Positions 1 to 64,000 of a stretch of DNA of 64,000 nucleotides are shown piece by piece. Positions within the stretch are counted from its first letter, which is position 1. Every line of letters starts with the position of its first letter. The translations under genes and the position numbers were made by a program. The stretch comes from a virus (lineage: Duplodnaviria; Caudoviricetes), in IMG/VR virus record IMGVR_UViG_3300020471_000006, positions 1 to 64,000 of that record; one strand, written 5' to 3'. The notes beneath the pieces are model-generated. The model was not told the DNA's origin. It did no database searches and saw only the letters and a list, made by a program, of their open reading frames with translations.

Positions 1-122
1 TGCCCACTAATGTTACAACTGATCCCTCAGTTAAAGCCTTGCGTGAGTTGGCTTACTTACCAAAAGGAGAGATGGATCCCCATGAAGTACCCGATAGCGA
101 ACCACGTGTAGGTGCAAGATGA
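1..122 (+). CDS. 3' end of hypothetical protein (truncated by window start)
   Basis: Open frame from position 3 to TGA 120-122, overlapping the next ATG (ATGA). Confidence 0.6.
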
Positions 123-301
123 CTTTTCTATTTTTGTTATTCAAACCCTTACTATTCTTAATGGTAAGGAAGGTATTTAAAAAACAGATGAAAGTTTTCG
201 CTGTAGAGATGCTCGAAGATTTTGCTCAGTCCACAGATAACGATGTGGATGACCAACTCGTAGCCAGAGTCAAGAAGGCTATGAGATTGGGGGCGGTATA
301 A
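119..301 (+). CDS. small hypothetical protein with hydrophobic N-terminus
   Basis: 60 aa ORF coupled to the upstream stop. Confidence 0.65.
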
Positions 302-304
302 ATA
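297..304 (+). promoter_or_regulatory. T4-type late promoter
   Basis: Exact TATAAATA 35 nt before ATG 340. Confidence 0.75.
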
Positions 305-339
305 AGTTGTAGAAATGGTAATTTATTCGGAGAGTATCA

Positions 340-1179
340 ATGTCTCTATACGGTAGTACCGATAGTAATGCTAACAAAACCAAAGCTGGGATTGGTGTTG
401 CTTCGGATTCACAAACAAAAACAATAGTTTATATTGACGAAACAGAAGCAGCACTTGAGCAGAATAAGAAGCGAGGGTTGAATGCTCCTGGTTGGTGGTC
501 ATACTTCACTTATAACGATAGCTCAGGTAGAGCACGTCATAAAGCAGAGCAGATGGTGTTCATCGCTGGTGGTGAAGCAAACTCTGGAGAGACACAATCA
601 GACGATACACTCGCTGGTGACTTCCTTTCTACAGTTTCTATTGGTACACAACCTTCTGATGCATCGGTTGCTGCTACTAACACACAGAACTTCTCAGTTG
701 TTGTTACTCCAACAGGTGAAGCATCCGCAATTGATGGTGCTGCCAACGCTGGAAACACAGCAGGAAGAACTGCTGGTACATATACTGCAATAGCAGCAAC
801 AGGTGGTACTGGATCAGGTGCTACTGTTACTCTTGTAGTTGATGCTAACGGTGCTGCTACTCCTACACTAGTAAGTAAGGGTGGTGGATACACTGACAAT
901 GACACATTGACACTCAGCAGAACTGGTACATATGGTGGTGCTTCAGACGTTACAGTTAATGTAAATGGAGTAGGTGCTACAGCAACATATCAGTGGCAGG
1001 TCAGCACAGATGGTGTTAACTTCGCTGATGTTACAACTGGAACCAATGATACTACTGCTACATACACAACAGCAGCAACAGCCGCTGGTGACAATGGTAA
1101 CAAGTACAGATGTGTAGTTGGAACCTCACAGGGTGCAACTCCTGTGATCTCAAGTGCTGCCACATTAACAGTTACATAA
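340..1179 (+). CDS. virion structural protein with C-terminal Ig-like domain
   Basis: TQPSD...YQWQ...YRCVV...SSAATLTV Ig pattern; late promoter; GGAG RBS. Confidence 0.75.
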   Translation: MSLYGSTDSNANKTKAGIGVASDSQTKTIVYIDETEAALEQNKKRGLNAPGWWSYFTYNDSSGRARHKAEQMVFIAGGEANSGETQSDDTLAGDFLSTVSIGTQPSDASVAATNTQNFSVVVTPTGEASAIDGAANAGNTAGRTAGTYTAIAATGGTGSGATVTLVVDANGAATPTLVSKGGGYTDNDTLTLSRTGTYGGASDVTVNVNGVGATATYQWQVSTDGVNFADVTTGTNDTTATYTTAATAAGDNGNKYRCVVGTSQGATPVISSAATLTVT

Positions 1180-1186
1180 TATGTAA

Positions 1187-1543
1187 ATGAAATTTGATGA
1201 ATTGACACAGGATAACTGGATCCTATTCGCTATTAAAAATTATAATAATCCTCAATCAGTTACATATGCTGACTTCGAGGAGGATCTGAAAAGGTTCAAA
1301 TATATCAAGAGACTCCTCAGAAGGTATGAAACCACTGGGGAGTTTCGCAAGCATTTGATCCTGAATCATATTATATTATTATATAATGTCTTTGGTGATG
1401 CTGCCACACCACTCTTATTCTATAAGATTGAGGGTACGTACTGGCCAGTTATTAAATCATTCATGGTCTTCCTAGATAGGTTACCTGAATCACTAAATAA
1501 TGATATTGACAAGACGTGTCTCAAGGAACTCAATCTGATATGA
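1187..1543 (+). CDS. conserved T4-like phage hypothetical protein
   Basis: 118 aa; YNNP...FEEDLKRFKYIKRLL...LILNHII pattern typical of cyanomyoviruses. Confidence 0.8.
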   Translation: MKFDELTQDNWILFAIKNYNNPQSVTYADFEEDLKRFKYIKRLLRRYETTGEFRKHLILNHIILLYNVFGDAATPLLFYKIEGTYWPVIKSFMVFLDRLPESLNNDIDKTCLKELNLI

Positions 1544-2253
1544 AACGACTTTCCGAAATGATGGCTGGAGATGGTAGCGGTCTTGCACTGCCACCTGCTT
1601 TTGTCTTTGTTAATACTAAGTCGGCACGTAAATATAAGAAGGGTAACTCCAAGATTGATGGTCGTTCCAAAGATGCAAAAGATTTGATGTCACGTATCCA
1701 ACGTAGAAAGATGAAGAAAGAAGAATTAGAAACTCCTATTGCTGAATCCGTTCCTAACGAAACAGAACGTGCTCAGAAACAGATTGGGCAAATGAAAAAA
1801 CTCAATCGTAGGAAGGACTTACAGAAGAAGCGTGGTGAAGCCAAGCAAAAGATGCAGAATAAAACCAAAGAGATGGATATTCTGATGAAGGCAAGACTAT
1901 CTGACTTCAAAAAGAAGGCAGGTTCTCAGACCAAAAAATTAAAAACATTAAACAACTCTATAGAATTAAAAGGTGATGACATGATTAAAGAAACTACATT
2001 AAGTCAGAAGGATGCTCTTGAAGTAGCAGTTGCAGTAGCAACTAAGGATGTTCCTGATTTTGGTGAGAACGATATGGCAAAGATTCAGTTCTCTGATGGT
2101 GGTGTACAGAACTTAGATAATTTTTCTGCTAAGAAAATTGCAGCATGTTATGGTTCATTGGATGATGCCCATAAGGATCAGTTCAGATTCATGGTAAATA
2201 AGGATGCTGCTACATTCCAGTCTGCACTGGACTTCGCCATCCGTAACGTCTAA
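1540..2253 (+). CDS. hypothetical protein, Lys/Gln-rich coiled coil
   Basis: ATG 1540 overlaps upstream TGA, preferred over ORF-track start 1516. Confidence 0.75.
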   Translation: MKRLSEMMAGDGSGLALPPAFVFVNTKSARKYKKGNSKIDGRSKDAKDLMSRIQRRKMKKEELETPIAESVPNETERAQKQIGQMKKLNRRKDLQKKRGEAKQKMQNKTKEMDILMKARLSDFKKKAGSQTKKLKTLNNSIELKGDDMIKETTLSQKDALEVAVAVATKDVPDFGENDMAKIQFSDGGVQNLDNFSAKKIAACYGSLDDAHKDQFRFMVNKDAATFQSALDFAIRNV

Positions 2254-2255
2254 AA

Positions 2256-2666
2256 ATGGCCGAGAGTATTAATGCTGCTATCATTGAGCGGCTGGAGAAG
2301 GTTGTTGATACTCTCCAAGACAATTCAGTTAAGATGGGTAACCTTCTTGCTGTCCATAATGAAAAGTTGGATAAGCAAGATAGGATTGATGGTGTTCTCT
2401 TTGAGAAGATCGAGTCAGTCCATCGTGAAGTAAACCGTCAAGCAATTGATATAAAGAAAGGCTGTGAAAGAGATATCCGAAAAGTCGATGACCGTCTTAG
2501 AGCGATGGAAAAGAAGATGTGGTCTATTTTTGGTGCTCTGTCTATTCTATCTTTCGTGGTTAGTCCAATCGGACAAAGAATAATTAAACCAATGTTTCAA
2601 CCGTCACAACCTAGGTTGACACCAGTAGCAAGTCCTGTTAGTATAGAGTCACCTCAGATGAGCTGA
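2256..2666 (+). CDS. coiled-coil protein with C-terminal transmembrane segment
   Basis: 136 aa, heptads then WSIFGALSILSFVV. Confidence 0.75.
   Translation: MAESINAAIIERLEKVVDTLQDNSVKMGNLLAVHNEKLDKQDRIDGVLFEKIESVHREVNRQAIDIKKGCERDIRKVDDRLRAMEKKMWSIFGALSILSFVVSPIGQRIIKPMFQPSQPRLTPVASPVSIESPQMS
2616..2644 (+). promoter_or_regulatory. sigma70-type promoter for primase/nrd genes
   Basis: TTGACA-17 nt-TAGTAT with extended TG. Confidence 0.65.
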
Positions 2667-2667
2667 C

Positions 2668-3657
2668 TTGTCTTACCTTGACGTAAAGTACATACAATAC
2701 CTTTCACCTCGTCTGCCCCTCTTCAAGAAGAAGAAGGCAGACCTTTTTAATTTTAGGTGTCCCTACTGTGGTGATTCACAGAGGAAGAAGAACAAGGCTC
2801 GTGGATACTTATTCAAAATTAAAAATGAATTTGTATACAAGTGTCACAATTGTGGGTATGGAAGAACTTTTTCTAATTTTTTAAAGGATCAAGATACAAT
2901 GCTTCATGATCGATATATCATGGAGAAATTTAGAGATGGTAAGACTGGTAAGGGTACTACCACACCCAATCCTAAGTTTAATTTTACACAACCTAAATTT
3001 AAGAAAAAAGATATAGATTTAGATAAAATATCTGATCTAAATACATCACACACCGCACGAAAATATCTCCAAGATAGAAAGATAAAGGATCTATCTCAGT
3101 TCTATTATGCACCTAAGTTTAAAGCTTGGACTAATGAATTGAAACAAACTTTTGACAGTCTTAGAGGAGATGATTCAAGGATCATCATTCCATTCAGGGA
3201 TAAAGATGGTAAACTGTTCGGTTATCAAGGCAGATCTCTAGCCAAGACGGCTACGCTTAGGTACATAACGGTCATGCTTGATGAGGACAGACCCAAAATA
3301 TTCGGATTGGATAGGATAGATGACACAAAACCCATTTACATTACAGAAGGACCATTCGACGCAACGTTCATTCAGAATTCCGTTGCGATGGCTGGGTCTG
3401 ATGTTGATATTCGGACGTTTGGCTGGCGCAATTATATTTACGTTTATGATAACGAACCACGTAACACAGAAATCGTCAACCGAATCTCCAAGTCCATTGA
3501 TGGAGGAGGTAAAGTAGTAATTTGGCCTAAGAATATACAGCAGAAGGACATCAACGACATGTACCTAGCTGGACATGATGTGCAAAAGGTGGTAGAATCT
3601 AATTCATACAGTGGGTTAGAAGCAACTCTTAAACTAAACGACTGGAAAAAAGTATGA
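2668..3657 (+). CDS. gp61: DNA primase (T4 gp61)
   Basis: Zn finger CPYCGDS...CHNC; TOPRIM EGPFDA and YDNEPRN. Confidence 0.95.
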   Translation: MSYLDVKYIQYLSPRLPLFKKKKADLFNFRCPYCGDSQRKKNKARGYLFKIKNEFVYKCHNCGYGRTFSNFLKDQDTMLHDRYIMEKFRDGKTGKGTTTPNPKFNFTQPKFKKKDIDLDKISDLNTSHTARKYLQDRKIKDLSQFYYAPKFKAWTNELKQTFDSLRGDDSRIIIPFRDKDGKLFGYQGRSLAKTATLRYITVMLDEDRPKIFGLDRIDDTKPIYITEGPFDATFIQNSVAMAGSDVDIRTFGWRNYIYVYDNEPRNTEIVNRISKSIDGGGKVVIWPKNIQQKDINDMYLAGHDVQKVVESNSYSGLEATLKLNDWKKV

Positions 3658-5993
3658 GCAACGGCATTAAAGTAGTTAAACGAGACGGTGAGGTAGAACC
3701 TCTCAACCTTGACAAAATCCATAAGGTAGTAGAAGATGCCTGTGAAGGATTAGGAAGCGGTGTGAGTGCCTCACAGGTTGAAATGAACTCAGGTTTACAG
3801 TTTTATGATGGTATCAAAACACAAGACATCCAAGAAATATTGATTAGATCAGCGAGTGATCTGATTGATATAGAACATTACAATTATCAATACGTTGCAG
3901 CAAGGTTATTGTTGTTTACTTTATATAAAGAAGTTCATGGTCCACAGTGGATGGAAAATCATCCACATATTTCTGATCATATTTCAGGATGTATTAAGAA
4001 AGGTGTCTATGATCATGACATTGTAGCTAAGTATACAACAGAAGAGTGGGATAAGATTAACTCATGGATCGATCATGACCGTGATATGCTTTTCACTTAT
4101 GCTGGTCTTCGACAGGTAGCAGATAAGTATCTTGTACAAGATAGAAGTGTAAACTCAGTCTATGAGACACCTCAGTACATGTATATAATGATTGCTGCTA
4201 CATTATTTTCAAACTATTCTACAGATGTAAGGCTTAATTATGTCAAAAACTACTACGACGCAATCAGCAGACACAAAATCAACATCCCAACGCCCATTAT
4301 GGCAGGTGTCAGAACACCCATACGTCAATTTGCATCTTGTGTTCTGGTTGATTCTGACGATACCCTCGATAGTATCTTTAGCTCTGATATGGCTATTGGG
4401 AAATACGTTGCACAAAGGGCTGGTATCGGCATTAACGCTGGAAGAATCAGAGGAATCAACTCTCGAATCAGAGGTGGAGAGGTTCAGCACACAGGTGTTG
4501 TACCCTTCCTTAAGAAATTTGAGTCTACTGTCAGATGTTGTACGCAGAACGGGATCCGTGGCGGCTCAGCAACTGTCCACTTTCCGATCTGGCATCAAGA
4601 AATCGAAGACATCCTCGTCCTCAAAAACAACAAAGGAACAGAAGACAACCGAGTCAGAAAGCTCGACTACTCCATCCAGTTAAGTAAACTATTCTATGAA
4701 AGATTTATTACAAGTGAGGACATTAGCTTATTCTCTCCTCACGATGTTCCTGGTCTATATGATGCTTTCGGAACTGATGGTTTTGACGAACTCTACAGAC
4801 AATATGAGTCCGACCAGACCATCCCTAGAAAGACTATTGCTGCCCAAGAATTAATTCTTGATCTTCTTAAGGAGAGAGCAGAGACTGGTCGTATTTACAT
4901 AATGAATATCGATCACTGCAATGAGCATTCATCTTTTAAAGACAAGGTTACCATGAGTAACCTATGTCAAGAGATTACTTTACCTACTACACCTATCCAA
5001 CATATCGATGGTGGTGGTGAGATAGCACTGTGTATACTATCTGCTATCAATGTAGGTAAACTACGTAACCTTGAGGAGATGGAAGAACTATGTGACCTTG
5101 CTGTACGTGGACTGGAAGAGTTGATTGACTATCAACAGTATCCAGTTGAAGCAGCAGAAAAATCTACTCTAGCACGTAGGTCATTAGGTGTAGGATTCAT
5201 TGGATTAGCACACTATCTTGCGAAGCAAGGTGTTAAGTATGAGGATCCACAAGCATGGAAACTGGTACATGATTTGACTGAATCATTCCAATACTATCTA
5301 CTTAAATCATCTAATCAGATTGCTAAGGATAAAGGACCATGTGACTACTTCGAACGTACTAAGTATGCTGATGGTATTCTACCTATAGATACTTACAAAA
5401 AGGATGTAGATGAATTGGTTCCAAACGAACTTCACTGTGACTGGGAAGGACTCAGAGGATCCATTGCTATGCATGGACTCAGACATAGCACTCTATCTGC
5501 ACAGATGCCATCCGAATCATCTTCGGTTGTTTCCAATGCTACAAATGGTATTGAACCACCCAGAGATTATCTCTCAGTCAAGAAGTCTAAGAAAGGACCA
5601 CTTAAGCAAGTTGTACCACAGATTGCATCCCTTAAGAACAATTATACGTTGCTCTGGGATATGCCTAGCAATACTGGGTATATTAATATTGTTGCTGTTA
5701 TGCAGAAGTTCTTTGATCAAGCAATTTCTGGAAACTGGTCCTATAATCCAGAGCATTTCGAAAACTCTGAAGTACCTACTTCGGTGATGGCACAAGACCT
5801 TCTTACCACATACAAGTATGGTTGGAAGACCTCTTACTATCAGAATACATATGATAGTAAGAAAGATATAGATGAACCTGCACATCCAATAGGATGGAAG
5901 GATAATTTGCCAGATGAAAAGCAAAGTATGGTTAATCTACTTGATGATATATTTTCTACTGAAGAGGAGGCGTGTGAAAGCTGTGCGATCTGA
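3654..5993 (+). CDS. nrdA: ribonucleotide reductase class Ia alpha subunit
   Basis: ATP cone VVKRDG, FASCVL, SNLCQEI, KTSYYQ, C-terminal CESC. Confidence 0.98.
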   Translation: MSNGIKVVKRDGEVEPLNLDKIHKVVEDACEGLGSGVSASQVEMNSGLQFYDGIKTQDIQEILIRSASDLIDIEHYNYQYVAARLLLFTLYKEVHGPQWMENHPHISDHISGCIKKGVYDHDIVAKYTTEEWDKINSWIDHDRDMLFTYAGLRQVADKYLVQDRSVNSVYETPQYMYIMIAATLFSNYSTDVRLNYVKNYYDAISRHKINIPTPIMAGVRTPIRQFASCVLVDSDDTLDSIFSSDMAIGKYVAQRAGIGINAGRIRGINSRIRGGEVQHTGVVPFLKKFESTVRCCTQNGIRGGSATVHFPIWHQEIEDILVLKNNKGTEDNRVRKLDYSIQLSKLFYERFITSEDISLFSPHDVPGLYDAFGTDGFDELYRQYESDQTIPRKTIAAQELILDLLKERAETGRIYIMNIDHCNEHSSFKDKVTMSNLCQEITLPTTPIQHIDGGGEIALCILSAINVGKLRNLEEMEELCDLAVRGLEELIDYQQYPVEAAEKSTLARRSLGVGFIGLAHYLAKQGVKYEDPQAWKLVHDLTESFQYYLLKSSNQIAKDKGPCDYFERTKYADGILPIDTYKKDVDELVPNELHCDWEGLRGSIAMHGLRHSTLSAQMPSESSSVVSNATNGIEPPRDYLSVKKSKKGPLKQVVPQIASLKNNYTLLWDMPSNTGYINIVAVMQKFFDQAISGNWSYNPEHFENSEVPTSVMAQDLLTTYKYGWKTSYYQNTYDSKKDIDEPAHPIGWKDNLPDEKQSMVNLLDDIFSTEEEACESCAI

Positions 5994-7134
5994 GATTAAA
6001 GGAATGACAGTATTTAATACTAGTCATAACGATACCACCAAAGGACAAATGTTCTTCGGTCCTCCATTAGGAGTCCAGCGATACGATAAGTTTAAGTATC
6101 CTATCTTTGATAAGTTAACACAAACACAACTAGGATTCTTCTGGAGACCAGAAGAAGTATCTTTACAGAAAGACAGAGCAGACTATCAACAATTAAATCA
6201 TGCACAGAAACACATATTTACTAGCAATCTCAAATATCAAATCCTCTTGGACTCCGTACAAGGTCGTGCTCCTGGCATGGCTTTTGCTCCATACTGTTCT
6301 CTACCTGAGCTTGAAGGTTGCATGAATATATGGCAGACTATGGAGATGATTCATAGCAGATCATATACTCATGTAATTAAGAATGTATACCCTGACCCAT
6401 CAGAGGTCTTTGATACTATACTAGATGATGAGAAGATACTAGCACGTGCTGAGTCAGTGACCAAAGCATATGATGACTTCATTAACTATGCTAATGAGTA
6501 TGGTCAGAGCAGTGCTTGGACACCTGAGATGAAGGATCATCCTAACTCAGAGTGGACACGTAAAGATTTAAAACGACATTTATATAGAGCAGTTGCTAAT
6601 GTATACATTTTGGAAGGTATTAGATTTTATGTTAGTTTCGCTTGTAGTTTTGCTTTTGGTGAGCTTAAGTTACTTGAAGGTTCTGCTAAGATCATATCTT
6701 TAATAGCAAGAGACGAGTCACAACACATGGCAGTCACCCAAAACATTCTAAACAAATGGAAAGAGGGTGATGATCCTGAAATGATTGACATCATTAAGGA
6801 AGAAGAGGAAAATGTATACCAGATGTTTAAGCAATGTGTAGAGGAGGAGAAAGAATGGGCTCAGTATTTGTTTAAGGATGGATCTATTATTGGTTTGAAT
6901 GATAAACTATTACAGAACTATGTTGAGTGGACTGCTAATCGTAGATTAAAATCGATAGGATTGAAACCTATCTTTGATGTACCACTAGCAAACAATCCAT
7001 TACCATGGACTGCACACTGGTTATCATCTAAAGGTATGCAAGTTGCACCACAGGAGACAGAGGTCGAGAGCTACATGGTGGGTAGCATCAAACAAGACGT
7101 TAAGAAAGATACATTTGCTGGCTTTAAATTATGA
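5974..7134 (+). CDS. nrdB: ribonucleotide reductase class Ia beta subunit
   Basis: FFWRPEE, EMIHSRSY, ILEGIRFY, RDESQH, APQETE; GTG start near GAGGAGG (5974 or 5983). Confidence 0.97.
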   Translation: MKAVRSEIKGMTVFNTSHNDTTKGQMFFGPPLGVQRYDKFKYPIFDKLTQTQLGFFWRPEEVSLQKDRADYQQLNHAQKHIFTSNLKYQILLDSVQGRAPGMAFAPYCSLPELEGCMNIWQTMEMIHSRSYTHVIKNVYPDPSEVFDTILDDEKILARAESVTKAYDDFINYANEYGQSSAWTPEMKDHPNSEWTRKDLKRHLYRAVANVYILEGIRFYVSFACSFAFGELKLLEGSAKIISLIARDESQHMAVTQNILNKWKEGDDPEMIDIIKEEEENVYQMFKQCVEEEKEWAQYLFKDGSIIGLNDKLLQNYVEWTANRRLKSIGLKPIFDVPLANNPLPWTAHWLSSKGMQVAPQETEVESYMVGSIKQDVKKDTFAGFKL

Positions 7135-7877
7135 ACGACTATCCTGATCAGAGTAGGAAAGAGTTTGAATGTAATGATATAAGAACCTGTAGACTAAGAA
7201 AGGCAGGTGATTGGATTGGATATGACTTTGAGAATCCACCTATCTTTTCAGACTTTGCACCTCAGTGGAAGTATACTATAGGTCAAAAGAAAATAAATAT
7301 AGACCTTGATGTATTAACAGAACTATTATTAAAGAAAGAAAGAGAACTTATTGATACATATCCTGCTGCCAGTGATGGTAGTACTAGGTTGGGACCGAAG
7401 AGTGTTACTTCTAGGTTTCAATATTTTAATGTTATGGATAAAGAGACATGGGATTATGATATAATACATCAAGTTCGTAAAGAGATTAAGACTTTTCATA
7501 AACAATATGTGAGAAGTCTTTTTGGACAGGATCATAGAGTCCCTCGTACTCGTATTAGATGTTGGTTCAACGTCATGAGAAAGGGTGAGAAGATCCAACA
7601 ACATTATCATTCTGCACATGGATACACATATATTGGAGGTCACATCACTGTTAAGTGTGGTGATAGTTCTACGATATATGTGACACCATTTGAACATGAC
7701 AAACCATTTGAATTAAAGAACGAAGCAGGTAGTATAACTCTGTTTCCTAATTACATACCACATTACACAACAAGACACAAGACAGATGAACCTAGAATAA
7801 CTATGGCGTTTGATCTTACCTTGTTGAATAATGTAGTACAGTTTGATACTGATGCAAAACAACTACCGATACTATGA
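7131..7877 (+). CDS. 2OG-Fe(II) oxygenase superfamily protein
   Basis: WFNVMRKGE...HYH...GHI...LFPNYIPH...RITMAFD. Confidence 0.8.
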   Translation: MNDYPDQSRKEFECNDIRTCRLRKAGDWIGYDFENPPIFSDFAPQWKYTIGQKKINIDLDVLTELLLKKERELIDTYPAASDGSTRLGPKSVTSRFQYFNVMDKETWDYDIIHQVRKEIKTFHKQYVRSLFGQDHRVPRTRIRCWFNVMRKGEKIQQHYHSAHGYTYIGGHITVKCGDSSTIYVTPFEHDKPFELKNEAGSITLFPNYIPHYTTRHKTDEPRITMAFDLTLLNNVVQFDTDAKQLPIL

Positions 7878-8200
7878 CTAATGAAGAGAAAGACTGTACT
7901 GATGAATTGATGGAATGCACCAGTGAATGTGATGTAAATGATAAAGAATGTAAAGATGCTTGTGTTGAAGAATATAATGAGTGTGTCATTCCAGATTGGA
8001 GAGAGGAGTACAAAGCATATACCTCCAGCAAATATGAGTTAGATCTCTTAGAGAATGGACCTAAGAGTCTTGCTCAGTCATGGATGATGGGTGCATTACA
8101 TAACAAATGGAAGAAGATTAAAGGGATTAAGGATCCTGAACCACCAGATGTATCATCATCCTTGAGTGAGTTTTATAAGAAACAGAATGAGTATGACTGA
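7874..8200 (+). CDS. hypothetical protein with periodic six-Cys N-terminus
   Basis: 108 aa, coupled ATGA overlap. Confidence 0.75.
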   Translation: MTNEEKDCTDELMECTSECDVNDKECKDACVEEYNECVIPDWREEYKAYTSSKYELDLLENGPKSLAQSWMMGALHNKWKKIKGIKDPEPPDVSSSLSEFYKKQNEYD

Positions 8201-8915
8201 AATACATTCTTATGGTGATGACATGGAGATCCTTCATAAGTCTGAGAATGAAGGTAACAGAAATCTTATGGGGTTTGATTGTCCACAACCACTAACTCCT
8301 TATGCACCACCACAACAACGTTGGTTGATACTAGAAGGTACAGAGTTTGATGTTGACTGTGATGTATTAACAAAATTCTTTTTGAAAAAGGAACAATGGG
8401 TTATTGATACCTATGCTCCCGACACTGATGTTGCACCTCAAGCACCACCATTAACACAGAGACTGAGCCAGTATAATATATTTGAGTGGGAGTCTGAGTG
8501 TGTTGAATTGTTTAAACTACGTAAGATAATTAAAAAATTCCACAAGGAATATAATAAAGTAGTGTGGGGTAAAGACTATAGGTTTAAAGAAAAATTATGG
8601 ATACGTTGTTGGATGAATATCATGAGAGAAGGTGAGGTGATAGGAAATCATATTCATTCAACAAGTCCTATATCATATCTGGCAGGTCATATGACTATAT
8701 CTTGTGATGATTCTCAAACGATATACTCACATCCATTATTTCAATTACCTGATGGACATAAATTTTATAGTGATAACAAAGCAGGTACATTAACTCTTTT
8801 TCCTGCAACAGTACCACACTGTACTACAGTACAGAAAACTAACACACCTAGAGTTACTATAGCATTTGATTTAGCTATTAAAGATGATCCTGGAGCAGTA
8901 TTATTACCATTATGA
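8193..8915 (+). CDS. 2OG-Fe(II) oxygenase superfamily protein, paralog of 7131..7877
   Basis: WMNIMREGE...HIH...GHM...LFPATVPH...RVTIAFD. Confidence 0.8.
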   Translation: MTEIHSYGDDMEILHKSENEGNRNLMGFDCPQPLTPYAPPQQRWLILEGTEFDVDCDVLTKFFLKKEQWVIDTYAPDTDVAPQAPPLTQRLSQYNIFEWESECVELFKLRKIIKKFHKEYNKVVWGKDYRFKEKLWIRCWMNIMREGEVIGNHIHSTSPISYLAGHMTISCDDSQTIYSHPLFQLPDGHKFYSDNKAGTLTLFPATVPHCTTVQKTNTPRVTIAFDLAIKDDPGAVLLPL

Positions 8916-9130
8916 ACAAGAACGAAACAATTAAATTTATCATCAGACAAGATGGAACCGTAACTGAAGAGGTTATTGGAGTAGAATCTGGAAATTGTAT
9001 AAATCTTACAGAGTCTATTGAAGAAGCATTAGGTTCAGTAGTTACACGAGAATATAAACCAGAATACTATAACAATGTCACACTTCAGCACAATCAAAAC
9101 CAAGATCAAGAACAAACCACAACTGATTGA
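8912..9130 (+). CDS. DUF2997-like protein
   Basis: IKFIIRQDGTVTEEVIGV...C..LTESIEEALG pattern. Confidence 0.75.
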   Translation: MNKNETIKFIIRQDGTVTEEVIGVESGNCINLTESIEEALGSVVTREYKPEYYNNVTLQHNQNQDQEQTTTD

Positions 9131-9458
9131 AGCACTGGAACTTCTACAGTATAACGTAGAGGTTGATGTTACCTTAGAGAATCCATGGGATCATAAACAT
9201 AAACAATGGAACGTTGATGTTGCTGTTGGTAATGACATTGGATTCAGACTTAACAAGGAAGGTGTTTACGAACTTGTTACAGATCTTCAAACTTGGAAAC
9301 AACCTATTCCACCTCAGAGATTCATTGAAAAGGTTACCCAACAGTATGCTAGGATGACTGTTCACAACACAGTAAAGGACTTAGGTTTTCAAGTTCAAGA
9401 AGAGTGGGAGATGGATGACAACAGCATAGAACTTACTGTAAATAGGTGGGTTCATTAA
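9075..9458 (+). CDS. Ycf35 / DUF1257 family protein
   Basis: MSHFSTIKTKI start; DLQTW...QQYA...GF.V.EE. Confidence 0.85.
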   Translation: MSHFSTIKTKIKNKPQLIEALELLQYNVEVDVTLENPWDHKHKQWNVDVAVGNDIGFRLNKEGVYELVTDLQTWKQPIPPQRFIEKVTQQYARMTVHNTVKDLGFQVQEEWEMDDNSIELTVNRWVH

Positions 9459-9503
9459 TATAAAAACATTATTAAATTCTATATTATCTAACTAAATAGG
9501 TTT

Positions 9504-9653
9504 ATGAGCGTAATAATCTACCAAGAACATTGCGAGTATCTTGAGAGGCAAGTTGATGAACTCCAGGAGGAGGTCTTGTTTCTTAAGACTCAGCTGGAAT
9601 ACAAAACTATGGGCCTTCCATTAGGAGATGGAGGACTAAATACTGAGGACTAG
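9504..9653 (+). CDS. small coiled-coil protein (49 aa, below ORF-track cutoff)
   Basis: MSVIIYQEHCEYLERQVDELQEEV...; CTAAATA late-promoter variant just upstream. Confidence 0.6.
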   Translation: MSVIIYQEHCEYLERQVDELQEEVLFLKTQLEYKTMGLPLGDGGLNTED

Positions 9654-9664
9654 ATAATGAGTAT

Positions 9665-10120
9665 GTGGAAAAAGATAAGCAAACTTCAGAGGGAAGTTAT
9701 GAGAACCCCTGGACCTATCAGGGTTCAACTTTTACTTCTGCTGACATTAACGGCTTCTTCGGTTACGTCTACAGGATTACTAATCTGCAATCGGGCAAAC
9801 AATACATCGGAAGAAAATACTTTTACCAGCGTCGTAAACCTAGAGGTGGTAAGAGAAGGGTTACGTCTGAGAGTGACTGGAAAAGATACTATGGAAGCTC
9901 TGACGAACTTAAAGCAGATCGAAAGTTACTTGGGAACTCCATCTTCAAGAGAGAAATCATCTCTCTCCACACAACAGTCGGCCGAACCAACTACGCAGAA
10001 ACAAAAGAACTCTTCCTGAACAATGTGTTACAGGAAACTCTTGATGATGGTACACCAAAGTATTATAACAGTAACATCTTAGGACGTTATTATAAGAAGG
10101 ATTATTTTAAAGAAGAATGA
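9665..10120 (+). CDS. GIY-YIG endonuclease-like protein
   Basis: GYVYRITN...KQYIGRK...REII...YAE...YYNSNI; GTG start. Confidence 0.8.
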   Translation: MEKDKQTSEGSYENPWTYQGSTFTSADINGFFGYVYRITNLQSGKQYIGRKYFYQRRKPRGGKRRVTSESDWKRYYGSSDELKADRKLLGNSIFKREIISLHTTVGRTNYAETKELFLNNVLQETLDDGTPKYYNSNILGRYYKKDYFKEE

Positions 10121-10368
10121 CAGGCGTTAAATGTCTTGCTTGCGGTAAAGAACTGTTTGCCAATAAAGTACAGTTTGTATGCTGTGGATGTGCTAATATG
10201 ACATCCCTTCATGGAGATACTGTGTCTGCAAACAACATGTCTCAAGTAGAATTGTTACGAAATAATAAGAATGTTAAGAAAACATCACTTTTCTCCAGTG
10301 ATGAGTTAAAATACCAAGAGGCTCGCCGTAATCGGAAAGTCCGTAAAATGACCTTTGAGGAGAGATGA
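10117..10368 (+). CDS. Zn-ribbon-like hypothetical protein
   Basis: CLAC...CCGCAN. Confidence 0.7.
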   Translation: MTGVKCLACGKELFANKVQFVCCGCANMTSLHGDTVSANNMSQVELLRNNKNVKKTSLFSSDELKYQEARRNRKVRKMTFEER

Positions 10369-10583
10369 TTAACCTAGAAGAAAAATTTGGATCTTACATC
10401 AATAGTAGTAAGGGGTTTCGTATTGATGGAGTTAACGAACCAGTAACAGGATATGGTTACCATTGTGATGGTTCGGACATTATAGGGTACTGGGTTAACA
10501 CAAGAAACTATAAACTGTACTATAATATGAACGAACAGTTCTTAAAAATGGAACCTTTGAATGAACACAGCAACATAAAATGA
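10365..10583 (+). CDS. hypothetical protein
   Basis: 72 aa, overlapping neighbours at both ends. Confidence 0.7.
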   Translation: MINLEEKFGSYINSSKGFRIDGVNEPVTGYGYHCDGSDIIGYWVNTRNYKLYYNMNEQFLKMEPLNEHSNIK

Positions 10584-11239
10584 AAATATTTTTAGACACC
10601 GCAGAGGTGGGTCAAATCGTTGATGGGTATAAGACTGGTCTGGTTGATGGTGTTACCACTAACCCAACTCTTATACTGAGATCAGGTAGGCAGCAGAGTG
10701 ATGTGATAGAAGAGATCTATCAAGCATGTCCTAACCTTGAGTCTATATCTGCTGAAGTAGTAGCAGATACTGCTGATGAGATGATTGAACAAGCACAACC
10801 ATACATTGCTCTTAGTGACAACGTTACTATTAAAGTTCCTTGCACAGAAGAAGGACTCTTAGCATGTAAAGAGTTAAGTAATGATGGTGTACTTACTAAC
10901 GTTACTCTAGTGTTCTCAGTATCACAGGCAATTCTTGCTGCAAAAGCAGGTGCTACTTATGTTTCACCATTCGTAGGACGTGTGGATGATAACTCATTTG
11001 GTGGTCTTTGTTTGGTAAAAGACATCGCTAATACATATAAGAGGCATGATGTTGAAACACAAATCCTTGCTGCTTCCATTAGGAACGTCAGGGATGTAGG
11101 CAGGGCTTTTGAATACGGTGCAAACGTATGTACCTTACCTGTTAAAGTTTTCAAAGGAATGTATAAGCATATTCTAACCGACAAGGGATTAGAATTATTT
11201 GATAATGATTATCAACAAGCATTAAAAGAATCCACATGA
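10580..11239 (+). CDS. talC: transaldolase (TalC/fsa type)
   Basis: IFLDTA, GVTTNPTLI, TIKVP, NVTLVFS, YVSPFVGR, LAASIR. Confidence 0.97.
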   Translation: MKIFLDTAEVGQIVDGYKTGLVDGVTTNPTLILRSGRQQSDVIEEIYQACPNLESISAEVVADTADEMIEQAQPYIALSDNVTIKVPCTEEGLLACKELSNDGVLTNVTLVFSVSQAILAAKAGATYVSPFVGRVDDNSFGGLCLVKDIANTYKRHDVETQILAASIRNVRDVGRAFEYGANVCTLPVKVFKGMYKHILTDKGLELFDNDYQQALKEST

Positions 11240-11484
11240 AAAATTTCACCGTATATTCTAAGGACGGATGTCCTTACTGCCAAAAGATTATAGAGGTATT
11301 AGGACTATCAGAATTAAATTACGTTGAGTATAAGTTGGATATAGATTTTACAAGGGAAGCATTTTATGGCCAGTTTGGTGATAATGCTACCTTCCCTCAA
11401 GTTGTAATGGATCAAACGAATCTTGGTGGATGCCAAGAGTCTATAAGGTACATGCAGCAAGAGAATATATGTTGTGTGGTATAA
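11236..11484 (+). CDS. nrdC: glutaredoxin
   Basis: CPYC, TFPQV, LGG. Confidence 0.9.
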   Translation: MKNFTVYSKDGCPYCQKIIEVLGLSELNYVEYKLDIDFTREAFYGQFGDNATFPQVVMDQTNLGGCQESIRYMQQENICCVV

Positions 11485-11488
11485 AGCA

Positions 11489-11647
11489 ATGATAGAATTA
11501 GATGAATCTGAATTTCAGAAAGATGTTGACAAATGGCAACAAAAAGCTGAAGATGGTGAAGTAGTATTGATAAAAAAACCAAATGGTGCTACAATACTCA
11601 TGGTCCCACAAGATCCAGCAGATCTGACTGGTCTGTGTGACATTTAA
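11489..11647 (+). CDS. 52 aa protein resembling Phd/YefM antitoxin N-terminal fold
   Basis: Manual translation MIELDESEFQKDVDKWQQKAEDGEVVLIKKPNGATILMVP... Confidence 0.6.
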   Translation: MIELDESEFQKDVDKWQQKAEDGEVVLIKKPNGATILMVPQDPADLTGLCDI

Positions 11648-11665
11648 ACCTACAGGAGATACACT

Positions 11666-12067
11666 ATGTCCAACGTTAGAACACATTTGATAAAGGCAAA
11701 GGAAGAGATTAGATTAGGTTTGATTGGTGCGTTAGAAGAAGAGTATGCTGAGCTAATTCCACAATTAGCAGCAATGTATACAGATCTAACTGAAAAGTTG
11801 AAGGTGGTACGTGCAGAGTTTGGTGATCAAGATGATACAATAGAGTTTGGTGGTCATCTATATGATGTGCCTACTCAGTACAATTTTAATCTTGAAAGTA
11901 ATGTTGACCTGAATACAGGTCTATTCAAAGATGATATCATAAATGATAACACAGTTACATTTAATGATGATACAGTTACATTCATTGATCCATCTTTAGA
12001 TGGTGTTGATATTAAAATTGATACATCAAATCATCCAGACAATGTAGTTACGGTTGGTAAAGACTAG
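11666..12067 (+). CDS. acidic hypothetical protein
   Basis: 133 aa, AGGAG RBS. Confidence 0.7.
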   Translation: MSNVRTHLIKAKEEIRLGLIGALEEEYAELIPQLAAMYTDLTEKLKVVRAEFGDQDDTIEFGGHLYDVPTQYNFNLESNVDLNTGLFKDDIINDNTVTFNDDTVTFIDPSLDGVDIKIDTSNHPDNVVTVGKD

Positions 12068-12073
12068 ATAAAC

Positions 12074-12098
12074 AAGACCCCTTCGGGGGTCTTTTTTT
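12074..12098 (+). terminator. intrinsic terminator
   Basis: AAGACCCC-TTCG-GGGGTCTT plus T run. Confidence 0.9.
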
Positions 12099-12147
12099 AT
12101 TGCCTAAATACTTTTAGCTTAGAAAAAGTGTCTTCAGGACTAGAAGT

Positions 12148-14178
12148 ATGTCAAAACTCTTAGCGAATCAGATCGCAAATTACAATGATAACGGACCTGT
12201 AGAAGCGAAAGAAGGACTGAACCTTCCTACAGGAAAACCACTACAACTAAATGGTATTGTTGGTACATCAGGCCAATACTTGACTACTGATGGTACGTCA
12301 TTGCAATGGACAACACTACCTACTATTCCTCCTGCACAGATACAGGCTGACTGGAATGAATCAACACCTAGTGAGACAGATTATATAAAAAATAAACCTG
12401 CGTTAGCCAGTGTTGCTACCAGTGGTAACTATTCAGATTTAATTAATAAACCTACCATTCCACCTGCACAGATTCAATCTGACTGGAACGTAGGTACACC
12501 AAGTGATGTCGCATTTATTAAAAACAAACCAGCGTTTTCACCTGTTGCTACAAGTGGTGCTTACACAGATTTAACTGGAAGACCTAGTATACCTGCTAAC
12601 CTTGGTGATCTTGGAGTAGGGTCTAATGATATTAACTTTGCTCAATATAAAATACTTTATTCTAATGTATGGAGTACATTAACTGACCTACAGACAGTTA
12701 GTACCAGTACATATCATGGTATGTTTGCTCATGTTCACGCTACTGGTAGTGGATACTTTGCACATGCTGGAGCATGGGTTGAACTATTAGATGTAAACAA
12801 ATCTATTGGTAAACTTGCTGATGTATACACCACTGGTGTTACTGATGGTCAGGTATTGAAGTGGGATGCTGCAAATAATAGATGGTCTCCTGCTGATGAT
12901 GATAACTCTGGTGGAGGAGGTGGAGGTGGATCCAGTACATTTGCAGGTTTAACTGATACACCTGCTAACTTTACTGGTGCTGCTAATAAAAATGTAGTAG
13001 TCAATACTGCTGGTAATGCTCTTGAGTTTGTTGACTCAGGTACTAGTAGTAATGAAATTATCCCAGTAGCATTCGCACATGTTACTGCTGATACTGCTGG
13101 TACTGGTACTGGCGTATCATGGGGTGCTTATAATAGTTCTAACAATAGAATAGAATTTACATTTGACACTGCTCAACCAGATGCAAACTATTTTGTTCTT
13201 TGGTCAAGAGAACAGTATGCACAACATGAGATAACAGTAACTAATAAAACAACCACAGGATTTAGAACAACATGGACTAATAATGATGGATCTGATTTAC
13301 CACCTAGTATTTTTAATGGTGGTCTTGTAGTTTATGCTTCAACACCTACAAGAAGTGTTGGTGCTGGATGGAATGAAGCACTACCTATTGCAACAGCAAA
13401 TGTTCTTGGTGGTATTAAGGTTGGATCGGGTCTATCAATAAATGGTAGTGGTGTTCTTTCTACATCTGGTGGTGGAGGTGGAGGTGCTACAGCATTAGAT
13501 GGACTAACTGATGTTACTATCTCTAATGTACAAGTAAACCAAGTATTAAAATACGATGGATCTGAGTGGACTAACCAAGCAGATGCTACTGGTGGTGGCG
13601 GTGCTGGTGTTACCGATGGAGACAAAGGTGACATAGTTGTATCATCCAGTGGACAAACTTGGTTGATAGATACTGGTGTTGTTGATACAGATGAACTGGC
13701 AGACACAGCAGTCACTGCTGGATCATATACAGCAGCAGATATTACAGTAGATGCTAAAGGAAGAGTTACTGCTGCCACTTCAAATACATTATCAGGACTA
13801 GCATCTAGAGGTACAGACAGTGCATCGACAGGAGCTATTGCGGATCTAGCTGCACAAAATGTATCATGGACGTGTGCAAAAACATATTCATTACTAAAAG
13901 TACAAGTATCTCATCCATGTTGGGTAACACTTTACATTGATACTTTAACTAGAACTAATGATGCTAATAGAAACATACATACCGACCCTCTACCAGGATC
14001 AGGTGTGGTTGCTGAGGTTGTTTCAACAGAGTCTACTACAATTAATATTACTCCAGCAGTTACAGGTTGGAATAATGATAGTACACCAGGAGCAACTGTG
14101 TATGGAAAGGTAGTTAATATGTCTGGTCAAACAAATGATATAACAGTAACTTTAACTTACGTAAAATTAGAGGCATAA
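12148..14178 (+). CDS. tail-fibre-like virion protein
   Basis: Fibre motifs DWN..YIKNKP, GQVLKWD, LGGIKVG, LDGLTDV, ITVDAKGRVTAA; CTAAATA upstream. Confidence 0.8.
   Translation: MSKLLANQIANYNDNGPVEAKEGLNLPTGKPLQLNGIVGTSGQYLTTDGTSLQWTTLPTIPPAQIQADWNESTPSETDYIKNKPALASVATSGNYSDLINKPTIPPAQIQSDWNVGTPSDVAFIKNKPAFSPVATSGAYTDLTGRPSIPANLGDLGVGSNDINFAQYKILYSNVWSTLTDLQTVSTSTYHGMFAHVHATGSGYFAHAGAWVELLDVNKSIGKLADVYTTGVTDGQVLKWDAANNRWSPADDDNSGGGGGGGSSTFAGLTDTPANFTGAANKNVVVNTAGNALEFVDSGTSSNEIIPVAFAHVTADTAGTGTGVSWGAYNSSNNRIEFTFDTAQPDANYFVLWSREQYAQHEITVTNKTTTGFRTTWTNNDGSDLPPSIFNGGLVVYASTPTRSVGAGWNEALPIATANVLGGIKVGSGLSINGSGVLSTSGGGGGGATALDGLTDVTISNVQVNQVLKYDGSEWTNQADATGGGGAGVTDGDKGDIVVSSSGQTWLIDTGVVDTDELADTAVTAGSYTAADITVDAKGRVTAATSNTLSGLASRGTDSASTGAIADLAAQNVSWTCAKTYSLLKVQVSHPCWVTLYIDTLTRTNDANRNIHTDPLPGSGVVAEVVSTESTTINITPAVTGWNNDSTPGATVYGKVVNMSGQTNDITVTLTYVKLEA
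12331..12594 (+). repeat. two tandem 44-aa repeats in the fibre protein
   Basis: PAQIQ(A/S)DWN...IKNKPA...VATSG.Y.DL...P.IP twice, 132 nt period. Confidence 0.8.
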
Positions 14179-14179
14179 C

Positions 14180-16690
14180 ATGGCTGAAAGAATTTACTAC
14201 GTTACTCTTAAAAAGAAAGAGGATCTAGAAGGATTTTATGCTGACATGAAATCTGATGGTCACAGGTTAAATTTGAAGCGTCCTATTAGTAGGGTTACTC
14301 ATTATTGGTTGACTGATGAAGCAGCAGATGAAATAAGAAAAGATAGTAGAGTCCTTGCTGTAGAGCTTAACATTGAGGATTCAAATGTAATTGCTGTGCC
14401 TCATGCACTGATGCATAATTATGAACCAGTTGGATACACTGATCTATTCCAGAAGGATGGAATTTTTAATAGTGCTAACCATAGAGACTGGGCTAAGTTA
14501 TTTTGTAGTGGAACCGTAGCACAGAGAAGAAAGAATGTATGGGGTGATGGTGGATCAGGTCCAGAAACTGTCACTGATACTGCTGAATGGTTTAATAATG
14601 GTAAGCATGTTGATGTAGTTATCTGTGATCAACCAGTGTCAATTGACATGGCAGAATGGAATAGTCCTAGTACAGGGATGAGTAGGTATGTCCAGTATCA
14701 GTGGTATCAAGAATTAAATGGGTATGTTAGTAGTATAGATGATGATGGGTATACATTACCTACAGGTCCATATCCAAACTATGTAACGAATGCAAACAAC
14801 TTAAGTTATCATGGTACTCACGTAGCAGGTACTGTTGCTGGACAGTTTTATGGATGGGCTACTGAAGCAAATATCTATAGCATGGGTCTTCTTAGTGGTG
14901 CTGGTGGTAGTACAATTCGTACTGATCCTATGTTAGCCTTTGATTATCTAAGAGCATTTCATAGGTATAAAGCAGTTAATCCTGAGACAGGATTTAGAAA
15001 TCCTACTATCACAAATCATAGTTGGGGTTACAGTATCAGACAGACTGATATTTGGGAGTATCCAATAACAGAGGCTAAAGTTCTTGGTGTTTCTTGGCTT
15101 GGTACTTGGTATACTGCATCCAATCCTAACCCAAGTGGTTGGACTTTTGCTGGATTAGAAGCAGACTTTGGGTATAATACAACTAAGAACCTTCAAATAC
15201 ATAATGCTGCTAATTATGCAGACGTTGAGGATGCTATTCAGGATGGTGTTGTAGTCATTGGTGCTGCTGGTAATTCAGATGACTATGCACCTGAGTATCC
15301 AGATCAGTATTGGAATAACTTTATTCACTTAGATTTTCCTGGAAGTAGTTACTATTGGTATGGATGGAGAGGATCAAGTCCATCTAATGTAACTGGTATT
15401 GATCAGGCTATTAATGTTGGTAACTTAAGTAACTACGCTGACTTTAGAAAGTCTGCAAGTTCAACTTATGGTCCAGGTATTGCGATCTGGGCTCCTGGTA
15501 GTGATATATTATCTTGTTTTAATAATTCTACTGGGTATCTTGATACCAAGTATGGAGGAGATAACTTCTTTAAAGCAATATCTGGTACTAGCATGGCATC
15601 ACCACAGGTCGCTGGTGTAGCAGCATGTTTAGCGACTAATAAAATGAGGTTTACCAATCGTGATTTGATTGGGTACTTGGAGTATGCATCTATCAAAGAT
15701 GAGATGTCATGGGATTTAGGTACTGCTGGCAGTAATTATTTTATTGATATTAATGGTATTAACAGCACCCAATGGGATGTTTCTGGAACAGATGCAAGTG
15801 GAGCAATCTCTGGAAATAATATTCCCATAACAATAATGGCAGGAGATGCATTGTGGTTTAGTCAACCTTACGGTGGTTCTCATTACTATCTAACATCTGC
15901 ATCTAGTTCTGGATACTTCGGACATGTATATGATAGACAAAGTGGGTATGGTCAGTGGCAATACAATCAAAACAACTATACCATAACCGTTGAGAAAGGT
16001 GATGTAGTTCGTCTCAGTTTTAATGGTTTTACTAGTAACGAACCAATTTATATTAAGACACAAAATACAACTGGTACAGGTAACCAAGTTAATAGTGGTG
16101 TAACAAATCAAGGTGCTACCTCTGGATCTATTTACTTCTATACTGATACTCAAAACACAGGAACATATTATTATTGTTCTTCTAATAATAGTGGTGCTTC
16201 TGGAACTATTAATGTAGTTAATAAAGGATCCATATATAATCATCCACTTTATATTGTTACTCAAGCTGGAAGTACAGGTGGTACTAACCTATGGACTGGT
16301 AGTGGTGTTAATAATGGTGATGTATGGTATCAAGGTGAGACACACAGTTTAATTCAGGGTGCTTACAGATTTATTTGGTTTACTACTCAGTATAATCAAG
16401 GTGGACAAACAATATACTATCAGTGTGGTAATCATGCTAATATGTACGGTGAGATAAACATTGCACAACCACCAGGAAATATTAATGCACCAGGAAACTG
16501 GGGAGATTCTACAAGACGAGGAGGAAGTCCTGATGCTATACTATCTTCTACTAATCCTAGAGATATATCAAAGATGATAGGTGCATGGAATATCTCTAAC
16601 AATGGTAGGAGGTTCTCTCATAGTACAGATCTTAATACATTACAGACGGTACAAAATTTCCCTAGAACAAATACATTATTCCATAATTGA
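14180..16690 (+). CDS. subtilase (S8) virion protein with C-terminal cupredoxin-like domains
   Basis: Triad VDVVICD / HGTHVAGT / SGTSMASPQVAG; oxyanion AAGN. Confidence 0.85.
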   Translation: MAERIYYVTLKKKEDLEGFYADMKSDGHRLNLKRPISRVTHYWLTDEAADEIRKDSRVLAVELNIEDSNVIAVPHALMHNYEPVGYTDLFQKDGIFNSANHRDWAKLFCSGTVAQRRKNVWGDGGSGPETVTDTAEWFNNGKHVDVVICDQPVSIDMAEWNSPSTGMSRYVQYQWYQELNGYVSSIDDDGYTLPTGPYPNYVTNANNLSYHGTHVAGTVAGQFYGWATEANIYSMGLLSGAGGSTIRTDPMLAFDYLRAFHRYKAVNPETGFRNPTITNHSWGYSIRQTDIWEYPITEAKVLGVSWLGTWYTASNPNPSGWTFAGLEADFGYNTTKNLQIHNAANYADVEDAIQDGVVVIGAAGNSDDYAPEYPDQYWNNFIHLDFPGSSYYWYGWRGSSPSNVTGIDQAINVGNLSNYADFRKSASSTYGPGIAIWAPGSDILSCFNNSTGYLDTKYGGDNFFKAISGTSMASPQVAGVAACLATNKMRFTNRDLIGYLEYASIKDEMSWDLGTAGSNYFIDINGINSTQWDVSGTDASGAISGNNIPITIMAGDALWFSQPYGGSHYYLTSASSSGYFGHVYDRQSGYGQWQYNQNNYTITVEKGDVVRLSFNGFTSNEPIYIKTQNTTGTGNQVNSGVTNQGATSGSIYFYTDTQNTGTYYYCSSNNSGASGTINVVNKGSIYNHPLYIVTQAGSTGGTNLWTGSGVNNGDVWYQGETHSLIQGAYRFIWFTTQYNQGGQTIYYQCGNHANMYGEINIAQPPGNINAPGNWGDSTRRGGSPDAILSSTNPRDISKMIGAWNISNNGRRFSHSTDLNTLQTVQNFPRTNTLFHN

Positions 16691-16721
16691 TGCCTATATA
16701 TAATACACTCGTTGTATTATT

Positions 16722-17207
16722 ATGGCAGTAGAAGAAGAGAAAAAGGCAACAGATGTTGTCGAAGAGATTAAGGAAGAAGAGAAAAAAGGTATCTTTGCTA
16801 GGGCAAAAGATGCTATTCTTCCTGACCCAGAGGAACAGGCAGCGATCATTAGTACAATGGTCAGAATCACAGTGCTGGCCTGGTCTGGAGGCATCTTAAC
16901 TTTAAATTATGTCGCCATACCTGGCGTTCCTCAACAGAAAATAGATCCGACATTTATAGCTTCAGTTTTTACAGGAGTTTTAGCTAGCTTTGGAATTCAG
17001 ACAGCTTCTAAGAAGGGTGACGGTACTATGAAAATGAATGGTAACGGCAATGGTGGTTCCAATGGTGGAGCTCCTCCTGTTACTGCAAAAGAAATTGAGG
17101 CGATCATTGCTAAGGCTGGACCGACTCAAACAATTAGAGTTGAACAAGCACCTCTAAAAATAATCGGTGTCTCTGATGTCACTGATGAAAAACCATATAA
17201 AATGTAG
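16722..17207 (+). CDS. two-TM membrane protein
   Basis: 161 aa, two hydrophobic segments. Confidence 0.75.
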   Translation: MAVEEEKKATDVVEEIKEEEKKGIFARAKDAILPDPEEQAAIISTMVRITVLAWSGGILTLNYVAIPGVPQQKIDPTFIASVFTGVLASFGIQTASKKGDGTMKMNGNGNGGSNGGAPPVTAKEIEAIIAKAGPTQTIRVEQAPLKIIGVSDVTDEKPYKM

Positions 17208-17216
17208 GAGAACATT

Positions 17217-17519
17217 ATGAAATTTAATTTTAACGCTATTGCTAATGCAATTAGTATTGCATCAGGAGTAACACTCGCTGGTATTATAGGTGTAGGAACA
17301 TACATCTTTGTAAATAAGGATGCCATCATTGATGACATCAAGAAAGATGCTATTGAATCTATTGGTGGGGGTGCTTTAGGTGGTCTCGCTGGTGGATCTG
17401 GTGGATTTGGTGGTGCTCTTACAGGTGATGTAGGTAAAGCTCCACAACAAGCAGCACCTTCACAACCTTCACCTTCGTCACCAAGTCTTGTACCATTTGG
17501 TCCTCCTAAACCTTTCTAA
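17217..17519 (+). CDS. hypothetical membrane-anchored Gly/Pro-rich protein
   Basis: AGGAG RBS, N-terminal TM. Confidence 0.7.
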   Translation: MKFNFNAIANAISIASGVTLAGIIGVGTYIFVNKDAIIDDIKKDAIESIGGGALGGLAGGSGGFGGALTGDVGKAPQQAAPSQPSPSSPSLVPFGPPKPF

Positions 17520-17776
17520 TGGATCTACAGAAGATAGCGACAACTGGCACGGCAGTGACCGTGCTAGGTACTGGTGCGTTTGTCGGTGGCAATCATGTCA
17601 TCGACCAGAATACTGGTGGTCCTCAAAAGAGACAAGATGCACAGATAGAACAAATTAGACAGGTGGTTGCAGAAGAGTTGTACTTACAACTCAAGGATGC
17701 ATTCCCACCTAAAACTGGTGGTGTCTCTGGTAAAGCAGATGCTCCACCCTTGAACTATAGACAACAAATAAAATGA
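17519..17776 (+). CDS. hypothetical protein
   Basis: TAATG coupling, 85 aa. Confidence 0.7.
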   Translation: MDLQKIATTGTAVTVLGTGAFVGGNHVIDQNTGGPQKRQDAQIEQIRQVVAEELYLQLKDAFPPKTGGVSGKADAPPLNYRQQIK

Positions 17777-17979
17777 TTAATTTATTAGCAGCAGCATCAT
17801 TAGATCTTAATGAAGCATGGAACCTATCATGGAGTGAAGGTATTCAGTTCATACTGGTACTTGCTTTTGTGTATTGGTTGAAGGTAAAGATAGACACACG
17901 TGCTGGTCTAGGTAAGAAAAAGTTGAGACAGTTAAAGACAGTTATTAAAGAGGCGATTATAGAAGCCAAGAATGACTGA
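17773..17979 (+). CDS. small single-TM protein
   Basis: 68 aa, TM then basic tail. Confidence 0.7.
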   Translation: MINLLAAASLDLNEAWNLSWSEGIQFILVLAFVYWLKVKIDTRAGLGKKKLRQLKTVIKEAIIEAKND

Positions 17980-18259
17980 AATTTCTAATAAAGATTCAGA
18001 GCAAGACGTAAAGATTGCTGTCATTGATAGTACTCTTGAGAATGCTACTCGTAGAATGGAATTGATTCATAAAAGAATTGATAGGACAGACGAGAGAATC
18101 ACCAAACTAAATGAAGATGTACGAGAAAGGATCAGAGCACTTGAGAAATGGGTCTGGGGTGCTGGTGCTGTACTCACTGCTTTTATTGTTATAGGTGGTG
18201 TGGTCGGTGATTTAGATATACTTCCTAATAACGATGTCGATACCGTTCATTCCAACTAA
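17972..18259 (+). CDS. coiled-coil plus C-terminal TM protein
   Basis: 95 aa. Confidence 0.7.
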   Translation: MTEISNKDSEQDVKIAVIDSTLENATRRMELIHKRIDRTDERITKLNEDVRERIRALEKWVWGAGAVLTAFIVIGGVVGDLDILPNNDVDTVHSN

Positions 18260-19145
18260 TAGTAATCAAGGTATTCCTAACATTACCGTTAACGGTACAG
18301 GGATACCATTGATTCAGGGTAGTAGTATTAATAAAATAGGTGTTAACAATGCTTGGGTTTCAGATATAAGGAATGTTAATGTAAATGAGGTACGTCCTTG
18401 GTTAGTTAATCCTCCCAATGCAGTACCGATAGATGTACCTGTAACCGTTTATGCTGGTACACCTATTGTTAATATGCCTGGTTGTGTAACAGTACACAAA
18501 GAGAATGCTAAGAGGGATCCATCCACTAATAAGAATCTAGTTAATGATGATCCTAAAGGACAGACCACCCTGTGTGACGCTGGTATGCCCTACTACCAAC
18601 CACCTGATTATGATTATAGAGAATTATTTTGGCAGACAATTAATACAGAACCAGAAAAAGGTGATGAAGGTATTGAGTCACAAGAACAAGATCCTATAGA
18701 AGCACCTGCACCACCTCCACCACCCCCTGCTGGAGGTGAGACTGCTGGAGAGGTAGAATGTCCTCCTCTTAATGCTAGACGCATTGGAGACCTGAATCAG
18801 GCAGGTACGGAGAAGATTAAAGAATATAAATTGACAGTTGATGGTAAGAGATGTGAAACCATATGGGAACCTGTTCCAACAATAGAGCAATATCTGCCAT
18901 CTGTTGCTACCATTAGTACTACTGCAACAATCGCTACTGTTGCGACTGCATCCGCCCTACTTGCCAAACCCCTAGCAGATCTGCTCCTGAAGGTGGTGAA
19001 GCCTGTTGTGAAGAAAGCGATTGCGAAAGTTCAGAAGATGCTTGGGAAGAATCCACGCCGTCCGACCCTCCAAGAGATGAGGACTGATCAGTATCGAGAG
19101 AAGAAGGGTTTACTTCCGACGAAGAAGACTGGGAAGGGTCGTTGA
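18234..19145 (+). CDS. conserved cyanophage hypothetical protein
   Basis: 303 aa; PGCV...LCD, VECP, RCE Cys motifs and C-terminal hydrophobic helix. Confidence 0.75.
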   Translation: MSIPFIPTNSNQGIPNITVNGTGIPLIQGSSINKIGVNNAWVSDIRNVNVNEVRPWLVNPPNAVPIDVPVTVYAGTPIVNMPGCVTVHKENAKRDPSTNKNLVNDDPKGQTTLCDAGMPYYQPPDYDYRELFWQTINTEPEKGDEGIESQEQDPIEAPAPPPPPPAGGETAGEVECPPLNARRIGDLNQAGTEKIKEYKLTVDGKRCETIWEPVPTIEQYLPSVATISTTATIATVATASALLAKPLADLLLKVVKPVVKKAIAKVQKMLGKNPRRPTLQEMRTDQYREKKGLLPTKKTGKGR

Positions 19146-19995
19146 ATGTAGGTTGTGGGAAGTCATGGGTGTGAGGTTTGATAGTACCACCTGGATTTGT
19201 TACCACAACGTCAGCACATACAGATGCATAAGGTGACTTAGGATGGAACATGATACCAGCCTTGAGAAGTTCACCACAATTTTTTAATCTTGCGATCTCA
19301 AAATCTAACCGTTTGTTAGCAGTGGCTTGTGTAACTGATGCTATCTGTGCTGATGCTGCTTCAGAACACTTACGTTGCATACCTCTGTTCAATGGTATGG
19401 ATAGAGTAGCAGAGAGTCCTAAGTTGAAACTTTGGTTCGCTCTCATGTCTGTACGTACAGGTTTGTACCATGATGGTGTCATAGTACCACCACTATCAAC
19501 TACATCTGGTACACCATTAGGACTATCGATGTCTTGGATGATACTTATATCTGCACCATCTTCGAACCATCTAGTACCATCTGCTTTAGTTCTATCATCA
19601 TACCATTCTTCCCAAGGATAGTTCTTGACAGTAACATAGGTAGGAACCATCTTACCTGTAGCATCAGTAACGTTGTACTGTGGTTCGTTATAGAAATCTT
19701 CCCAAGGATCCTTACGTGAGTCAGCGAACTGAATGTATGGTGTCATATTGAGAGTCGTACCCTGACATGACACCCCACCACCGTAGGTGTTAGTTACATA
19801 TGGACCTTGTAAAACCTGTATTGCCTGGTTCGTGACCGAGCCCGAACTATTAGCGATTGGATTGGCAGTAGCAGATACACCACCAACCTCTGCGTTAACT
19901 CGCACAGGAAGTATAAAACTATTAAACCCAAGAACAGTCGCAACTACTGCGTAAACACGCTTGTTGTGTCTGTGACTGACTTTACGGTGGTTAAT
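18934..19995 (-). CDS. secreted hypothetical protein, start codon uncertain
   Basis: Signal-like KRVYAVVATVLGF...VNA then EVGGVSATANP; no ATG/GTG/TTG directly upstream of the signal region (see findings). Confidence 0.6.
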   Translation of the reverse strand: MNHRKVSHRHNKRVYAVVATVLGFNSFILPVRVNAEVGGVSATANPIANSSGSVTNQAIQVLQGPYVTNTYGGGVSCQGTTLNMTPYIQFADSRKDPWEDFYNEPQYNVTDATGKMVPTYVTVKNYPWEEWYDDRTKADGTRWFEDGADISIIQDIDSPNGVPDVVDSGGTMTPSWYKPVRTDMRANQSFNLGLSATLSIPLNRGMQRKCSEAASAQIASVTQATANKRLDFEIARLKNCGELLKAGIMFHPKSPYASVCADVVVTNPGGTIKPHTHDFPQPTFNDPSQSSSSEVNPSSLDTDQSSSLGGSDGVDSSQASSELSQSLSSQQASPPSGADLLGVWQVGRMQSQQ

Positions 19996-20408
19996 CTTTG
20001 TATGAGAGTTTGGTTGGTGATCCCTGGTCCTTGATAACTCTGGGTGAATTGAAATGCTGCACCTGGAGTCGTCTGTGTGAAGTTGCTTTGGCTGGAGAAG
20101 TCTAATGCATCGTGAGAAGATGTTACTGACCCTGTTATGGCTCCGTCTCCTGTTCCGACGCTCGGAGATATTGTTACTGTTGATGTGTTCACATTGGGAT
20201 TGAGTGGTTCTCCGTTGTTGGAAACCCCTACCCCTGTCACTGAATATTCCCATCCTGTCCTATAATCAATTGAATTTATTGTCTCCGTGACCGTAGATTC
20301 AGTCTCGGTGTGGCTCGTCATGGACCCTTGCTGGAAGTTGGGGACCACTGGTACAGCAAGGGTTTTAGACGGAATTAATAATATTAATATAGTTATAAGT
20401 CTTTTCAT
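19944..20408 (-). CDS. secreted hypothetical protein
   Basis: Signal peptide MKRLITILILLIPSKTLA. Confidence 0.8.
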   Translation of the reverse strand: MKRLITILILLIPSKTLAVPVVPNFQQGSMTSHTETESTVTETINSIDYRTGWEYSVTGVGVSNNGEPLNPNVNTSTVTISPSVGTGDGAITGSVTSSHDALDFSSQSNFTQTTPGAAFQFTQSYQGPGITNQTLIQRLTTVKSVTDTTSVFTQ

Positions 20409-20419
20409 GACCTACATTC

Positions 20420-20926
20420 CTAGTCAATCTGAAGCTCAGTTACAAACTGTCCAGTAGCTACAGTACCTGCCCCACCAGCTGTTACGGTCAGAGCACCCTG
20501 TGAATTTACAGTTCCAGCCAAGTTTCCTGCGGTTCCTGCTCCAGTAGACAATTGGTTACTCAATGCACTAACAGCACCTACTGAAGGAGCAGATGTTACT
20601 AGAGCATCACCTTGAGTGAACGCAGTAGAGAAGCTGAATGCCTCACCTGGATCGTCTTGTGTAGCACTAATAGTACCAGGACCATAGACACCTGATGCTA
20701 TAGCACCAGCACTCACTGTGTTAGCTGTCGTTCCATCAGTTGTGTCAACGTTAGTACCAGATATGCTATAAGAATTTCCTACTCGCTGCATCTGTGTTGC
20801 AGCTGCGTTAACCTGTAGTTGAACACTGGATGTAAATCTTGATGTTAGGTCTGCTCTCACTGGTGTCGCTAGAGCACCTACACTAGCAATCATCATTAAA
20901 GGAATAAATTTTTTCATTTTACTCAC
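20420..20926 (-). CDS. secreted beta-rich hypothetical protein
   Basis: Signal peptide MKKFIPLMMIASVGALATPVRA. Confidence 0.8.
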   Translation of the reverse strand: MSKMKKFIPLMMIASVGALATPVRADLTSRFTSSVQLQVNAAATQMQRVGNSYSISGTNVDTTDGTTANTVSAGAIASGVYGPGTISATQDDPGEAFSFSTAFTQGDALVTSAPSVGAVSALSNQLSTGAGTAGNLAGTVNSQGALTVTAGGAGTVATGQFVTELQID

Positions 20927-20940
20927 AATATCTCCGCAAT

Positions 20941-20948
20941 TATTTATA
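20941..20948 (-). promoter_or_regulatory. T4-type late promoter for minus-strand operon
   Basis: TATAAATA on minus strand, 15 nt before GTG 20926. Confidence 0.75.
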
Positions 20949-21048
20949 CTTCTTCATATTGTCTGCTTTGATACCATTTATATAAAGGTTTCTTATGCAC
21001 CTTATCAGCATCTTTTATAGAGGTTGTGTTGTCCGTACAATTACCTAG

Positions 21049-21077
21049 TTGACGGAGTTTAATCTTTGCTATATAAT
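21049..21077 (+). promoter_or_regulatory. sigma70-type promoter for hli cluster
   Basis: TTGACG-17 nt-TATAAT. Confidence 0.8.
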
Positions 21078-21103
21078 TATGTTACGTTTCTTTACAAACT
21101 ATC

Positions 21104-21292
21104 ATGACTACTATAACCGAATACGGCAAAGTAAACATGTTTGCTAAGGAACCACCTATCCAAGTTATACAACAGGACAAAACCATGAACGAGAATGCAG
21201 AGCTACAGAACGGACGTTGGGCTATGGTCGGCATTCTTGCTGGTCTAGGTGCTTACTTAACAACAGGACAAATCATACCAGGTATTTTTTAA
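21104..21292 (+). CDS. hli: high-light inducible protein
   Basis: AELQNGRWAM...TTGQIIPGIF. Confidence 0.95.
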   Translation: MTTITEYGKVNMFAKEPPIQVIQQDKTMNENAELQNGRWAMVGILAGLGAYLTTGQIIPGIF

Positions 21293-21361
21293 GATACTAG
21301 GTCTTTACACCACTCGCATAGCGAGACACTTTTAACCCTCAATCTAAAAAGGAGAATTACA

Positions 21362-21469
21362 ATGACACCAGAAGCAGAAAAGTTTAATGGCTGGATGGCC
21401 ATGCTAGGAATCGTTGCAGCACTAGGTGCTTATGCAACAACAGGACAAATCATACCAGGTATATTCTAA
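21362..21469 (+). CDS. hli: high-light inducible protein (35 aa)
   Basis: MTPEAEKFNGWMAM...TTGQIIPGIF; AAGGAG RBS. Confidence 0.93.
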   Translation: MTPEAEKFNGWMAMLGIVAALGAYATTGQIIPGIF

Positions 21470-21570
21470 TGACAAACGCAGCAATTTGGCAGAGAGCTAA
21501 CGGTAGGTTCGCAATGGTTGCTTTTTGGGCAATCGTAGGTGCTTATACGCATTTCAAATACTTCACATAA
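21469..21570 (+). CDS. hli: divergent HLIP-like protein (33 aa)
   Basis: WQRANGRFAM; TAATG coupling. Confidence 0.75.
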   Translation: MTNAAIWQRANGRFAMVAFWAIVGAYTHFKYFT

Positions 21571-21610
21571 CTAAATAGTTACTCGTAAAAATTTTCAAAG
21601 GGACATATTC

Positions 21611-21796
21611 ATGAGCGACTTAACAGCCGCATCAGATACAATTTCACCACTAGTAGCAGTCCTCTGGGTTTTATATCCCATGACTGCTTTAGTCTTGATT
21701 GAACTACTTCTTCGTGCGTTTAATGATGACGACGATGATGATGGTGGTAAAGGAGTGCGAGTAACACAACTTCAAACTGTCCCAACAGGAGCTTGA
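21611..21796 (+). CDS. small membrane protein with poly-Asp tail
   Basis: 61 aa, TM then NDDDDDDGG; CTAAATA upstream. Confidence 0.7.
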   Translation: MSDLTAASDTISPLVAVLWVLYPMTALVLIELLLRAFNDDDDDDGGKGVRVTQLQTVPTGA

Positions 21797-21821
21797 CACA
21801 GAGTAAAAATACCTATATAGT
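21793..21821 (+). promoter_or_regulatory. sigma70-type promoter
   Basis: TTGACA-17 nt-TATAGT. Confidence 0.7.
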
Positions 21822-21843
21822 ATGATAAGTATTTTTACTCACC

Positions 21844-21918
21844 ATGTATCAAGCATTATTTTTCTTAATCGTAGCATCATATACTTTTACCAATGTTGGT
21901 CAATACGCTTTTCAATAA
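21844..21918 (+). CDS. 24 aa hydrophobic micro-ORF
   Basis: MYQALFFLIVASYTFTNVGQYAFQ directly after a promoter. Confidence 0.4.
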   Translation: MYQALFFLIVASYTFTNVGQYAFQ

Positions 21919-21991
21919 TGAATGGTATCCATTAATTGAATTCTGTGGTATGATTACCATAGGAATAACTTTGGGACCAATAATCCAATGA
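21893..21991 (+). CDS. 32 aa hydrophobic micro-ORF
   Basis: MLVNTLFNNEWYPLIEFCGMITIGITLGPIIQ; TGA overlaps next ATG. Confidence 0.5.
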   Translation: MLVNTLFNNEWYPLIEFCGMITIGITLGPIIQ

Positions 21992-22269
21992 CATTTTTAA
22001 TTGCAGTAATGTCCTTTGCGAACTTTGTGTTCTATCCTCTAGTGGTAGGTACTATCATCGCAGTAATAATAGAACAGATCTTCAGAGCAACAGGTAACGA
22101 GGATGATCCTATAGCAGTAAGGAATGTGTTCCTTTCTATGGGTATCAGAAAGTATCTCTGGAGACAGGCATGGTTGTTCAACATCATTTGGTTTGTTGGA
22201 TACTTCATACTTCTAGTCACCAACAGACCAGGTCAATCAGCAATGCCTGACATGATCTGGCAAGGCTGA
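21988..22269 (+). CDS. membrane protein
   Basis: 93 aa, two hydrophobic segments. Confidence 0.75.
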   Translation: MTFLIAVMSFANFVFYPLVVGTIIAVIIEQIFRATGNEDDPIAVRNVFLSMGIRKYLWRQAWLFNIIWFVGYFILLVTNRPGQSAMPDMIWQG

Positions 22270-22348
22270 CATTACTTGACAAGTAAGCAGAAGTACCTAC
22301 TATATAATCATAACCATTAGGACTCGAAACTATCGTAACCCTACTACT

Positions 22349-22465
22349 ATGACTACTATCACAAAAAACAAGCACGAGATAATGTGGTGGATGAGCCGAC
22401 TCACCATCATGACTTGCTCACTCTTTCTTTCTTTCCGATTAGCCGCTAGTGCGTGGGCTGTATAA
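22349..22465 (+). CDS. 38 aa membrane micro-protein
   Basis: MTTITKNKHEIMWWMSRLTIM...; TTGACA promoter at 22276. Confidence 0.55.
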   Translation: MTTITKNKHEIMWWMSRLTIMTCSLFLSFRLAASAWAV

Positions 22466-22470
22466 CTATT

Positions 22471-22614
22471 ATGTCAACTGAAGAATGTCTTATAATACTA
22501 GAAAGATTTGGTTACTCTGGTAAGAATGCAGAAGCATGTGCTAAAGAGTGGTCAAGTAAGTTCAACGTTTCGTTTGGACTTGTGAAATATTATGAGACAT
22601 ACTTTAATAAGTAG
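22471..22614 (+). CDS. 47 aa hypothetical protein
   Basis: MSTEECLIILERFGYSG... Confidence 0.5.
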   Translation: MSTEECLIILERFGYSGKNAEACAKEWSSKFNVSFGLVKYYETYFNK

Positions 22615-22644
22615 ACTAAATAATAGTACGTTACTTATATAATA

Positions 22645-22872
22645 ATGCCACCATTACATATGAGAGAGCAACTATTACGTGCAGTATTAGCACATGCTCA
22701 AGGTGAGATCGCAAAACATAAAGCAAATGTTGAAGTGTATCTTGAACATCCAGCAGGTATCGGAGAGCACTCTGATATTACTGAAGCAATACAAGTAGAG
22801 TTAGATAAGATTGCAAGGTATGATGACCAAGTTAATGTCATCAATAAGTATTTTAAAAATCCTAGTACATGA
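22645..22872 (+). CDS. conserved small phage protein
   Basis: HAQGEI.KH.ANVEVYL.HP.GIGEHSDI; start may be 22660. Confidence 0.8.
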   Translation: MPPLHMREQLLRAVLAHAQGEIAKHKANVEVYLEHPAGIGEHSDITEAIQVELDKIARYDDQVNVINKYFKNPST

Positions 22873-22886
22873 TTTGATATTTTATA

Positions 22887-23600
22887 ATGACTTTATCATT
22901 ACAACTTAAAGAGGGGACCAAAGAGTCTCACTCAGCAGCAGAGAACACTAAGTTCGTTGCATCCTTTCTTAGGGGTGTGGTGGACTATGAAGAGTATCGT
23001 AAACTACTAACCAATTTCTATTATGTCTATGACACAATGGAACAGAGGATCAGAGAGACAGAAGATCCAATGGTTAAAGCAATCAGATCTGAAAGCTTAG
23101 AACGTAAGGAAGGTATCGAGAGAGATCTTGAATACTATTATGGTCCTGAATGGAAAGACAAACAGATACCATCAGAAGCATGTAATAAGTACTGCCACAG
23201 ACTTAATGAAGTAGCAGAAGAGAATCCTTATTTACTTGTCGCTCATCATTACACCAGATATATTGGTGACCTGTCTGGTGGAAAGATCCTTAAAGAAATT
23301 ACTAAACGTGTCCTCAACCCTCCAGTTGGTAAAGGACTAGACTTCTATGAGTTTCCTAGCATTCCTGATGCTAAGGAGTTCAAGAATAATTACAGAGCAT
23401 CATTGGATACACTTGGATGTGACGAACATCAGGTCAATGCATTGATTACTGAAGCAAACTATGCATTCAGGTTGAACATGTATATGTTTGATGAGATACA
23501 AGGCAAGGCATCACAAGGGTTCTTGAAACTGGCATGGAGTTATGTCCAACAAATATTAGGAGAACTTATAGTATCTAAAAGATTTCGTAATAAGACTTGA
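22887..23600 (+). CDS. ho1: heme oxygenase
   Basis: LKEGTKESH, HHYTRYIGDLSGG, EANYAFRLNM. Confidence 0.95.
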   Translation: MTLSLQLKEGTKESHSAAENTKFVASFLRGVVDYEEYRKLLTNFYYVYDTMEQRIRETEDPMVKAIRSESLERKEGIERDLEYYYGPEWKDKQIPSEACNKYCHRLNEVAEENPYLLVAHHYTRYIGDLSGGKILKEITKRVLNPPVGKGLDFYEFPSIPDAKEFKNNYRASLDTLGCDEHQVNALITEANYAFRLNMYMFDEIQGKASQGFLKLAWSYVQQILGELIVSKRFRNKT

Positions 23601-23630
23601 CACCAACTTAACATTGTGTTACTATAAATA
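23597..23630 (+). promoter_or_regulatory. overlapping sigma70 and late promoter for psbA
   Basis: TTGACA-17 nt-TACTAT plus TATAAATA at 23623-23630. Confidence 0.75.
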
Positions 23631-23635
23631 AATCG

Positions 23636-23695
23636 GTGAGCAAATGCTCATCATATACTCCCCCTAACCAAGACCATGGGGTTATAATGTCTTTT
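23636..23695 (+). ncRNA. psbA leader structure, PhotoRC-II-like
   Basis: Hairpin GAGCA/TGCTC, then crossing pairs CCCC/GGGG and AAGAC/GTCTT (pseudoknot); family name from memory. Confidence 0.55.
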
Positions 23696-23724
23696 TATAC
23701 CAACTCTAAACGCAATCTTCTTCA

Positions 23725-24807
23725 ATGACAAGTATTACTCGTAGAGAGCAAGGCTTGCTATCTGGATGGACTGAGTTCTGTGAGTGGGTTACTTCAACTA
23801 ACAACAGAATATATGTTGGTTGGTTCGGAGTCTTAATGATTCCATGCTTACTCGCAGCAACTACATGCTTCATCATAGCATTCATCGCTGCTCCTCCTGT
23901 CGATATCGATGGGATCCGTGAACCTGTTGCAGGTTCATTCTTATATGGTAACAACATCATCTCTGGTGCTGTCGTTCCATCATCCAACGCTATTGGATTA
24001 CACTTCTACCCTATATGGGAAGCTGCTACTCTAGATGAGTGGTTGTATAATGGTGGTCCTTATCAGTTGGTTATCTTCCACTTCCTCATCGGCATCAGTG
24101 CCTATATGGGTCGTCAGTGGGAGTTATCATACCGTTTAGGTATGAGACCTTGGATCTGTGTTGCATATTCTGCACCAGTATCTGCTGCATTCGCAGTCTT
24201 CTTAGTGTATCCATTTGGTCAGGGATCTTTCTCTGATGGTATGCCTTTAGGTATATCTGGTACGTTCAACTTCATGTTCGTATTCCAAGCAGAGCATAAT
24301 ATACTGATGCACCCCTTCCATATGGCAGGTGTCGCAGGTATGTTCGGTGGAGCACTCTTCTCTGCTATGCATGGTTCACTAGTTACTTCTTCACTCATTC
24401 GTGAAACCACTGGGTTAGATTCTCAGAACTATGGTTACAAGTTTGGACAAGAGGAAGAGACTTATAACATCGTTGCTGCTCATGGATACTTCGGTAGACT
24501 TATCTTCCAGTATGCATCATTCAACAACAGTAGAAGTCTTCACTTCTTCCTAGCATCATGGCCTGTGATCTGTGTATGGTTAACCTCTATGGGTATCTGC
24601 ACAATGGCATTCAACCTTAACGGTTTCAACTTCAACCAGTCAGTCGTAGACGCATCTGGTAAGGTGGTTCCTACTTGGGGTGATGTGCTTAACAGAGCAA
24701 ACTTGGGTATGGAAGTTATGCATGAAAGAAATGCACACAACTTCCCACTAGACTTAGCATCTGCTGAGACTAGTGAAGTTGCACTCGTTGCTCCTTCAGT
24801 TGGTTGA
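23725..24807 (+). CDS. psbA: photosystem II D1 protein
   Basis: Full 360 aa D1, no intron, C-terminal HNFPLDLA plus extension. Confidence 0.99.
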
Positions 24808-24830
24808 CACATAACTAACAACATGATAAG

Positions 24831-24858
24831 ATGGGTGGGTAATACCACCCATTTTTTT
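24831..24858 (+). terminator. intrinsic terminator after psbA
   Basis: ATGGGTGG-GTAATA-CCACCCAT plus T run. Confidence 0.85.
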
Positions 24859-25140
24859 ATGCATGGAAATCTAGAACCAGAGGAAAAAGTCTTTGGAATG
24901 AATGTCACAGTGTATTCTTCTCATGGTTGTTTTTATTGTGAACAGATGAAACTCCTGATGCAGAAGGCAAACTTAACTTACAAAGAGATTGAAGTTGATG
25001 TTACTAACCGTGCTTCTTTTATAAAAAAATATCCTGACGCTAAAGGATATCCGTATGTTATAATAGATGGCAAACCTATTGGTGGCCTTGTTGAGACTGC
25101 TAAAGAGTTGCTTAAGAAAGGATATATTCATGCCAGATAA
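24859..25140 (+). CDS. glutaredoxin-like protein
   Basis: CFYC, YPYVIIDG..IGG; start 24859 or 24898. Confidence 0.85.
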   Translation: MHGNLEPEEKVFGMNVTVYSSHGCFYCEQMKLLMQKANLTYKEIEVDVTNRASFIKKYPDAKGYPYVIIDGKPIGGLVETAKELLKKGYIHAR

Positions 25141-25312
25141 AAGTAAGCCTCCAGATCTGTCTATAAATAAAGGTATAGAATTAATGCTTAGGAGGAAGAA
25201 GACAGAACCTATACCAAAGAAAGGTTTTGGTTTTAAGAAAGCGTTCTCTCTGTTCAGACGTAATTATTATTTTGTAATTGATCTGAGGTGGGAGAAGAAC
25301 ACACAATCATAA
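25130..25312 (+). CDS. basic hypothetical protein
   Basis: INKGIELMLRR; ATG 25130 overlaps the glutaredoxin end. Confidence 0.7.
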   Translation: MPDKSKPPDLSINKGIELMLRRKKTEPIPKKGFGFKKAFSLFRRNYYFVIDLRWEKNTQS

Positions 25313-25325
25313 CTGGAGAAGTACA

Positions 25326-25559
25326 ATGACAGATACTACGATTCTTTATTTTTCGGCTACATTATCTTTTTTGTTTTTATGTGTTGGAGTCATTGTTGGT
25401 TGGACAGCAAAAGATTTTGCACATGATTACATGTGGTCTAGAGATGAGGTAGGATATCACCCAGAAATGTATGATGAAAATGGCATGATGATCAATGAAC
25501 AACTACTATCAGTAAAATTTATTAATGAGGATGAAATAGATGAAACTTCTGATGCATGA
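25326..25559 (+). CDS. single-TM hypothetical protein
   Basis: HPEMYDENG motif; GGAG RBS. Confidence 0.75.
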   Translation: MTDTTILYFSATLSFLFLCVGVIVGWTAKDFAHDYMWSRDEVGYHPEMYDENGMMINEQLLSVKFINEDEIDETSDA

Positions 25560-25971
25560 GGTACTACAAAAAGTATCCAACGCAAAAACAAAGAAAGAAA
25601 AGATTGCATTGTTGAAAGAGTATAACACTCAAGCACTGCGGTCTTTATTCATCATCAATTTTGATGACACAGTAATTAGTATGCTACCACCAGGTGATGT
25701 ACCTTACACACCTAACGATGCACCAGAAGGTACAGAGCATACTCTTTTAGAGAAGGAAGCAAGGTTGCTTCATCATTTCTTTAAGGGTGGATCAAATGTA
25801 TCTCAGGTCAAGCGTGAGAATATGTTTATTCAAATGCTAGAGGGTCTCAATAAAGGTGAGGCAGAAGTTCTTATCCTTGCTAAAGATAAAAAGATAGGTA
25901 AGCGATGGAAGATTACTAAGGCATGTGTGTCTGAAGCATTCCCTTCTATCCAATGGGGTGGTAGGTCATAA
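25540..25971 (+). CDS. conserved T4-like hypothetical protein
   Basis: HEVLQKVS...LP.G.VPY.PN...RE.MFIQMLEGL. Confidence 0.8.
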   Translation: MKLLMHEVLQKVSNAKTKKEKIALLKEYNTQALRSLFIINFDDTVISMLPPGDVPYTPNDAPEGTEHTLLEKEARLLHHFFKGGSNVSQVKRENMFIQMLEGLNKGEAEVLILAKDKKIGKRWKITKACVSEAFPSIQWGGRS

Positions 25972-26487
25972 GTGAAGAAAGATATCTTTGCTATCCCTGT
26001 CTTCGAAGAGAAGATTAACCTAAAGAAAATAAAGACTGGCGTTGGTGAGTTCTCACCCACTTGGGAGAGTGGGGTGCTCACCACTTTTAATAATGGTCTT
26101 AAGGTTTATGACAGTACATGGACATACTTGTTGACAGTAGTCAGACCACTGTTAGAATCCCTACCAGATACTCCTAAGTCGATTGAGTTTATGGGTATGT
26201 GGAGGAACAAATATGATCCTCGATCCTATCAAGGATATCATATTCATCCGAATGCACAGTGGAGTTACATCATTTATGAAACTGTAACATCCAAGACTGC
26301 ATTCGTTCATCCCATCATGCCATTGATTCAAAATCATTTTGGTGATACCTCAAAGGTATTCCGAATGGATTACAGACCTAACCTAGAACCAGGATCTATG
26401 ATAATGTTTCCATCCTTCTTAGGACATGAAGTATTACCTGGAAATACTGGTACAACTTTGTCTGGTAACATAACTGTTGAGTATTAA
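25972..26487 (+). CDS. 2OG-Fe(II) oxygenase superfamily protein
   Basis: HIHPNAQWSYIIY...FPSFLGHEV. Confidence 0.75.
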   Translation: MKKDIFAIPVFEEKINLKKIKTGVGEFSPTWESGVLTTFNNGLKVYDSTWTYLLTVVRPLLESLPDTPKSIEFMGMWRNKYDPRSYQGYHIHPNAQWSYIIYETVTSKTAFVHPIMPLIQNHFGDTSKVFRMDYRPNLEPGSMIMFPSFLGHEVLPGNTGTTLSGNITVEY

Positions 26488-26524
26488 ATGATACACTCTA
26501 TATAAATTACACGCATCAAACGCT

Positions 26525-27073
26525 ATGAGATTAGGAGTATTATGTTCTGGCAACGGAACCAACTTCGAAAATATCCTTAGATCATGTTGGGAAGATGAGG
26601 TTGTGTTGATGATACACAACAAGAAAGATTGTGGTGCTGCTAAGAGAGCAGAAAAATTTGGTGTTCCTCATTGTTATATAAAACATAAGGATGAGGAACA
26701 GATCATTCAACTAATGCAAGCATGGAGAGTTGATCTTATTGTTCTTGCTGGATACATGAAGGTGATTTCACCTGAATTTGTTAAAGCATTTCCCAATAGA
26801 ATAATTAATTTACATCCATCACTGCTTCCGAAGTACAAAGGACTTCATGCAATCGAACAAGCATTGGAGTCAGGTGATAAGGAAACAGGTTGCACAGTTC
26901 ACTATGTAAATGATGAGTTAGATTCAGGTGAGGTCATACTTCAATACGAAGTACCAATTGAACCTGATGATACAGTAGAAACATTAACACCAAGAATACA
27001 GAGACAAGAATATGCAATTCTTCCAGAAGCCATCAAACAAGTTAAGCAACGGAGAACAGTTGGAGTTAATTGA
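26525..27073 (+). CDS. purN: phosphoribosylglycinamide formyltransferase
   Basis: SGNGTNF, LAGYMK, INLHPSLLPKY, GCTVHYV..D.G. Confidence 0.97.
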   Translation: MRLGVLCSGNGTNFENILRSCWEDEVVLMIHNKKDCGAAKRAEKFGVPHCYIKHKDEEQIIQLMQAWRVDLIVLAGYMKVISPEFVKAFPNRIINLHPSLLPKYKGLHAIEQALESGDKETGCTVHYVNDELDSGEVILQYEVPIEPDDTVETLTPRIQRQEYAILPEAIKQVKQRRTVGVN

Positions 27074-27224
27074 TATAGTTTGTAGAATGATATCAACAGA
27101 CGGAGAAGTTTCTTTAAAGGAACGAATCTGGATGCAAGAAAAACTCGATAACAATATACCTGCCAGAGAAATGGTCGGTGCTATGTTGTGTCCTGATTAT
27201 GTACCACATTCATACGAAAATTAA
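27012..27224 (+). CDS. small TerB-like protein, start uncertain
   Basis: MISTDGEVSLKER resembles the TerB DG.v...E motif. Confidence 0.55.
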   Translation: MQFFQKPSNKLSNGEQLELIDIVCRMISTDGEVSLKERIWMQEKLDNNIPAREMVGAMLCPDYVPHSYEN

Positions 27225-27228
27225 GAAT

Positions 27229-27244
27229 TGTATCAAAGACTACA
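27229..27244 (+). promoter_or_regulatory. NtcA-type binding site
   Basis: TGTA-TCAAAGAC-TACA, exact TGTA-N8-TACA. Confidence 0.7.
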
Positions 27245-27251
27245 GTTTTAT

Positions 27252-27280
27252 TTGACTATATAATATAACTGTGTTAATAT
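27252..27280 (+). promoter_or_regulatory. sigma70-type promoter
   Basis: TTGACT-17 nt-TAATAT with extended TG. Confidence 0.65.
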
Positions 27281-27287
27281 TAACACA

Positions 27288-27335
27288 ATCGTTCATCCCG
27301 AAAGGGACGCAAGTAAGCCGACACGGAACGGAACG
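27288..27335 (+). ncRNA. glutamine riboswitch-like motif 1 (glnA/Downstream-peptide class)
   Basis: CGTTCA-TCCC-GAAA-GGGA-CGCAAGTAAG...GGAACG; P1 CGTTC/GAACG. Confidence 0.7.
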
Positions 27336-27520
27336 TTCATCCCATGTTTCATCTAGCAGTTATTGCAACTACCTTTTCTTGTATCGATGCTCAACTATTG
27401 GTTGATAAGATCAATGAGTTTAAGATAGAAGAAGAGACACGAGCTGAGATGATCAGTATAGTGTTAGAAGAAACAACTCATTGTGAGTGGGACGCAAATG
27501 CCGACTGAAGGAACGGGGTC
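27334..27520 (+). ncRNA. glutamine riboswitch-like motif 2 with an ORF in its P2 loop
   Basis: CGTTCA-TCCC-[145 nt]-GGGA-CGCAAATGCCGACTGAAGGAACGGG. Confidence 0.6.
27344..27508 (+). CDS. 54 aa peptide embedded in riboswitch motif 2
   Basis: MFHLAVIATTFSCIDAQ...HCEWDANAD. Confidence 0.6.
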   Translation: MFHLAVIATTFSCIDAQLLVDKINEFKIEEETRAEMISIVLEETTHCEWDANAD

Positions 27521-27548
27521 TTATACACCCTATCCAGAGGACACGCCA

Positions 27549-27689
27549 ATGGCACAAGTCACTTACCGTGGAGTCAAGTATGACTCTGAAGAGTACCGCA
27601 ACATGGTACAAGCAGAAGCACAACATAGAAACCATGATCTAATGTATCGTGGTATCAAAGTAGAACGCAAGTTCGCTTCTAAGAGCTAA
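27549..27689 (+). CDS. DUF4278-like small protein with YRG motifs
   Basis: MAQVTYRGVKY...LMYRGIK; GAGG RBS. Confidence 0.8.
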   Translation: MAQVTYRGVKYDSEEYRNMVQAEAQHRNHDLMYRGIKVERKFASKS

Positions 27690-27714
27690 ATCAAAAATCA
27701 CTTTTGATTTCTAT

Positions 27715-27747
27715 AAATCCAGGAAAAATTTTTCCTGGATTTTTTTG
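27715..27747 (+). terminator. palindromic terminator-like element
   Basis: 28 nt perfect palindrome AAATCCAGGAAAAA/TTTTTCCTGGATTT plus T run. Confidence 0.75.
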
Positions 27748-27780
27748 TGTTTGAAGTCTGATATAAATACCTAATGAAGT

Positions 27781-28113
27781 ATGACTACCCTTATGGTGGA
27801 AGAGAGTCAGAGAAAGGATAAAAGGAAGACAGCGAAAAGGATAATCAAGCTTGCCAAAAAGCATCCAGAGTGGTATACTAAAGAGGATGTCAAGTACGCT
27901 AAGTATATACGAAAATCACTGAAGAAAAAACATTATGCAACAGGTGAAGTTAGTAACGGTGACTCCGAAAGCGGAGGAGACGATGGGTTACGTGGCGAGA
28001 GTCAGCAATCCAAACAATCAAGACAACCCAAACGTAGCTGGTTTACTAAGTTACTGTATCAAGCACGGTCATTGGTCGGTCTTCGAGCAAGCACACATGA
28101 CGGTGGAGATTGA
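27781..28113 (+). CDS. basic hypothetical protein, 3' part overlaps thyX
   Basis: TATAAATA at 27762; Lys-rich N-half. Confidence 0.55.
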   Translation: MTTLMVEESQRKDKRKTAKRIIKLAKKHPEWYTKEDVKYAKYIRKSLKKKHYATGEVSNGDSESGGDDGLRGESQQSKQSRQPKRSWFTKLLYQARSLVGLRASTHDGGD

Positions 28114-28573
28114 GACCACTCGTGGTCTTGCTGCACAGATACTAAGACATAGATCATTCACATATCAAGAGTTCTCTCAAAGATATGCTGATGTTTCTCA
28201 TATCAGGGAAGATATTCCTCTACCTGAACTTCGTAGACAAGATACAAAGAACAGACAGAATAGTATTGATGATATAGATCCTCATACTAGACAGAACTAT
28301 GAGATTGAGATGCGAAAGCATTTTGATGCTGGTATTGATTTGTATAAGAAGATGCTTCATGCTGGTATAGCAAAGGAGTGTGCTCGGTTTGTACTACCTC
28401 TTGCTACACCGACTCGGTTATATATGACAGGTAGTGTACGTTCTTGGGTACATTACATTGACCTACGTTCTGCACATGGAACCCAAAAGGAACACATGGA
28501 TATAGCAGAGATGGTTAGGTCTATTTTTATTCAAGAATTTCCTATAGTATCTAAAGCATTGGAGTGGAATTAA
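27935..28573 (+). CDS. thyX: flavin-dependent thymidylate synthase
   Basis: HWSVFEQ, QILRHRSFTYQEFSQRY, ECARFVLP, TQKEH. Confidence 0.97.
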   Translation: MQQVKLVTVTPKAEETMGYVARVSNPNNQDNPNVAGLLSYCIKHGHWSVFEQAHMTVEIETTRGLAAQILRHRSFTYQEFSQRYADVSHIREDIPLPELRRQDTKNRQNSIDDIDPHTRQNYEIEMRKHFDAGIDLYKKMLHAGIAKECARFVLPLATPTRLYMTGSVRSWVHYIDLRSAHGTQKEHMDIAEMVRSIFIQEFPIVSKALEWN

Positions 28574-28574
28574 T

Positions 28575-28838
28575 ATGCCAACATATCCTGTAATAAATTT
28601 AAAAACTAAAGAGAAACAAGAACTCTCCATGACTATGAAAGAATATGATCAGTGGAGAAAAGATAATCCTGACTGGGATAAAGATTGGCAAGCAGGTGTC
28701 TGTGGTGATGTTGCAGAGGTGGGTGACTGGCGTGACAAGATGAGTAAGACACATCCAGGATGGAAAGATGTTATTGGTAGAGTTGGAAAGGTTGATAAGG
28801 GATGGGATCGTCGTGGATATGATTGGGGGCAAGGTTAA
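28575..28838 (+). CDS. conserved T4-like hypothetical protein upstream of phoH
   Basis: MPTYP..N..T.E... Confidence 0.8.
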   Translation: MPTYPVINLKTKEKQELSMTMKEYDQWRKDNPDWDKDWQAGVCGDVAEVGDWRDKMSKTHPGWKDVIGRVGKVDKGWDRRGYDWGQG

Positions 28839-29575
28839 TGGCAGTGAAACAAAGAAAAACTAAGATGTCTAAGAGGCAGATGAGGCGTAAGAAGCCTATC
28901 GATTCGTCTTATATGACAGACATCAAACCACTCACAGAGAACCAAGAGTTGTTCTTTAAAGATTGGAGTGAAGATAAAAACATCTTTGCCTATGGTTGTG
29001 CTGGTACAGGTAAGACATTCATTGCATTGTACCTTGCACTTAAGGATGTACTAAGTGACTTCACACCATATGATAAGGTCTATATTGTTAGGTCTCTTGT
29101 AGCAACAAGAGAGATTGGTTTCCTACCAGGAGATCATGAAGATAAGTCTGACATCTATCAAATACCATACAAGAATATGGTTCAGGCAATGTTTGAAATG
29201 CCTGATGACGCTAGTTTCGAAATGTTATATGAAAATCTTAAGCACCAAGAGACTATTTCCTTCTGGTCTACATCGTTCCTTCGTGGTACAACTCTTGACA
29301 ATGCTATTGTTATTGTTGATGAGTGTCAGAATCTTAACTTCCACGAGCTTGATTCTATCATGACTCGTGTTGGACAAGACTCTAAGATTATGTTCTGTGG
29401 TGATGTTAATCAGACAGACTTGACTAGAGACAAAGAGAAGAATGGTATCGTAGACTTCCAACGTATCCTTGAGAACATGGAAGAGTTTTCTATGGTTGAG
29501 TTTGGGGTAGGAGATATCGTTCGTTCTGGATTGATAAAGTCTTATCTCATTAGTAAGATGTCGCTTAGTTTATAA
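28838..29575 (+). CDS. phoH: PhoH-like ATPase
   Basis: GCAGTGKT, EIGFLPG, FLRGTTL, IVDECQN, GDVNQTD. Confidence 0.96.
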   Translation: MAVKQRKTKMSKRQMRRKKPIDSSYMTDIKPLTENQELFFKDWSEDKNIFAYGCAGTGKTFIALYLALKDVLSDFTPYDKVYIVRSLVATREIGFLPGDHEDKSDIYQIPYKNMVQAMFEMPDDASFEMLYENLKHQETISFWSTSFLRGTTLDNAIVIVDECQNLNFHELDSIMTRVGQDSKIMFCGDVNQTDLTRDKEKNGIVDFQRILENMEEFSMVEFGVGDIVRSGLIKSYLISKMSLSL

Positions 29576-30246
29576 TGTTTATACACAAGGAGGACATCGA
29601 TCCTATTGCAATGAATGCTAAGATGGTAGAAGGTAGGAGGTTGTATGCCACACCTAGTGGTCACAACTATCCTTCTATCACTACAGTCATTAGTAATAAC
29701 CCTGCTAAGAAGGCTGGCATTGCTAAGTGGAGAGCAAGGATAGGTAATGCTAAGGCAGATGCTATCTGTAAACGTTCTACTACTAGAGGGACAACGTATC
29801 ATTCTATTGTTGAAGATTACTTTAATAATAATCTAGACATAGATTCTTACAAGGATTCTCCTTTACCTGTAGTCATGTTTAATTCAAGTAGGCATGTTCT
29901 AGATAGGATAAATAATATATTCTTGCAAGAGGCAGCACTATACTCTGATCATCTTGAAATTGCTGGTCGTGTCGATTGTATTGCTGAATTTGATGGAGTT
30001 CTATCCATCATAGACTTTAAGACTGCTGCCGAACCTAAGAAAGAGGCTTACCTTTACGACTATTATATCCAAGAGACAGCATATGCATGTTGTTTACAGG
30101 AGATTTATGGTATAACTGTTAAACAACTGGTGACTATTGTCGCATGTGAAAACGGTGAGACACAAGTAAAAGTAATTCCACCAAAGAAAGAGTTTCTTTT
30201 GACACTCATTCAGTACATCGACCAGTATAAAAACAAGTATGGATAA
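29575..30246 (+). CDS. PD-(D/E)XK exonuclease
   Basis: YPSITTV, RGT.YH, AGRVDCIA, IIDFKT, Q..AYA. Confidence 0.9.
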   Translation: MFIHKEDIDPIAMNAKMVEGRRLYATPSGHNYPSITTVISNNPAKKAGIAKWRARIGNAKADAICKRSTTRGTTYHSIVEDYFNNNLDIDSYKDSPLPVVMFNSSRHVLDRINNIFLQEAALYSDHLEIAGRVDCIAEFDGVLSIIDFKTAAEPKKEAYLYDYYIQETAYACCLQEIYGITVKQLVTIVACENGETQVKVIPPKKEFLLTLIQYIDQYKNKYG

Positions 30247-30493
30247 ATCAAAACTACTAGAGGATAAATTTATGACACCTGCAAAGTTTTCGCAGGAAGT
30301 TGAGAAGATTGCTATCCACAATTCTGATATGAATTATATTGATGCAGTTCTACACTTCTGTGAAGTGAATGAGATTGAAGTGGAATCAGTACCTAAGTTA
30401 CTATCGAAACCACTGAAAGAAAAGATTAAATATGAAGCACAGGAACTAAACTTTATTAAAAAAACATCAAGAGCAAAATTACTTCTAGTCTAA
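30239..30493 (+). CDS. gp33: late transcription coactivator gp33
   Basis: YIDAVLHFCE.NEIE.E...LKEKIKYEA. Confidence 0.9.
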   Translation: MDKSKLLEDKFMTPAKFSQEVEKIAIHNSDMNYIDAVLHFCEVNEIEVESVPKLLSKPLKEKIKYEAQELNFIKKTSRAKLLLV

Positions 30494-30840
30494 TGGGAAA
30501 ATTCTTTCAGTCCGAACTGGTACGTGGTACTATACAAGAGATGACAGTACTCCAAGAGTTCTGTTTCAAGTCTGCTATGAACCTTCCCCTATTAAAAAGG
30601 GAGCAGCAGTTAGAATATTTTGATGCTTTGATACAGTTGATAGAGAAACAAAAGATATTTTATACTCGTATCCAATTGACTGATGATCCAGAGGCAGAGT
30701 CTATCAAGGAGAACATGAAGCAAGCAGCACTGTTGCTTGGTGGTGACCCTAACATGGATGTACTTAACATGTTCAACGACTTGTTAAAGAAAGTTACAGC
30801 ATACAGAAAACATGTTGAAGGGCTTGACAAAGGTTCCTAA
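30493..30840 (+). CDS. conserved cyanophage helical protein (DUF1825-like)
   Basis: FF.SELV...LIEKQKIFYTRIQLTDDPEA. Confidence 0.75.
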   Translation: MGKFFQSELVRGTIQEMTVLQEFCFKSAMNLPLLKREQQLEYFDALIQLIEKQKIFYTRIQLTDDPEAESIKENMKQAALLLGGDPNMDVLNMFNDLLKKVTAYRKHVEGLDKGS

Positions 30841-30854
30841 CCGTGCTATAAATA
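30824..30854 (+). promoter_or_regulatory. overlapping sigma70 and late promoter
   Basis: TTGACA-17 nt-TATAAA, with the -10 being part of TATAAATA. Confidence 0.75.
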
Positions 30855-30858
30855 TAAA

Positions 30859-31060
30859 TGTCGGGTTAGCTACCTGACAAGGGAGTGACTGAATTAAACT
30901 TGCTGGCAATGGTCTAGTTAAGGTGATGAGTCAGAGGTGGTGCTCGCTGTTGGGAACAACAGAACTGTCCAACCAGACAGGACTCATGCAGTACAGTAAA
31001 AATTTACTTATGTAGAAATGCCCTGTACTTGTAGGTACACATTATTCCTACCTCCCACCC
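30859..31060 (+). ncRNA. large structured leader RNA, manA-motif-like
   Basis: Stems TGTCGGGT/ACCTGACA, GGGAG/CTCCC, ATGAGTC/GACTCAT, CTGTTG/CAACAG, CTGTC/GACAG, GTACAG/CTGTAC, GTAGG/CCTAC; family name from memory. Confidence 0.65.
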
Positions 31061-31085
31061 CAAATCCAATTAAATCTAAAACAAT

Positions 31086-32003
31086 ATGTCATTCGCAGAA
31101 TTAAAGAAAAAATCAAGTAGCAATTTTCAATTCCTTCAGAAGGAACTAGAGAAATCATCATCAAACAACAACGCTGATGATAGATTTTGGAAACCAGAAG
31201 TTGACGCAAGCGGTAACGGTTATGCAGTCATCAGATTTTTACCAGCACCAGATGGTGAAACAGTACCTTGGGCAAAGTTATATTCACATGCCTTTCAAGG
31301 ACCAGGTGGTTGGTACATTGAGAACAGTCTCACAACATTAGGTGAGAAGGATCCAGTAGGTGAAGTCAACCGCAGACTATGGAACAGTGGTGAAGATGCA
31401 GATAAAGATACTGCACGTAAGCAGAAGCGTAAGCTTTCATACTACAGCAACATCTATGTTGTAAAAGATCCAAAGAACCCTGAGAATGAGGGTAAAGTAT
31501 TCTTGTACAAGTATGGCAAGAAGATCCACGATAAGATTCTTGCAGCAATGCAACCTGAGTTCCAAGATGAGACACCTATCAATGTGTTTGATCTTTGGGA
31601 AGGTGCTAACTTCAAGTTGAAGATCAAAAAGGTAGCAGGTTACTGGAACTATGACAGCAGTGAGTTTGATAGTGTTAGTGCTCTTAGTGCAGATGACTCT
31701 GAACTTGAAGCAACATGGAAGTTGGAGCACTCCCTCGAAGCGTTCACAGCAAAAGACAACTTCAAGTCCTACGACGACCTCGAAGCAAGATTGAATCTTG
31801 TTTTAGGTACTGGTCAACGTAGACAAGCAGCACCTGTTGCTGAAGAACTTGAGGTTCCTATTACTGCACCACCAACAGCAAGTGTTACTCCTTCATCTTT
31901 TAGAGAGAAGGTAGGTGCTGCTGCTAGTCCAGTTAAGAAGGAAGCAGTCGTTGATGATGACGATGCACTATCATACTTTGCATCACTAGCATCTGATGAC
32001 TAA
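31086..32003 (+). CDS. gp32: single-stranded DNA-binding protein gp32
   Basis: DDRFWK, GNGYAVIRFLP, HAFQGPGGWYIENS, NFKLKI, NYDSSEF. Confidence 0.97.
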   Translation: MSFAELKKKSSSNFQFLQKELEKSSSNNNADDRFWKPEVDASGNGYAVIRFLPAPDGETVPWAKLYSHAFQGPGGWYIENSLTTLGEKDPVGEVNRRLWNSGEDADKDTARKQKRKLSYYSNIYVVKDPKNPENEGKVFLYKYGKKIHDKILAAMQPEFQDETPINVFDLWEGANFKLKIKKVAGYWNYDSSEFDSVSALSADDSELEATWKLEHSLEAFTAKDNFKSYDDLEARLNLVLGTGQRRQAAPVAEELEVPITAPPTASVTPSSFREKVGAAASPVKKEAVVDDDDALSYFASLASDD

Positions 32004-32643
32004 CACAGTTGACCTCTGGGTCAACTATAAAAAAGTTCTTGATGATGTTTTCCCTGAGTTTAAATTTGATTCACGGTGGTGTGAGTGGACAGGTAAAGGT
32101 GGTATGCAATTAACAGCAGACATCTTTACTGCTCCTCATTTTATAAAGTCAAGACGAGTAGATATCTACAATAAAAAATGTGATATCTATAACAATGTAA
32201 TCTATCCTAAGACAGGGAGTTATCTTCCCTGTTTCGGGATGGATCTCATGGGTTTCCATGAAAAGAAAGTCATCATTGTATTTGACTTTCAACATCCAGT
32301 TGAAAAGTTTTTATTTTCTTTACCTAATTTACCTAAAGCAGAAAGAGACTACAGGTTCTTTGAGATGGGCAACCATTTTTCAGAGAACATTTTTGTTAGG
32401 TACTGTACCTTTGATGAAGTAGATAACTATCTACCAGAATTCAGACAGTATCTTGAGGTGTATCGTAGTATGATTGATGAAGCACTACCAACTGGTGAGG
32501 ACACATCATTCTATAAAGACTTTGATATTTACATGAAGAAACTTGATCCTATCTTAGGATATATGACAGGCATCTTCGGTAAAGATAAAGCTGACAAAAT
32601 GATGGATGAGTTCTTCTTCTCGTATGCTGATGAAAACAAATGA
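31996..32643 (+). CDS. pebS: phycoerythrobilin synthase
   Basis: YPKTG..LPCFGMDLM, IIVFDFQHP, YRFFEMGNHFS, LDP..GYM. Confidence 0.92.
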   Translation: MTNTVDLWVNYKKVLDDVFPEFKFDSRWCEWTGKGGMQLTADIFTAPHFIKSRRVDIYNKKCDIYNNVIYPKTGSYLPCFGMDLMGFHEKKVIIVFDFQHPVEKFLFSLPNLPKAERDYRFFEMGNHFSENIFVRYCTFDEVDNYLPEFRQYLEVYRSMIDEALPTGEDTSFYKDFDIYMKKLDPILGYMTGIFGKDKADKMMDEFFFSYADENK

Positions 32644-32809
32644 AGTATTGGGTAACCCACTTTGGTTTACCCCAGTCATGATGTTAGCAGTACTATTACT
32701 GATAGAAGGTCTTCACACCTCTGCACATCTTCATCAAGAGATAGATGTGCATGGTATCTGTAGGCAGAACAAAGAGTATATTCAGTCACTTGACGAGGCT
32801 GAGTATTAA
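32606..32809 (+). CDS. small membrane protein, start uncertain
   Basis: Hydrophobic segment; EGLHTSAH. Confidence 0.6.
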   Translation: MSSSSRMLMKTNEVLGNPLWFTPVMMLAVLLLIEGLHTSAHLHQEIDVHGICRQNKEYIQSLDEAEY

Positions 32810-32818
32810 TGCTATAAT
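32790..32818 (+). promoter_or_regulatory. sigma70-type promoter
   Basis: TTGACG-17 nt-TATAAT with extended TG. Confidence 0.8.
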
Positions 32819-32849
32819 ATAGGTCTATTGGCCAAATAGATGATAAGAT

Positions 32850-33410
32850 ATGGAAAAGATGAAACTGATAGGGATAGGTCTGGGAGGAATTCTAGGCGTA
32901 TCCCATCTTGCTATGATAGGTACGCTTGCTACTCGTAGTAACCTACCAACATTAAATGTACCAGTCAATGAGTACACATCCTACAGAGCAAGAGTTACTA
33001 AGGATGGATATGATATAGAATACCGAGCAAATGATCCTAAGACTGTTGTGATAACAGAGGAGGTCAAAGAGAAAGGTGGCTTTCTGGGACTCGCTAACGA
33101 AAATAAAACTGTCGTTAAAGAAGTACCTGTTGATGGGTCACTCTATCCTAGAACACAGAAATATCAAAGAGACGCTTGGGAATCAACAGAGAGAGAACAA
33201 AGATCTGAAGCCTGCGTCAAAGCAATCGGTGGAGGAGAAGGAACAGGTAGAATTGTCGGTGGTAGCGTTGGTGCTGCTGTTGCTACTACTGGTCTTGCCT
33301 CTATCCCTTATGTTGGTTGGGTGCTTGCTGGTGCTGCTACGATGATCGGAATGGATCAAGGTGCAGAGATCGGTGGTAACATGGCAGAAGACTTAAATAA
33401 AAATTGCTAG
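32850..33410 (+). CDS. glycine-zipper membrane protein
   Basis: C-terminal GGSVGAA...GAEIGG. Confidence 0.75.
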   Translation: MEKMKLIGIGLGGILGVSHLAMIGTLATRSNLPTLNVPVNEYTSYRARVTKDGYDIEYRANDPKTVVITEEVKEKGGFLGLANENKTVVKEVPVDGSLYPRTQKYQRDAWESTEREQRSEACVKAIGGGEGTGRIVGGSVGAAVATTGLASIPYVGWVLAGAATMIGMDQGAEIGGNMAEDLNKNC

Positions 33411-33491
33411 GACAGTATACAAACTGACACAAGGTAGTTACATTTCAATTCTTTTTTGTGTATAATATGATTATAGAATCTAAATAAGGAA

Positions 33492-33719
33492 ATGCTAGTA
33501 GGACTATTACAGTTGGCAGAAGCAACTATGATAGCAACAACACTGTCTATTGGACTAGTTGCTACAGGTCATTCTGTTATCAGTGGTGCAGCACCACCAG
33601 ACCTAAGTACATTCATTACATCTGTTCAACCACCATATGAATCAGATGATAAGAGAATATATCCTGACTCTACTAAGAAGCAGAGAGGGGATGAACTACC
33701 TGAACTAATCTCTAAGTAA
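33492..33719 (+). CDS. hypothetical protein
   Basis: 75 aa; AAGG RBS; promoters upstream. Confidence 0.6.
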   Translation: MLVGLLQLAEATMIATTLSIGLVATGHSVISGAAPPDLSTFITSVQPPYESDDKRIYPDSTKKQRGDELPELISK

Positions 33720-33726
33720 AAAACTA

Positions 33727-34131
33727 ATGACAAATTCAAACTTTACACCTGAGTATAACAATGAACCAGTGCCAGGCACTGAGGTGACAGAGCAACCTGG
33801 ATTGTATCCAGAGAACATTGCACCTGATACTCCTGATGGTGTTGTTAACGTACCATATCCAACAGATGATTCTGCTAATGGTAGTGTTACTTTCGATGCA
33901 TCAACTGCTGATGAAACTTTTACAGTAGACTATCCACCAGCACCTCTTGATCCTCGTGTAGATCATGTTCTTGGTTTGCTAGAAGAACTTAATGCAAAGG
34001 TTGAACATCTGCTAGAGCATGCACATAAAGAAGCTGACTGTTGTCCACCACCAGAACCACCAGTAGTGTACGAAGGTTTGGTAACGTTACAACCTGTGCC
34101 ACAGACACCACCACCAGAATACCAAAATTGA
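33727..34131 (+). CDS. acidic Pro-rich hypothetical protein
   Basis: 134 aa. Confidence 0.7.
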   Translation: MTNSNFTPEYNNEPVPGTEVTEQPGLYPENIAPDTPDGVVNVPYPTDDSANGSVTFDASTADETFTVDYPPAPLDPRVDHVLGLLEELNAKVEHLLEHAHKEADCCPPPEPPVVYEGLVTLQPVPQTPPPEYQN

Positions 34132-34148
34132 TTTTTCAATTCCATAAA

Positions 34149-34177
34149 ACCCCGAAAAATTTTCGGGGTATTTTTTT
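34149..34177. terminator. bidirectional terminator between convergent genes
   Basis: ACCCCGAAAA/TTTTCGGGGT inverted repeat with flanking A and T runs. Confidence 0.75.
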
Positions 34178-34190
34178 GCCTAAAAGTTTT

Positions 34191-34469
34191 TTATCCTACC
34201 CACTTAGGTATGTAAACAAAAAACAGAACACAACCCCAGAATGTTACAAGGGCAACGATGTCTGTAAGTCTTTGGTTACCTGCTAGTATGAGTCCTAGAA
34301 TAACTCCACCAAGCCATACCCAATCCATTGTTGAATGAAACTTCTTCCATCCATCACCAAATTCTTTGATGAGTTCGTCTCTTAATTGTGCAAAGAATTT
34401 AGACTGGTGTCGCATGATAACGAACCCTTCATTAAATACCATCACAAAAAATCCAATCCAAAATATCAT
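34191..34469 (-). CDS. membrane protein
   Basis: 92 aa, three hydrophobic segments. Confidence 0.75.
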   Translation of the reverse strand: MIFWIGFFVMVFNEGFVIMRHQSKFFAQLRDELIKEFGDGWKKFHSTMDWVWLGGVILGLILAGNQRLTDIVALVTFWGCVLFFVYIPKWVG

Positions 34470-35122
34470 ACTGTTGAAGTTTTCTTTAGTGTTGACGTTA
34501 TGAAGTCAGATGATTCTTTATACTTGTTAGTCTTCTTGAAATCTGATAAAAATACATCGATCAATGCTGGTTTGAGTAGATATATCTCTCTGTATTTTTC
34601 GTTCTTCTGTACTTCATAATCATAATTATATATTACCTTTGCCAATGCTGTGCCTGGTATACTAATAGGACCAGTTCCATTGTTGAGGTCATGGAAACTA
34701 TTATACCATGATTGATTTACTTTTAGACCAGCAGGTATTAAAACGTTACCTTTGATGTCTTTGTATTCAATAGTTTCGTAATGATGTACACCACTATATG
34801 CTTTGTCACCATACTTATTTTCACTATGAATTCTTATAGCATTATCATCCATTGGTAAATCATAACCAGGATTCACCATGTTATTTGTTATTGCTATCAC
34901 CCAGTCATATTTCACACTACCATAAACTTTATCTGAAATAGTATCTAATCTTTCACCTGTTTGTAAGACATACTTGTCAAAGTATATTGCAAAGTCATAT
35001 ATGTTTTCATCTATCTTATACTTCTTGAAGAAATTCTTCGCAATAGTATAGTCAGCTGCCGAAAACGGATAACTGATAGGAGATTTAGTATATTCTATAC
35101 TAGGTAGTAATGAAAAGAACAT
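34466..35122 (-). CDS. gp53: baseplate wedge protein gp53
   Basis: GERLDTISDKVYG...DWVI...HHYET...NE..R.I.LLKP. Confidence 0.88.
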   Translation of the reverse strand: MFFSLLPSIEYTKSPISYPFSAADYTIAKNFFKKYKIDENIYDFAIYFDKYVLQTGERLDTISDKVYGSVKYDWVIAITNNMVNPGYDLPMDDNAIRIHSENKYGDKAYSGVHHYETIEYKDIKGNVLIPAGLKVNQSWYNSFHDLNNGTGPISIPGTALAKVIYNYDYEVQKNEKYREIYLLKPALIDVFLSDFKKTNKYKESSDFITSTLKKTSTV

Positions 35123-36492
35123 TATAGTGTTGGACCGTTGTTTGCAATGTCATCTCTGAAGACAAGTTTTGTCTCTAAGAAGTCTAGTGATAGTTCTGTT
35201 GCTACTGGTGAACCATCTTCGTAAGTAGCATATGCTCCATCAGGAGTATAGTTTACTTGTACTCTTGTGATAGCACATGTTTTATATTGTGTTAGGTATG
35301 GGTGTGCTGTGTTACCTTTCATAAATGAAACCCTACATTGATGTGGTATTGTTATGAAATTTCCACCACCTAAAGCAGGATCATCTTCATCATTACTTCT
35401 ACCAAGTGTAACTAGTTCTTCTGCTAAAGATTGTTGTTCCCAATCTCTTTTACCACGAGAACCAAAACCTGGTAGTGAAGCACGTTTGAATGTGTTGCAG
35501 ATTGTTCTGATGACTTGAGCTTCTTTTTTATCATGTGGAGTCATCTTAAATTTTAATCCAAACTCTCTTAGATCTGGTTGATCGAATAGAACTTCGACGT
35601 TTGGGTTTAATATCACACCTCTAGTTGCTCCAGTAACATCATTAAAGGTTAAGTTTCCAGCCAAACCAGGAACGGCGTTGACACCTTGTGTAAACAATGA
35701 TGTGACTAGATTTTTCATACCTTGACCAACATTATAATCACCTAAAGTTTCCCATTTTCCATTAGCACCAGAAATTGCACCTCTACCTAGGTTACTAAAT
35801 GATTTAGCATTCCATGAAGTTTTATATTCAGTTGATACATCTTGAGGCATGTACATGATGATTGGTCTGTATTTTGCATTATCTTCAAATGGTTTGAAAG
35901 ATGCTGCTGATTCATTGTAACTAGCATATCTAGATCCACCTGTAGCAATATTTACAGCACTATCATCCATACCAGGAGGAACACCACTGGTATTCTTTAA
36001 CTGTAAGTCATAAAATGGTGGTAGATATTCACCAAATTCAAATAAAACATAGTCACTTTCTTTGGTTATATTATCATCATTAGGGTAACGTAATGAACCT
36101 GTTGATCCAGTTGCTTCTCCTCTTTTTTTAATTTCAATTGGGTTACCTTTAACCTCTTGTAGATTCATGTACGCAGAACTTTCTTCAGAATCTGGTATTT
36201 GAAATCCAACTTCAGGATACGCACCATTTTCTGCTACCCATTCTTCACGTAACTCCTGAATTTTCTTTTTTGTTTCCCAATCTTTTAGTAGTGCATCTAT
36301 TTCTTTCTGAGAAGCATAGAAGTATTGATTGACAGGATCAGCAGTAGAATCAGCCTTATGTACATAGAATGTATTAGTTGTTGCATCAAAATAGTAGGTC
36401 TGTCCAGCAGCATATCCTACATTACTCTGGCCATCGTGTTTTAATTGGGTTGCTGTTGATGGTATCGCTTCGATTTTTAGACTTTGTGTCAT
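35122..36492 (-). CDS. gp48: baseplate tail-tube cap gp48
   Basis: IIMYMP.D, ILNPNVE.LF, F..KMTP, K.C....V.VNYTP. Confidence 0.85.
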   Translation of the reverse strand: MTQSLKIEAIPSTATQLKHDGQSNVGYAAGQTYYFDATTNTFYVHKADSTADPVNQYFYASQKEIDALLKDWETKKKIQELREEWVAENGAYPEVGFQIPDSEESSAYMNLQEVKGNPIEIKKRGEATGSTGSLRYPNDDNITKESDYVLFEFGEYLPPFYDLQLKNTSGVPPGMDDSAVNIATGGSRYASYNESAASFKPFEDNAKYRPIIMYMPQDVSTEYKTSWNAKSFSNLGRGAISGANGKWETLGDYNVGQGMKNLVTSLFTQGVNAVPGLAGNLTFNDVTGATRGVILNPNVEVLFDQPDLREFGLKFKMTPHDKKEAQVIRTICNTFKRASLPGFGSRGKRDWEQQSLAEELVTLGRSNDEDDPALGGGNFITIPHQCRVSFMKGNTAHPYLTQYKTCAITRVQVNYTPDGAYATYEDGSPVATELSLDFLETKLVFRDDIANNGPTL

Positions 36493-37175
36493 TGTGCCAT
36501 TGCTACTGATTCTTGTGTTCCATAACCTCTCACAACTCTACGTGCTTTGATTTTATCGTAGAAGTTTTCATTAGTTTCATTCCACACCTCTTCCTTTCTG
36601 AAATTAAATTCAGATGCTTTCCGAGTAATAACAAAATCTTCTATTGGAAGTAGGATTGCTGTATCCCATTCTTCTGCATGAAGATCTAATAATAGACCAT
36701 CTATATTAGACTTAAGATATTTATGGAAGCAAGCCTTAGGTAAGTTGATTCTACCTCTCTGCAAGTCTCTTATAGCAAGTATCCTTTTCTTAGGTGTCAT
36801 ATAGTGTAGGTTAGCCCCAAAGAATTCTTTTGGATCTGATTTAATCACATAAACAAGCGGAAATTTGTCCCAATATGGTAGATATTTGGACTGTGCTTTG
36901 TATTCGAAGAGGAACATGTGACCTTGCACTGCATACCTTCTCAATACATTTCCATCTTGTTGATCTTCAGAGTCAAGAGAATCATATCTCTCATCTCTAA
37001 CAAATTTTTTATGATCTTCTTTGAATCTATTTACTTCTTTACGCACAGCATTTTTATACCATGTGTACGTTTTCTTTTCACCACCAGTTAATGTTGTTAT
37101 TTTTTCAAATATAGTTTCATATCCACTATCGTTTTTTACAGCAGATCGCTGTATGTCTCCAAATCCTTGTGCCAT
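36489..37175 (-). CDS. gp2: DNA end protector gp2-like
   Basis: FEY.A..K.LPYWDKFPLV...GANLHYM. Confidence 0.8.
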   Translation of the reverse strand: MAQGFGDIQRSAVKNDSGYETIFEKITTLTGGEKKTYTWYKNAVRKEVNRFKEDHKKFVRDERYDSLDSEDQQDGNVLRRYAVQGHMFLFEYKAQSKYLPYWDKFPLVYVIKSDPKEFFGANLHYMTPKKRILAIRDLQRGRINLPKACFHKYLKSNIDGLLLDLHAEEWDTAILLPIEDFVITRKASEFNFRKEEVWNETNENFYDKIKARRVVRGYGTQESVAMAQ

Positions 37176-37187
37176 TGTTCATATCTC

Positions 37188-37622
37188 CTACACTCCTAGG
37201 TTATCTTCAGTTAATATTAGAAAACCCATCTGCCTATCTCCACACCAGTCTTCGGCAGCATCCCATTTAGCACGGTTCTTTGCAAATGTTAGAGCAGCTC
37301 TCTTGTAGGCAGATGTTCTTTTATCTTTACCATAAGGGGGTTTTGTTTGTTTCTTTGGTTTTATTTCTATGATGTACTTACCATACGTTCCATCTTTCTT
37401 CTTTACTTTAATATAAAAATCAGGATAGTACCTGTGTGGTTTACCATCTAGAGGTGAACGGTATGGTATGATGACCTCTTCGCTACCCCATTCTATTATA
37501 GAGGTAGTTCTATCACAAAACTTCATAAAATGAAGTTCCCACGATGATCGGTAAACGATTGTAGTGGGATTACCTTTGTACTTTTTAGGGTTCTTAGGTT
37601 TATACAATCCAGTTTTAGCCAT
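37188..37622 (-). CDS. gp4: head completion nuclease gp4
   Basis: YKPKNP.KYKG, YRSSWE, W.SEE, HRYYPDF, EIKP; start ATG 37622. Confidence 0.92.
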   Translation of the reverse strand: MAKTGLYKPKNPKKYKGNPTTIVYRSSWELHFMKFCDRTTSIIEWGSEEVIIPYRSPLDGKPHRYYPDFYIKVKKKDGTYGKYIIEIKPKKQTKPPYGKDKRTSAYKRAALTFAKNRAKWDAAEDWCGDRQMGFLILTEDNLGV

Positions 37623-37671
37623 ATATAATATAGATCTCACGTTTTTATTTAGTGTGAATATTTCAAAAGTA

Positions 37672-38295
37672 ATGGCGAAAGTAGGTGCTAAGGGAGGAAT
37701 GTCCCTTACTACTTCGTATCGAATTAAATTTGCTAGAGCAGGTGGCACTAATGATGCGATCACAATGATGTGTGATGAAGCACAGTTACCTAACGTACAA
37801 GCTGCTACTGCACAGATGGCAGGTAGGTATCTTGGTGAAGGTCCGTTTCAGTATCCACACACTAGATTGTTTACTGATGTGTCTCTAGGATTCCTATGTG
37901 ATGCAGAGTTAACGCAGTTAAAGTATTTTCAAGTTTGGTATGATGAAATATTTGGTGCTAATAATCAACATTTTATAAAGGATGAGGCAACAGTTGAACA
38001 GATGCATGGTCAAGGAACACCTAATAGATTCAGAACAAATAGATTAAATTATCCAGCAAATTATACTGCTACCACATATATCACAAAGGTTGAACAAAGA
38101 GCAACAGATGTACCATCGATTACATATATGCTCGAAGGTTCTTATCCTTATGCTATTGATGCTGTTCCCTTGTCATATGGGTCATCTCAAATCACTAGAG
38201 TGAATGTTAATTTCCATTATGTTAGACACTCAATGATTTATAGCAATGGAATGGGTGGACTCACAGGAGCAGAGACACAGGTCTTTAACGACTGA
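37672..38295 (+). CDS. tail-tube-like baseplate protein (gp54/gp19 family)
   Basis: C....LP, AYP..I..V.LSY...V.F.Y. Confidence 0.7.
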   Translation: MAKVGAKGGMSLTTSYRIKFARAGGTNDAITMMCDEAQLPNVQAATAQMAGRYLGEGPFQYPHTRLFTDVSLGFLCDAELTQLKYFQVWYDEIFGANNQHFIKDEATVEQMHGQGTPNRFRTNRLNYPANYTATTYITKVEQRATDVPSITYMLEGSYPYAIDAVPLSYGSSQITRVNVNFHYVRHSMIYSNGMGGLTGAETQVFND

Positions 38296-38377
38296 TATAT
38301 ACCAGCAAATTCGGATTTTCAATTCCATGAAATCGGGAAAAAAATCTCCGCACATTTTTCTCTGAAAAAGTCGTATA

Positions 38378-38385
38378 TATAAATA
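38378..38385 (+). promoter_or_regulatory. T4-type late promoter
   Basis: Exact TATAAATA 20 nt before gp26. Confidence 0.75.
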
Positions 38386-38405
38386 TACGACTTGAATTAG
38401 TTTTT

Positions 38406-39119
38406 ATGGCATTACCGAAAGTTGGGTATCCCACCTACGAATTAGAATTACCTTCAAATGGCAAAACAGTCAAATATCGACCATTTTTGGTAAAAGAAGA
38501 AAAAGTACTTTTGCTGGCTTTAGAGTCAGAAGACGAAAAACAGGTTACATCTGCTGTTAAGGATTTAATCAAAAATTGCGTTCTTTCAAGAATTAAGGTA
38601 GAAACACTACCATTGTTTGATTTGGAATATCTGTTTTTGAGGATTCGTGGTGCTTCTATTGGAGAAACCATTACTTTGACTGTAACTTGTCTTGATGATA
38701 ATAAGACAAAAGCAGAAGCACATATCAATATTGATGATATTAAGGTTTTTAAGCCAGAAGGTCATTCTAACAAAATTGCGTTAACTGACGAAATGGGTAT
38801 TGTTATGAAATATCCAAGTATGCAGAGATTCATCGAATTAGACTTTTTACAGAAAGAATTGAATACTGAGGAAGTTTTTGAATTAATCGCAGAAAGTATA
38901 GATCAGATATATGATGGTGAAGACGTATTTGACTCAACTACCACTACAAAGAAGGAATTCCGCACATTTGTAGATACTTTGACTACTAAACAATTTGAGT
39001 CAATTCAACAATTTTATCAAACTTCGCCTAAATTGAGTCATACCTTCACAGTGGTAAACCCTAATACTGGAGTGGATTCGGAATATACAATTGAGGGTCT
39101 ACAGAGTTTTTTCGCATAG
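38406..39119 (+). CDS. gp26: baseplate hub assembly protein gp26
   Basis: MALPK...YRPFLVKEEK.LL, DLEYLFL.IR..S.GE, GLQSFF. Confidence 0.9.
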   Translation: MALPKVGYPTYELELPSNGKTVKYRPFLVKEEKVLLLALESEDEKQVTSAVKDLIKNCVLSRIKVETLPLFDLEYLFLRIRGASIGETITLTVTCLDDNKTKAEAHINIDDIKVFKPEGHSNKIALTDEMGIVMKYPSMQRFIELDFLQKELNTEEVFELIAESIDQIYDGEDVFDSTTTTKKEFRTFVDTLTTKQFESIQQFYQTSPKLSHTFTVVNPNTGVDSEYTIEGLQSFFA

Positions 39120-39136
39120 CACTCTTCCACAATAGT

Positions 39137-39301
39137 TTGGAAGGGTACTATAGAATGAATTTTGCTCTGATGCAGTACCATAAATACAGTTTGACGGAAG
39201 TAGAAAATTGGATGCCTTGGGAACGTGAAGTTTATGTAGCGTTTTTGATGCAATATTTAGAAGAAGTCAAACAAAAGCAACAACAAGCACAGAATGGCTA
39301 G
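39137..39301 (+). CDS. gp51: gp51-like hub assembly protein, possibly made as a -1 frameshift fusion to gp26
   Basis: NFALMQYHKYSLTEVENWMPWERE; frame open from the TTTTTTC at 39107. Confidence 0.75.
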   Translation: MEGYYRMNFALMQYHKYSLTEVENWMPWEREVYVAFLMQYLEEVKQKQQQAQNG

Positions 39302-42300
39302 GTACTCTTCAACATATAGTGGTGATATGACCTCCTTTATCGGGGGTAAGATTGCTAGTGCTGCTGGTATGGCAAGAGATGAGGCAGACGCACAAGAGAA
39401 AGATAAACAAGCTGGTCTGAATGTTGCAAATAGTGGTAATTTATTCATTAAAGCATTAGGAAGTGAATTTGGTGGAGATTTATTTGCTAGGACAATAGGT
39501 GTTTTTAATCCAAAGCAATCTGCTGCACAAACTGATAGAGCTTCTAGTAAAGCAAAAAGATTTGCTGCAAATTTTCCCAGAACAGAAAAGAAGGAAGACC
39601 AAGACATAAAAAAGTCTAGTAGAGAAGTTGATCGTGCTAAGGATGAACTTTTAAGAGATGATGATCACATACCAGTAAAAGACGAAAAACTAAGGGATTA
39701 TGTCACTCGTGTCTTTGGTGTTGGTATAGATTCAAAATTAACACAAGTAGATGCTAGAGTATCTAAGGGTTTAGGTGTATTATCTGATATAAGACAATCA
39801 CATGAGACTAATATCAATCTCATGGTTGATCATAATGAGTTAATTGCAAGTAAACTTGATAAAATATTGGAATTGTATAGTGAACAATATCAATATCAGA
39901 AAGGGTTAAAAGATAAAGCAGAAGCAAGTAGGACGGAGAATGAGTTAGAAAGGAGAAAGGATTTATCGATAACTAGACGTTATGGTGCTCTTGATCCAAT
40001 GGGAGGAATGGGTGGAATGCTTTTTGGTGGGTTAACTGATAACCTTGTCAAAAGGTTAGTAAAACGTTTACTCGATAAGGCTAGAAAATCTAAACTTTTA
40101 ACTAAATCCCAAGCTAGTCTACTAGAGACAATTTTAACAAAATCATCTACTAGAGCAGCTACTGGTGCAACTGCAACTGCTGTTTTAAGAAAAGCAAGGA
40201 AAGATCTAGCATTAGAGTTTGCAACAGAACTAGCAGCAGAACGAGCTAGGACAAAGGCAATTGGTGAAAGTTTCTCAGCAGTAACTAGAAGTTCTGGAGC
40301 ACTAGACTCATTAGCATTAAAACCTAAAAAAGCAGTAAAAACTACTGCTCAAAATGCACTTAGGAAACTTAGTATAAAAGAATTAACACCGTTCCTTACG
40401 AAAGACTTTTTGGAAATGTTTCCAGGATCAACTCCATTAGATATGTTACAATCTATGGAAGGATTTTTGAAAATGGGTGGAGATTTTGGAGGTGGATCTG
40501 CTGGTGCTGATACAGTTATTAGACCTTTTAAGGAATCTGCTGTTGCAATGACTCAGAGTAGTAATCCAAAAATTGCAGATGCAGGTAGGGCTCTAATTAA
40601 TGAAATCCAACAGTTTGCTCCAGGTGCGATTTCTCTTGATGATTTAGTTATGGGTGCTGATGCTCTTAGAGTAAGTAAACCAGCTACTGAAGTATTAGGA
40701 GCTGGAACTCCTAAAATGGCGAAGGCATTATCAGGTTCTGTTGCTCAAACAGCAGGTAAGAAAATAGCAACTAAAACAGGTGCAAAAGCATTAGCAAAGA
40801 CTGGTAAGTTTGTACCTGGAGTTGGTACAATGATAGCTCTTGGAGAGGCAGGTTATAGATTGGGTGCAGGTGATACTACTGGTGCAATTTTAAGTTTATT
40901 GAGTGCTATACCTATTTTAGGATGGGGTGTTACTGCTCTTGATATTGGTAGAGATTTTGGATTCAATCCACTTGGGTTGCCACCTCCACCAGATCAAACC
41001 ATAAGTGCAGATCAGAGTAATCTTGGTGGTTATTATGAAGCTGGTACTTCTATGTTGACCGAACCAGGAGTTAAAGTACTACATGGTGATGAGAAAGTTC
41101 TTGGTGTGGATCCTGGAACTGGTATGACAACAGATCATATTCAAAATATTGGTGACAGCATAGTATCTGCTAGTGCTAAAATGGCACAGGATCTTGCTGT
41201 CAGTAGGGATGTCGCTAATTCAATTTCAAGTCTACCTTTTACTGTAAAGAGAGTAAATTATAGTAGTGGTATAAAGACTGGTCCAGTAAAATCTAGAAGT
41301 GATACACAAAGTATATTTGATGTACAAAGTGATATCAGTCAGTTTAAGAAAGAAGCTGAAACTGCTGTTGAAGATCCTAGAGAAGAGAAGGCTAATGAGG
41401 CGTTAGATCGAGAAGAAAAGCAAAATAGTCGTTGGTTCACTGACCCTAGAAGGCATCTTAATTTTGGTAATGGTGGTAATAGTTCTATATTATCAAATAG
41501 TCCTCTTTTAGCACAACAAGGAGATACAACTATACAATTTCATGGCAAACAAGGTAGAGATTTGTCTGGAGAACCAGGTGTTGATTTTAGTTATGGTGAT
41601 TATAGAAATAATTACAGTTTATTCGATGGTACAGTTATAGAAACAGGATTATTATATGGTAAAAATTATGGTAACGTAGTAGTAGTTAGAAGTACTGATC
41701 CTAGTTGCGGTAAGCAATTTGATGCTTTGTATGCACACTTCCCTGATGGTGGAATTTATGTTAAACCAGGAGATCGTGTGACAGGTGGTGCTATTCTTGG
41801 TAAGGTTGGGTTTGTGAGTGTAAGTAAGCCTGGAGTTCCAGAACTACAACCAAATAATGCTGGTAACATGTCAGGATGGCATACCAGTGTTGATTTCTTT
41901 GAACCTGATAGTGCTACACGTTATGCTAATGCAGATAAAATAATTAATTTAATTTTATCTTCTAATGGATTAAAACCTAATAATCTTCTACAAAAATTAG
42001 CAATTACACAAGTTGAGGCAATAGTTCCTAATTCAACAGATAGTATTGTTGAATATTATACTGGTGATCAGTCTCATCCAAATTGGGAACCATATTTACA
42101 TGATGGAGGAAACGAGCATGAACATTATGGATTTTCTTCTAAAGAAGAAAGGGATCGTGCAATGGCAATCCTAAGACAACATGGACTTATAGTTGATCCT
42201 GGTGGTGAACCTGGTGATCATACAGAAGGATCATTACATTATGAAGACAGAGCACTTGATGTTCAGTTTGGTCCTCATATGATAAGAGATGAACATCCAT

Positions 42301-42746
42301 GGAAATTATGGATTAAACAATTGATTGGTCAATCAGGAGATATTCAGTGGGAAGATTCTCCAGCAGGTGAAGAAGCGTTTGCTGAATATGTAAGACAAAT
42401 ATTGATTGACAATAACTTCACTGGTATAACTCAAGATGAAGTTGGTCCAGAATATTTTCAAGAACACGGTACTATTGACTCTGAGAGATTTAATGATTTA
42501 AGTGATCCTTTCTTAAATAAGAATCAAAAACTCTGGGAAATTCCTGATTATTTACATAAGAGAAATTTAGAATTACAGAATAATAGCATGCTTTTGGATG
42601 AAATGGAGACTGAAGCTGCGAATAAATTTCAAATTGTTCTGTTAAATAATACTGTAGTGAACCATAACGATACCGTTAAGAGGGAATTTCTCATTGGTCG
42701 TGGATTTAATATGGATTCGTTTAGGATGGCAAAACTAGCAGGATAA
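39294..42746 (+). CDS. gp29-like hub/tape-measure protein with M23 and M15-like peptidase domains
   Basis: Long helical region; YGNVVVV...YAH...V..G..V; H..GSLHY..RALD; position after gp26/51. Confidence 0.7.
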   Translation: MARYSSTYSGDMTSFIGGKIASAAGMARDEADAQEKDKQAGLNVANSGNLFIKALGSEFGGDLFARTIGVFNPKQSAAQTDRASSKAKRFAANFPRTEKKEDQDIKKSSREVDRAKDELLRDDDHIPVKDEKLRDYVTRVFGVGIDSKLTQVDARVSKGLGVLSDIRQSHETNINLMVDHNELIASKLDKILELYSEQYQYQKGLKDKAEASRTENELERRKDLSITRRYGALDPMGGMGGMLFGGLTDNLVKRLVKRLLDKARKSKLLTKSQASLLETILTKSSTRAATGATATAVLRKARKDLALEFATELAAERARTKAIGESFSAVTRSSGALDSLALKPKKAVKTTAQNALRKLSIKELTPFLTKDFLEMFPGSTPLDMLQSMEGFLKMGGDFGGGSAGADTVIRPFKESAVAMTQSSNPKIADAGRALINEIQQFAPGAISLDDLVMGADALRVSKPATEVLGAGTPKMAKALSGSVAQTAGKKIATKTGAKALAKTGKFVPGVGTMIALGEAGYRLGAGDTTGAILSLLSAIPILGWGVTALDIGRDFGFNPLGLPPPPDQTISADQSNLGGYYEAGTSMLTEPGVKVLHGDEKVLGVDPGTGMTTDHIQNIGDSIVSASAKMAQDLAVSRDVANSISSLPFTVKRVNYSSGIKTGPVKSRSDTQSIFDVQSDISQFKKEAETAVEDPREEKANEALDREEKQNSRWFTDPRRHLNFGNGGNSSILSNSPLLAQQGDTTIQFHGKQGRDLSGEPGVDFSYGDYRNNYSLFDGTVIETGLLYGKNYGNVVVVRSTDPSCGKQFDALYAHFPDGGIYVKPGDRVTGGAILGKVGFVSVSKPGVPELQPNNAGNMSGWHTSVDFFEPDSATRYANADKIINLILSSNGLKPNNLLQKLAITQVEAIVPNSTDSIVEYYTGDQSHPNWEPYLHDGGNEHEHYGFSSKEERDRAMAILRQHGLIVDPGGEPGDHTEGSLHYEDRALDVQFGPHMIRDEHPWKLWIKQLIGQSGDIQWEDSPAGEEAFAEYVRQILIDNNFTGITQDEVGPEYFQEHGTIDSERFNDLSDPFLNKNQKLWEIPDYLHKRNLELQNNSMLLDEMETEAANKFQIVLLNNTVVNHNDTVKREFLIGRGFNMDSFRMAKLAG

Positions 42747-42747
42747 T

Positions 42748-45108
42748 ATGGCGAGGTATAGTAGCACAGTTAGTGGAGATTTAACTTCATTTGTACTAGG
42801 GAATCTAATAGATGCTGCTAGTATGGGTAAGGTTGAGAAAGCTCGTGCTCTGAGAGGTGGAGAGATTTCTGGAATGAAACCAGAAGATCTGATGCTCCGT
42901 CCTGGTGAATTTACTGCTCAAGCATTGAAATATAAGATGACTCCTAGATGGGCAAGGAGTCGTAGTTTTGGTAATAGATATCCAGATTATTTTGCTAAAA
43001 ATTTAAAGGGACAGAGTACACCATTTGCTAGTCCTATAAATCCAGAACCAACATTTGCTTCCATAAAGGAAAAGATGGTAGGGAATCCATTTCCTTACAT
43101 TGCAGCTCCATACAGAGAGCATCAAGTACAACCACAGACACCATTACTATCATCTGGTACTAAGAGGTATGAAAGTACTGTTTCAGAGAAGGAGAAACCT
43201 GTAGAGGTCAAGGATGAAAAACTTGGTGTATTCTTTGCTGCTATTGCAGAATCTTTAAACAGGACAGTATCTTCTATTGGTCAGAAACAGAGTCAGATTG
43301 AAGGTGAGATCTCTAGTGCTCAACAATCCAATCTTGCTATTGCTTCTGCATTAGAATATAGTAATGATCATATAGGATCTAAGTTAGATGCTATTGCTGA
43401 ACTATTAAATCAGCAAATGCAACTTGCTAAACAACAAGTTGATCAGTCAGAAACTGATGCTTCTGTCAAAGAATTTAGAGAGGAGGATGATCTCTCTGGT
43501 ACTGAGAGGTATGTTGATGTTGGAGAAAAGACTGAACCAATCAGACGTGCTAATGAGTTAGAGAATAATCTTGATGTTGATAATGATGAAATAGAAGACT
43601 TTGAGAAGGGTGGTATAGCAAGTGGTCCTGATAGCGGATACTTAGCTAGATTACACGGTGATGAACTGATTGTTCCATTAGATAATAATTACACACAGGG
43701 TCAACCAAGTGCTGTTGATGGAAAAGTTCGTAGTGTACCACAATACGAGACAGGTACTGGTGGTTTAACTCCGAAGACTCTTCCAATACCACAAACTCCA
43801 CCAACATCATCTCCATCATTCAATTTCTTTGCAAAGAATCAGTCAGAGCATGCAGGGACACCTAATGTATTGAATCTTCCTAAGACTGACACTAACGTTG
43901 CTGGTGAAGATTTAATGAAGGCTATGAAGTTACCGTTTGAGGTTGCTTCTTTGGGTATAATGCAAGCTACTGGTAATGCTGTCAGATCAATGCCAGGATT
44001 TAGTGAAATGAAAGGAACTGTTAGTTCTGTTATCAGTCCTGTTGCTCAAGCATTTAGTATTAAAGATACCATTAGTGGTAAAGTTAATAATTTATTAGAA
44101 AGTAAGTCACAACAGACTGAACGTAGGAATACTGAGATATACAAGAGAGAACAGAGTGAGAACAGACGTGCATGGTGGGATATATTTGGACTGTTTAGAG
44201 GTGGCGGTGGTGGTGATCGTTATGGTATTGGAGGTCCAGGTCTAAGTGGTGCTTCTAATCTACAGAACTTATATCATGGAACCAGTAATGCTAGAGCAGC
44301 TAAGATATTCTCTGGTGGATTTAAACCTAGCAATGCTCTGAGTTGGGCTGGTAGAGGTAAGTCATTCCTAACACCAGATTTCTGGAATGCTGCTCAGTAT
44401 GCTAGACCTGGTGCTACTGGTTTGAATCCTTTCAGTGTTAAGGGTCTTCCTAACACTGGTTTTGGTAATATGATGGGTAATAGAGGTCAGGTATTAAATG
44501 TACTACAACCTAGAGGTGCTGGTCTTAGATTGCCTGGTTGGTTGAAGGGTTTAGGTTTATCACCAGAGGTTGCTGTTAAACCTAACCAAGCAACTAAAGG
44601 AATGAATCTAGCTCAGAGATTATTGAGTGGTAAATATCCTAATAGTCCAACTGCTAATATGGTTAGAGGAATGATGACATCACCAGCAGGAGGTAGGGGT
44701 CTTGGTATGATGAGTAAGTTGTCACCATTCCTTCAGGGTGGTATGAGACTTGGATCAAAAGCACTTGGTATTGCAAGTTTCCTTACTGATTTTATATTCC
44801 CAGATCCAACTGCTCAATATGATCAGATGCATGGTCCAAATGCATACTATAATGATCCTAGATTTACTGGTGAGAGACCAGAGTGGGCTCCTCCATTATC
44901 CAGTAACAAAGCAGATATTGTTGACTTAGGATCTAAAGAACATGCTATGAGTAAATTTGGTAAGAAAGATATTGATCCAGCAATGATTACCCTTAATAGT
45001 ATGAATAATGCCAATTATAATCAGCCAAATGAATCAATATCTCATATTGATAATATGGGTGACTCTCAGGTCGATCAATACCAATTCGTTTATTCAGCAT
45101 TTAAGTAA
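42748..45108 (+). CDS. second gp29-like paralog with ADP-ribosyltransferase-like domain
   Basis: Shares MARYSST.SGD.TSF, VKDEKL, SKLD.I.EL, LHGDE with the upstream gene; YHGT motif. Confidence 0.65.
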   Translation: MARYSSTVSGDLTSFVLGNLIDAASMGKVEKARALRGGEISGMKPEDLMLRPGEFTAQALKYKMTPRWARSRSFGNRYPDYFAKNLKGQSTPFASPINPEPTFASIKEKMVGNPFPYIAAPYREHQVQPQTPLLSSGTKRYESTVSEKEKPVEVKDEKLGVFFAAIAESLNRTVSSIGQKQSQIEGEISSAQQSNLAIASALEYSNDHIGSKLDAIAELLNQQMQLAKQQVDQSETDASVKEFREEDDLSGTERYVDVGEKTEPIRRANELENNLDVDNDEIEDFEKGGIASGPDSGYLARLHGDELIVPLDNNYTQGQPSAVDGKVRSVPQYETGTGGLTPKTLPIPQTPPTSSPSFNFFAKNQSEHAGTPNVLNLPKTDTNVAGEDLMKAMKLPFEVASLGIMQATGNAVRSMPGFSEMKGTVSSVISPVAQAFSIKDTISGKVNNLLESKSQQTERRNTEIYKREQSENRRAWWDIFGLFRGGGGGDRYGIGGPGLSGASNLQNLYHGTSNARAAKIFSGGFKPSNALSWAGRGKSFLTPDFWNAAQYARPGATGLNPFSVKGLPNTGFGNMMGNRGQVLNVLQPRGAGLRLPGWLKGLGLSPEVAVKPNQATKGMNLAQRLLSGKYPNSPTANMVRGMMTSPAGGRGLGMMSKLSPFLQGGMRLGSKALGIASFLTDFIFPDPTAQYDQMHGPNAYYNDPRFTGERPEWAPPLSSNKADIVDLGSKEHAMSKFGKKDIDPAMITLNSMNNANYNQPNESISHIDNMGDSQVDQYQFVYSAFK

Positions 45109-46538
45109 TGAAAGCAGAAGATTTTACAATAAAAACTATTGAAATTAGAAGAGTTGGTGAAGACCATGCAATAGAACCTTATGCTATCTTAACTGATGTT
45201 GTTCTTGGATTTCAATATTACGAGGATATAACTACACCATCAATATCTGCTACGTTATTCATATCTGATAAGGCAGCAAATCTCCCTGCTTCTATGCCTA
45301 TACAAGGATTTGAGTTGGTTACTATGGAACTCACTGATAGGAATGGTAAAGATCATCAGTATGAGTTTCGTGTATGGAAAGTTGGTAATAGAGTTTCTAC
45401 AGAAAAAGGTCAAGGATATATTTTAGGTTTGATAAGTACAGCAGGATTAATTAATGAGGGCGTTAAAGTAAATGCACTATTGAAAGGTACAGCAAATACA
45501 ATAGTCAAAAAAGTATTACAAGATTATCTTAATATACCTGAAGCTAAGGTTAGGAGTGATGAAGCAACTAACATAATGAAGATATTCCCTGCTGGTAAGT
45601 CTCCATTTGCGGTTATTAGAGATTTGCAAGCTAAAGCGATTTCTAAAGATTCATTTGCTGCTAGTGGTAATAGTGCTACATCATCTATAGACATTGATGC
45701 TAGTGATTCAGTTACTGCAAGTTCTGATACAGCAGAAGATACTAAACAACTTAAGGGTAGTGCTGGATATTTCTTTTGGGAAACCGTAGATGGATTTAAT
45801 TTTAAAAGTATAGATTCAATGGCATCAAAAGATCCAAAGAAATTTGGTGGTAGTGAGCCTGTTGCAACATATGAATTTGCTCCAGCAATGATAGAACAAA
45901 CAGAAGCAATGGATCCATACAAGATACAAGAAGTCACCTTTGTATCTGAATTGGATATATTGAAAAAATTAAGAGAGGGTGCATACTCTGCCGAATGTAC
46001 GTTTTTCGACATAAATACTGGTGTTCTTACGGAGTATACCTATAAATTAAGTGAAAACTGGGACAAAATGGGTCATCTAGGTACTGCAACAAAGTTACCT
46101 TGGGGTCAAGAACAATTATCCCAGTATCCAACTAGACGATTATCCTCTGTCATTAACCACGAATTGTGGCATAATGGCACTGAAATTGCGTCAAATGAGT
46201 CTGAGGCAGATAGTGATGAACCAAGTGAAGTTACCGATAACCAGAAGCAATTTCTGGTACAATCTATAGCACGTGCTGGTTCATTGTTCAACCAGCGATT
46301 GATGATTTCGATTCCAGGTAACTTAGATCTCAGAGCAGGTCAAAAGATCACAGTTATGATACCAAACCAAATACCTGAAAAGGACAGGGAAGATCAAGGG
46401 GATTTCGACCCCGAACATAGCGGTGTGTATTTGATCAAAAAACTCAATCATCAATTTGACAGAATGAAGATGAGCGTTTATACTGTATTGGAACTTATTC
46501 GTGACTGTTATGGTTACGAAGACACAGCCACTAAGTAA
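45108..46538 (+). CDS. baseplate hub protein (gp27-like)
   Basis: YEDI..P, FFWET.DGFNFKS, I.GN..L.AG, SG.YLI..L.H. Confidence 0.75.
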   Translation: MKAEDFTIKTIEIRRVGEDHAIEPYAILTDVVLGFQYYEDITTPSISATLFISDKAANLPASMPIQGFELVTMELTDRNGKDHQYEFRVWKVGNRVSTEKGQGYILGLISTAGLINEGVKVNALLKGTANTIVKKVLQDYLNIPEAKVRSDEATNIMKIFPAGKSPFAVIRDLQAKAISKDSFAASGNSATSSIDIDASDSVTASSDTAEDTKQLKGSAGYFFWETVDGFNFKSIDSMASKDPKKFGGSEPVATYEFAPAMIEQTEAMDPYKIQEVTFVSELDILKKLREGAYSAECTFFDINTGVLTEYTYKLSENWDKMGHLGTATKLPWGQEQLSQYPTRRLSSVINHELWHNGTEIASNESEADSDEPSEVTDNQKQFLVQSIARAGSLFNQRLMISIPGNLDLRAGQKITVMIPNQIPEKDREDQGDFDPEHSGVYLIKKLNHQFDRMKMSVYTVLELIRDCYGYEDTATK

Positions 46539-46551
46539 AAGGTAAATTCAT

Positions 46552-46779
46552 ATGAAAAGTATAGAAGACCATATTAAAAAAGATCAGGAGATCTTACAAG
46601 ATCCTCAGACAAATCCTCAAATGCGTAGGCATGTTGAAGGTGAATTGCATGATCTAGAAGATTATGTTTCTCACCATGCAGCAGAGATAGCAGCAGGAGA
46701 TCACCATGACCCTAATACCATAGAACTATGGTGTGACCAGCATCCAGACGAGCCAGAGTGCTTAATTTATGACGACTAA
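46552..46779 (+). CDS. cp12: CP12 Calvin-cycle inhibitor (phage type)
   Basis: C-terminal ELWCDQHPDEPECLIYDD. Confidence 0.93.
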   Translation: MKSIEDHIKKDQEILQDPQTNPQMRRHVEGELHDLEDYVSHHAAEIAAGDHHDPNTIELWCDQHPDEPECLIYDD

Positions 46780-46781
46780 AC

Positions 46782-49622
46782 ATGGAAGGACTTAATCAAT
46801 TATATCCAATTCACCAAATTGGATCCGACGGGTTCGCCTGGTGGATCGGACAGGTTGAGTCGCCTATGCATTCTCAGGACGGCGAAGAGAATAAAGATCA
46901 GAAACGTTCTGGAAGATATAAAGTCAGGATTATAGGACATCATCCTAGATCATGTAATGCAGTAAAGAGTTCGGATTTACCATGGGCAATCACTATGATG
47001 CCTGTGACTACTCCGTATTCATCTGGTGCTGTGCGTTCAGCAACGCCACAGTTGGAGCCAGGTGATTGGGTTATAGGGTTCTTTTTAGACAAAGAACAGC
47101 AGCAACCTGTTATCATGGGATCTATTGGACAGGTCGCTAATTCTGGAACACCACCAGGAGAAGATCCTAATCCTGGAGAAGGTTGTAAGAGTCTTACAAC
47201 ATTTGTTGATGAAAATAAGAGACAACTAGATCAAGAAGTAAATGAAGTTGTTGAGTTTAGTGTTACTGATGCAGGTGTACCTTTAGATGGTACTAAATCT
47301 GAGGGAATTACTGATGGTGTTAATAATCTAACCATAGCAAAGTTTGCTGATGCATCGGAATCTAATAGAGCAGGTATCAACTTTACAGTTGAAGTTGCTG
47401 ATAAGTGTCCTGAGTTGCAGGGAAAGTTTAAACGTCTCTTAAGTGAGATGCTTCGTGATACTCAACAGAGTAATGGTCAGTTAGGAACATATGTTGTTAA
47501 CCAGTGGACTGGTCAGATTACTGACTATGTTGATATTGGTAGAAAATATGTAAATAAAGCTGTACTTATTATCAAGAAATTCATTGCTAAAGTTAAGGGA
47601 TTTGTATTAGAGAAGATTAAGAGAGTAGTTGATGATATTGTTAAAGCAATTCTATCACCAAGTGAAACTGGTAATAGATTGACTCCAGTGACAAAGTGGT
47701 TCAATAATATGTTATCAGATCTTGGATGTTCTATGGCAGATCTGGGATTGCGTTTAGAGAAGTTCTTAGAGGATCTTATCTTTGGTTATTTGTTTGATAT
47801 CTACAAAGCTGCTGCATGTCAAGTAGACAAGATGGTTAGTGGTATCCTTAATAAGATTCAGTCTTTGATGGAAGATTTACTATCCAGTATTCTTGGTCCT
47901 CTACAAGCTTTACTTGGTGCTATAGCATCACCACTCAATATGATTGGTGAAGCAATCAATTATGTATTGAATCTACTTGGTATCAAGTGTACTGGACCTG
48001 ACAGCAGATGTAATAAGGTCACTTCTGTAACTACTAAGTGTGAAACAGATAAGCGAGAGAATTTCTTAGACAGATTACTAGAAAGTCTACAAGATCCGTG
48101 GGACGGTGCTGGTGAGGATTGGGCTACCTATACATGTGAAGAAGCATATGAAGGTGTTAAGTTAAAGAACACTGAGGTTACATTTGTTGGTGGTAGACAA
48201 AAGACAGATGGATTGGAAGATAGGATAACATATAATATTAGTGACATACGTGTTAAGGAAGGTGATATAGCAAAGTTTGAAGTTATTAGAACTGGCAAGA
48301 CTGATATTGCTTCTAGTGTTTTCTGGAGAACTATAGAAGGTACGGCAGAGTATGTGACTGATTTTGAAGAAGGAAGTGGGACAGTAGGATTCTCTATAGG
48401 AGAAACGAAAAAGTTTATTGAAGTGAGAACACTTTATTCTGATGAGATAGAAGGTTCGGAAGATTTCTTTGTGTCATTGAGACCAGGAACTCCTGGTGTA
48501 GTCACTAGGTCATTTATCAGTAGTCTTGCTAGATGTGTTATTAACAAATCTAATATAGGATCTAGTTCAGATCCAAATGTAGATCTAGATGACACACCAC
48601 CTACTCCATCAAGGAATGCAAATGATCCTAATAATTTTGAATTTGGAGAAGTATTTGAATCACTAGCGAATGATAATGATAGTGATACTGTAGAGTCAAC
48701 ACCAGATGGACCAACTTATGCAGTGGAACCTAATAAGAGTTCTGTTGAAGAAGGTGAGTTTGTAACATATACTATAAAAACTACCAATGTTGATAGTGGT
48801 ACTGTATTGCAGTATCAATTATTTGGAGAGGGCATCACTAATTCTGATATTGTTGGTGGTCAGTTGAAAGGTCAGTGTGTTATTGAAGATAATAAATCCT
48901 TAGTTGTGGTTGGTATTGAAGATGATGCTACTATAGAAGGTGATGAGAGACTTATATTTGCTATAAATGGTACAGATGCTAGTGCTACTGTTCTTATTCA
49001 ATCTCAGTTAACAGATTTTGGTAGAGAAGATTTATTGAAAGAGTTAGATCAGTCTGAAGATATTGATAAGACCAATGTTTATACAAAAGCTACTAAACCA
49101 ACAGCAGGAGCACCTATAACAGATCCAAGTGGAGGTATCATACAAGTTCCTATAGAGAATCCTGGTACTGCATACACAGAACCACCTGCTGTCCTTATAA
49201 CAGGTCAAGGGTATGGTGCTGTTGGAATTGCTTTACTTGATAAAAATAGTCAGGTTTCAGAGATTAGGGTGACAAATCCTGGATTTGGGTATAAACTTAA
49301 TGCACCACAGACAGAGCAGAAACGTTGTATTATTGATAGTTTTACAATGTTAACACCTGGCACAGGATATACCAGTGCTCCTAGAGTCTATATTGATGGA
49401 GACTCAGATGTAGCAGAAGCTGTAGTTGAGAGGGGTATGGTTGTTAGTGTCAGAATTAAAAATAGAGAGAAGACATTCACTGAATATCCACGAGTCCAGA
49501 TCATTGGTGGTGGTGGGTATGGTGCAAGGTGGTTACCATCATTCAATTGCTTAAGTACCGAAGCACTTGTTAAAGTTGGATCTGCTAAGATTGGTACTGG
49601 TTCCTATATTGATTGTCCGTAA
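46782..49622 (+). CDS. gp5: gp5-like baseplate hub protein (OB fold, helical region, Calx-beta-like domains)
   Basis: WWIGQVE, GRYKVRI.G.H, DLPWA, V.GFFLD...QQPVIMGS. Confidence 0.85.
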   Translation: MEGLNQLYPIHQIGSDGFAWWIGQVESPMHSQDGEENKDQKRSGRYKVRIIGHHPRSCNAVKSSDLPWAITMMPVTTPYSSGAVRSATPQLEPGDWVIGFFLDKEQQQPVIMGSIGQVANSGTPPGEDPNPGEGCKSLTTFVDENKRQLDQEVNEVVEFSVTDAGVPLDGTKSEGITDGVNNLTIAKFADASESNRAGINFTVEVADKCPELQGKFKRLLSEMLRDTQQSNGQLGTYVVNQWTGQITDYVDIGRKYVNKAVLIIKKFIAKVKGFVLEKIKRVVDDIVKAILSPSETGNRLTPVTKWFNNMLSDLGCSMADLGLRLEKFLEDLIFGYLFDIYKAAACQVDKMVSGILNKIQSLMEDLLSSILGPLQALLGAIASPLNMIGEAINYVLNLLGIKCTGPDSRCNKVTSVTTKCETDKRENFLDRLLESLQDPWDGAGEDWATYTCEEAYEGVKLKNTEVTFVGGRQKTDGLEDRITYNISDIRVKEGDIAKFEVIRTGKTDIASSVFWRTIEGTAEYVTDFEEGSGTVGFSIGETKKFIEVRTLYSDEIEGSEDFFVSLRPGTPGVVTRSFISSLARCVINKSNIGSSSDPNVDLDDTPPTPSRNANDPNNFEFGEVFESLANDNDSDTVESTPDGPTYAVEPNKSSVEEGEFVTYTIKTTNVDSGTVLQYQLFGEGITNSDIVGGQLKGQCVIEDNKSLVVVGIEDDATIEGDERLIFAINGTDASATVLIQSQLTDFGREDLLKELDQSEDIDKTNVYTKATKPTAGAPITDPSGGIIQVPIENPGTAYTEPPAVLITGQGYGAVGIALLDKNSQVSEIRVTNPGFGYKLNAPQTEQKRCIIDSFTMLTPGTGYTSAPRVYIDGDSDVAEAVVERGMVVSVRIKNREKTFTEYPRVQIIGGGGYGARWLPSFNCLSTEALVKVGSAKIGTGSYIDCP

Positions 49623-50773
49623 TGCCTTTATCAGAAGTAAACAATAGAAGCGAAGAACTTCAGCAGAAGATGATCAAGGCTGGTCAGGCTGAAGAACAAG
49701 ATGTTACTATTGCTAGAGAGGTCACTGTTATATTTCAGAACAAACATTATGTTCTGAGAACTGATGGTGGTGACTTAGATGCTAGGAATAAACTAACAGG
49801 TCACGGATTTACTATCACACAGTCTGGTGATTTTGTCTATGTCTCTGGTCCTGGAGGCAAGGATAATCCTTGTGGTGGTAGGTTTATGGTAAACACCACT
49901 GGTGGTAAGTTAGAGAAGCATGGTGGACCTATTATTGTTGAAGCGAATGCAAATAAATCTAATGCTGTTGAGACAGATAATGAAGGTAGCACTGATGGGG
50001 TAGGAAGGTCAACAGTAATAAATGGTGATGACAATGAAGACATCACAGCTAATAAGAGAATTGATGCTCTTAATGTCACTATTGAAGCATCAGATCTATT
50101 AACTCTTATTGGTCACAATGGTATCAAATTACAAGCAGGACCAGAAGGTGGTGGTCCTATTACAATGCAAGCAGGTACAATAACACAGGTTGCTTCTAAT
50201 AAAGAAGAGTATGTTATAGGTCAGAAGATGGTTGTAGCATCTGAAAATACAGAACTCAACTACGATCCTAGAGGAACTAAAGCATTAATATCACCAGGTC
50301 ATCAGAGTATTAAGTATATGGGTGATGTCAAGCATCAGATTATGGGTGCTTATAGATTAGATGTTGCTGGTATTTCAACAGGTCCATTTGTTGTTGACAA
50401 GAAGACTGGTATTGCTATCAACACTAAGGCAGGAGATTTTAAACTTGGAACTGCTGCTGGTAGTATGCATATAAGTGCTACTGCTGGTGGTAAGATGCCT
50501 AGTTTAGATGGTGTTAAACCAGGAATGCTAACAATTAATTCAGCATTGGGTACTACTATCAAGTCTAGTACACCTCTTACATCTAAAGTAGTGATAGACA
50601 CTGGTTTTGTTGATATTAAAGCTGGTGCTAACGTTGATATAGATGCAGGTGCGAAGGGTACATACACTACTAAGACAGGTTTGGATCTCAAATCAAGTGC
50701 TGGACCAGTTAATATTGAGTCAGGTCCAGCAGCAAACGTAGTAATTAAGGGTAAAGTCATCAAACTCAATTAA
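49622..50773 (+). CDS. gp5 C-terminal-like beta-helix spike protein
   Basis: Short beta-strand repeats, ends IKGKVIKLN. Confidence 0.65.
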   Translation: MPLSEVNNRSEELQQKMIKAGQAEEQDVTIAREVTVIFQNKHYVLRTDGGDLDARNKLTGHGFTITQSGDFVYVSGPGGKDNPCGGRFMVNTTGGKLEKHGGPIIVEANANKSNAVETDNEGSTDGVGRSTVINGDDNEDITANKRIDALNVTIEASDLLTLIGHNGIKLQAGPEGGGPITMQAGTITQVASNKEEYVIGQKMVVASENTELNYDPRGTKALISPGHQSIKYMGDVKHQIMGAYRLDVAGISTGPFVVDKKTGIAINTKAGDFKLGTAAGSMHISATAGGKMPSLDGVKPGMLTINSALGTTIKSSTPLTSKVVIDTGFVDIKAGANVDIDAGAKGTYTTKTGLDLKSSAGPVNIESGPAANVVIKGKVIKLN

Positions 50774-50788
50774 AACTGTCACAAGGGG

Positions 50789-50819
50789 TTGACATTTATA
50801 TAAGTTCATGTTATAAATA
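50789..50819 (+). promoter_or_regulatory. overlapping sigma70 and late promoter
   Basis: TTGACA-17 nt-TATAAA, with TATAAATA at 50812-50819. Confidence 0.75.
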
Positions 50820-50834
50820 ACTATACAACAAAAT

Positions 50835-50932
50835 CAGGCCCGAAACTATCGTACCCTGTGCTGATGTACTAACGTTCCCCATGTCGGGGGAATTATCATC
50901 CGCAGGGTCTTTTAGTATCCTTGCGAGACACT
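50835..50932 (+). ncRNA. structured 5' leader of unassigned family
   Basis: CCCTGTG/CGCAGGG enclosing TGAT/ATCA and TTCCCC/GGGGAA. Confidence 0.55.
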
Positions 50933-50943
50933 ACAATACAAAC

Positions 50944-51339
50944 ATGTCTATTAAATCAACAATCGCTGCCGTTGCAGCATCTCCATTCCTTCTCGCTGGT
51001 GCAGCTTTTGCTGGTCCATACGTGAATGTCGAATCAAATCTTTCATATCCTGATGGAGACTACTCTTCTGCTGCTACCGATATCCATATTGGATATGAGG
51101 GAGTAACAGGTGCTACTGGTAACATTGCTTACTATGTACAAGGTGGTCCTTCACTTAACCATTCTGAAACTACTGACGATACAGAAACAGAACTTTCTGG
51201 TAAAGTTGGTGCTTCTGTTCCTGTTAGCGAAGATCTTGCTCTTTACGGAGAAGTTTCTGGTGCTTCTAATGGTGAAGATACAGATGGCGACACAATCATT
51301 GATTGGGGTGCTAAGCTTGGTGCTAAGTTCACATTCTAA
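50944..51339 (+). CDS. small outer-membrane beta-barrel protein
   Basis: Signal peptide, alternating beta pattern, C-terminal GAKFTF. Confidence 0.75.
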   Translation: MSIKSTIAAVAASPFLLAGAAFAGPYVNVESNLSYPDGDYSSAATDIHIGYEGVTGATGNIAYYVQGGPSLNHSETTDDTETELSGKVGASVPVSEDLALYGEVSGASNGEDTDGDTIIDWGAKLGAKFTF

Positions 51340-51367
51340 TTGACTAATCAATTAAATGTGGTATAAT

Positions 51368-51392
51368 GGAGGGGGAAACCCCTCCTTTTTTT
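51368..51392 (+). terminator. intrinsic terminator
   Basis: GGAGGGG-GAAA-CCCCTCC plus T7. Confidence 0.9.
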
Positions 51393-51845
51393 ATGTTAGA
51401 AGATTTTTGCGATAAACTAGAAGGATTCTATGATAATTGGAATCAAGCATGTAGAAACCCTGCTGTGTGGTCTCATGTTAAATTGCGGTGGAAACGTATA
51501 GGTGATCATGAGTTTGAATCAAAACAATGGTATGAATATCTTGGTGAGGAGAAAGCATACAGACATAAGTGGCATAAGGTATCTGAACAACAAGGTACGA
51601 TCATAGTACAGAATTGGACAGTTGATTGGAAAGATCATAATCATTGTTGTGATATGTTATTCTTTGAAGTTGGTGACTACTATGCTGGCAAGGTTAAGAC
51701 AGATGCTTGTATTGTTAATGGTGGTAGAGTAGTATCATTAGTTAAATTTGATGGTTCATACTATAAGAGTAGAGATCAAGGATGGAAAGATGATAAAGTA
51801 GTTTGGGGTAGTGACGTGATCTATAGATTTGATAAAATCGAATAA
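51393..51845 (+). CDS. cpeT: CpeT/CpcT-like bilin lyase
   Basis: FC..LEG.YDNW.QA..NP..WSH...YR...CDMLF...SRD.G. Confidence 0.75.
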   Translation: MLEDFCDKLEGFYDNWNQACRNPAVWSHVKLRWKRIGDHEFESKQWYEYLGEEKAYRHKWHKVSEQQGTIIVQNWTVDWKDHNHCCDMLFFEVGDYYAGKVKTDACIVNGGRVVSLVKFDGSYYKSRDQGWKDDKVVWGSDVIYRFDKIE

Positions 51846-51869
51846 ATAGTGACGTGACGCTATTATGTA

Positions 51870-52160
51870 ATGGCATTTAAGGGATATGATTTAGCATCAA
51901 AATATGTTTATTTGTATTTTGATGAGGCTAGATCTTCGGTTGTTAGAATGTGGTTTATAAATGGAATGCCATTTACATTCGATTCTTTGGAGAAAGAAGA
52001 CTTAGAGAATCCATGGAATCAGGGTGAAGCAGCACTTAACCCAGAATTTACACTAGAACAAGTTGAAAAGGTCTCTAGTTATTTGATGGAAGAGGAACTA
52101 CATCCTCTTTTGTTTGAAGTACCTTTAGTTGGAAAATTACCAGATGATACCCTTTCGTGA
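51870..52160 (+). CDS. conserved cyanophage hypothetical protein
   Basis: V.MWFINGMPFTFD...HPLLFE. Confidence 0.75.
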   Translation: MAFKGYDLASKYVYLYFDEARSSVVRMWFINGMPFTFDSLEKEDLENPWNQGEAALNPEFTLEQVEKVSSYLMEEELHPLLFEVPLVGKLPDDTLS

Positions 52161-52560
52161 ATGCCTTATAGGTAAATTTGATAATCATAAACAAGCATTA
52201 CAATACCCTAGTAGATTTGCTAGAATACTAATTCATCACGAGGATATGGGTGATGGATGGATCTCTGGGTTCCAAGCATATTTCCATAACCCTAAACCCT
52301 ACAGGAAATATCGAATGTGGGTTACACCAATTGGGGAAAAATTTCTCGTACAAAATTTTGACTCAGAAGGTTTGACATACAAGGAAGGGTATGATACAAT
52401 ATTTGAGTGGAAGAATGACCATTGGCATGGTAAATCCCACGATAATGCACAATATACAGTTGATGCTATACTTGACAAAGACAGGTATTATGTGCTAGAT
52501 AAAGGTGACACTTGGGGTTCTCAATGGGGTCACTTTAAATTTGATAGATCGCCATCATAG
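52144..52560 (+). CDS. second CpeT-like protein
   Basis: LIGKFDN..QA..YP..FA.I...H...PYR. Confidence 0.65.
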   Translation: MIPFRECLIGKFDNHKQALQYPSRFARILIHHEDMGDGWISGFQAYFHNPKPYRKYRMWVTPIGEKFLVQNFDSEGLTYKEGYDTIFEWKNDHWHGKSHDNAQYTVDAILDKDRYYVLDKGDTWGSQWGHFKFDRSPS

Positions 52561-52622
52561 CACAGTGGTAGTGCAGGGCTTTTGTAAAGCCAAGGTCGGG
52601 GGTTCAAATCCCTCTGATGGCA
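52551..52622 (+). tRNA. tRNA-Thr(TGT)
   Basis: Acceptor GCCATCA/TGATGGC, D arm GCAC/GTGC, loop TTTGTAA, T arm GGGGG-TTCAAAT-CCCTC; no encoded CCA. Confidence 0.92.
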
Positions 52623-52624
52623 TC

Positions 52625-52900
52625 CTCTTCTGAGGATAGGTGACGACACCTACATTCTGGACAGGGGTTCGATTCCCCTCATCTCCATTCAGGGGGATGC
52701 CACGGCTTCGACAGGGTATAAGGATCGGGACTGAAACCTGCTTGGATAAGCAAACCATATCTGCAAAAACAGATACACCTGCTGCGAATAACATCGTAGC
52801 ATTCTCACGTCCATTCAGCAAGGTTGCCAAGCGTGACCTCGTGGCTGTTTAGACCATAAGGTGAGATGGGGGTGAGGTTAGCCTTCTAACCCAAATAACC
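52625..52900 (+). ncRNA. ssrA: permuted two-piece tmRNA
   Basis: T arm plus CATCTCC-A precedes GGGGATG (G3:U70 pair); tag frame ANNIVAFSR...; outer ends approximate. Confidence 0.85.
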
Positions 52901-52904
52901 TACT

Positions 52905-52924
52905 GGGGGTGAGATACCCCCTTT
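52905..52924 (+). terminator. hairpin after tmRNA
   Basis: GGGGGT-GAGAT-ACCCCC-TTT. Confidence 0.6.
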
Positions 52925-52929
52925 ATATT

Positions 52930-53475
52930 ATGCAAATATTAGATAATCTATTACCTAAAGAAGAATTTAAGAAAATTGAACATTTTCTAGTAGGTGGAGG
53001 TGGTCTTCCTTGGACTTACTTAAACTATAAAGTTTATGGACCAAATGAAGAGGATCTCGACAACTATCAGTTTGTTCATCCATTTTATTTTCAAGAATCT
53101 TGTAATGGACAATTTCAAACTGAAATATCTCCATATTTTGATTATGTCATACCTATTTTGAATAAACTTGAGTTTATTGCATTACATAGGGTGAAAGGAA
53201 ATCTAGAACCTTTAAAATCTAAAAGGTTTTATAGTGATTTTCATACTGATTGGGGTTATATGGAAGATGGCAAAAAACATGTATCTAATAATATGACAAC
53301 TGCTATCTACTATGTTAACACATGTGATGGTTATACTGAATTTGAAGACGGCACAAAAGTAAAGTGTAAGGCTAATAGGTTAGTAAAATTTCCATCTTCT
53401 ACTGAACATAGAGGTGTTAGTCAAACTAATAAACGTGTTAAATCTGTTATAAATTTAAACTTTTTTGAATTATGA
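52930..53475 (+). CDS. 2OG-Fe(II) oxygenase (prolyl hydroxylase-like)
   Basis: FHTD, TAIYYVNTCDGYT, NRLV.F...HRG, VINLNF. Confidence 0.85.
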   Translation: MQILDNLLPKEEFKKIEHFLVGGGGLPWTYLNYKVYGPNEEDLDNYQFVHPFYFQESCNGQFQTEISPYFDYVIPILNKLEFIALHRVKGNLEPLKSKRFYSDFHTDWGYMEDGKKHVSNNMTTAIYYVNTCDGYTEFEDGTKVKCKANRLVKFPSSTEHRGVSQTNKRVKSVINLNFFEL

Positions 53476-53621
53476 AACTTAAAAAGAGCGAAACCGTAAA
53501 AAAATCTTTCACAAAAAAAGACTCAAAAGGTCGTGAGGAAACATGGGAGTGGGAAGAAACTCCTGAAGTACGTAAAGCATTGGAGGTTTTACATGCCCAT
53601 AAAGGACAAACAGAAAAATAG
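53472..53621 (+). CDS. 49 aa hypothetical protein
   Basis: ATGA coupling; KKDSKGREETWEWEET. Confidence 0.6.
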   Translation: MKLKKSETVKKSFTKKDSKGREETWEWEETPEVRKALEVLHAHKGQTEK

Positions 53622-53946
53622 AGAATATCAACGTGAGTGGGCTAGAAAAAATGGTAAGACTAAAAGAGTGAACCAAAGAGGTCCAAAGAATAGGCAAAAG
53701 TTAGTTGATGATGCTAAGTCGAACCCTTGTGTCATTTGCAACATTCAGTATCCTATTCCAGTTATGGATCTGCATCATGCAGATAATAGCGAAAAGACAG
53801 TAAGTATAACTGGTCTTATTAGGACAGGTCCATATACAGATTTACAAAAAGAAGTTGATAAGTGTGTACCACTCTGTGCTAATTGTCACAGAATGGTTCA
53901 TGCTGGTCTTAGAGAGTTACCTGATTTGGTACTACTACCTTCATAG
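53593..53946 (+). CDS. HNH endonuclease
   Basis: CVIC...DLHH...KC..LCANCHRMVH. Confidence 0.85.
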   Translation: MPIKDKQKNREYQREWARKNGKTKRVNQRGPKNRQKLVDDAKSNPCVICNIQYPIPVMDLHHADNSEKTVSITGLIRTGPYTDLQKEVDKCVPLCANCHRMVHAGLRELPDLVLLPS

Positions 53947-54028
53947 GGTTCAAATCTCATAATATAGTGGGTTAAAATCACATAAATGTGAATTCCTTAG
54001 AACCTAAGCGTAATCAAGGTTTTGCTTG

Positions 54029-54036
54029 TATAAATA
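54029..54036 (+). promoter_or_regulatory. T4-type late promoter
   Basis: Exact TATAAATA 34 nt before ATG 54071. Confidence 0.75.
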
Positions 54037-54070
54037 AAACGAGCACAGACTAGATTCAGCTTGAGCAATT

Positions 54071-57000
54071 ATGGCATTGACAAGACTTGACAATCTTATT
54101 AGTTCTAAAACTGGTAAGTATTTGTACGTCTCACCTGACGATTTTAACGCAACGGATGAGATTAATAATAGAGGTAACTCCCCTATTAGACCGTTTAAAT
54201 CGATTCAGAGGGCATTTTTAGAGATTTCACGATTCTCTTATCAACCTGGTCCTGATAACGACAGGTTTGATCAATTCACCGTCATGGTGATGCCTGGTAA
54301 ACATTATGTTGATAATAGACCTGGTCTTGCTACTACTGACGGAATTGATGCTTTTGCGTTTGATCAAGCACTTAATCAATGGATTGATAATTCCAATTTA
54401 GACATTGGAGATCCTAATAACTGTCTGTACAAGTTTAATAACACTGAGGGTGGAGCCATAATCCCTCGTGGTTCATCTATTATTGGTTATGATTTACGTA
54501 GAACATCAGTTCATCCACTGTTTGTTCCCGATCCTGCTGACAGGTTAGAAGCTCGCTCTGCTATATTCAATGTTACTGGTGGTTGTTATTTCTGGCAGTT
54601 CACTATTAGAGATGGTGACCTAGAGCCTGCGTCACCATTATATGACAATTCAGAAGGAATTGGTAAAGTTTATTATCAAAATGGTGATTGGACTGCAAAA
54701 GCTGTACCAAACTTCTCTCACCACAAACTGACTGTTTTTGAGTATGCAGACAAAGAAGAATTAGGTCTGTACTACCAGAAAGTTGCTAAAGCATTTTCAC
54801 AATATCAACCAACAATTGATGATCCTCGTGAATTCGGTGATAGAATCGAAGAGACTAGAATTGTTGGTCCTCTATCAGACATTCGTTCTGTTGAGAGTAT
54901 TAAACTTACAGATTCAGCACCTGCTGGAACAATAACAGTTGAAGTAACATCCAAAGTTAATCATGGATACTTCAGGAACCAATTTGTTGCTATTGAGAAC
55001 AATGGTCTAGATGATCAGCTCAATGGTGTGTTCTCTATTTCTGAGATTGATTTAGTTGATCAACGTAAGTTCTCATATAATATACCAGGAACTGTTGGTG
55101 CTCTTGGAACTAGTGCATCTTTGATAAGTGGCACAACTTATACTGCATCAAATGGTTTAGATTCTAATGCTGTAGTTAAGGCAGAGGTTGACTCTGTTGA
55201 ATCTGCATCTCCATACGTCTTTAACTGCTCCATCCGTTCAACATGGGGTATTTGTGGTATCTGGGCAAATGGTTTGAAAACCACTGGTTTCAAATCAATG
55301 GTTATCGCTCAGTATACTGGTGTATCTCTACAGAAAGACGATAGAGCATTCATCAGATATGATGAGTACAGTAACACATTTAATCAAGCATCACTATCAG
55401 ATGCATTTGCTACTGTTCCATATCATACTAAAGGTGATGCATACTGGAAGGATGACTGGAGAAACTTCCACGTTCGTGCATCAGAAGACGCATTCATTCA
55501 GTGTGTTAGTATCTTCGCTGTTGGTTTCGCTGATCACTTCCTAATGGAAAGTGGTGGTGATATGAGTATCACCAACTCTAACAGTAACTTTGGTAATACA
55601 TCACTACATGCTATTGGTCATAAAGGATTTGCCTTTACACAGGATAAAGGTGGATATATTACAGATATTGTTCCTCCACAGGTTGTAGATACAACTACTG
55701 GAAATATCAAGAAGAATGCTTACTATACTATTGATATTCCAGCTACCAAAAATCTTAACAGTGCATCAGACCAGACTAAGATCTATCTTGGAGACGATGA
55801 AGCATTTAATCCAGAGACACGTGTTGCTGCATCTATTGATGGATTCCGTATAGGTGCTAGGTCAGATGAAAAGTTATATGTAAAATTAATTCCTAGATCT
55901 GCTGGAAGTAGTAATATTTTCGAGGCAACATTATCTCCTAATGGATTTAAGAAGTTTAATGCTACTGCAACTATTCTTAATCCTACTGGTATTACAATTA
56001 ACAATAAGGATCTAGATGCTGCTGACCTTATTGAAGCAAACAAAGAGTTTATTGCTTACGAGGCATACGGATATATTACTAATAAGTATCCATACCTCTT
56101 AGATAGAGAAGGTATTGATATTGTCAAGTGTCGTCGTGACATTGGATATTTGCTTGATGCTACTATTCAGGATTTAAGACTTGGTGGTAACATTAATACT
56201 ATTCAAGCTGGTGAATCATACTATGTTGGTAATAACTTATCATACATTACATCAGAACTTACTGAAACTCTAGAAGGTTACGACTACGCTAGAGATCTTG
56301 CTATTGCATCTATACGTAATTTCACATATCTACGTACTGGATCAGAGACAACTGCTGGATCTGCTATTGTTGATGTCGGTGACACAAGTGGTATCGTTCA
56401 AGGTATGACTGTTGCTGACTATGATCCTACTCAGTTTACAGACAACAAACTTAATTCTGGTGCTTCACGTCCTGCATCTCCAGTTATTCCTGATAACACA
56501 TATGTTAAGAGTGTTATCTCATCAACAGAGATTGAACTTGGACAGAAAGCAACATTCTCTAGTAAGAAGGTAATCTCTGATCGTAATGGTGACGCTAGAA
56601 ACCTATTACTTTCAAACAAACTATTCATTGCTGCTGAAGCATTTGATAGGATGGTATTGGATTTCCCATCTTATACTTCACCAACAGGATACGGTCCACA
56701 GGATTGTAGGGATGACTTAGTTGACATCGTTGAAGCAATTGCTGAGAATACTGCTTATGGTGGTAACGATGAAGTATGGGATGCTGCATATCATTATGAT
56801 AGTGGTGCAGTTCAGTATATTTCACAGAAGAAAGAAGAGACCATTCGTGCGATTGAATATGCCAGAGATATGTCTGTGCAGATCATGCGTAATGAGAAGT
56901 CATTCATCTTTGGTAGTCATGGTCTAACTCAAACATATGATAATACTGTCACTTATGAACCACCTGAAGTGGTTAATGACAGAAATGGTGACGCACGTAA

Positions 57001-60000
57001 TCTAATACTTGCTAACAAGCATTTGATTGCTGCTGAATCTGTAGAGAGAATGTTGGTTCGTTCTTCTACTGCTGAGTATACACCAACTGATGCTGAGTAT
57101 GATCCAGCAACAGGTGATTTGACTCTTGATGTTCAGAGTCATGGATTAACTGCTGCTAGTGCTATTACAGCTTCAGATGCAAATTATAATCCTGAAACTG
57201 GTTGGTTGACTATTACATCTAATGGTCATGGTTTAGCTGCTGGTAGTAAGGTTAAGATTGAAGATGAATCATTGACATTGACATGTTCAATGGATGGTGA
57301 TGCTTCTACTCATGTATATCCTAGACCATCTGATCCTATTAGTAATAAGTGGGTTGAAGTTGCTGAGGCAGACACAAATACATTCAGTATTGATGTAGGT
57401 AAGTCTCTATTAATTGGACATAATGTAACTGCTGCTGAATATGTTCCTGCTACTGGATTGTTAACTGCAACTATTCCAGGTCACCAGTTAAGTGAAGGGC
57501 AGAATGTAAGAGTTGAAGACGGAGCATTTACATTTACATGTGCTCAAGATAACTATGGCACACAACATGTTTATCCACGTTCAACTGATCCAGCATATCA
57601 AAGTTCTGTTAAGATTGTAGCAGATGGTTCCAAGCACACAGTTACTGGTGCTGGATACAACCCTGATAAGGGTACTATGGAATTCACCCTTACAAATCAT
57701 GGATTTAGTAATGGTGATAAGATAAGAATTGATGATAATGCATTAGTCTTTACTTGTGCAATGGATGCTAATGCTACTGAGCATTCATATCCACGTAAGT
57801 CTGACCCTATTAGTGGTAAGTGGGTTACTATTACAAACAAAACTAACAATACTTTTGAAGCACATGTTGGAACTACTGGTGCGGTAACATATGATCTTAC
57901 TAACGCACTTTATGATCCTGCAAGTGGTGAGTTAACAGTTAGTGTTGATGGAAACCATGACATTGATGTTGGTGAGAATATTAGATTTGCTGATAATGCA
58001 TTAACATTTACATGTGGTATGGATGGAAATAGTTCTAACCACACATATCCTCGTACAACTGACCCTGCGTATAATACTGGGTTAGAAGTTATAGGTGTTG
58101 GTGGTAACTATGATATTTCTAATGCTAACTACAACCCATCTACAGGTGTACTTGAGTTCACTGTTGCTAATCATGGATTGACAAATGGAGAACTCATTAA
58201 GATTGCCAACAACTCTCTAACATTCACATGTGGCATGGATAATAATGCTTCCGAGCATAAGTATCCACGTGCAACTGATCCTTATTCTGGTGATTGGTTA
58301 TCTGTCTATGATGTAGCACAGAATTCATTTAAAGTTCAGATTGCAGATGCTGGATCTAACGTAGAGTTTACACCAACTGATGCTTCTTATGACCCTGCAA
58401 CTGGTGACTTAGAACTTACTGTTGGTGCTCATAATCTATCTGTTGGTGATGGAATCGTCATGGATGACGGTGCTGTATCCTTCACTTGCACAATGGACAA
58501 CAACCAAGTTGCTCAGTCATATCCACGTGCAAACTTAGATAAAGCTTCTGGAAGATCTCTTCCAATTACCTCAGTTGATACAGGTAAGTTTACAATTAAT
58601 GTAGGTGCTGCTGGTTCTAATAAGAACTTAACTCCTACTGGTGCAACATACAATCAGAACAATGGTGAGATGGTTCTTACTGTTGGTCAGCATGGATTGC
58701 GTGTTGGTACTGATATTACATTAAAAGATAACTCATTAACATTCACTTGTGATAAAGATGGTGGTGCTACTCAGCATTCATATCCTAGACCTGGTACTGA
58801 CCCTTATGCTGGTAAGTCAATTGCTATTACAGCAGTTGGTTCTTCACAACATACAGCAACTAATGTTGCATACACACCTTCTAGTGGTGTTATGGTTGTT
58901 ACTGTTCCTAGTCATGGATTCTCACCAGGAGATTACATTCAGGTAGCAGATAATTCTATTACATTAACATGTGATTTAGATGGTAACGTAAGTCAGAAGA
59001 CATATCCACGTACTAACTTTGATTCACTAAGCAACAGGTGGGTTCCTATCCTATCAGCAAGCACTGATACCTTTACTATTAATGTTGGTTCTTCTACTGA
59101 TAATTCAGTACACACATTTGTATCTGCTTCTGCTAATGGTATCTTAAAGCAAGACGGAACACTAACAATTAATGTTGGTTTCGATGCTGATCCTGCTAAC
59201 AGATATGCTCACACATTTGTATCTGCTCTTACCGATGCTGTAGAATATAAGCCTCAGTCAGCACATACATTCGTATCTGCATTAACAAATTCAGTTAAGC
59301 ATCTACCACAGTCTGCTCATACATTTAAGAGAGCAGCTAACTATGCTATCTCCAAGAGAGGTGGTGACATCACAGTTAATGTTGGTAAGTCTCCTATTGT
59401 AGAGTTCACACCAACTAATGCTACCTATGATCCTAACACAGGATTGATGGAATTAACTATAGGTAGTCACAGTTTAACTGCTGGCACAAGTGTTAAGGTT
59501 GATCCTAATTCTCTCAAGTTTACTTGTGAGATGGATGGAAACTATAGTGTCAAGTCTTATCCTCGTGCTACTGACCCTGTAAATGATACTTCTATTGAAA
59601 TTACAGCAGCGTCAGCTACAACTATTACTATTAATGTTGGTCAATCTCCAATAGTAAGTCACAATGTTGATGATGGTTCATACAACCCTGCAACAGGTGA
59701 GATGACCTTGAAGATTGGAAACCATAGTCTAACTGTTGGTGAGTCAATCAAGATTGCTGATGGTGGTGTAACATTCAGTTGTACTTATGGTAATGTTCCA
59801 CATACCTTTATAACTGGTGCTGCTGGTGGTATTACTGCTGATGGTAGCACAGCATTGACAGCAGCTTCTGGAACAACATACGATCCTATCACAGGTGAAT
59901 TGGTTCTTGAAGTTGGAGCACATGCTTTGAATGCTGCTTCTACACATACAGTAACAGACGCAACATATAATGCTGCAACTGGTGCTATGGTTGTTACCAT

Positions 60001-63000
60001 TGCTAATCATGGATTTAGTAATGGTGATAGAGTTAAATTTGCTGAGGGTTCCATATCACTTAACTGTGCTATGGATGGTAATGTTTCTACTAAGACATAC
60101 CCACGCAGATCTGATCCTACATTCGGTAAGTGGTTACAAATCTCTAATGTAACTCAAGATTCATTCTCAGTTGATGTTGGTTCATCTCCATTAATACAGC
60201 ATACACCTACAGGTGCAAATTATAATCCTACCACTGGTATAATGGAACTTACCATTGGTGCTCATAGTTTGACTGTTGGTACTGCTGTTAAGATTGCAGA
60301 TAACTCTCTAACATTCACTTGTGCTGAAGATAATCATCAAACAACACACACTTATCCTCGTGCAACTGATCCATTCTCTGATAAATCATTTGCTATTACT
60401 GATGTAACTGCTACAACAATTAGTGTTCAGGTATTAAGTACAATCCCATCTACTAATGTTACAGCACACTTATTTGTTTCTGCAACTGCTGACTGTGTTA
60501 CATCTGGTGGAAACTATGCACATACATTTGTTTCTGCAACTGCTAGTGGTCTTAAGAAAGCAAATAGTACAATCACATTTGATCAGGATGCATTAACATT
60601 CACTTGTAATGCTGATAACAACGCTACACAACACACATATCCTCGTGCTGGTGATCCATTCCGTAATGAAACACTAGGTTTAGATTCTGTCACTGGTACA
60701 ACAATGACAGTATTCGTTGGATTCTCTACTGGTAGTCAGAGTGCTAAATCTTATCCTAGATCTGCTACTGAAACACATACAGCTACTGCTGGTACAACAT
60801 ATGATCCAACTACAGGTATATTGAGTGTAACAACTGCTGCTCATAATATCAAGAATGGTGATTATGTTCAGTTTGCTACTGGTGCATTTACCTTCACATG
60901 TATGGAGGATAATAACAGCACCAACCACACATATCCTCGTGTAACTGATCCAGTAAGTAGTAAGTGGTTGAAGGTTTCTAATGTAACTTCAACTACATTT
61001 GAAGTACAAGTATTGGATGTTATTCCTTCTACTAACGTTACTGCTCATACATTCATAACTGGAAGCAACAACGGTATTACTTCTAAGGTTGACAGATCAT
61101 ATGATCAGGCAATAGAAATCACTGGTGTTACTGCTGATACTATTACAGTTAATGTTGGACCTTCAAGCAAGACTACAGACGTACATACTTTCGTATCTGC
61201 ACTAGCAGGTGCTGTTAAGTCTGGTGGTGGATATGTTCATACATTTAAGTCTGCTGATGCAGGTGCTCTTAAGACAGGTGGTAACTATCTACATCAATTT
61301 GTATCTGCTACTAGCGGTGCTTTAATTTCTGGTGGTAACTACGCACATACATTTGTAAGTGCTGTTGCTAATGGATTAACAAGATACGATGGAACAGTAA
61401 CTTTGGATGTTGGTACATCTTCTAACACTACTGCACATCAATTTGTATCTGCTATACCTAATGCAATTACTACTGGTGGAAACTATGCACATACATTCAT
61501 ATCTTCTAATCCAAATGGTATTAAGAAGGCTAATGATCGTATAAGAATTGATTATGGTGCATTGAACTTTACTTGTGACATGGATGGTCACAACAGTCAA
61601 CATGCATATCCACGTATTAGTGACCCTGCATATCAGGAAGATCTACCAGTTCTAGCAGCATCTACTAATCAGTTTACTGTTAATATTGGTACTACAGGTC
61701 AAGGTAATCTTGATGTAAGTGATGCAACTTACAATCCTTCTACTGGTGACATGACAGTCACAGTTGGATCACATGATTTGGAACCAGGTCAAGACGTTAA
61801 GATCATTGGTAACTCTATCAAGTTCTCATGTAATGCAGATAACAATGCTACAGACCATGCTTATCCTAGACCTACTGATCCTGCTGGAACATCATCTCTA
61901 CCTGTTAAGTCAGTTGGTTCTTCTTATCATAGTTCAACAGATGCTTCATACAATCCTTCCACTGGTGATCTAGTTCTTACTGTTGCTAATCATGGATTCA
62001 CTAATGGTGATAGAATTAAAATTGCTGATGGATCACTCACATTTACATGTGATATGGATAACCATGCAACTGAGCATGCATATCCAAGACTTAAGGATCC
62101 TAGCAATGGTAAGTGGTTAGTAATTTCTGATGCAACAACAAATACTTTCAAAGTTAATGTTGGTCAGGCTGGTGCTTCTCAAACATACACACCTACTGCT
62201 GCCACATACACAGCTGCAACTGGTCAGTTAGTATTAACTATTCCTAATCATAACATTCCTGTTGGTAAGAATATTACTATAGCACAGGATTCATTGAAGT
62301 TCCGTTGTGCAATGGGTGGTACTTCTGACATTAAGACTTACCCTCGTTCTAGTGATCCTATCTACTCAACAGGTACAGTAGTTACTGCTGCTGATGCTAC
62401 AACAGTTACAGTTAATGTTGGTGCTTCACCTTTAGTCAGTCACACTCCAACGGATGCATCTTTTGATCCTGCAAATGGTTTGATGACATTGACCATTGGT
62501 TCTCATAACCTAACTGTTGGTGAGTCTGTTAAGATTGCTGATGCTGGAGTTACATTCACATGTGGTCAGGATAATAATGCCACAAACCATGCATATCCTA
62601 GAACAACAATTGAAAGTCATACAGCAACCATGGCTGCCTATGATCCTGATACTGGTATCATTACAGTTACTGTTGCTGGTCACGGAATGCGTGATGGTGA
62701 TTGGGTTAAGTTAGCAGATGATTCTCTAACATTTACATGTGCTCAAGATGCTCATGCTACTAACCACACATACCCAAGAGCATCTGATCCTATCAGTAAC
62801 AAGTGGGTTAAGATTTCTAATACACAGACAAATACATTTGATATTCAAGTATTAGATTCTGCACCTTCAACCAACACTACAGATCATACATTTGTATCTG
62901 CTGTCGCTGGTGGTATTACTCAGAAGAAAGATAAGTCTTATGATTCACCTGTAGATATTACAGCTGTAACAGCAACAACAATTACTCTTGATGTTGGTAA

Positions 63001-64000
63001 GTCTTCTAACACTACTGTTCATGCATTTGTCTCTGCAACTGCTGACGCTATAACCAGTGGTGGTAACTATGGTCATACATTTGTTTCTGCTAATTATGGT
63101 GCTGTAACTGCTGACATAACTGAGAATCTATTTACACCAACAGGAGCAAATTATGATCCTGCAACTGGAGATCTTACTCTAACAATTGGTAGTCATTCTC
63201 TTGCAGTTGGTGATGGTATTACTATTGATGATAACTCACTGACATTCAAGTGTCAGATGGATGAAGAGCAGTCCAATAAACTTTATCCACGTCCAGCATC
63301 TAAAGGTCTTACTGCAACTACTGGTACAACATATAATCCTACAACAGGTATTGTTTCTATTACAACAACTGCTAATCATGGATTAAAAACTGGTGACTTT
63401 GTTAAGATCGCTGATGGTGCTCTAACATTCAGTTGTGGATTTAATGGAGCAACAGGTACTGCTGCTGAGAAATCATATCCACGTCCTAGTGATCCTGTAA
63501 GTGGTACATGGATTAAGGTAACAGAGACAGGTGTTGATTCATTTGAGTTCCAATGTCTTGAAGCTCTACCTTCTACTAACACAGACACACATGCATTTGT
63601 AAGTGGTGTTGCTGATGGAATCACACGTCAGACTGCTACTGATAGAGTATCTGGAAGATCTGTAGATATTATCGCTAGAACTGCAAATACAATTACAGTT
63701 AATGTTGGTGGAGCTGGAGATAACCAGACATGGACACCTTCTGCTGCTGATTATAACTCAACTACTGGTGATCTTATTCTTACAATTGGTCAGCATGGTC
63801 TTCGTGAAGGTGCAGGTATTGTTCTTAAGGATAATTCACTAACCTTTACATGTTCTAAGGATAATCATACTTCTAACCATAGTTACCCACGTCCTGGAAT
63901 AGATCCATATGCAGGTGATAAATCAATCACTGTTAATAGTGTTGGTGCATCTATGCATAGTGTTAGTGGTGCAGAATATACTCCTGAGACAGGTGTTCTT
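54071..64000 (+). CDS. giant virion/fibre protein, at least 3310 aa, truncated by window end
   Basis: Starts MALTRLDNLISSK...LYVSPDDFNA; same frame still open at 64000 (VSGAEYTPETGVL); absent from the ORF track because no stop is reached. Confidence 0.85.
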   Translation, partial: MALTRLDNLISSKTGKYLYVSPDDFNATDEINNRGNSPIRPFKSIQRAFLEISRFSYQPGPDNDRFDQFTVMVMPGKHYVDNRPGLATTDGIDAFAFDQALNQWIDNSNLDIGDPNNCLYKFNNTEGGAIIPRGSSIIGYDLRRTSVHPLFVPDPADRLEARSAIFNVTGGCYFWQFTIRDGDLEPASPLYDNSEGIGKVYYQNGDWTAKAVPNFSHHKLTVFEYADKEELGLYYQKVAKAFSQYQPTIDDPREFGDRIEETRIVGPLSDIRSVESIKLTDSAPAGTITVEVTSKVNHGYFRNQFVAIENNGLDDQLNGVFSISEIDLVDQRKFSYNIPGTVGALGTSASLISGTTYTASNGLDSNAVVKAEVDSVESASPYVFNCSIRSTWGICGIWANGLKTTGFKSMVIAQYTGVSLQKDDRAFIRYDEYSNTFNQASLSDAFATVPYHTKGDAYWKDDWRNFHVRASEDAFIQCVSIFAVGFADHFLMESGGDMSITNSNSNFGNTSLHAIGHKGFAFTQDKGGYITDIVPPQVVDTTTGNIKKNAYYTIDIPATKNLNSASDQTKIYLGDDEAFNPETRVAASIDGFRIGARSDEKLYVKLIPRSAGSSNIFEATLSPNGFKKFNATATILNPTGITINNKDLDAADLIEANKEFIAYEAYGYITNKYPYLLDREGIDIVKCRRDIGYLLDATIQDLRLGGNINTIQAGESYYVGNNLSYITSELTETLEGYDYARDLAIASIRNFTYLRTGSETTAGSAIVDVGDTSGIVQGMTVADYDPTQFTDNKLNSGASRPASPVIPDNTYVKSVISSTEIELGQKATFSSKKVISDRNGDARNLLLSNKLFIAAEAFDRMVLDFPSYTSPTGYGPQDCRDDLVDIVEAIAENTAYGGNDEVWDAAYHYDSGAVQYISQKKEETIRAIEYARDMSVQIMRNEKSFIFGSHGLTQTYDNTVTYEPPEVVNDRNGDARNLILANKHLIAAESVERMLVRSSTAEYTPTDAEYDPATGDLTLDVQSHGLTAASAITASDANYNPETGWLTITSNGHGLAAGSKVKIEDESLTLTCSMDGDASTHVYPRPSDPISNKWVEVAEADTNTFSIDVGKSLLIGHNVTAAEYVPATGLLTATIPGHQLSEGQNVRVEDGAFTFTCAQDNYGTQHVYPRSTDPAYQSSVKIVADGSKHTVTGAGYNPDKGTMEFTLTNHGFSNGDKIRIDDNALVFTCAMDANATEHSYPRKSDPISGKWVTITNKTNNTFEAHVGTTGAVTYDLTNALYDPASGELTVSVDGNHDIDVGENIRFADNALTFTCGMDGNSSNHTYPRTTDPAYNTGLEVIGVGGNYDISNANYNPSTGVLEFTVANHGLTNGELIKIANNSLTFTCGMDNNASEHKYPRATDPYSGDWLSVYDVAQNSFKVQIADAGSNVEFTPTDASYDPATGDLELTVGAHNLSVGDGIVMDDGAVSFTCTMDNNQVAQSYPRANLDKASGRSLPITSVDTGKFTINVGAAGSNKNLTPTGATYNQNNGEMVLTVGQHGLRVGTDITLKDNSLTFTCDKDGGATQHSYPRPGTDPYAGKSIAITAVGSSQHTATNVAYTPSSGVMVVTVPSHGFSPGDYIQVADNSITLTCDLDGNVSQKTYPRTNFDSLSNRWVPILSASTDTFTINVGSSTDNSVHTFVSASANGILKQDGTLTINVGFDADPANRYAHTFVSALTDAVEYKPQSAHTFVSALTNSVKHLPQSAHTFKRAANYAISKRGGDITVNVGKSPIVEFTPTNATYDPNTGLMELTIGSHSLTAGTSVKVDPNSLKFTCEMDGNYSVKSYPRATDPVNDTSIEITAASATTITINVGQSPIVSHNVDDGSYNPATGEMTLKIGNHSLTVGESIKIADGGVTFSCTYGNVPHTFITGAAGGITADGSTALTAASGTTYDPITGELVLEVGAHALNAASTHTVTDATYNAATGAMVVTIANHGFSNGDRVKFAEGSISLNCAMDGNVSTKTYPRRSDPTFGKWLQISNVTQDSFSVDVGSSPLIQHTPTGANYNPTTGIMELTIGAHSLTVGTAVKIADNSLTFTCAEDNHQTTHTYPRATDPFSDKSFAITDVTATTISVQVLSTIPSTNVTAHLFVSATADCVTSGGNYAHTFVSATASGLKKANSTITFDQDALTFTCNADNNATQHTYPRAGDPFRNETLGLDSVTGTTMTVFVGFSTGSQSAKSYPRSATETHTATAGTTYDPTTGILSVTTAAHNIKNGDYVQFATGAFTFTCMEDNNSTNHTYPRVTDPVSSKWLKVSNVTSTTFEVQVLDVIPSTNVTAHTFITGSNNGITSKVDRSYDQAIEITGVTADTITVNVGPSSKTTDVHTFVSALAGAVKSGGGYVHTFKSADAGALKTGGNYLHQFVSATSGALISGGNYAHTFVSAVANGLTRYDGTVTLDVGTSSNTTAHQFVSAIPNAITTGGNYAHTFISSNPNGIKKANDRIRIDYGALNFTCDMDGHNSQHAYPRISDPAYQEDLPVLAASTNQFTVNIGTTGQGNLDVSDATYNPSTGDMTVTVGSHDLEPGQDVKIIGNSIKFSCNADNNATDHAYPRPTDPAGTSSLPVKSVGSSYHSSTDASYNPSTGDLVLTVANHGFTNGDRIKIADGSLTFTCDMDNHATEHAYPRLKDPSNGKWLVISDATTNTFKVNVGQAGASQTYTPTAATYTAATGQLVLTIPNHNIPVGKNITIAQDSLKFRCAMGGTSDIKTYPRSSDPIYSTGTVVTAADATTVTVNVGASPLVSHTPTDASFDPANGLMTLTIGSHNLTVGESVKIADAGVTFTCGQDNNATNHAYPRTTIESHTATMAAYDPDTGIITVTVAGHGMRDGDWVKLADDSLTFTCAQDAHATNHTYPRASDPISNKWVKISNTQTNTFDIQVLDSAPSTNTTDHTFVSAVAGGITQKKDKSYDSPVDITAVTATTITLDVGKSSNTTVHAFVSATADAITSGGNYGHTFVSANYGAVTADITENLFTPTGANYDPATGDLTLTIGSHSLAVGDGITIDDNSLTFKCQMDEEQSNKLYPRPASKGLTATTGTTYNPTTGIVSITTTANHGLKTGDFVKIADGALTFSCGFNGATGTAAEKSYPRPSDPVSGTWIKVTETGVDSFEFQCLEALPSTNTDTHAFVSGVADGITRQTATDRVSGRSVDIIARTANTITVNVGGAGDNQTWTPSAADYNSTTGDLILTIGQHGLREGAGIVLKDNSLTFTCSKDNHTSNHSYPRPGIDPYAGDKSITVNSVGASMHSVSGAEYTPETGVL
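57070..64000 (+). repeat. about 24 copies of a ~95 aa domain (Y.P.TG...HGL...FTC..D...YPR..DP...NVG...HTFVSA)
   Basis: Manual translation; copies are nested, not tandem. Confidence 0.85.

What the first reader, a model, noticed from the sequence alone, without database searches (positions are those of the whole stretch)
57070..64000. Giant virion protein built from recursively nested (Russian-doll) domains
Seen on translation: the ~95 aa repeat has ordered parts A (Y.P.TG..HGL), B (FTC..YPR..DP), C (ITVNVG), D (HTFVSA). Copies are interrupted by other copies and resume exactly where they stopped, like balanced brackets. Copy 1 stops after HGLTAA (~57150) and resumes 4.4 kb later at DRIRIDYGALNFTC (~61540). 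After the innermost copy closes (~59110), closing strands stack: HTFVSA, HTFVSA, HTFKRA (59210-59340), then copy 5 resumes at DITVNVG. A second run of closures at 61180-61530 closes copies 11, 10, 5, 4, 3 (resuming at TVTLDVG) and 2 in reverse order. At least four different insertion points are used (after A, after FTC, after YPR, before or after C). Inference: the chain folds as a branched, tree-like or out-and-back fibre grown by repeated domain-into-domain insertion. I do not know of a described protein nested this deeply. Conserved His and Cys residues may bind metal.
Basis: partly seen in the sequence, partly recalled or inferred. Interest (0 to 1): 0.92.

Follow-up and report, generated by a model that had tools for sequence, protein, structure and literature searches.

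The report
Self-nested beta-barrel tree in cyanophage fibre
A 6,618-residue tail-fibre-type protein of a T4-like marine cyanophage carries 25 copies of one small beta-barrel domain inserted inside each other up to ten deep. The chain runs out through unfinished barrels and finishes them in reverse order on the way back, which is the deepest domain-in-domain build I could find described.

Summary
The ORF runs 54071..73927 (6,618 aa). Residues 1004-3618 hold 25 homologous barrels. Profile-HMM pieces (A, B1, B2, C2, D; 25 each) parse as a perfectly balanced bracket structure: no errors, nothing left open, depth 10. After removing its inserts, every domain is 100-112 aa and matches the whole domain profile.

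An AlphaFold2 model of a four-level nest (pLDDT 92.9, pTM 0.82) places the distant HTFVSA strands inside their predicted barrels. Single solved barrels superpose on model spans 1..422, 85..404, 175..385 and 248..353. The fold resembles the E1-FCCH and endosialidase barrels.

New here:
- Five insertion sites are used.
- One domain is circularly permuted.
- The whole tree sits inside a loop of a helical repeat unit, an eleventh level.
- Homologues carry other trees.

Sites a and b and the permutation rest on sequence evidence plus one weak complex prediction. The metal-binding idea is untested.

The closest known case is the six-level Si3 insertion of cyanobacterial RNA polymerase. I found no description for phage fibres. 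This scan has noted similar nests in five other cyanophage genomes.

The parts
54071..64000 (+). Giant ORF (aa 1-3310 in the window). It continues to nt 73927 of the genome record, 6,618 aa in total.
   Evidence: PHROG tail fibre, short tail fibre and virion structural families.
56969..57079 (+). N-terminal part (aa 967-1003) of helical repeat unit H2, the outermost host. Its other part is aa 3619-3715 (nt 64925-65215, outside the window).
   Evidence: The joined 134 aa align colinearly with intact units H1 (834-965), H3 (3717-3848) and H4 (3850-3985).
57080..57160 (+). Root barrel (copy 1), part A only (aa 1004-1030). It is interrupted after 'HGLTAA' (site a).
   Evidence: HMM positions 4-30; token A.
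57167..61531 (+). First subtree (aa 1033-2487): 14 barrels inserted at site a of the root. It reaches depth 10.
   Evidence: stack parse.
58100..59368 (+). Four-level nest that was modelled (aa 1344-1766): barrels 1350 > 1434 > 1521 > 1594.
   Evidence: AF2 pLDDT 92.9, pTM 0.82. Barrel superpositions span model residues 1..422, 85..404, 175..385 and 248..353.
59108..59395 (+). Closure run 1: D(1594), C2(1521), D(1521), D(1434), D(1350), C2(1277).
   Evidence: The D strands are beta strands in the model.
59648..61228 (+). Most complex region (aa 1860-2386). Barrel 1864 carries a site-b insert (permuted barrel 1930, itself holding 1959 > 2044 at site a) and a site-y insert (2236).
   Evidence: Token order AbDAAbyAbyDDbyyAbyDD. 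AF2 pLDDT 85, pTM 0.56. Barrels at model 97..307, 181..288 and 372..482.
59798..59836 (+). D-type strand 'HTFITG' (aa 1910-1922) placed before part A of barrel 1930, which marks a circular permutation.
   Evidence: The un-permuted rejoined domain matches HMM 5-106 at 86.8 bits. The same module A b [D A b y c] y c D occurs in homologues.
61181..61531 (+). Closure run 2: D of 1864, 1780, 1277 and 1189; then C2 and D of 1117; then D of 1033.
61532..61708 (+). The root barrel resumes with parts B1, B2, C1 and C2 (aa 2488-2546), after the conserved 'KKAN' junction.
   Evidence: HMM positions 29-82. The junction motif is conserved in homologues. Complex prediction gives weak support.
61715..64000 (+). 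Second subtree (aa 2549-3599, continuing to nt 64867): 10 barrels inserted between C2 and D of the root.
62432..63061 (+). Site-y nest: barrel 2791 is interrupted after 'YPRTT' by the complete barrel 2850. It resumes at 'DKSYDSPVDITAV' and closes with D at aa 2983.
   Evidence: HMM 4-60 and 67-106.
63125..63715 (+). Second site-y nest: barrel 3022 is interrupted after 'YPRPAS' by barrel 3081. Its own D lies outside the window (aa 3535).

Best explanation
The gene encodes a giant tail-fibre or baseplate-associated virion protein of a T4-like cyanomyovirus. Between residues 1004 and 3618 it builds a single-chain, branched tree of 25 homologous ~100-residue beta-barrels with an E1-FCCH/endosialidase-barrel-like fold. 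The barrels are joined by recursive insertion, not in tandem.

A barrel is opened at one of five loops:
- a: after the HGL turn
- b: after FTC
- y: after YPR
- c: between strands C1 and C2
- d: before the last strand, D

One or two complete barrels sit in that loop, and they may themselves be opened. The chain therefore runs outward through up to ten unfinished barrels. It then returns and gives each barrel its missing strand(s) in reverse order, about 18 residues per step.

The tree has 6 branch points and 7 tips. It is itself one insertion into a loop of a helical repeat unit, so it is a side arm whose two ends meet at its base.

Inferred, not shown:
- Every neighbouring pair of barrels is joined by two short connections, so the arm is stiff.
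- The arm is shielded from tension along the main axis.
- It must fold from the tips inward.
- It probably serves as a multivalent adhesion arm for the host surface.
For: Sequence:
- The pieces A, B1, B2, C2 and D occur 25 times each and parse as balanced brackets with no error.
- HMM coordinates of split copies are complementary: 4-30 with 29-82, 3-29 with 31-89, and 4-60 with 67-106.
- After excising inserts, all 26 domains are 100-112 aa. Each gives one full-length profile hit of 72-183 bits.

Structure prediction:
- The AF2 model of aa 1344-1766 used an alignment of 67 natural segments with the same architecture. It has pLDDT 92.9 and pTM 0.82.
- Solved single barrels superpose with 66-84 aligned residues on model spans 1..420-423, 85..403-405, 175..384-385 and 248..353. 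These are the four predicted nested spans. Examples are 4hiz_A (Z 8.4, rmsd 1.9 A, 77 aligned) and 4p22_B (Z 8.0, rmsd 2.5 A, 76 aligned).
- In the second model the barrel of domain 1959 spans 97..307 and so includes its distant D strand.
- Root-barrel pieces given as separate chains gave weak support. The score was 0.44 and the best of 3 controls 0.02. That mark was reached by 58 of 80 solved complexes and 2 of 110 mismatched pairs. At 0.60 or under it was reached by only 7 of those 80 and by both mismatches that passed. The runs agree in at least 87% of contacts and the partner's pLDDT is at least 63. My own alignments and three chains were used, unlike the calibration, and likeness to solved barrels may contribute.

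Family:
- 590 giant homologues were found. Orthologues at 98% and 86% identity on independent contigs keep the same 26-domain parse.
- Nested modules recur in the homologues: 100 (d(c)), 115 (c), 29 (a) and 23 (y).
- The permuted b-site module recurs in at least 6 other proteins.

Host and context:
- The helical host unit is restored by joining aa 967-1003 to aa 3619-3715.
- Neighbouring genes encode baseplate hub/lysozyme upstream, and short tail fibre, collar and fibre chaperone downstream.
Against: - All structural evidence is predicted. I had no coordinates and inferred strand membership from the first and last aligned residues of superpositions.
- In model 2 the outer barrel 1864 and the permuted barrel 1930 are only moderately confident (pLDDT 61-80). 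The returning YPR piece scores 38. Neither barrel appears among the 50 listed superpositions. Sites a and b and the permutation therefore rest on sequence plus one weak complex prediction.
- My automatic parser is clean for only 7 of 155 homologues under the strict grammar and 25 of 155 under a relaxed one. In the one case I inspected, the failure was an undetected divergent D strand. I did not resolve the rest.
- Oligomeric state, presence in the virion and function were not tested.
Confidence: 0.85

Rival explanations
1. The ABC units are ordinary tandem domains. The runs of 18-residue HTFVSA units form a separate beta-meander or spine of their own, with no one-to-one link to the barrels.
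For: The D units occur in regular 18-residue tandem runs. DSSP shows each as a 6-residue strand followed by a 3-residue strand, which could be read as hairpins.
Against: - The numbers of D strands and of open barrels match exactly, 25 and 25. Orphan C2, B1 and B2 pieces interrupt the D runs exactly where the stack predicts. 0 of 10^6 shuffles are valid.
- The isolated copy at aa 4047-4149 carries its own D with no other D nearby.
- Barrel superpositions reach the distant D segments in both models.
Confidence: 0.04
2. The strands are exchanged between subunits. In an oligomeric (for example antiparallel) fibre, the D, C2 and B pieces of one chain complete the barrels of a neighbouring chain, as in donor-strand complementation of pili.
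For: Phage fibres are usually oligomers (general knowledge). A balanced count and mirrored order would also fit an antiparallel homodimer. The AF2 monomer model cannot exclude it.
Against: - Innermost copies close contiguously, and the turn-round linkers are only a few residues long. The monomer model is confident and rigid, with pTM 0.82.
- Branching, in which two subtrees sit in one barrel, is hard to satisfy by a simple antiparallel pairing.
Confidence: 0.07
3. The fragments are scars of recombination among tandem repeats, or an assembly artefact, and have no structural meaning.
For: The DNA is repetitive and the sequence comes from a metagenome-type virus record.
Against: - The frame is open for 6,618 codons.
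- Orthologues at 98% and 86% identity on other contigs have the same architecture.
- Every rejoined domain is full length at 100-112 aa.
- The junction motifs are conserved family-wide.
Confidence: 0.02

Closest known systems
Si3 insertion of cyanobacterial RNA polymerase beta' (RpoC2): recursively inserted hybrid-motif (SBHM/HABAS) domains
   Same: Homologous small beta domains are inserted into copies of themselves. This gives a projecting arm made by one chain that goes out and comes back. A 2026 survey of 2.7 million classified domains singles it out as its six-level nested example (PMC13114784).
   Different: Si3 has 8-10 domains, 5-7 insertion events and six levels. This protein has 25 barrels, 24 barrel-in-barrel insertions and ten levels, or eleven counting the helical host. 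The fold is different (E1-FCCH-like barrel). Five insertion sites are used, one domain is circularly permuted, the tree branches, and the setting is a phage fibre protein rather than a polymerase.
Beta-barrel domain of phage endosialidases (phi92 endosialidase 4hiz_A residues 256-340; Pfam End_beta_barrel) and the E1 FCCH domain (4p22_B, 2v31; Pfam E1_FCCH)
   Same: The fold of the single barrel matches: Z 8.4, rmsd 1.9 A, 77 aligned for 4hiz_A, and Z 8.0, rmsd 2.5 A, 76 aligned for 4p22_B. ESM Atlas neighbours carry E1_FCCH and End_beta_barrel. Similar barrels decorate other phage tail proteins, including N4 9lc0_I, lambda 8iyk_J and FCWL1 9jlf_E.
   Different: Sequence membership was not shown. 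E1_FCCH scores 23.2 bits against a cut-off of 29.5. Those domains are single and contiguous. Z values near 8 are in the range the tool calls 'middling'.
Split domains of RTX fibrillar adhesins (AhLap, MpIBP) that project ligand-binding domains
   Same: In a long fibrillar surface protein a domain is split by an inserted domain, which is thereby held out sideways from the axis (PMC12077191). This is a functional analogy for a side arm.
   Different: There the guest is a different, ligand-binding fold and the nesting is one level deep. Here host and guest are the same fold and the nesting is recursive.
Cyanomyovirus 'short tail fiber protein' genes (for example Synechococcus phage ACG-2014i gp028, 12.3 kb)
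   Same: Same gene family and same genome position. The N-terminal region is 81-85% identical in DNA and matches PHROG phrog_4527 and phrog_529.
   Different: The annotation is a name only. I found no published description of the internal architecture.

Membership tests
Recursive (self-nested) domain insertion architecture, as in RNA polymerase Si3 | A host domain's sequence is interrupted by a complete guest domain and resumes afterwards (A1-B-A2) | tested here: met
   Complementary HMM coordinates. All rejoined hosts are full length. Model spans are nested.
Recursive (self-nested) domain insertion architecture, as in RNA polymerase Si3 | The guest is homologous to the host and itself hosts further guests, over several levels | tested here: met
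   All 25 domains match one profile at 72-183 bits. Depth is 10, plus the helical host.
Pfam E1_FCCH (PF16190) | Sequence score at or above the Pfam gathering threshold | tested here: not met
   23.2 bits against a cut-off of 29.5, E 7.2e-05, best stretch aa 3092-3114. Some homologues carry a precomputed PF16190 hit.
Pfam E1_FCCH (PF16190) | Same barrel fold as solved FCCH domains | tested here: met
   4p22_B Z 8.0, rmsd 2.5 A, 76 aligned. 2v31 Z 6.8-6.9.
Endosialidase beta-barrel (Pfam End_beta_barrel, PF12195) | Fold likeness to the barrel of a solved endosialidase, and sequence membership | tested here: inconclusive
   The fold matches: 4hiz_A Z 8.4, rmsd 1.9 A, 77 aligned, and there is an Atlas neighbour with PF12195. 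The Pfam scan lists no PF12195 hit at E<=0.1.
PHROG tail-fibre families (phrog_4527 short tail fiber, phrog_529 and phrog_5342 tail fiber, phrog_701 virion structural) | Significant profile match | tested here: met
   E = 0 to 1e-214. The names are annotations, not tested functions.
T4 gp12-type short tail fibre | Trimeric fibre with a gp12-like receptor-binding tip, attached to the baseplate | not tested
   Only the RefSeq and PHROG name and the gene neighbourhood were seen. No comparison with T4 gp12 was made.
Structural metal (Zn) site joining the pieces of each barrel | Invariant ligands close together in space, and metal present | not testable with these tools
   His26, Cys45 and His94 are 26/26 invariant and Asp48 is 23/26. 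No coordinates were available to measure distances.

The most novel reading that the evidence does not exclude
The array is a single-chain protein 'dendrimer'. An invariant His-Cys-His(-Asp) site in every barrel clasps together three pieces that can lie more than 2,500 residues apart. Folding must therefore proceed from the seven tip barrels inward and wait minutes for the last strands. Phages re-tune host adhesion by adding or removing closed nested modules, which would explain why each lineage has a different tree.
Probability: 0.2. Interest if true: 0.9.

Novelty: new variant of a known kind. Interest (0 to 1): 0.8.

Why it matters
Domain insertion is usually one level deep. A 2026 survey of 2.7 million classified domains highlights a six-level case as its deepest example. 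A 25-domain, ten- to eleven-level branched self-nest would extend the known limits of protein topology.

It raises sharp folding questions. The root barrel cannot close until about 2,600 residues later.

It also offers a natural blueprint for stiff, branched, single-chain scaffolds.

For phage biology, it identifies the real architecture of a large and abundant family of ocean cyanophage 'tail fibre' genes that are currently just names. It points to the tips and the variable tree as likely determinants of host contact.

Tried and rejected
- PDB sequence search with a contiguous barrel gave nothing meaningful.
- A Pfam scan of the C-terminal 3,018 aa found no family.
- Literature searches for a description of this architecture in cyanophage or other phage fibres found none. 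Sullivan 2010 does not discuss the giant gene.
- HMMs built from this protein alone missed tokens in distant homologues. Broadened HMMs parsed only 7 of 155 cleanly under the strict grammar and 25 of 155 under a relaxed three-token grammar. I therefore do not claim that every homologue is balanced.
- I looked for model coordinates in the Python box to compute contacts directly. None are provided.
- For model 2, the top-50 list of superpositions contained no row for barrels 1864 or 1930. This is uninformative, not negative.
- I deliberately left contiguous single domains out of the AF2 alignments. Stretching them over split hosts would have built the hypothesis into the input.
- The tandem-plus-meander reading, the scar reading and the assembly-artefact reading were rejected for the reasons given under rivals.
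Full report
**What and where.** The window is the first 64 kb of a 202,519-bp virus record. Its DNA is closest to T4-like Synechococcus myoviruses, with 80-85% identity over part of the gene.

The finding lies in one ORF that starts at 54071 and is still open at the window's end. In the whole record it runs to 73927 and encodes 6,618 aa.

PHROG profiles name it tail fibre, short tail fibre or virion structural protein. The homologue in phage ACG-2014i is annotated 'short tail fiber protein' at 12.3 kb.

Neighbouring genes encode baseplate hub/tail lysozyme upstream. Downstream lie a short tail fibre, a collar/virion protein and a fibre assembly chaperone. Residue r corresponds to nt 54071+3(r-1).

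**Checking the observation.** I made the check independent of reading by eye.

- I built a profile from six contiguous copies.
- I searched the whole protein with that profile.
- I cut it into sub-profiles: A, B1 (to FTC), B2 (to YPR..DP), C1, C2 and D.

The whole-domain profile matches split copies with complementary coordinates.

| First piece (aa) | HMM positions | Second piece (aa) | HMM positions |
|---|---|---|---|
| 1002-1028 | 4-30 | 2486-2539 | 29-82 |
| 1928-1954 | 3-29 | 2165-2220 | 31-89 |
| 2790-2846 | 4-60 | 2960-2996 | 67-106 |

Between aa 1004 and 3618 there are exactly 25 tokens of each class. A stack parser accepts the order with no error and nothing left open. It yields 25 domains and a maximum depth of 10. 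None of 200,000 full shuffles is valid. None of 1,000,000 shuffles of only the 24 returning tokens is valid.

The last closures (D, D, D, D, C2, D, D at aa 3499-3616) lie outside the window.

When each domain's inserts are cut out in silico, all 26 domains (25 plus an isolated copy at aa 4047-4149) are 100-112 aa long. Each gives a single profile hit covering positions ~3-8 to 103-108 of 108, at 72-183 bits.

**The tree.** The sites are:
- a: after HGL
- b: after FTC
- y: after YPR
- c: between C1 and C2
- d: between C2 and D
- P: permuted

In this notation the tree is (a(d(c(d(c(d(d(c)))d(d(bP(a(d))y))))))d(c(d(d(y))d(yd(cd))))) (with one mis-called site corrected by eye). It has 6 branch points and 7 tips, at 1594, 2044, 2236, 2850, 3081, 3296 and 3413.

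The deepest path is 1004 > 1033 > 1117 > 1189 > 1277 > 1780 > 1864 > 1930 > 1959 > 2044.

Barrel 1930 has no C-terminal D. Instead a D-type strand (aa 1910-1922) precedes its part A. Moving that strand to the end restores a full-length profile match. The same module, A b [D A b y c] y c D, occurs in at least six other family members. I read this as a circular permutation that goes with site b.

**An eleventh level.** The residues just before and after the tree are the two parts of a helical repeat unit. Joining aa 967-1003 to aa 3619-3715 gives 134 aa. These align colinearly with the three intact units H1, H3 and H4 of 132-136 aa. The tree replaces a ~13-residue loop. The whole 2,615-residue array is therefore one insertion, and its two ends meet at its base.

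**Structure, model 1.** For aa 1344-1766 (four levels) I aligned the target with 67 natural segments that have the same three- or four-level architecture. They are ~45-63% identical and colinear. No contiguous domain was stretched over a split one, so the hypothesis was not built into the input.

AlphaFold2 gave pLDDT 92.9 and pTM 0.82. The latter is high for four domains. All four D segments are strands.

In an exhaustive comparison with 48,161 PDB chains, single ~80-residue barrels aligned with 66-84 residues on four spans.

| Model span | Barrel | Example |
|---|---|---|
| 248..353 | innermost, contiguous | 4hiz_A: Z 8.4, rmsd 1.9 A, 77 aligned |
| 175..384-385 | third | - |
| 85..403-405 | second | - |
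| 1..420-423 | outermost | 4p22_B: Z 8.0, rmsd 2.5 A, 76 aligned |

These are exactly the nested spans predicted by the parse. Each span ends at the short strand that follows the corresponding D. A compact barrel superposed at 2-3 A cannot span 420 residues unless the distant strand sits in it.

**Structure, model 2.** For aa 1860-2386 I used BLAST-colinear natural segments. The model has pLDDT 85 and pTM 0.56.

The barrel of domain 1959 spans 97..307 and so includes its distant D. Barrels 2044 and 2236 are contiguous.

The outer barrel 1864 and the permuted barrel 1930 are less confident, at pLDDT 61-80. The returning YPR piece scores 38. Neither barrel appears in the listed rows. Sites a and b and the permutation are therefore not structurally confirmed.

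**Complex prediction.** The verdict was weak support.

- The score was 0.44 and the best of 3 controls 0.02.
- That mark was reached by 58 of 80 solved complexes and 2 of 110 mismatches.
- At 0.60 or under it was reached by only 7 of those 80 and by both mismatches that passed.
- The runs agree in at least 87% of contacts, and the partner's pLDDT is at least 63.
- My own alignments and three chains were used, unlike the calibration.
- Likeness to solved barrels may contribute.

**The fold.** The barrel resembles the E1 FCCH domain and the beta-barrel of phage endosialidases. It also resembles barrels in N4, lambda, FCWL1 and other phage tail proteins, and the EF-Tu domain 2 / FNR FAD-binding type of barrel.

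By sequence, Pfam gives only a sub-threshold E1_FCCH hit of 23.2 bits against a cut-off of 29.5. Z values near 8 are 'middling' by the tool's own note. I therefore claim fold likeness, not family membership.

**Family.** There are 590 proteins of 3,600-8,000 aa that match at E<=1e-10.
- Orthologues at 98% and 86% identity, on independent contigs, keep the same architecture.
- Across about 120 homologues I counted 545 contiguous closed barrels. I also counted 115 (c), 100 (d(c)), 48 (d), 29 (a) and 23 (y) modules.
- The 318-residue triple (d(c)) is a conserved super-repeat. This suggests that already-nested modules are duplicated as units, rather than each insertion arising anew.
- Other lineages have other trees of depth 4-8, for example P0047, P0066, P0100 and P0129.

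My automatic parser is clean for only 7 of 155 homologues (strict) or 25 of 155 (relaxed). In P0005 the apparent open domains were divergent, undetected 'HTFVRT' strands. I did not resolve the remaining cases.

**How it probably works.**

Shown by sequence and prediction: one chain goes out through unfinished barrels and completes them on the way back.

Inferred:
- Each pair of neighbours is linked by two short connections. Outbound linkers are about 6-8 residues and the return step is 18 residues. This fits a rigid model (pTM 0.82) and a stiff arm. I estimate roughly 25-30 nm along the longest path; this was not measured.
- Tension along the main axis would load only the helical host and the root.
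- Folding must be inside-out, with the root barrel waiting about 2,600 residues for its last strand.
- By analogy with barrel and Ig-like decorations of phage tails, and with split domains of RTX adhesins (PMC12077191), the arm most likely makes multivalent, weak contacts with the host surface.

His26, Cys45 and His94 are invariant in 26 of 26 copies, and Asp48 in 23 of 26. They come from parts A, B1 and D. A metal clasp is an attractive idea, but I could not test it.

**Comparison and novelty.** A 2026 survey of insertions among 2.7 million classified domains names the six-level nest of hybrid-motif domains in cyanobacterial RNA polymerase Si3 as its example of extreme nesting. That nest has 8-10 domains and 5-7 insertions (PMC13114784).

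The present case uses the same design principle. It differs in having a different fold, 25 domains, ten levels (eleven with the helical host), five sites, branching and a permutation, and in being a virion fibre protein.

I found no paper describing it. AlphaFold DB, as the fold-search tool notes, lacks viral proteins. This may be why surveys missed it.

Earlier notes of this scan report similar self-nested barrels in five other cyanophage genomes, with the same closest-known case. That agrees with my reading but is not independent evidence.

**Verdict.** It is supported by sequence only for sites a and b and the permutation. Site y also lacks a structural test, because in model 2 only the contiguous guest barrel (2236) was recovered and not its host (1864). 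The metal idea and the function are untested.

Noticed in passing
window 46782-49619 (+), aa ~772-916 of the baseplate hub/tail lysozyme protein: The C-terminal part of the gp5-like hub protein matches the same PHROG families as the barrel array (phrog_701, phrog_5342, phrog_460). The same small barrel probably also decorates the hub protein.
   Followed up: no
genome record nt 76942-81390 (L011:3015-7460), outside the window: A 1,482-aa downstream virion protein matches phrog_701, phrog_460 and phrog_4924 in its first ~290 residues. This may be further copies of the barrel in a second fibre-module protein.
   Followed up: no
genome record nt ~65900-66900 (aa ~3990-4260 of the same ORF), outside the window: The isolated closed barrel (aa 4047-4149) sits between short Cys-containing repeats of about 38 aa ('G[IV]TRT.SVG.CED.RS...KIV.D...P..L.G'). 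These are a separate repeat family that I did not analyse.
   Followed up: no
window 56570-57079 and genome nt 64925-66025 (aa 834-1003, 3619-3985): There are four ~133-aa helical repeat units with the motifs 'GDARNL', 'DC.DD' and 'AYGGND..WDAA'. No Pfam family matches them. Unit 2 hosts the whole barrel tree.
   Followed up: partly
homologue P0005 (6,357 aa), aa 1353-1800 and six further repeats: Seven tandem copies of a four-level nested module. In each, the outermost barrel lacks the YPR motif ('KLPSVGQPAY') and has a divergent last strand 'HTFVRT'. This lineage repeats a closed nest in tandem instead of deepening it.
   Followed up: partly
return junction of site-a inserts, e.g. window 61520-61545 (aa 2484-2491): A conserved '[KWE]-K-A-N' motif follows the guest's last strand wherever a barrel resumes after a site-a insertion. 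It is seen both here (aa 2161-2164, 2485-2488) and across homologues.
   Followed up: partly
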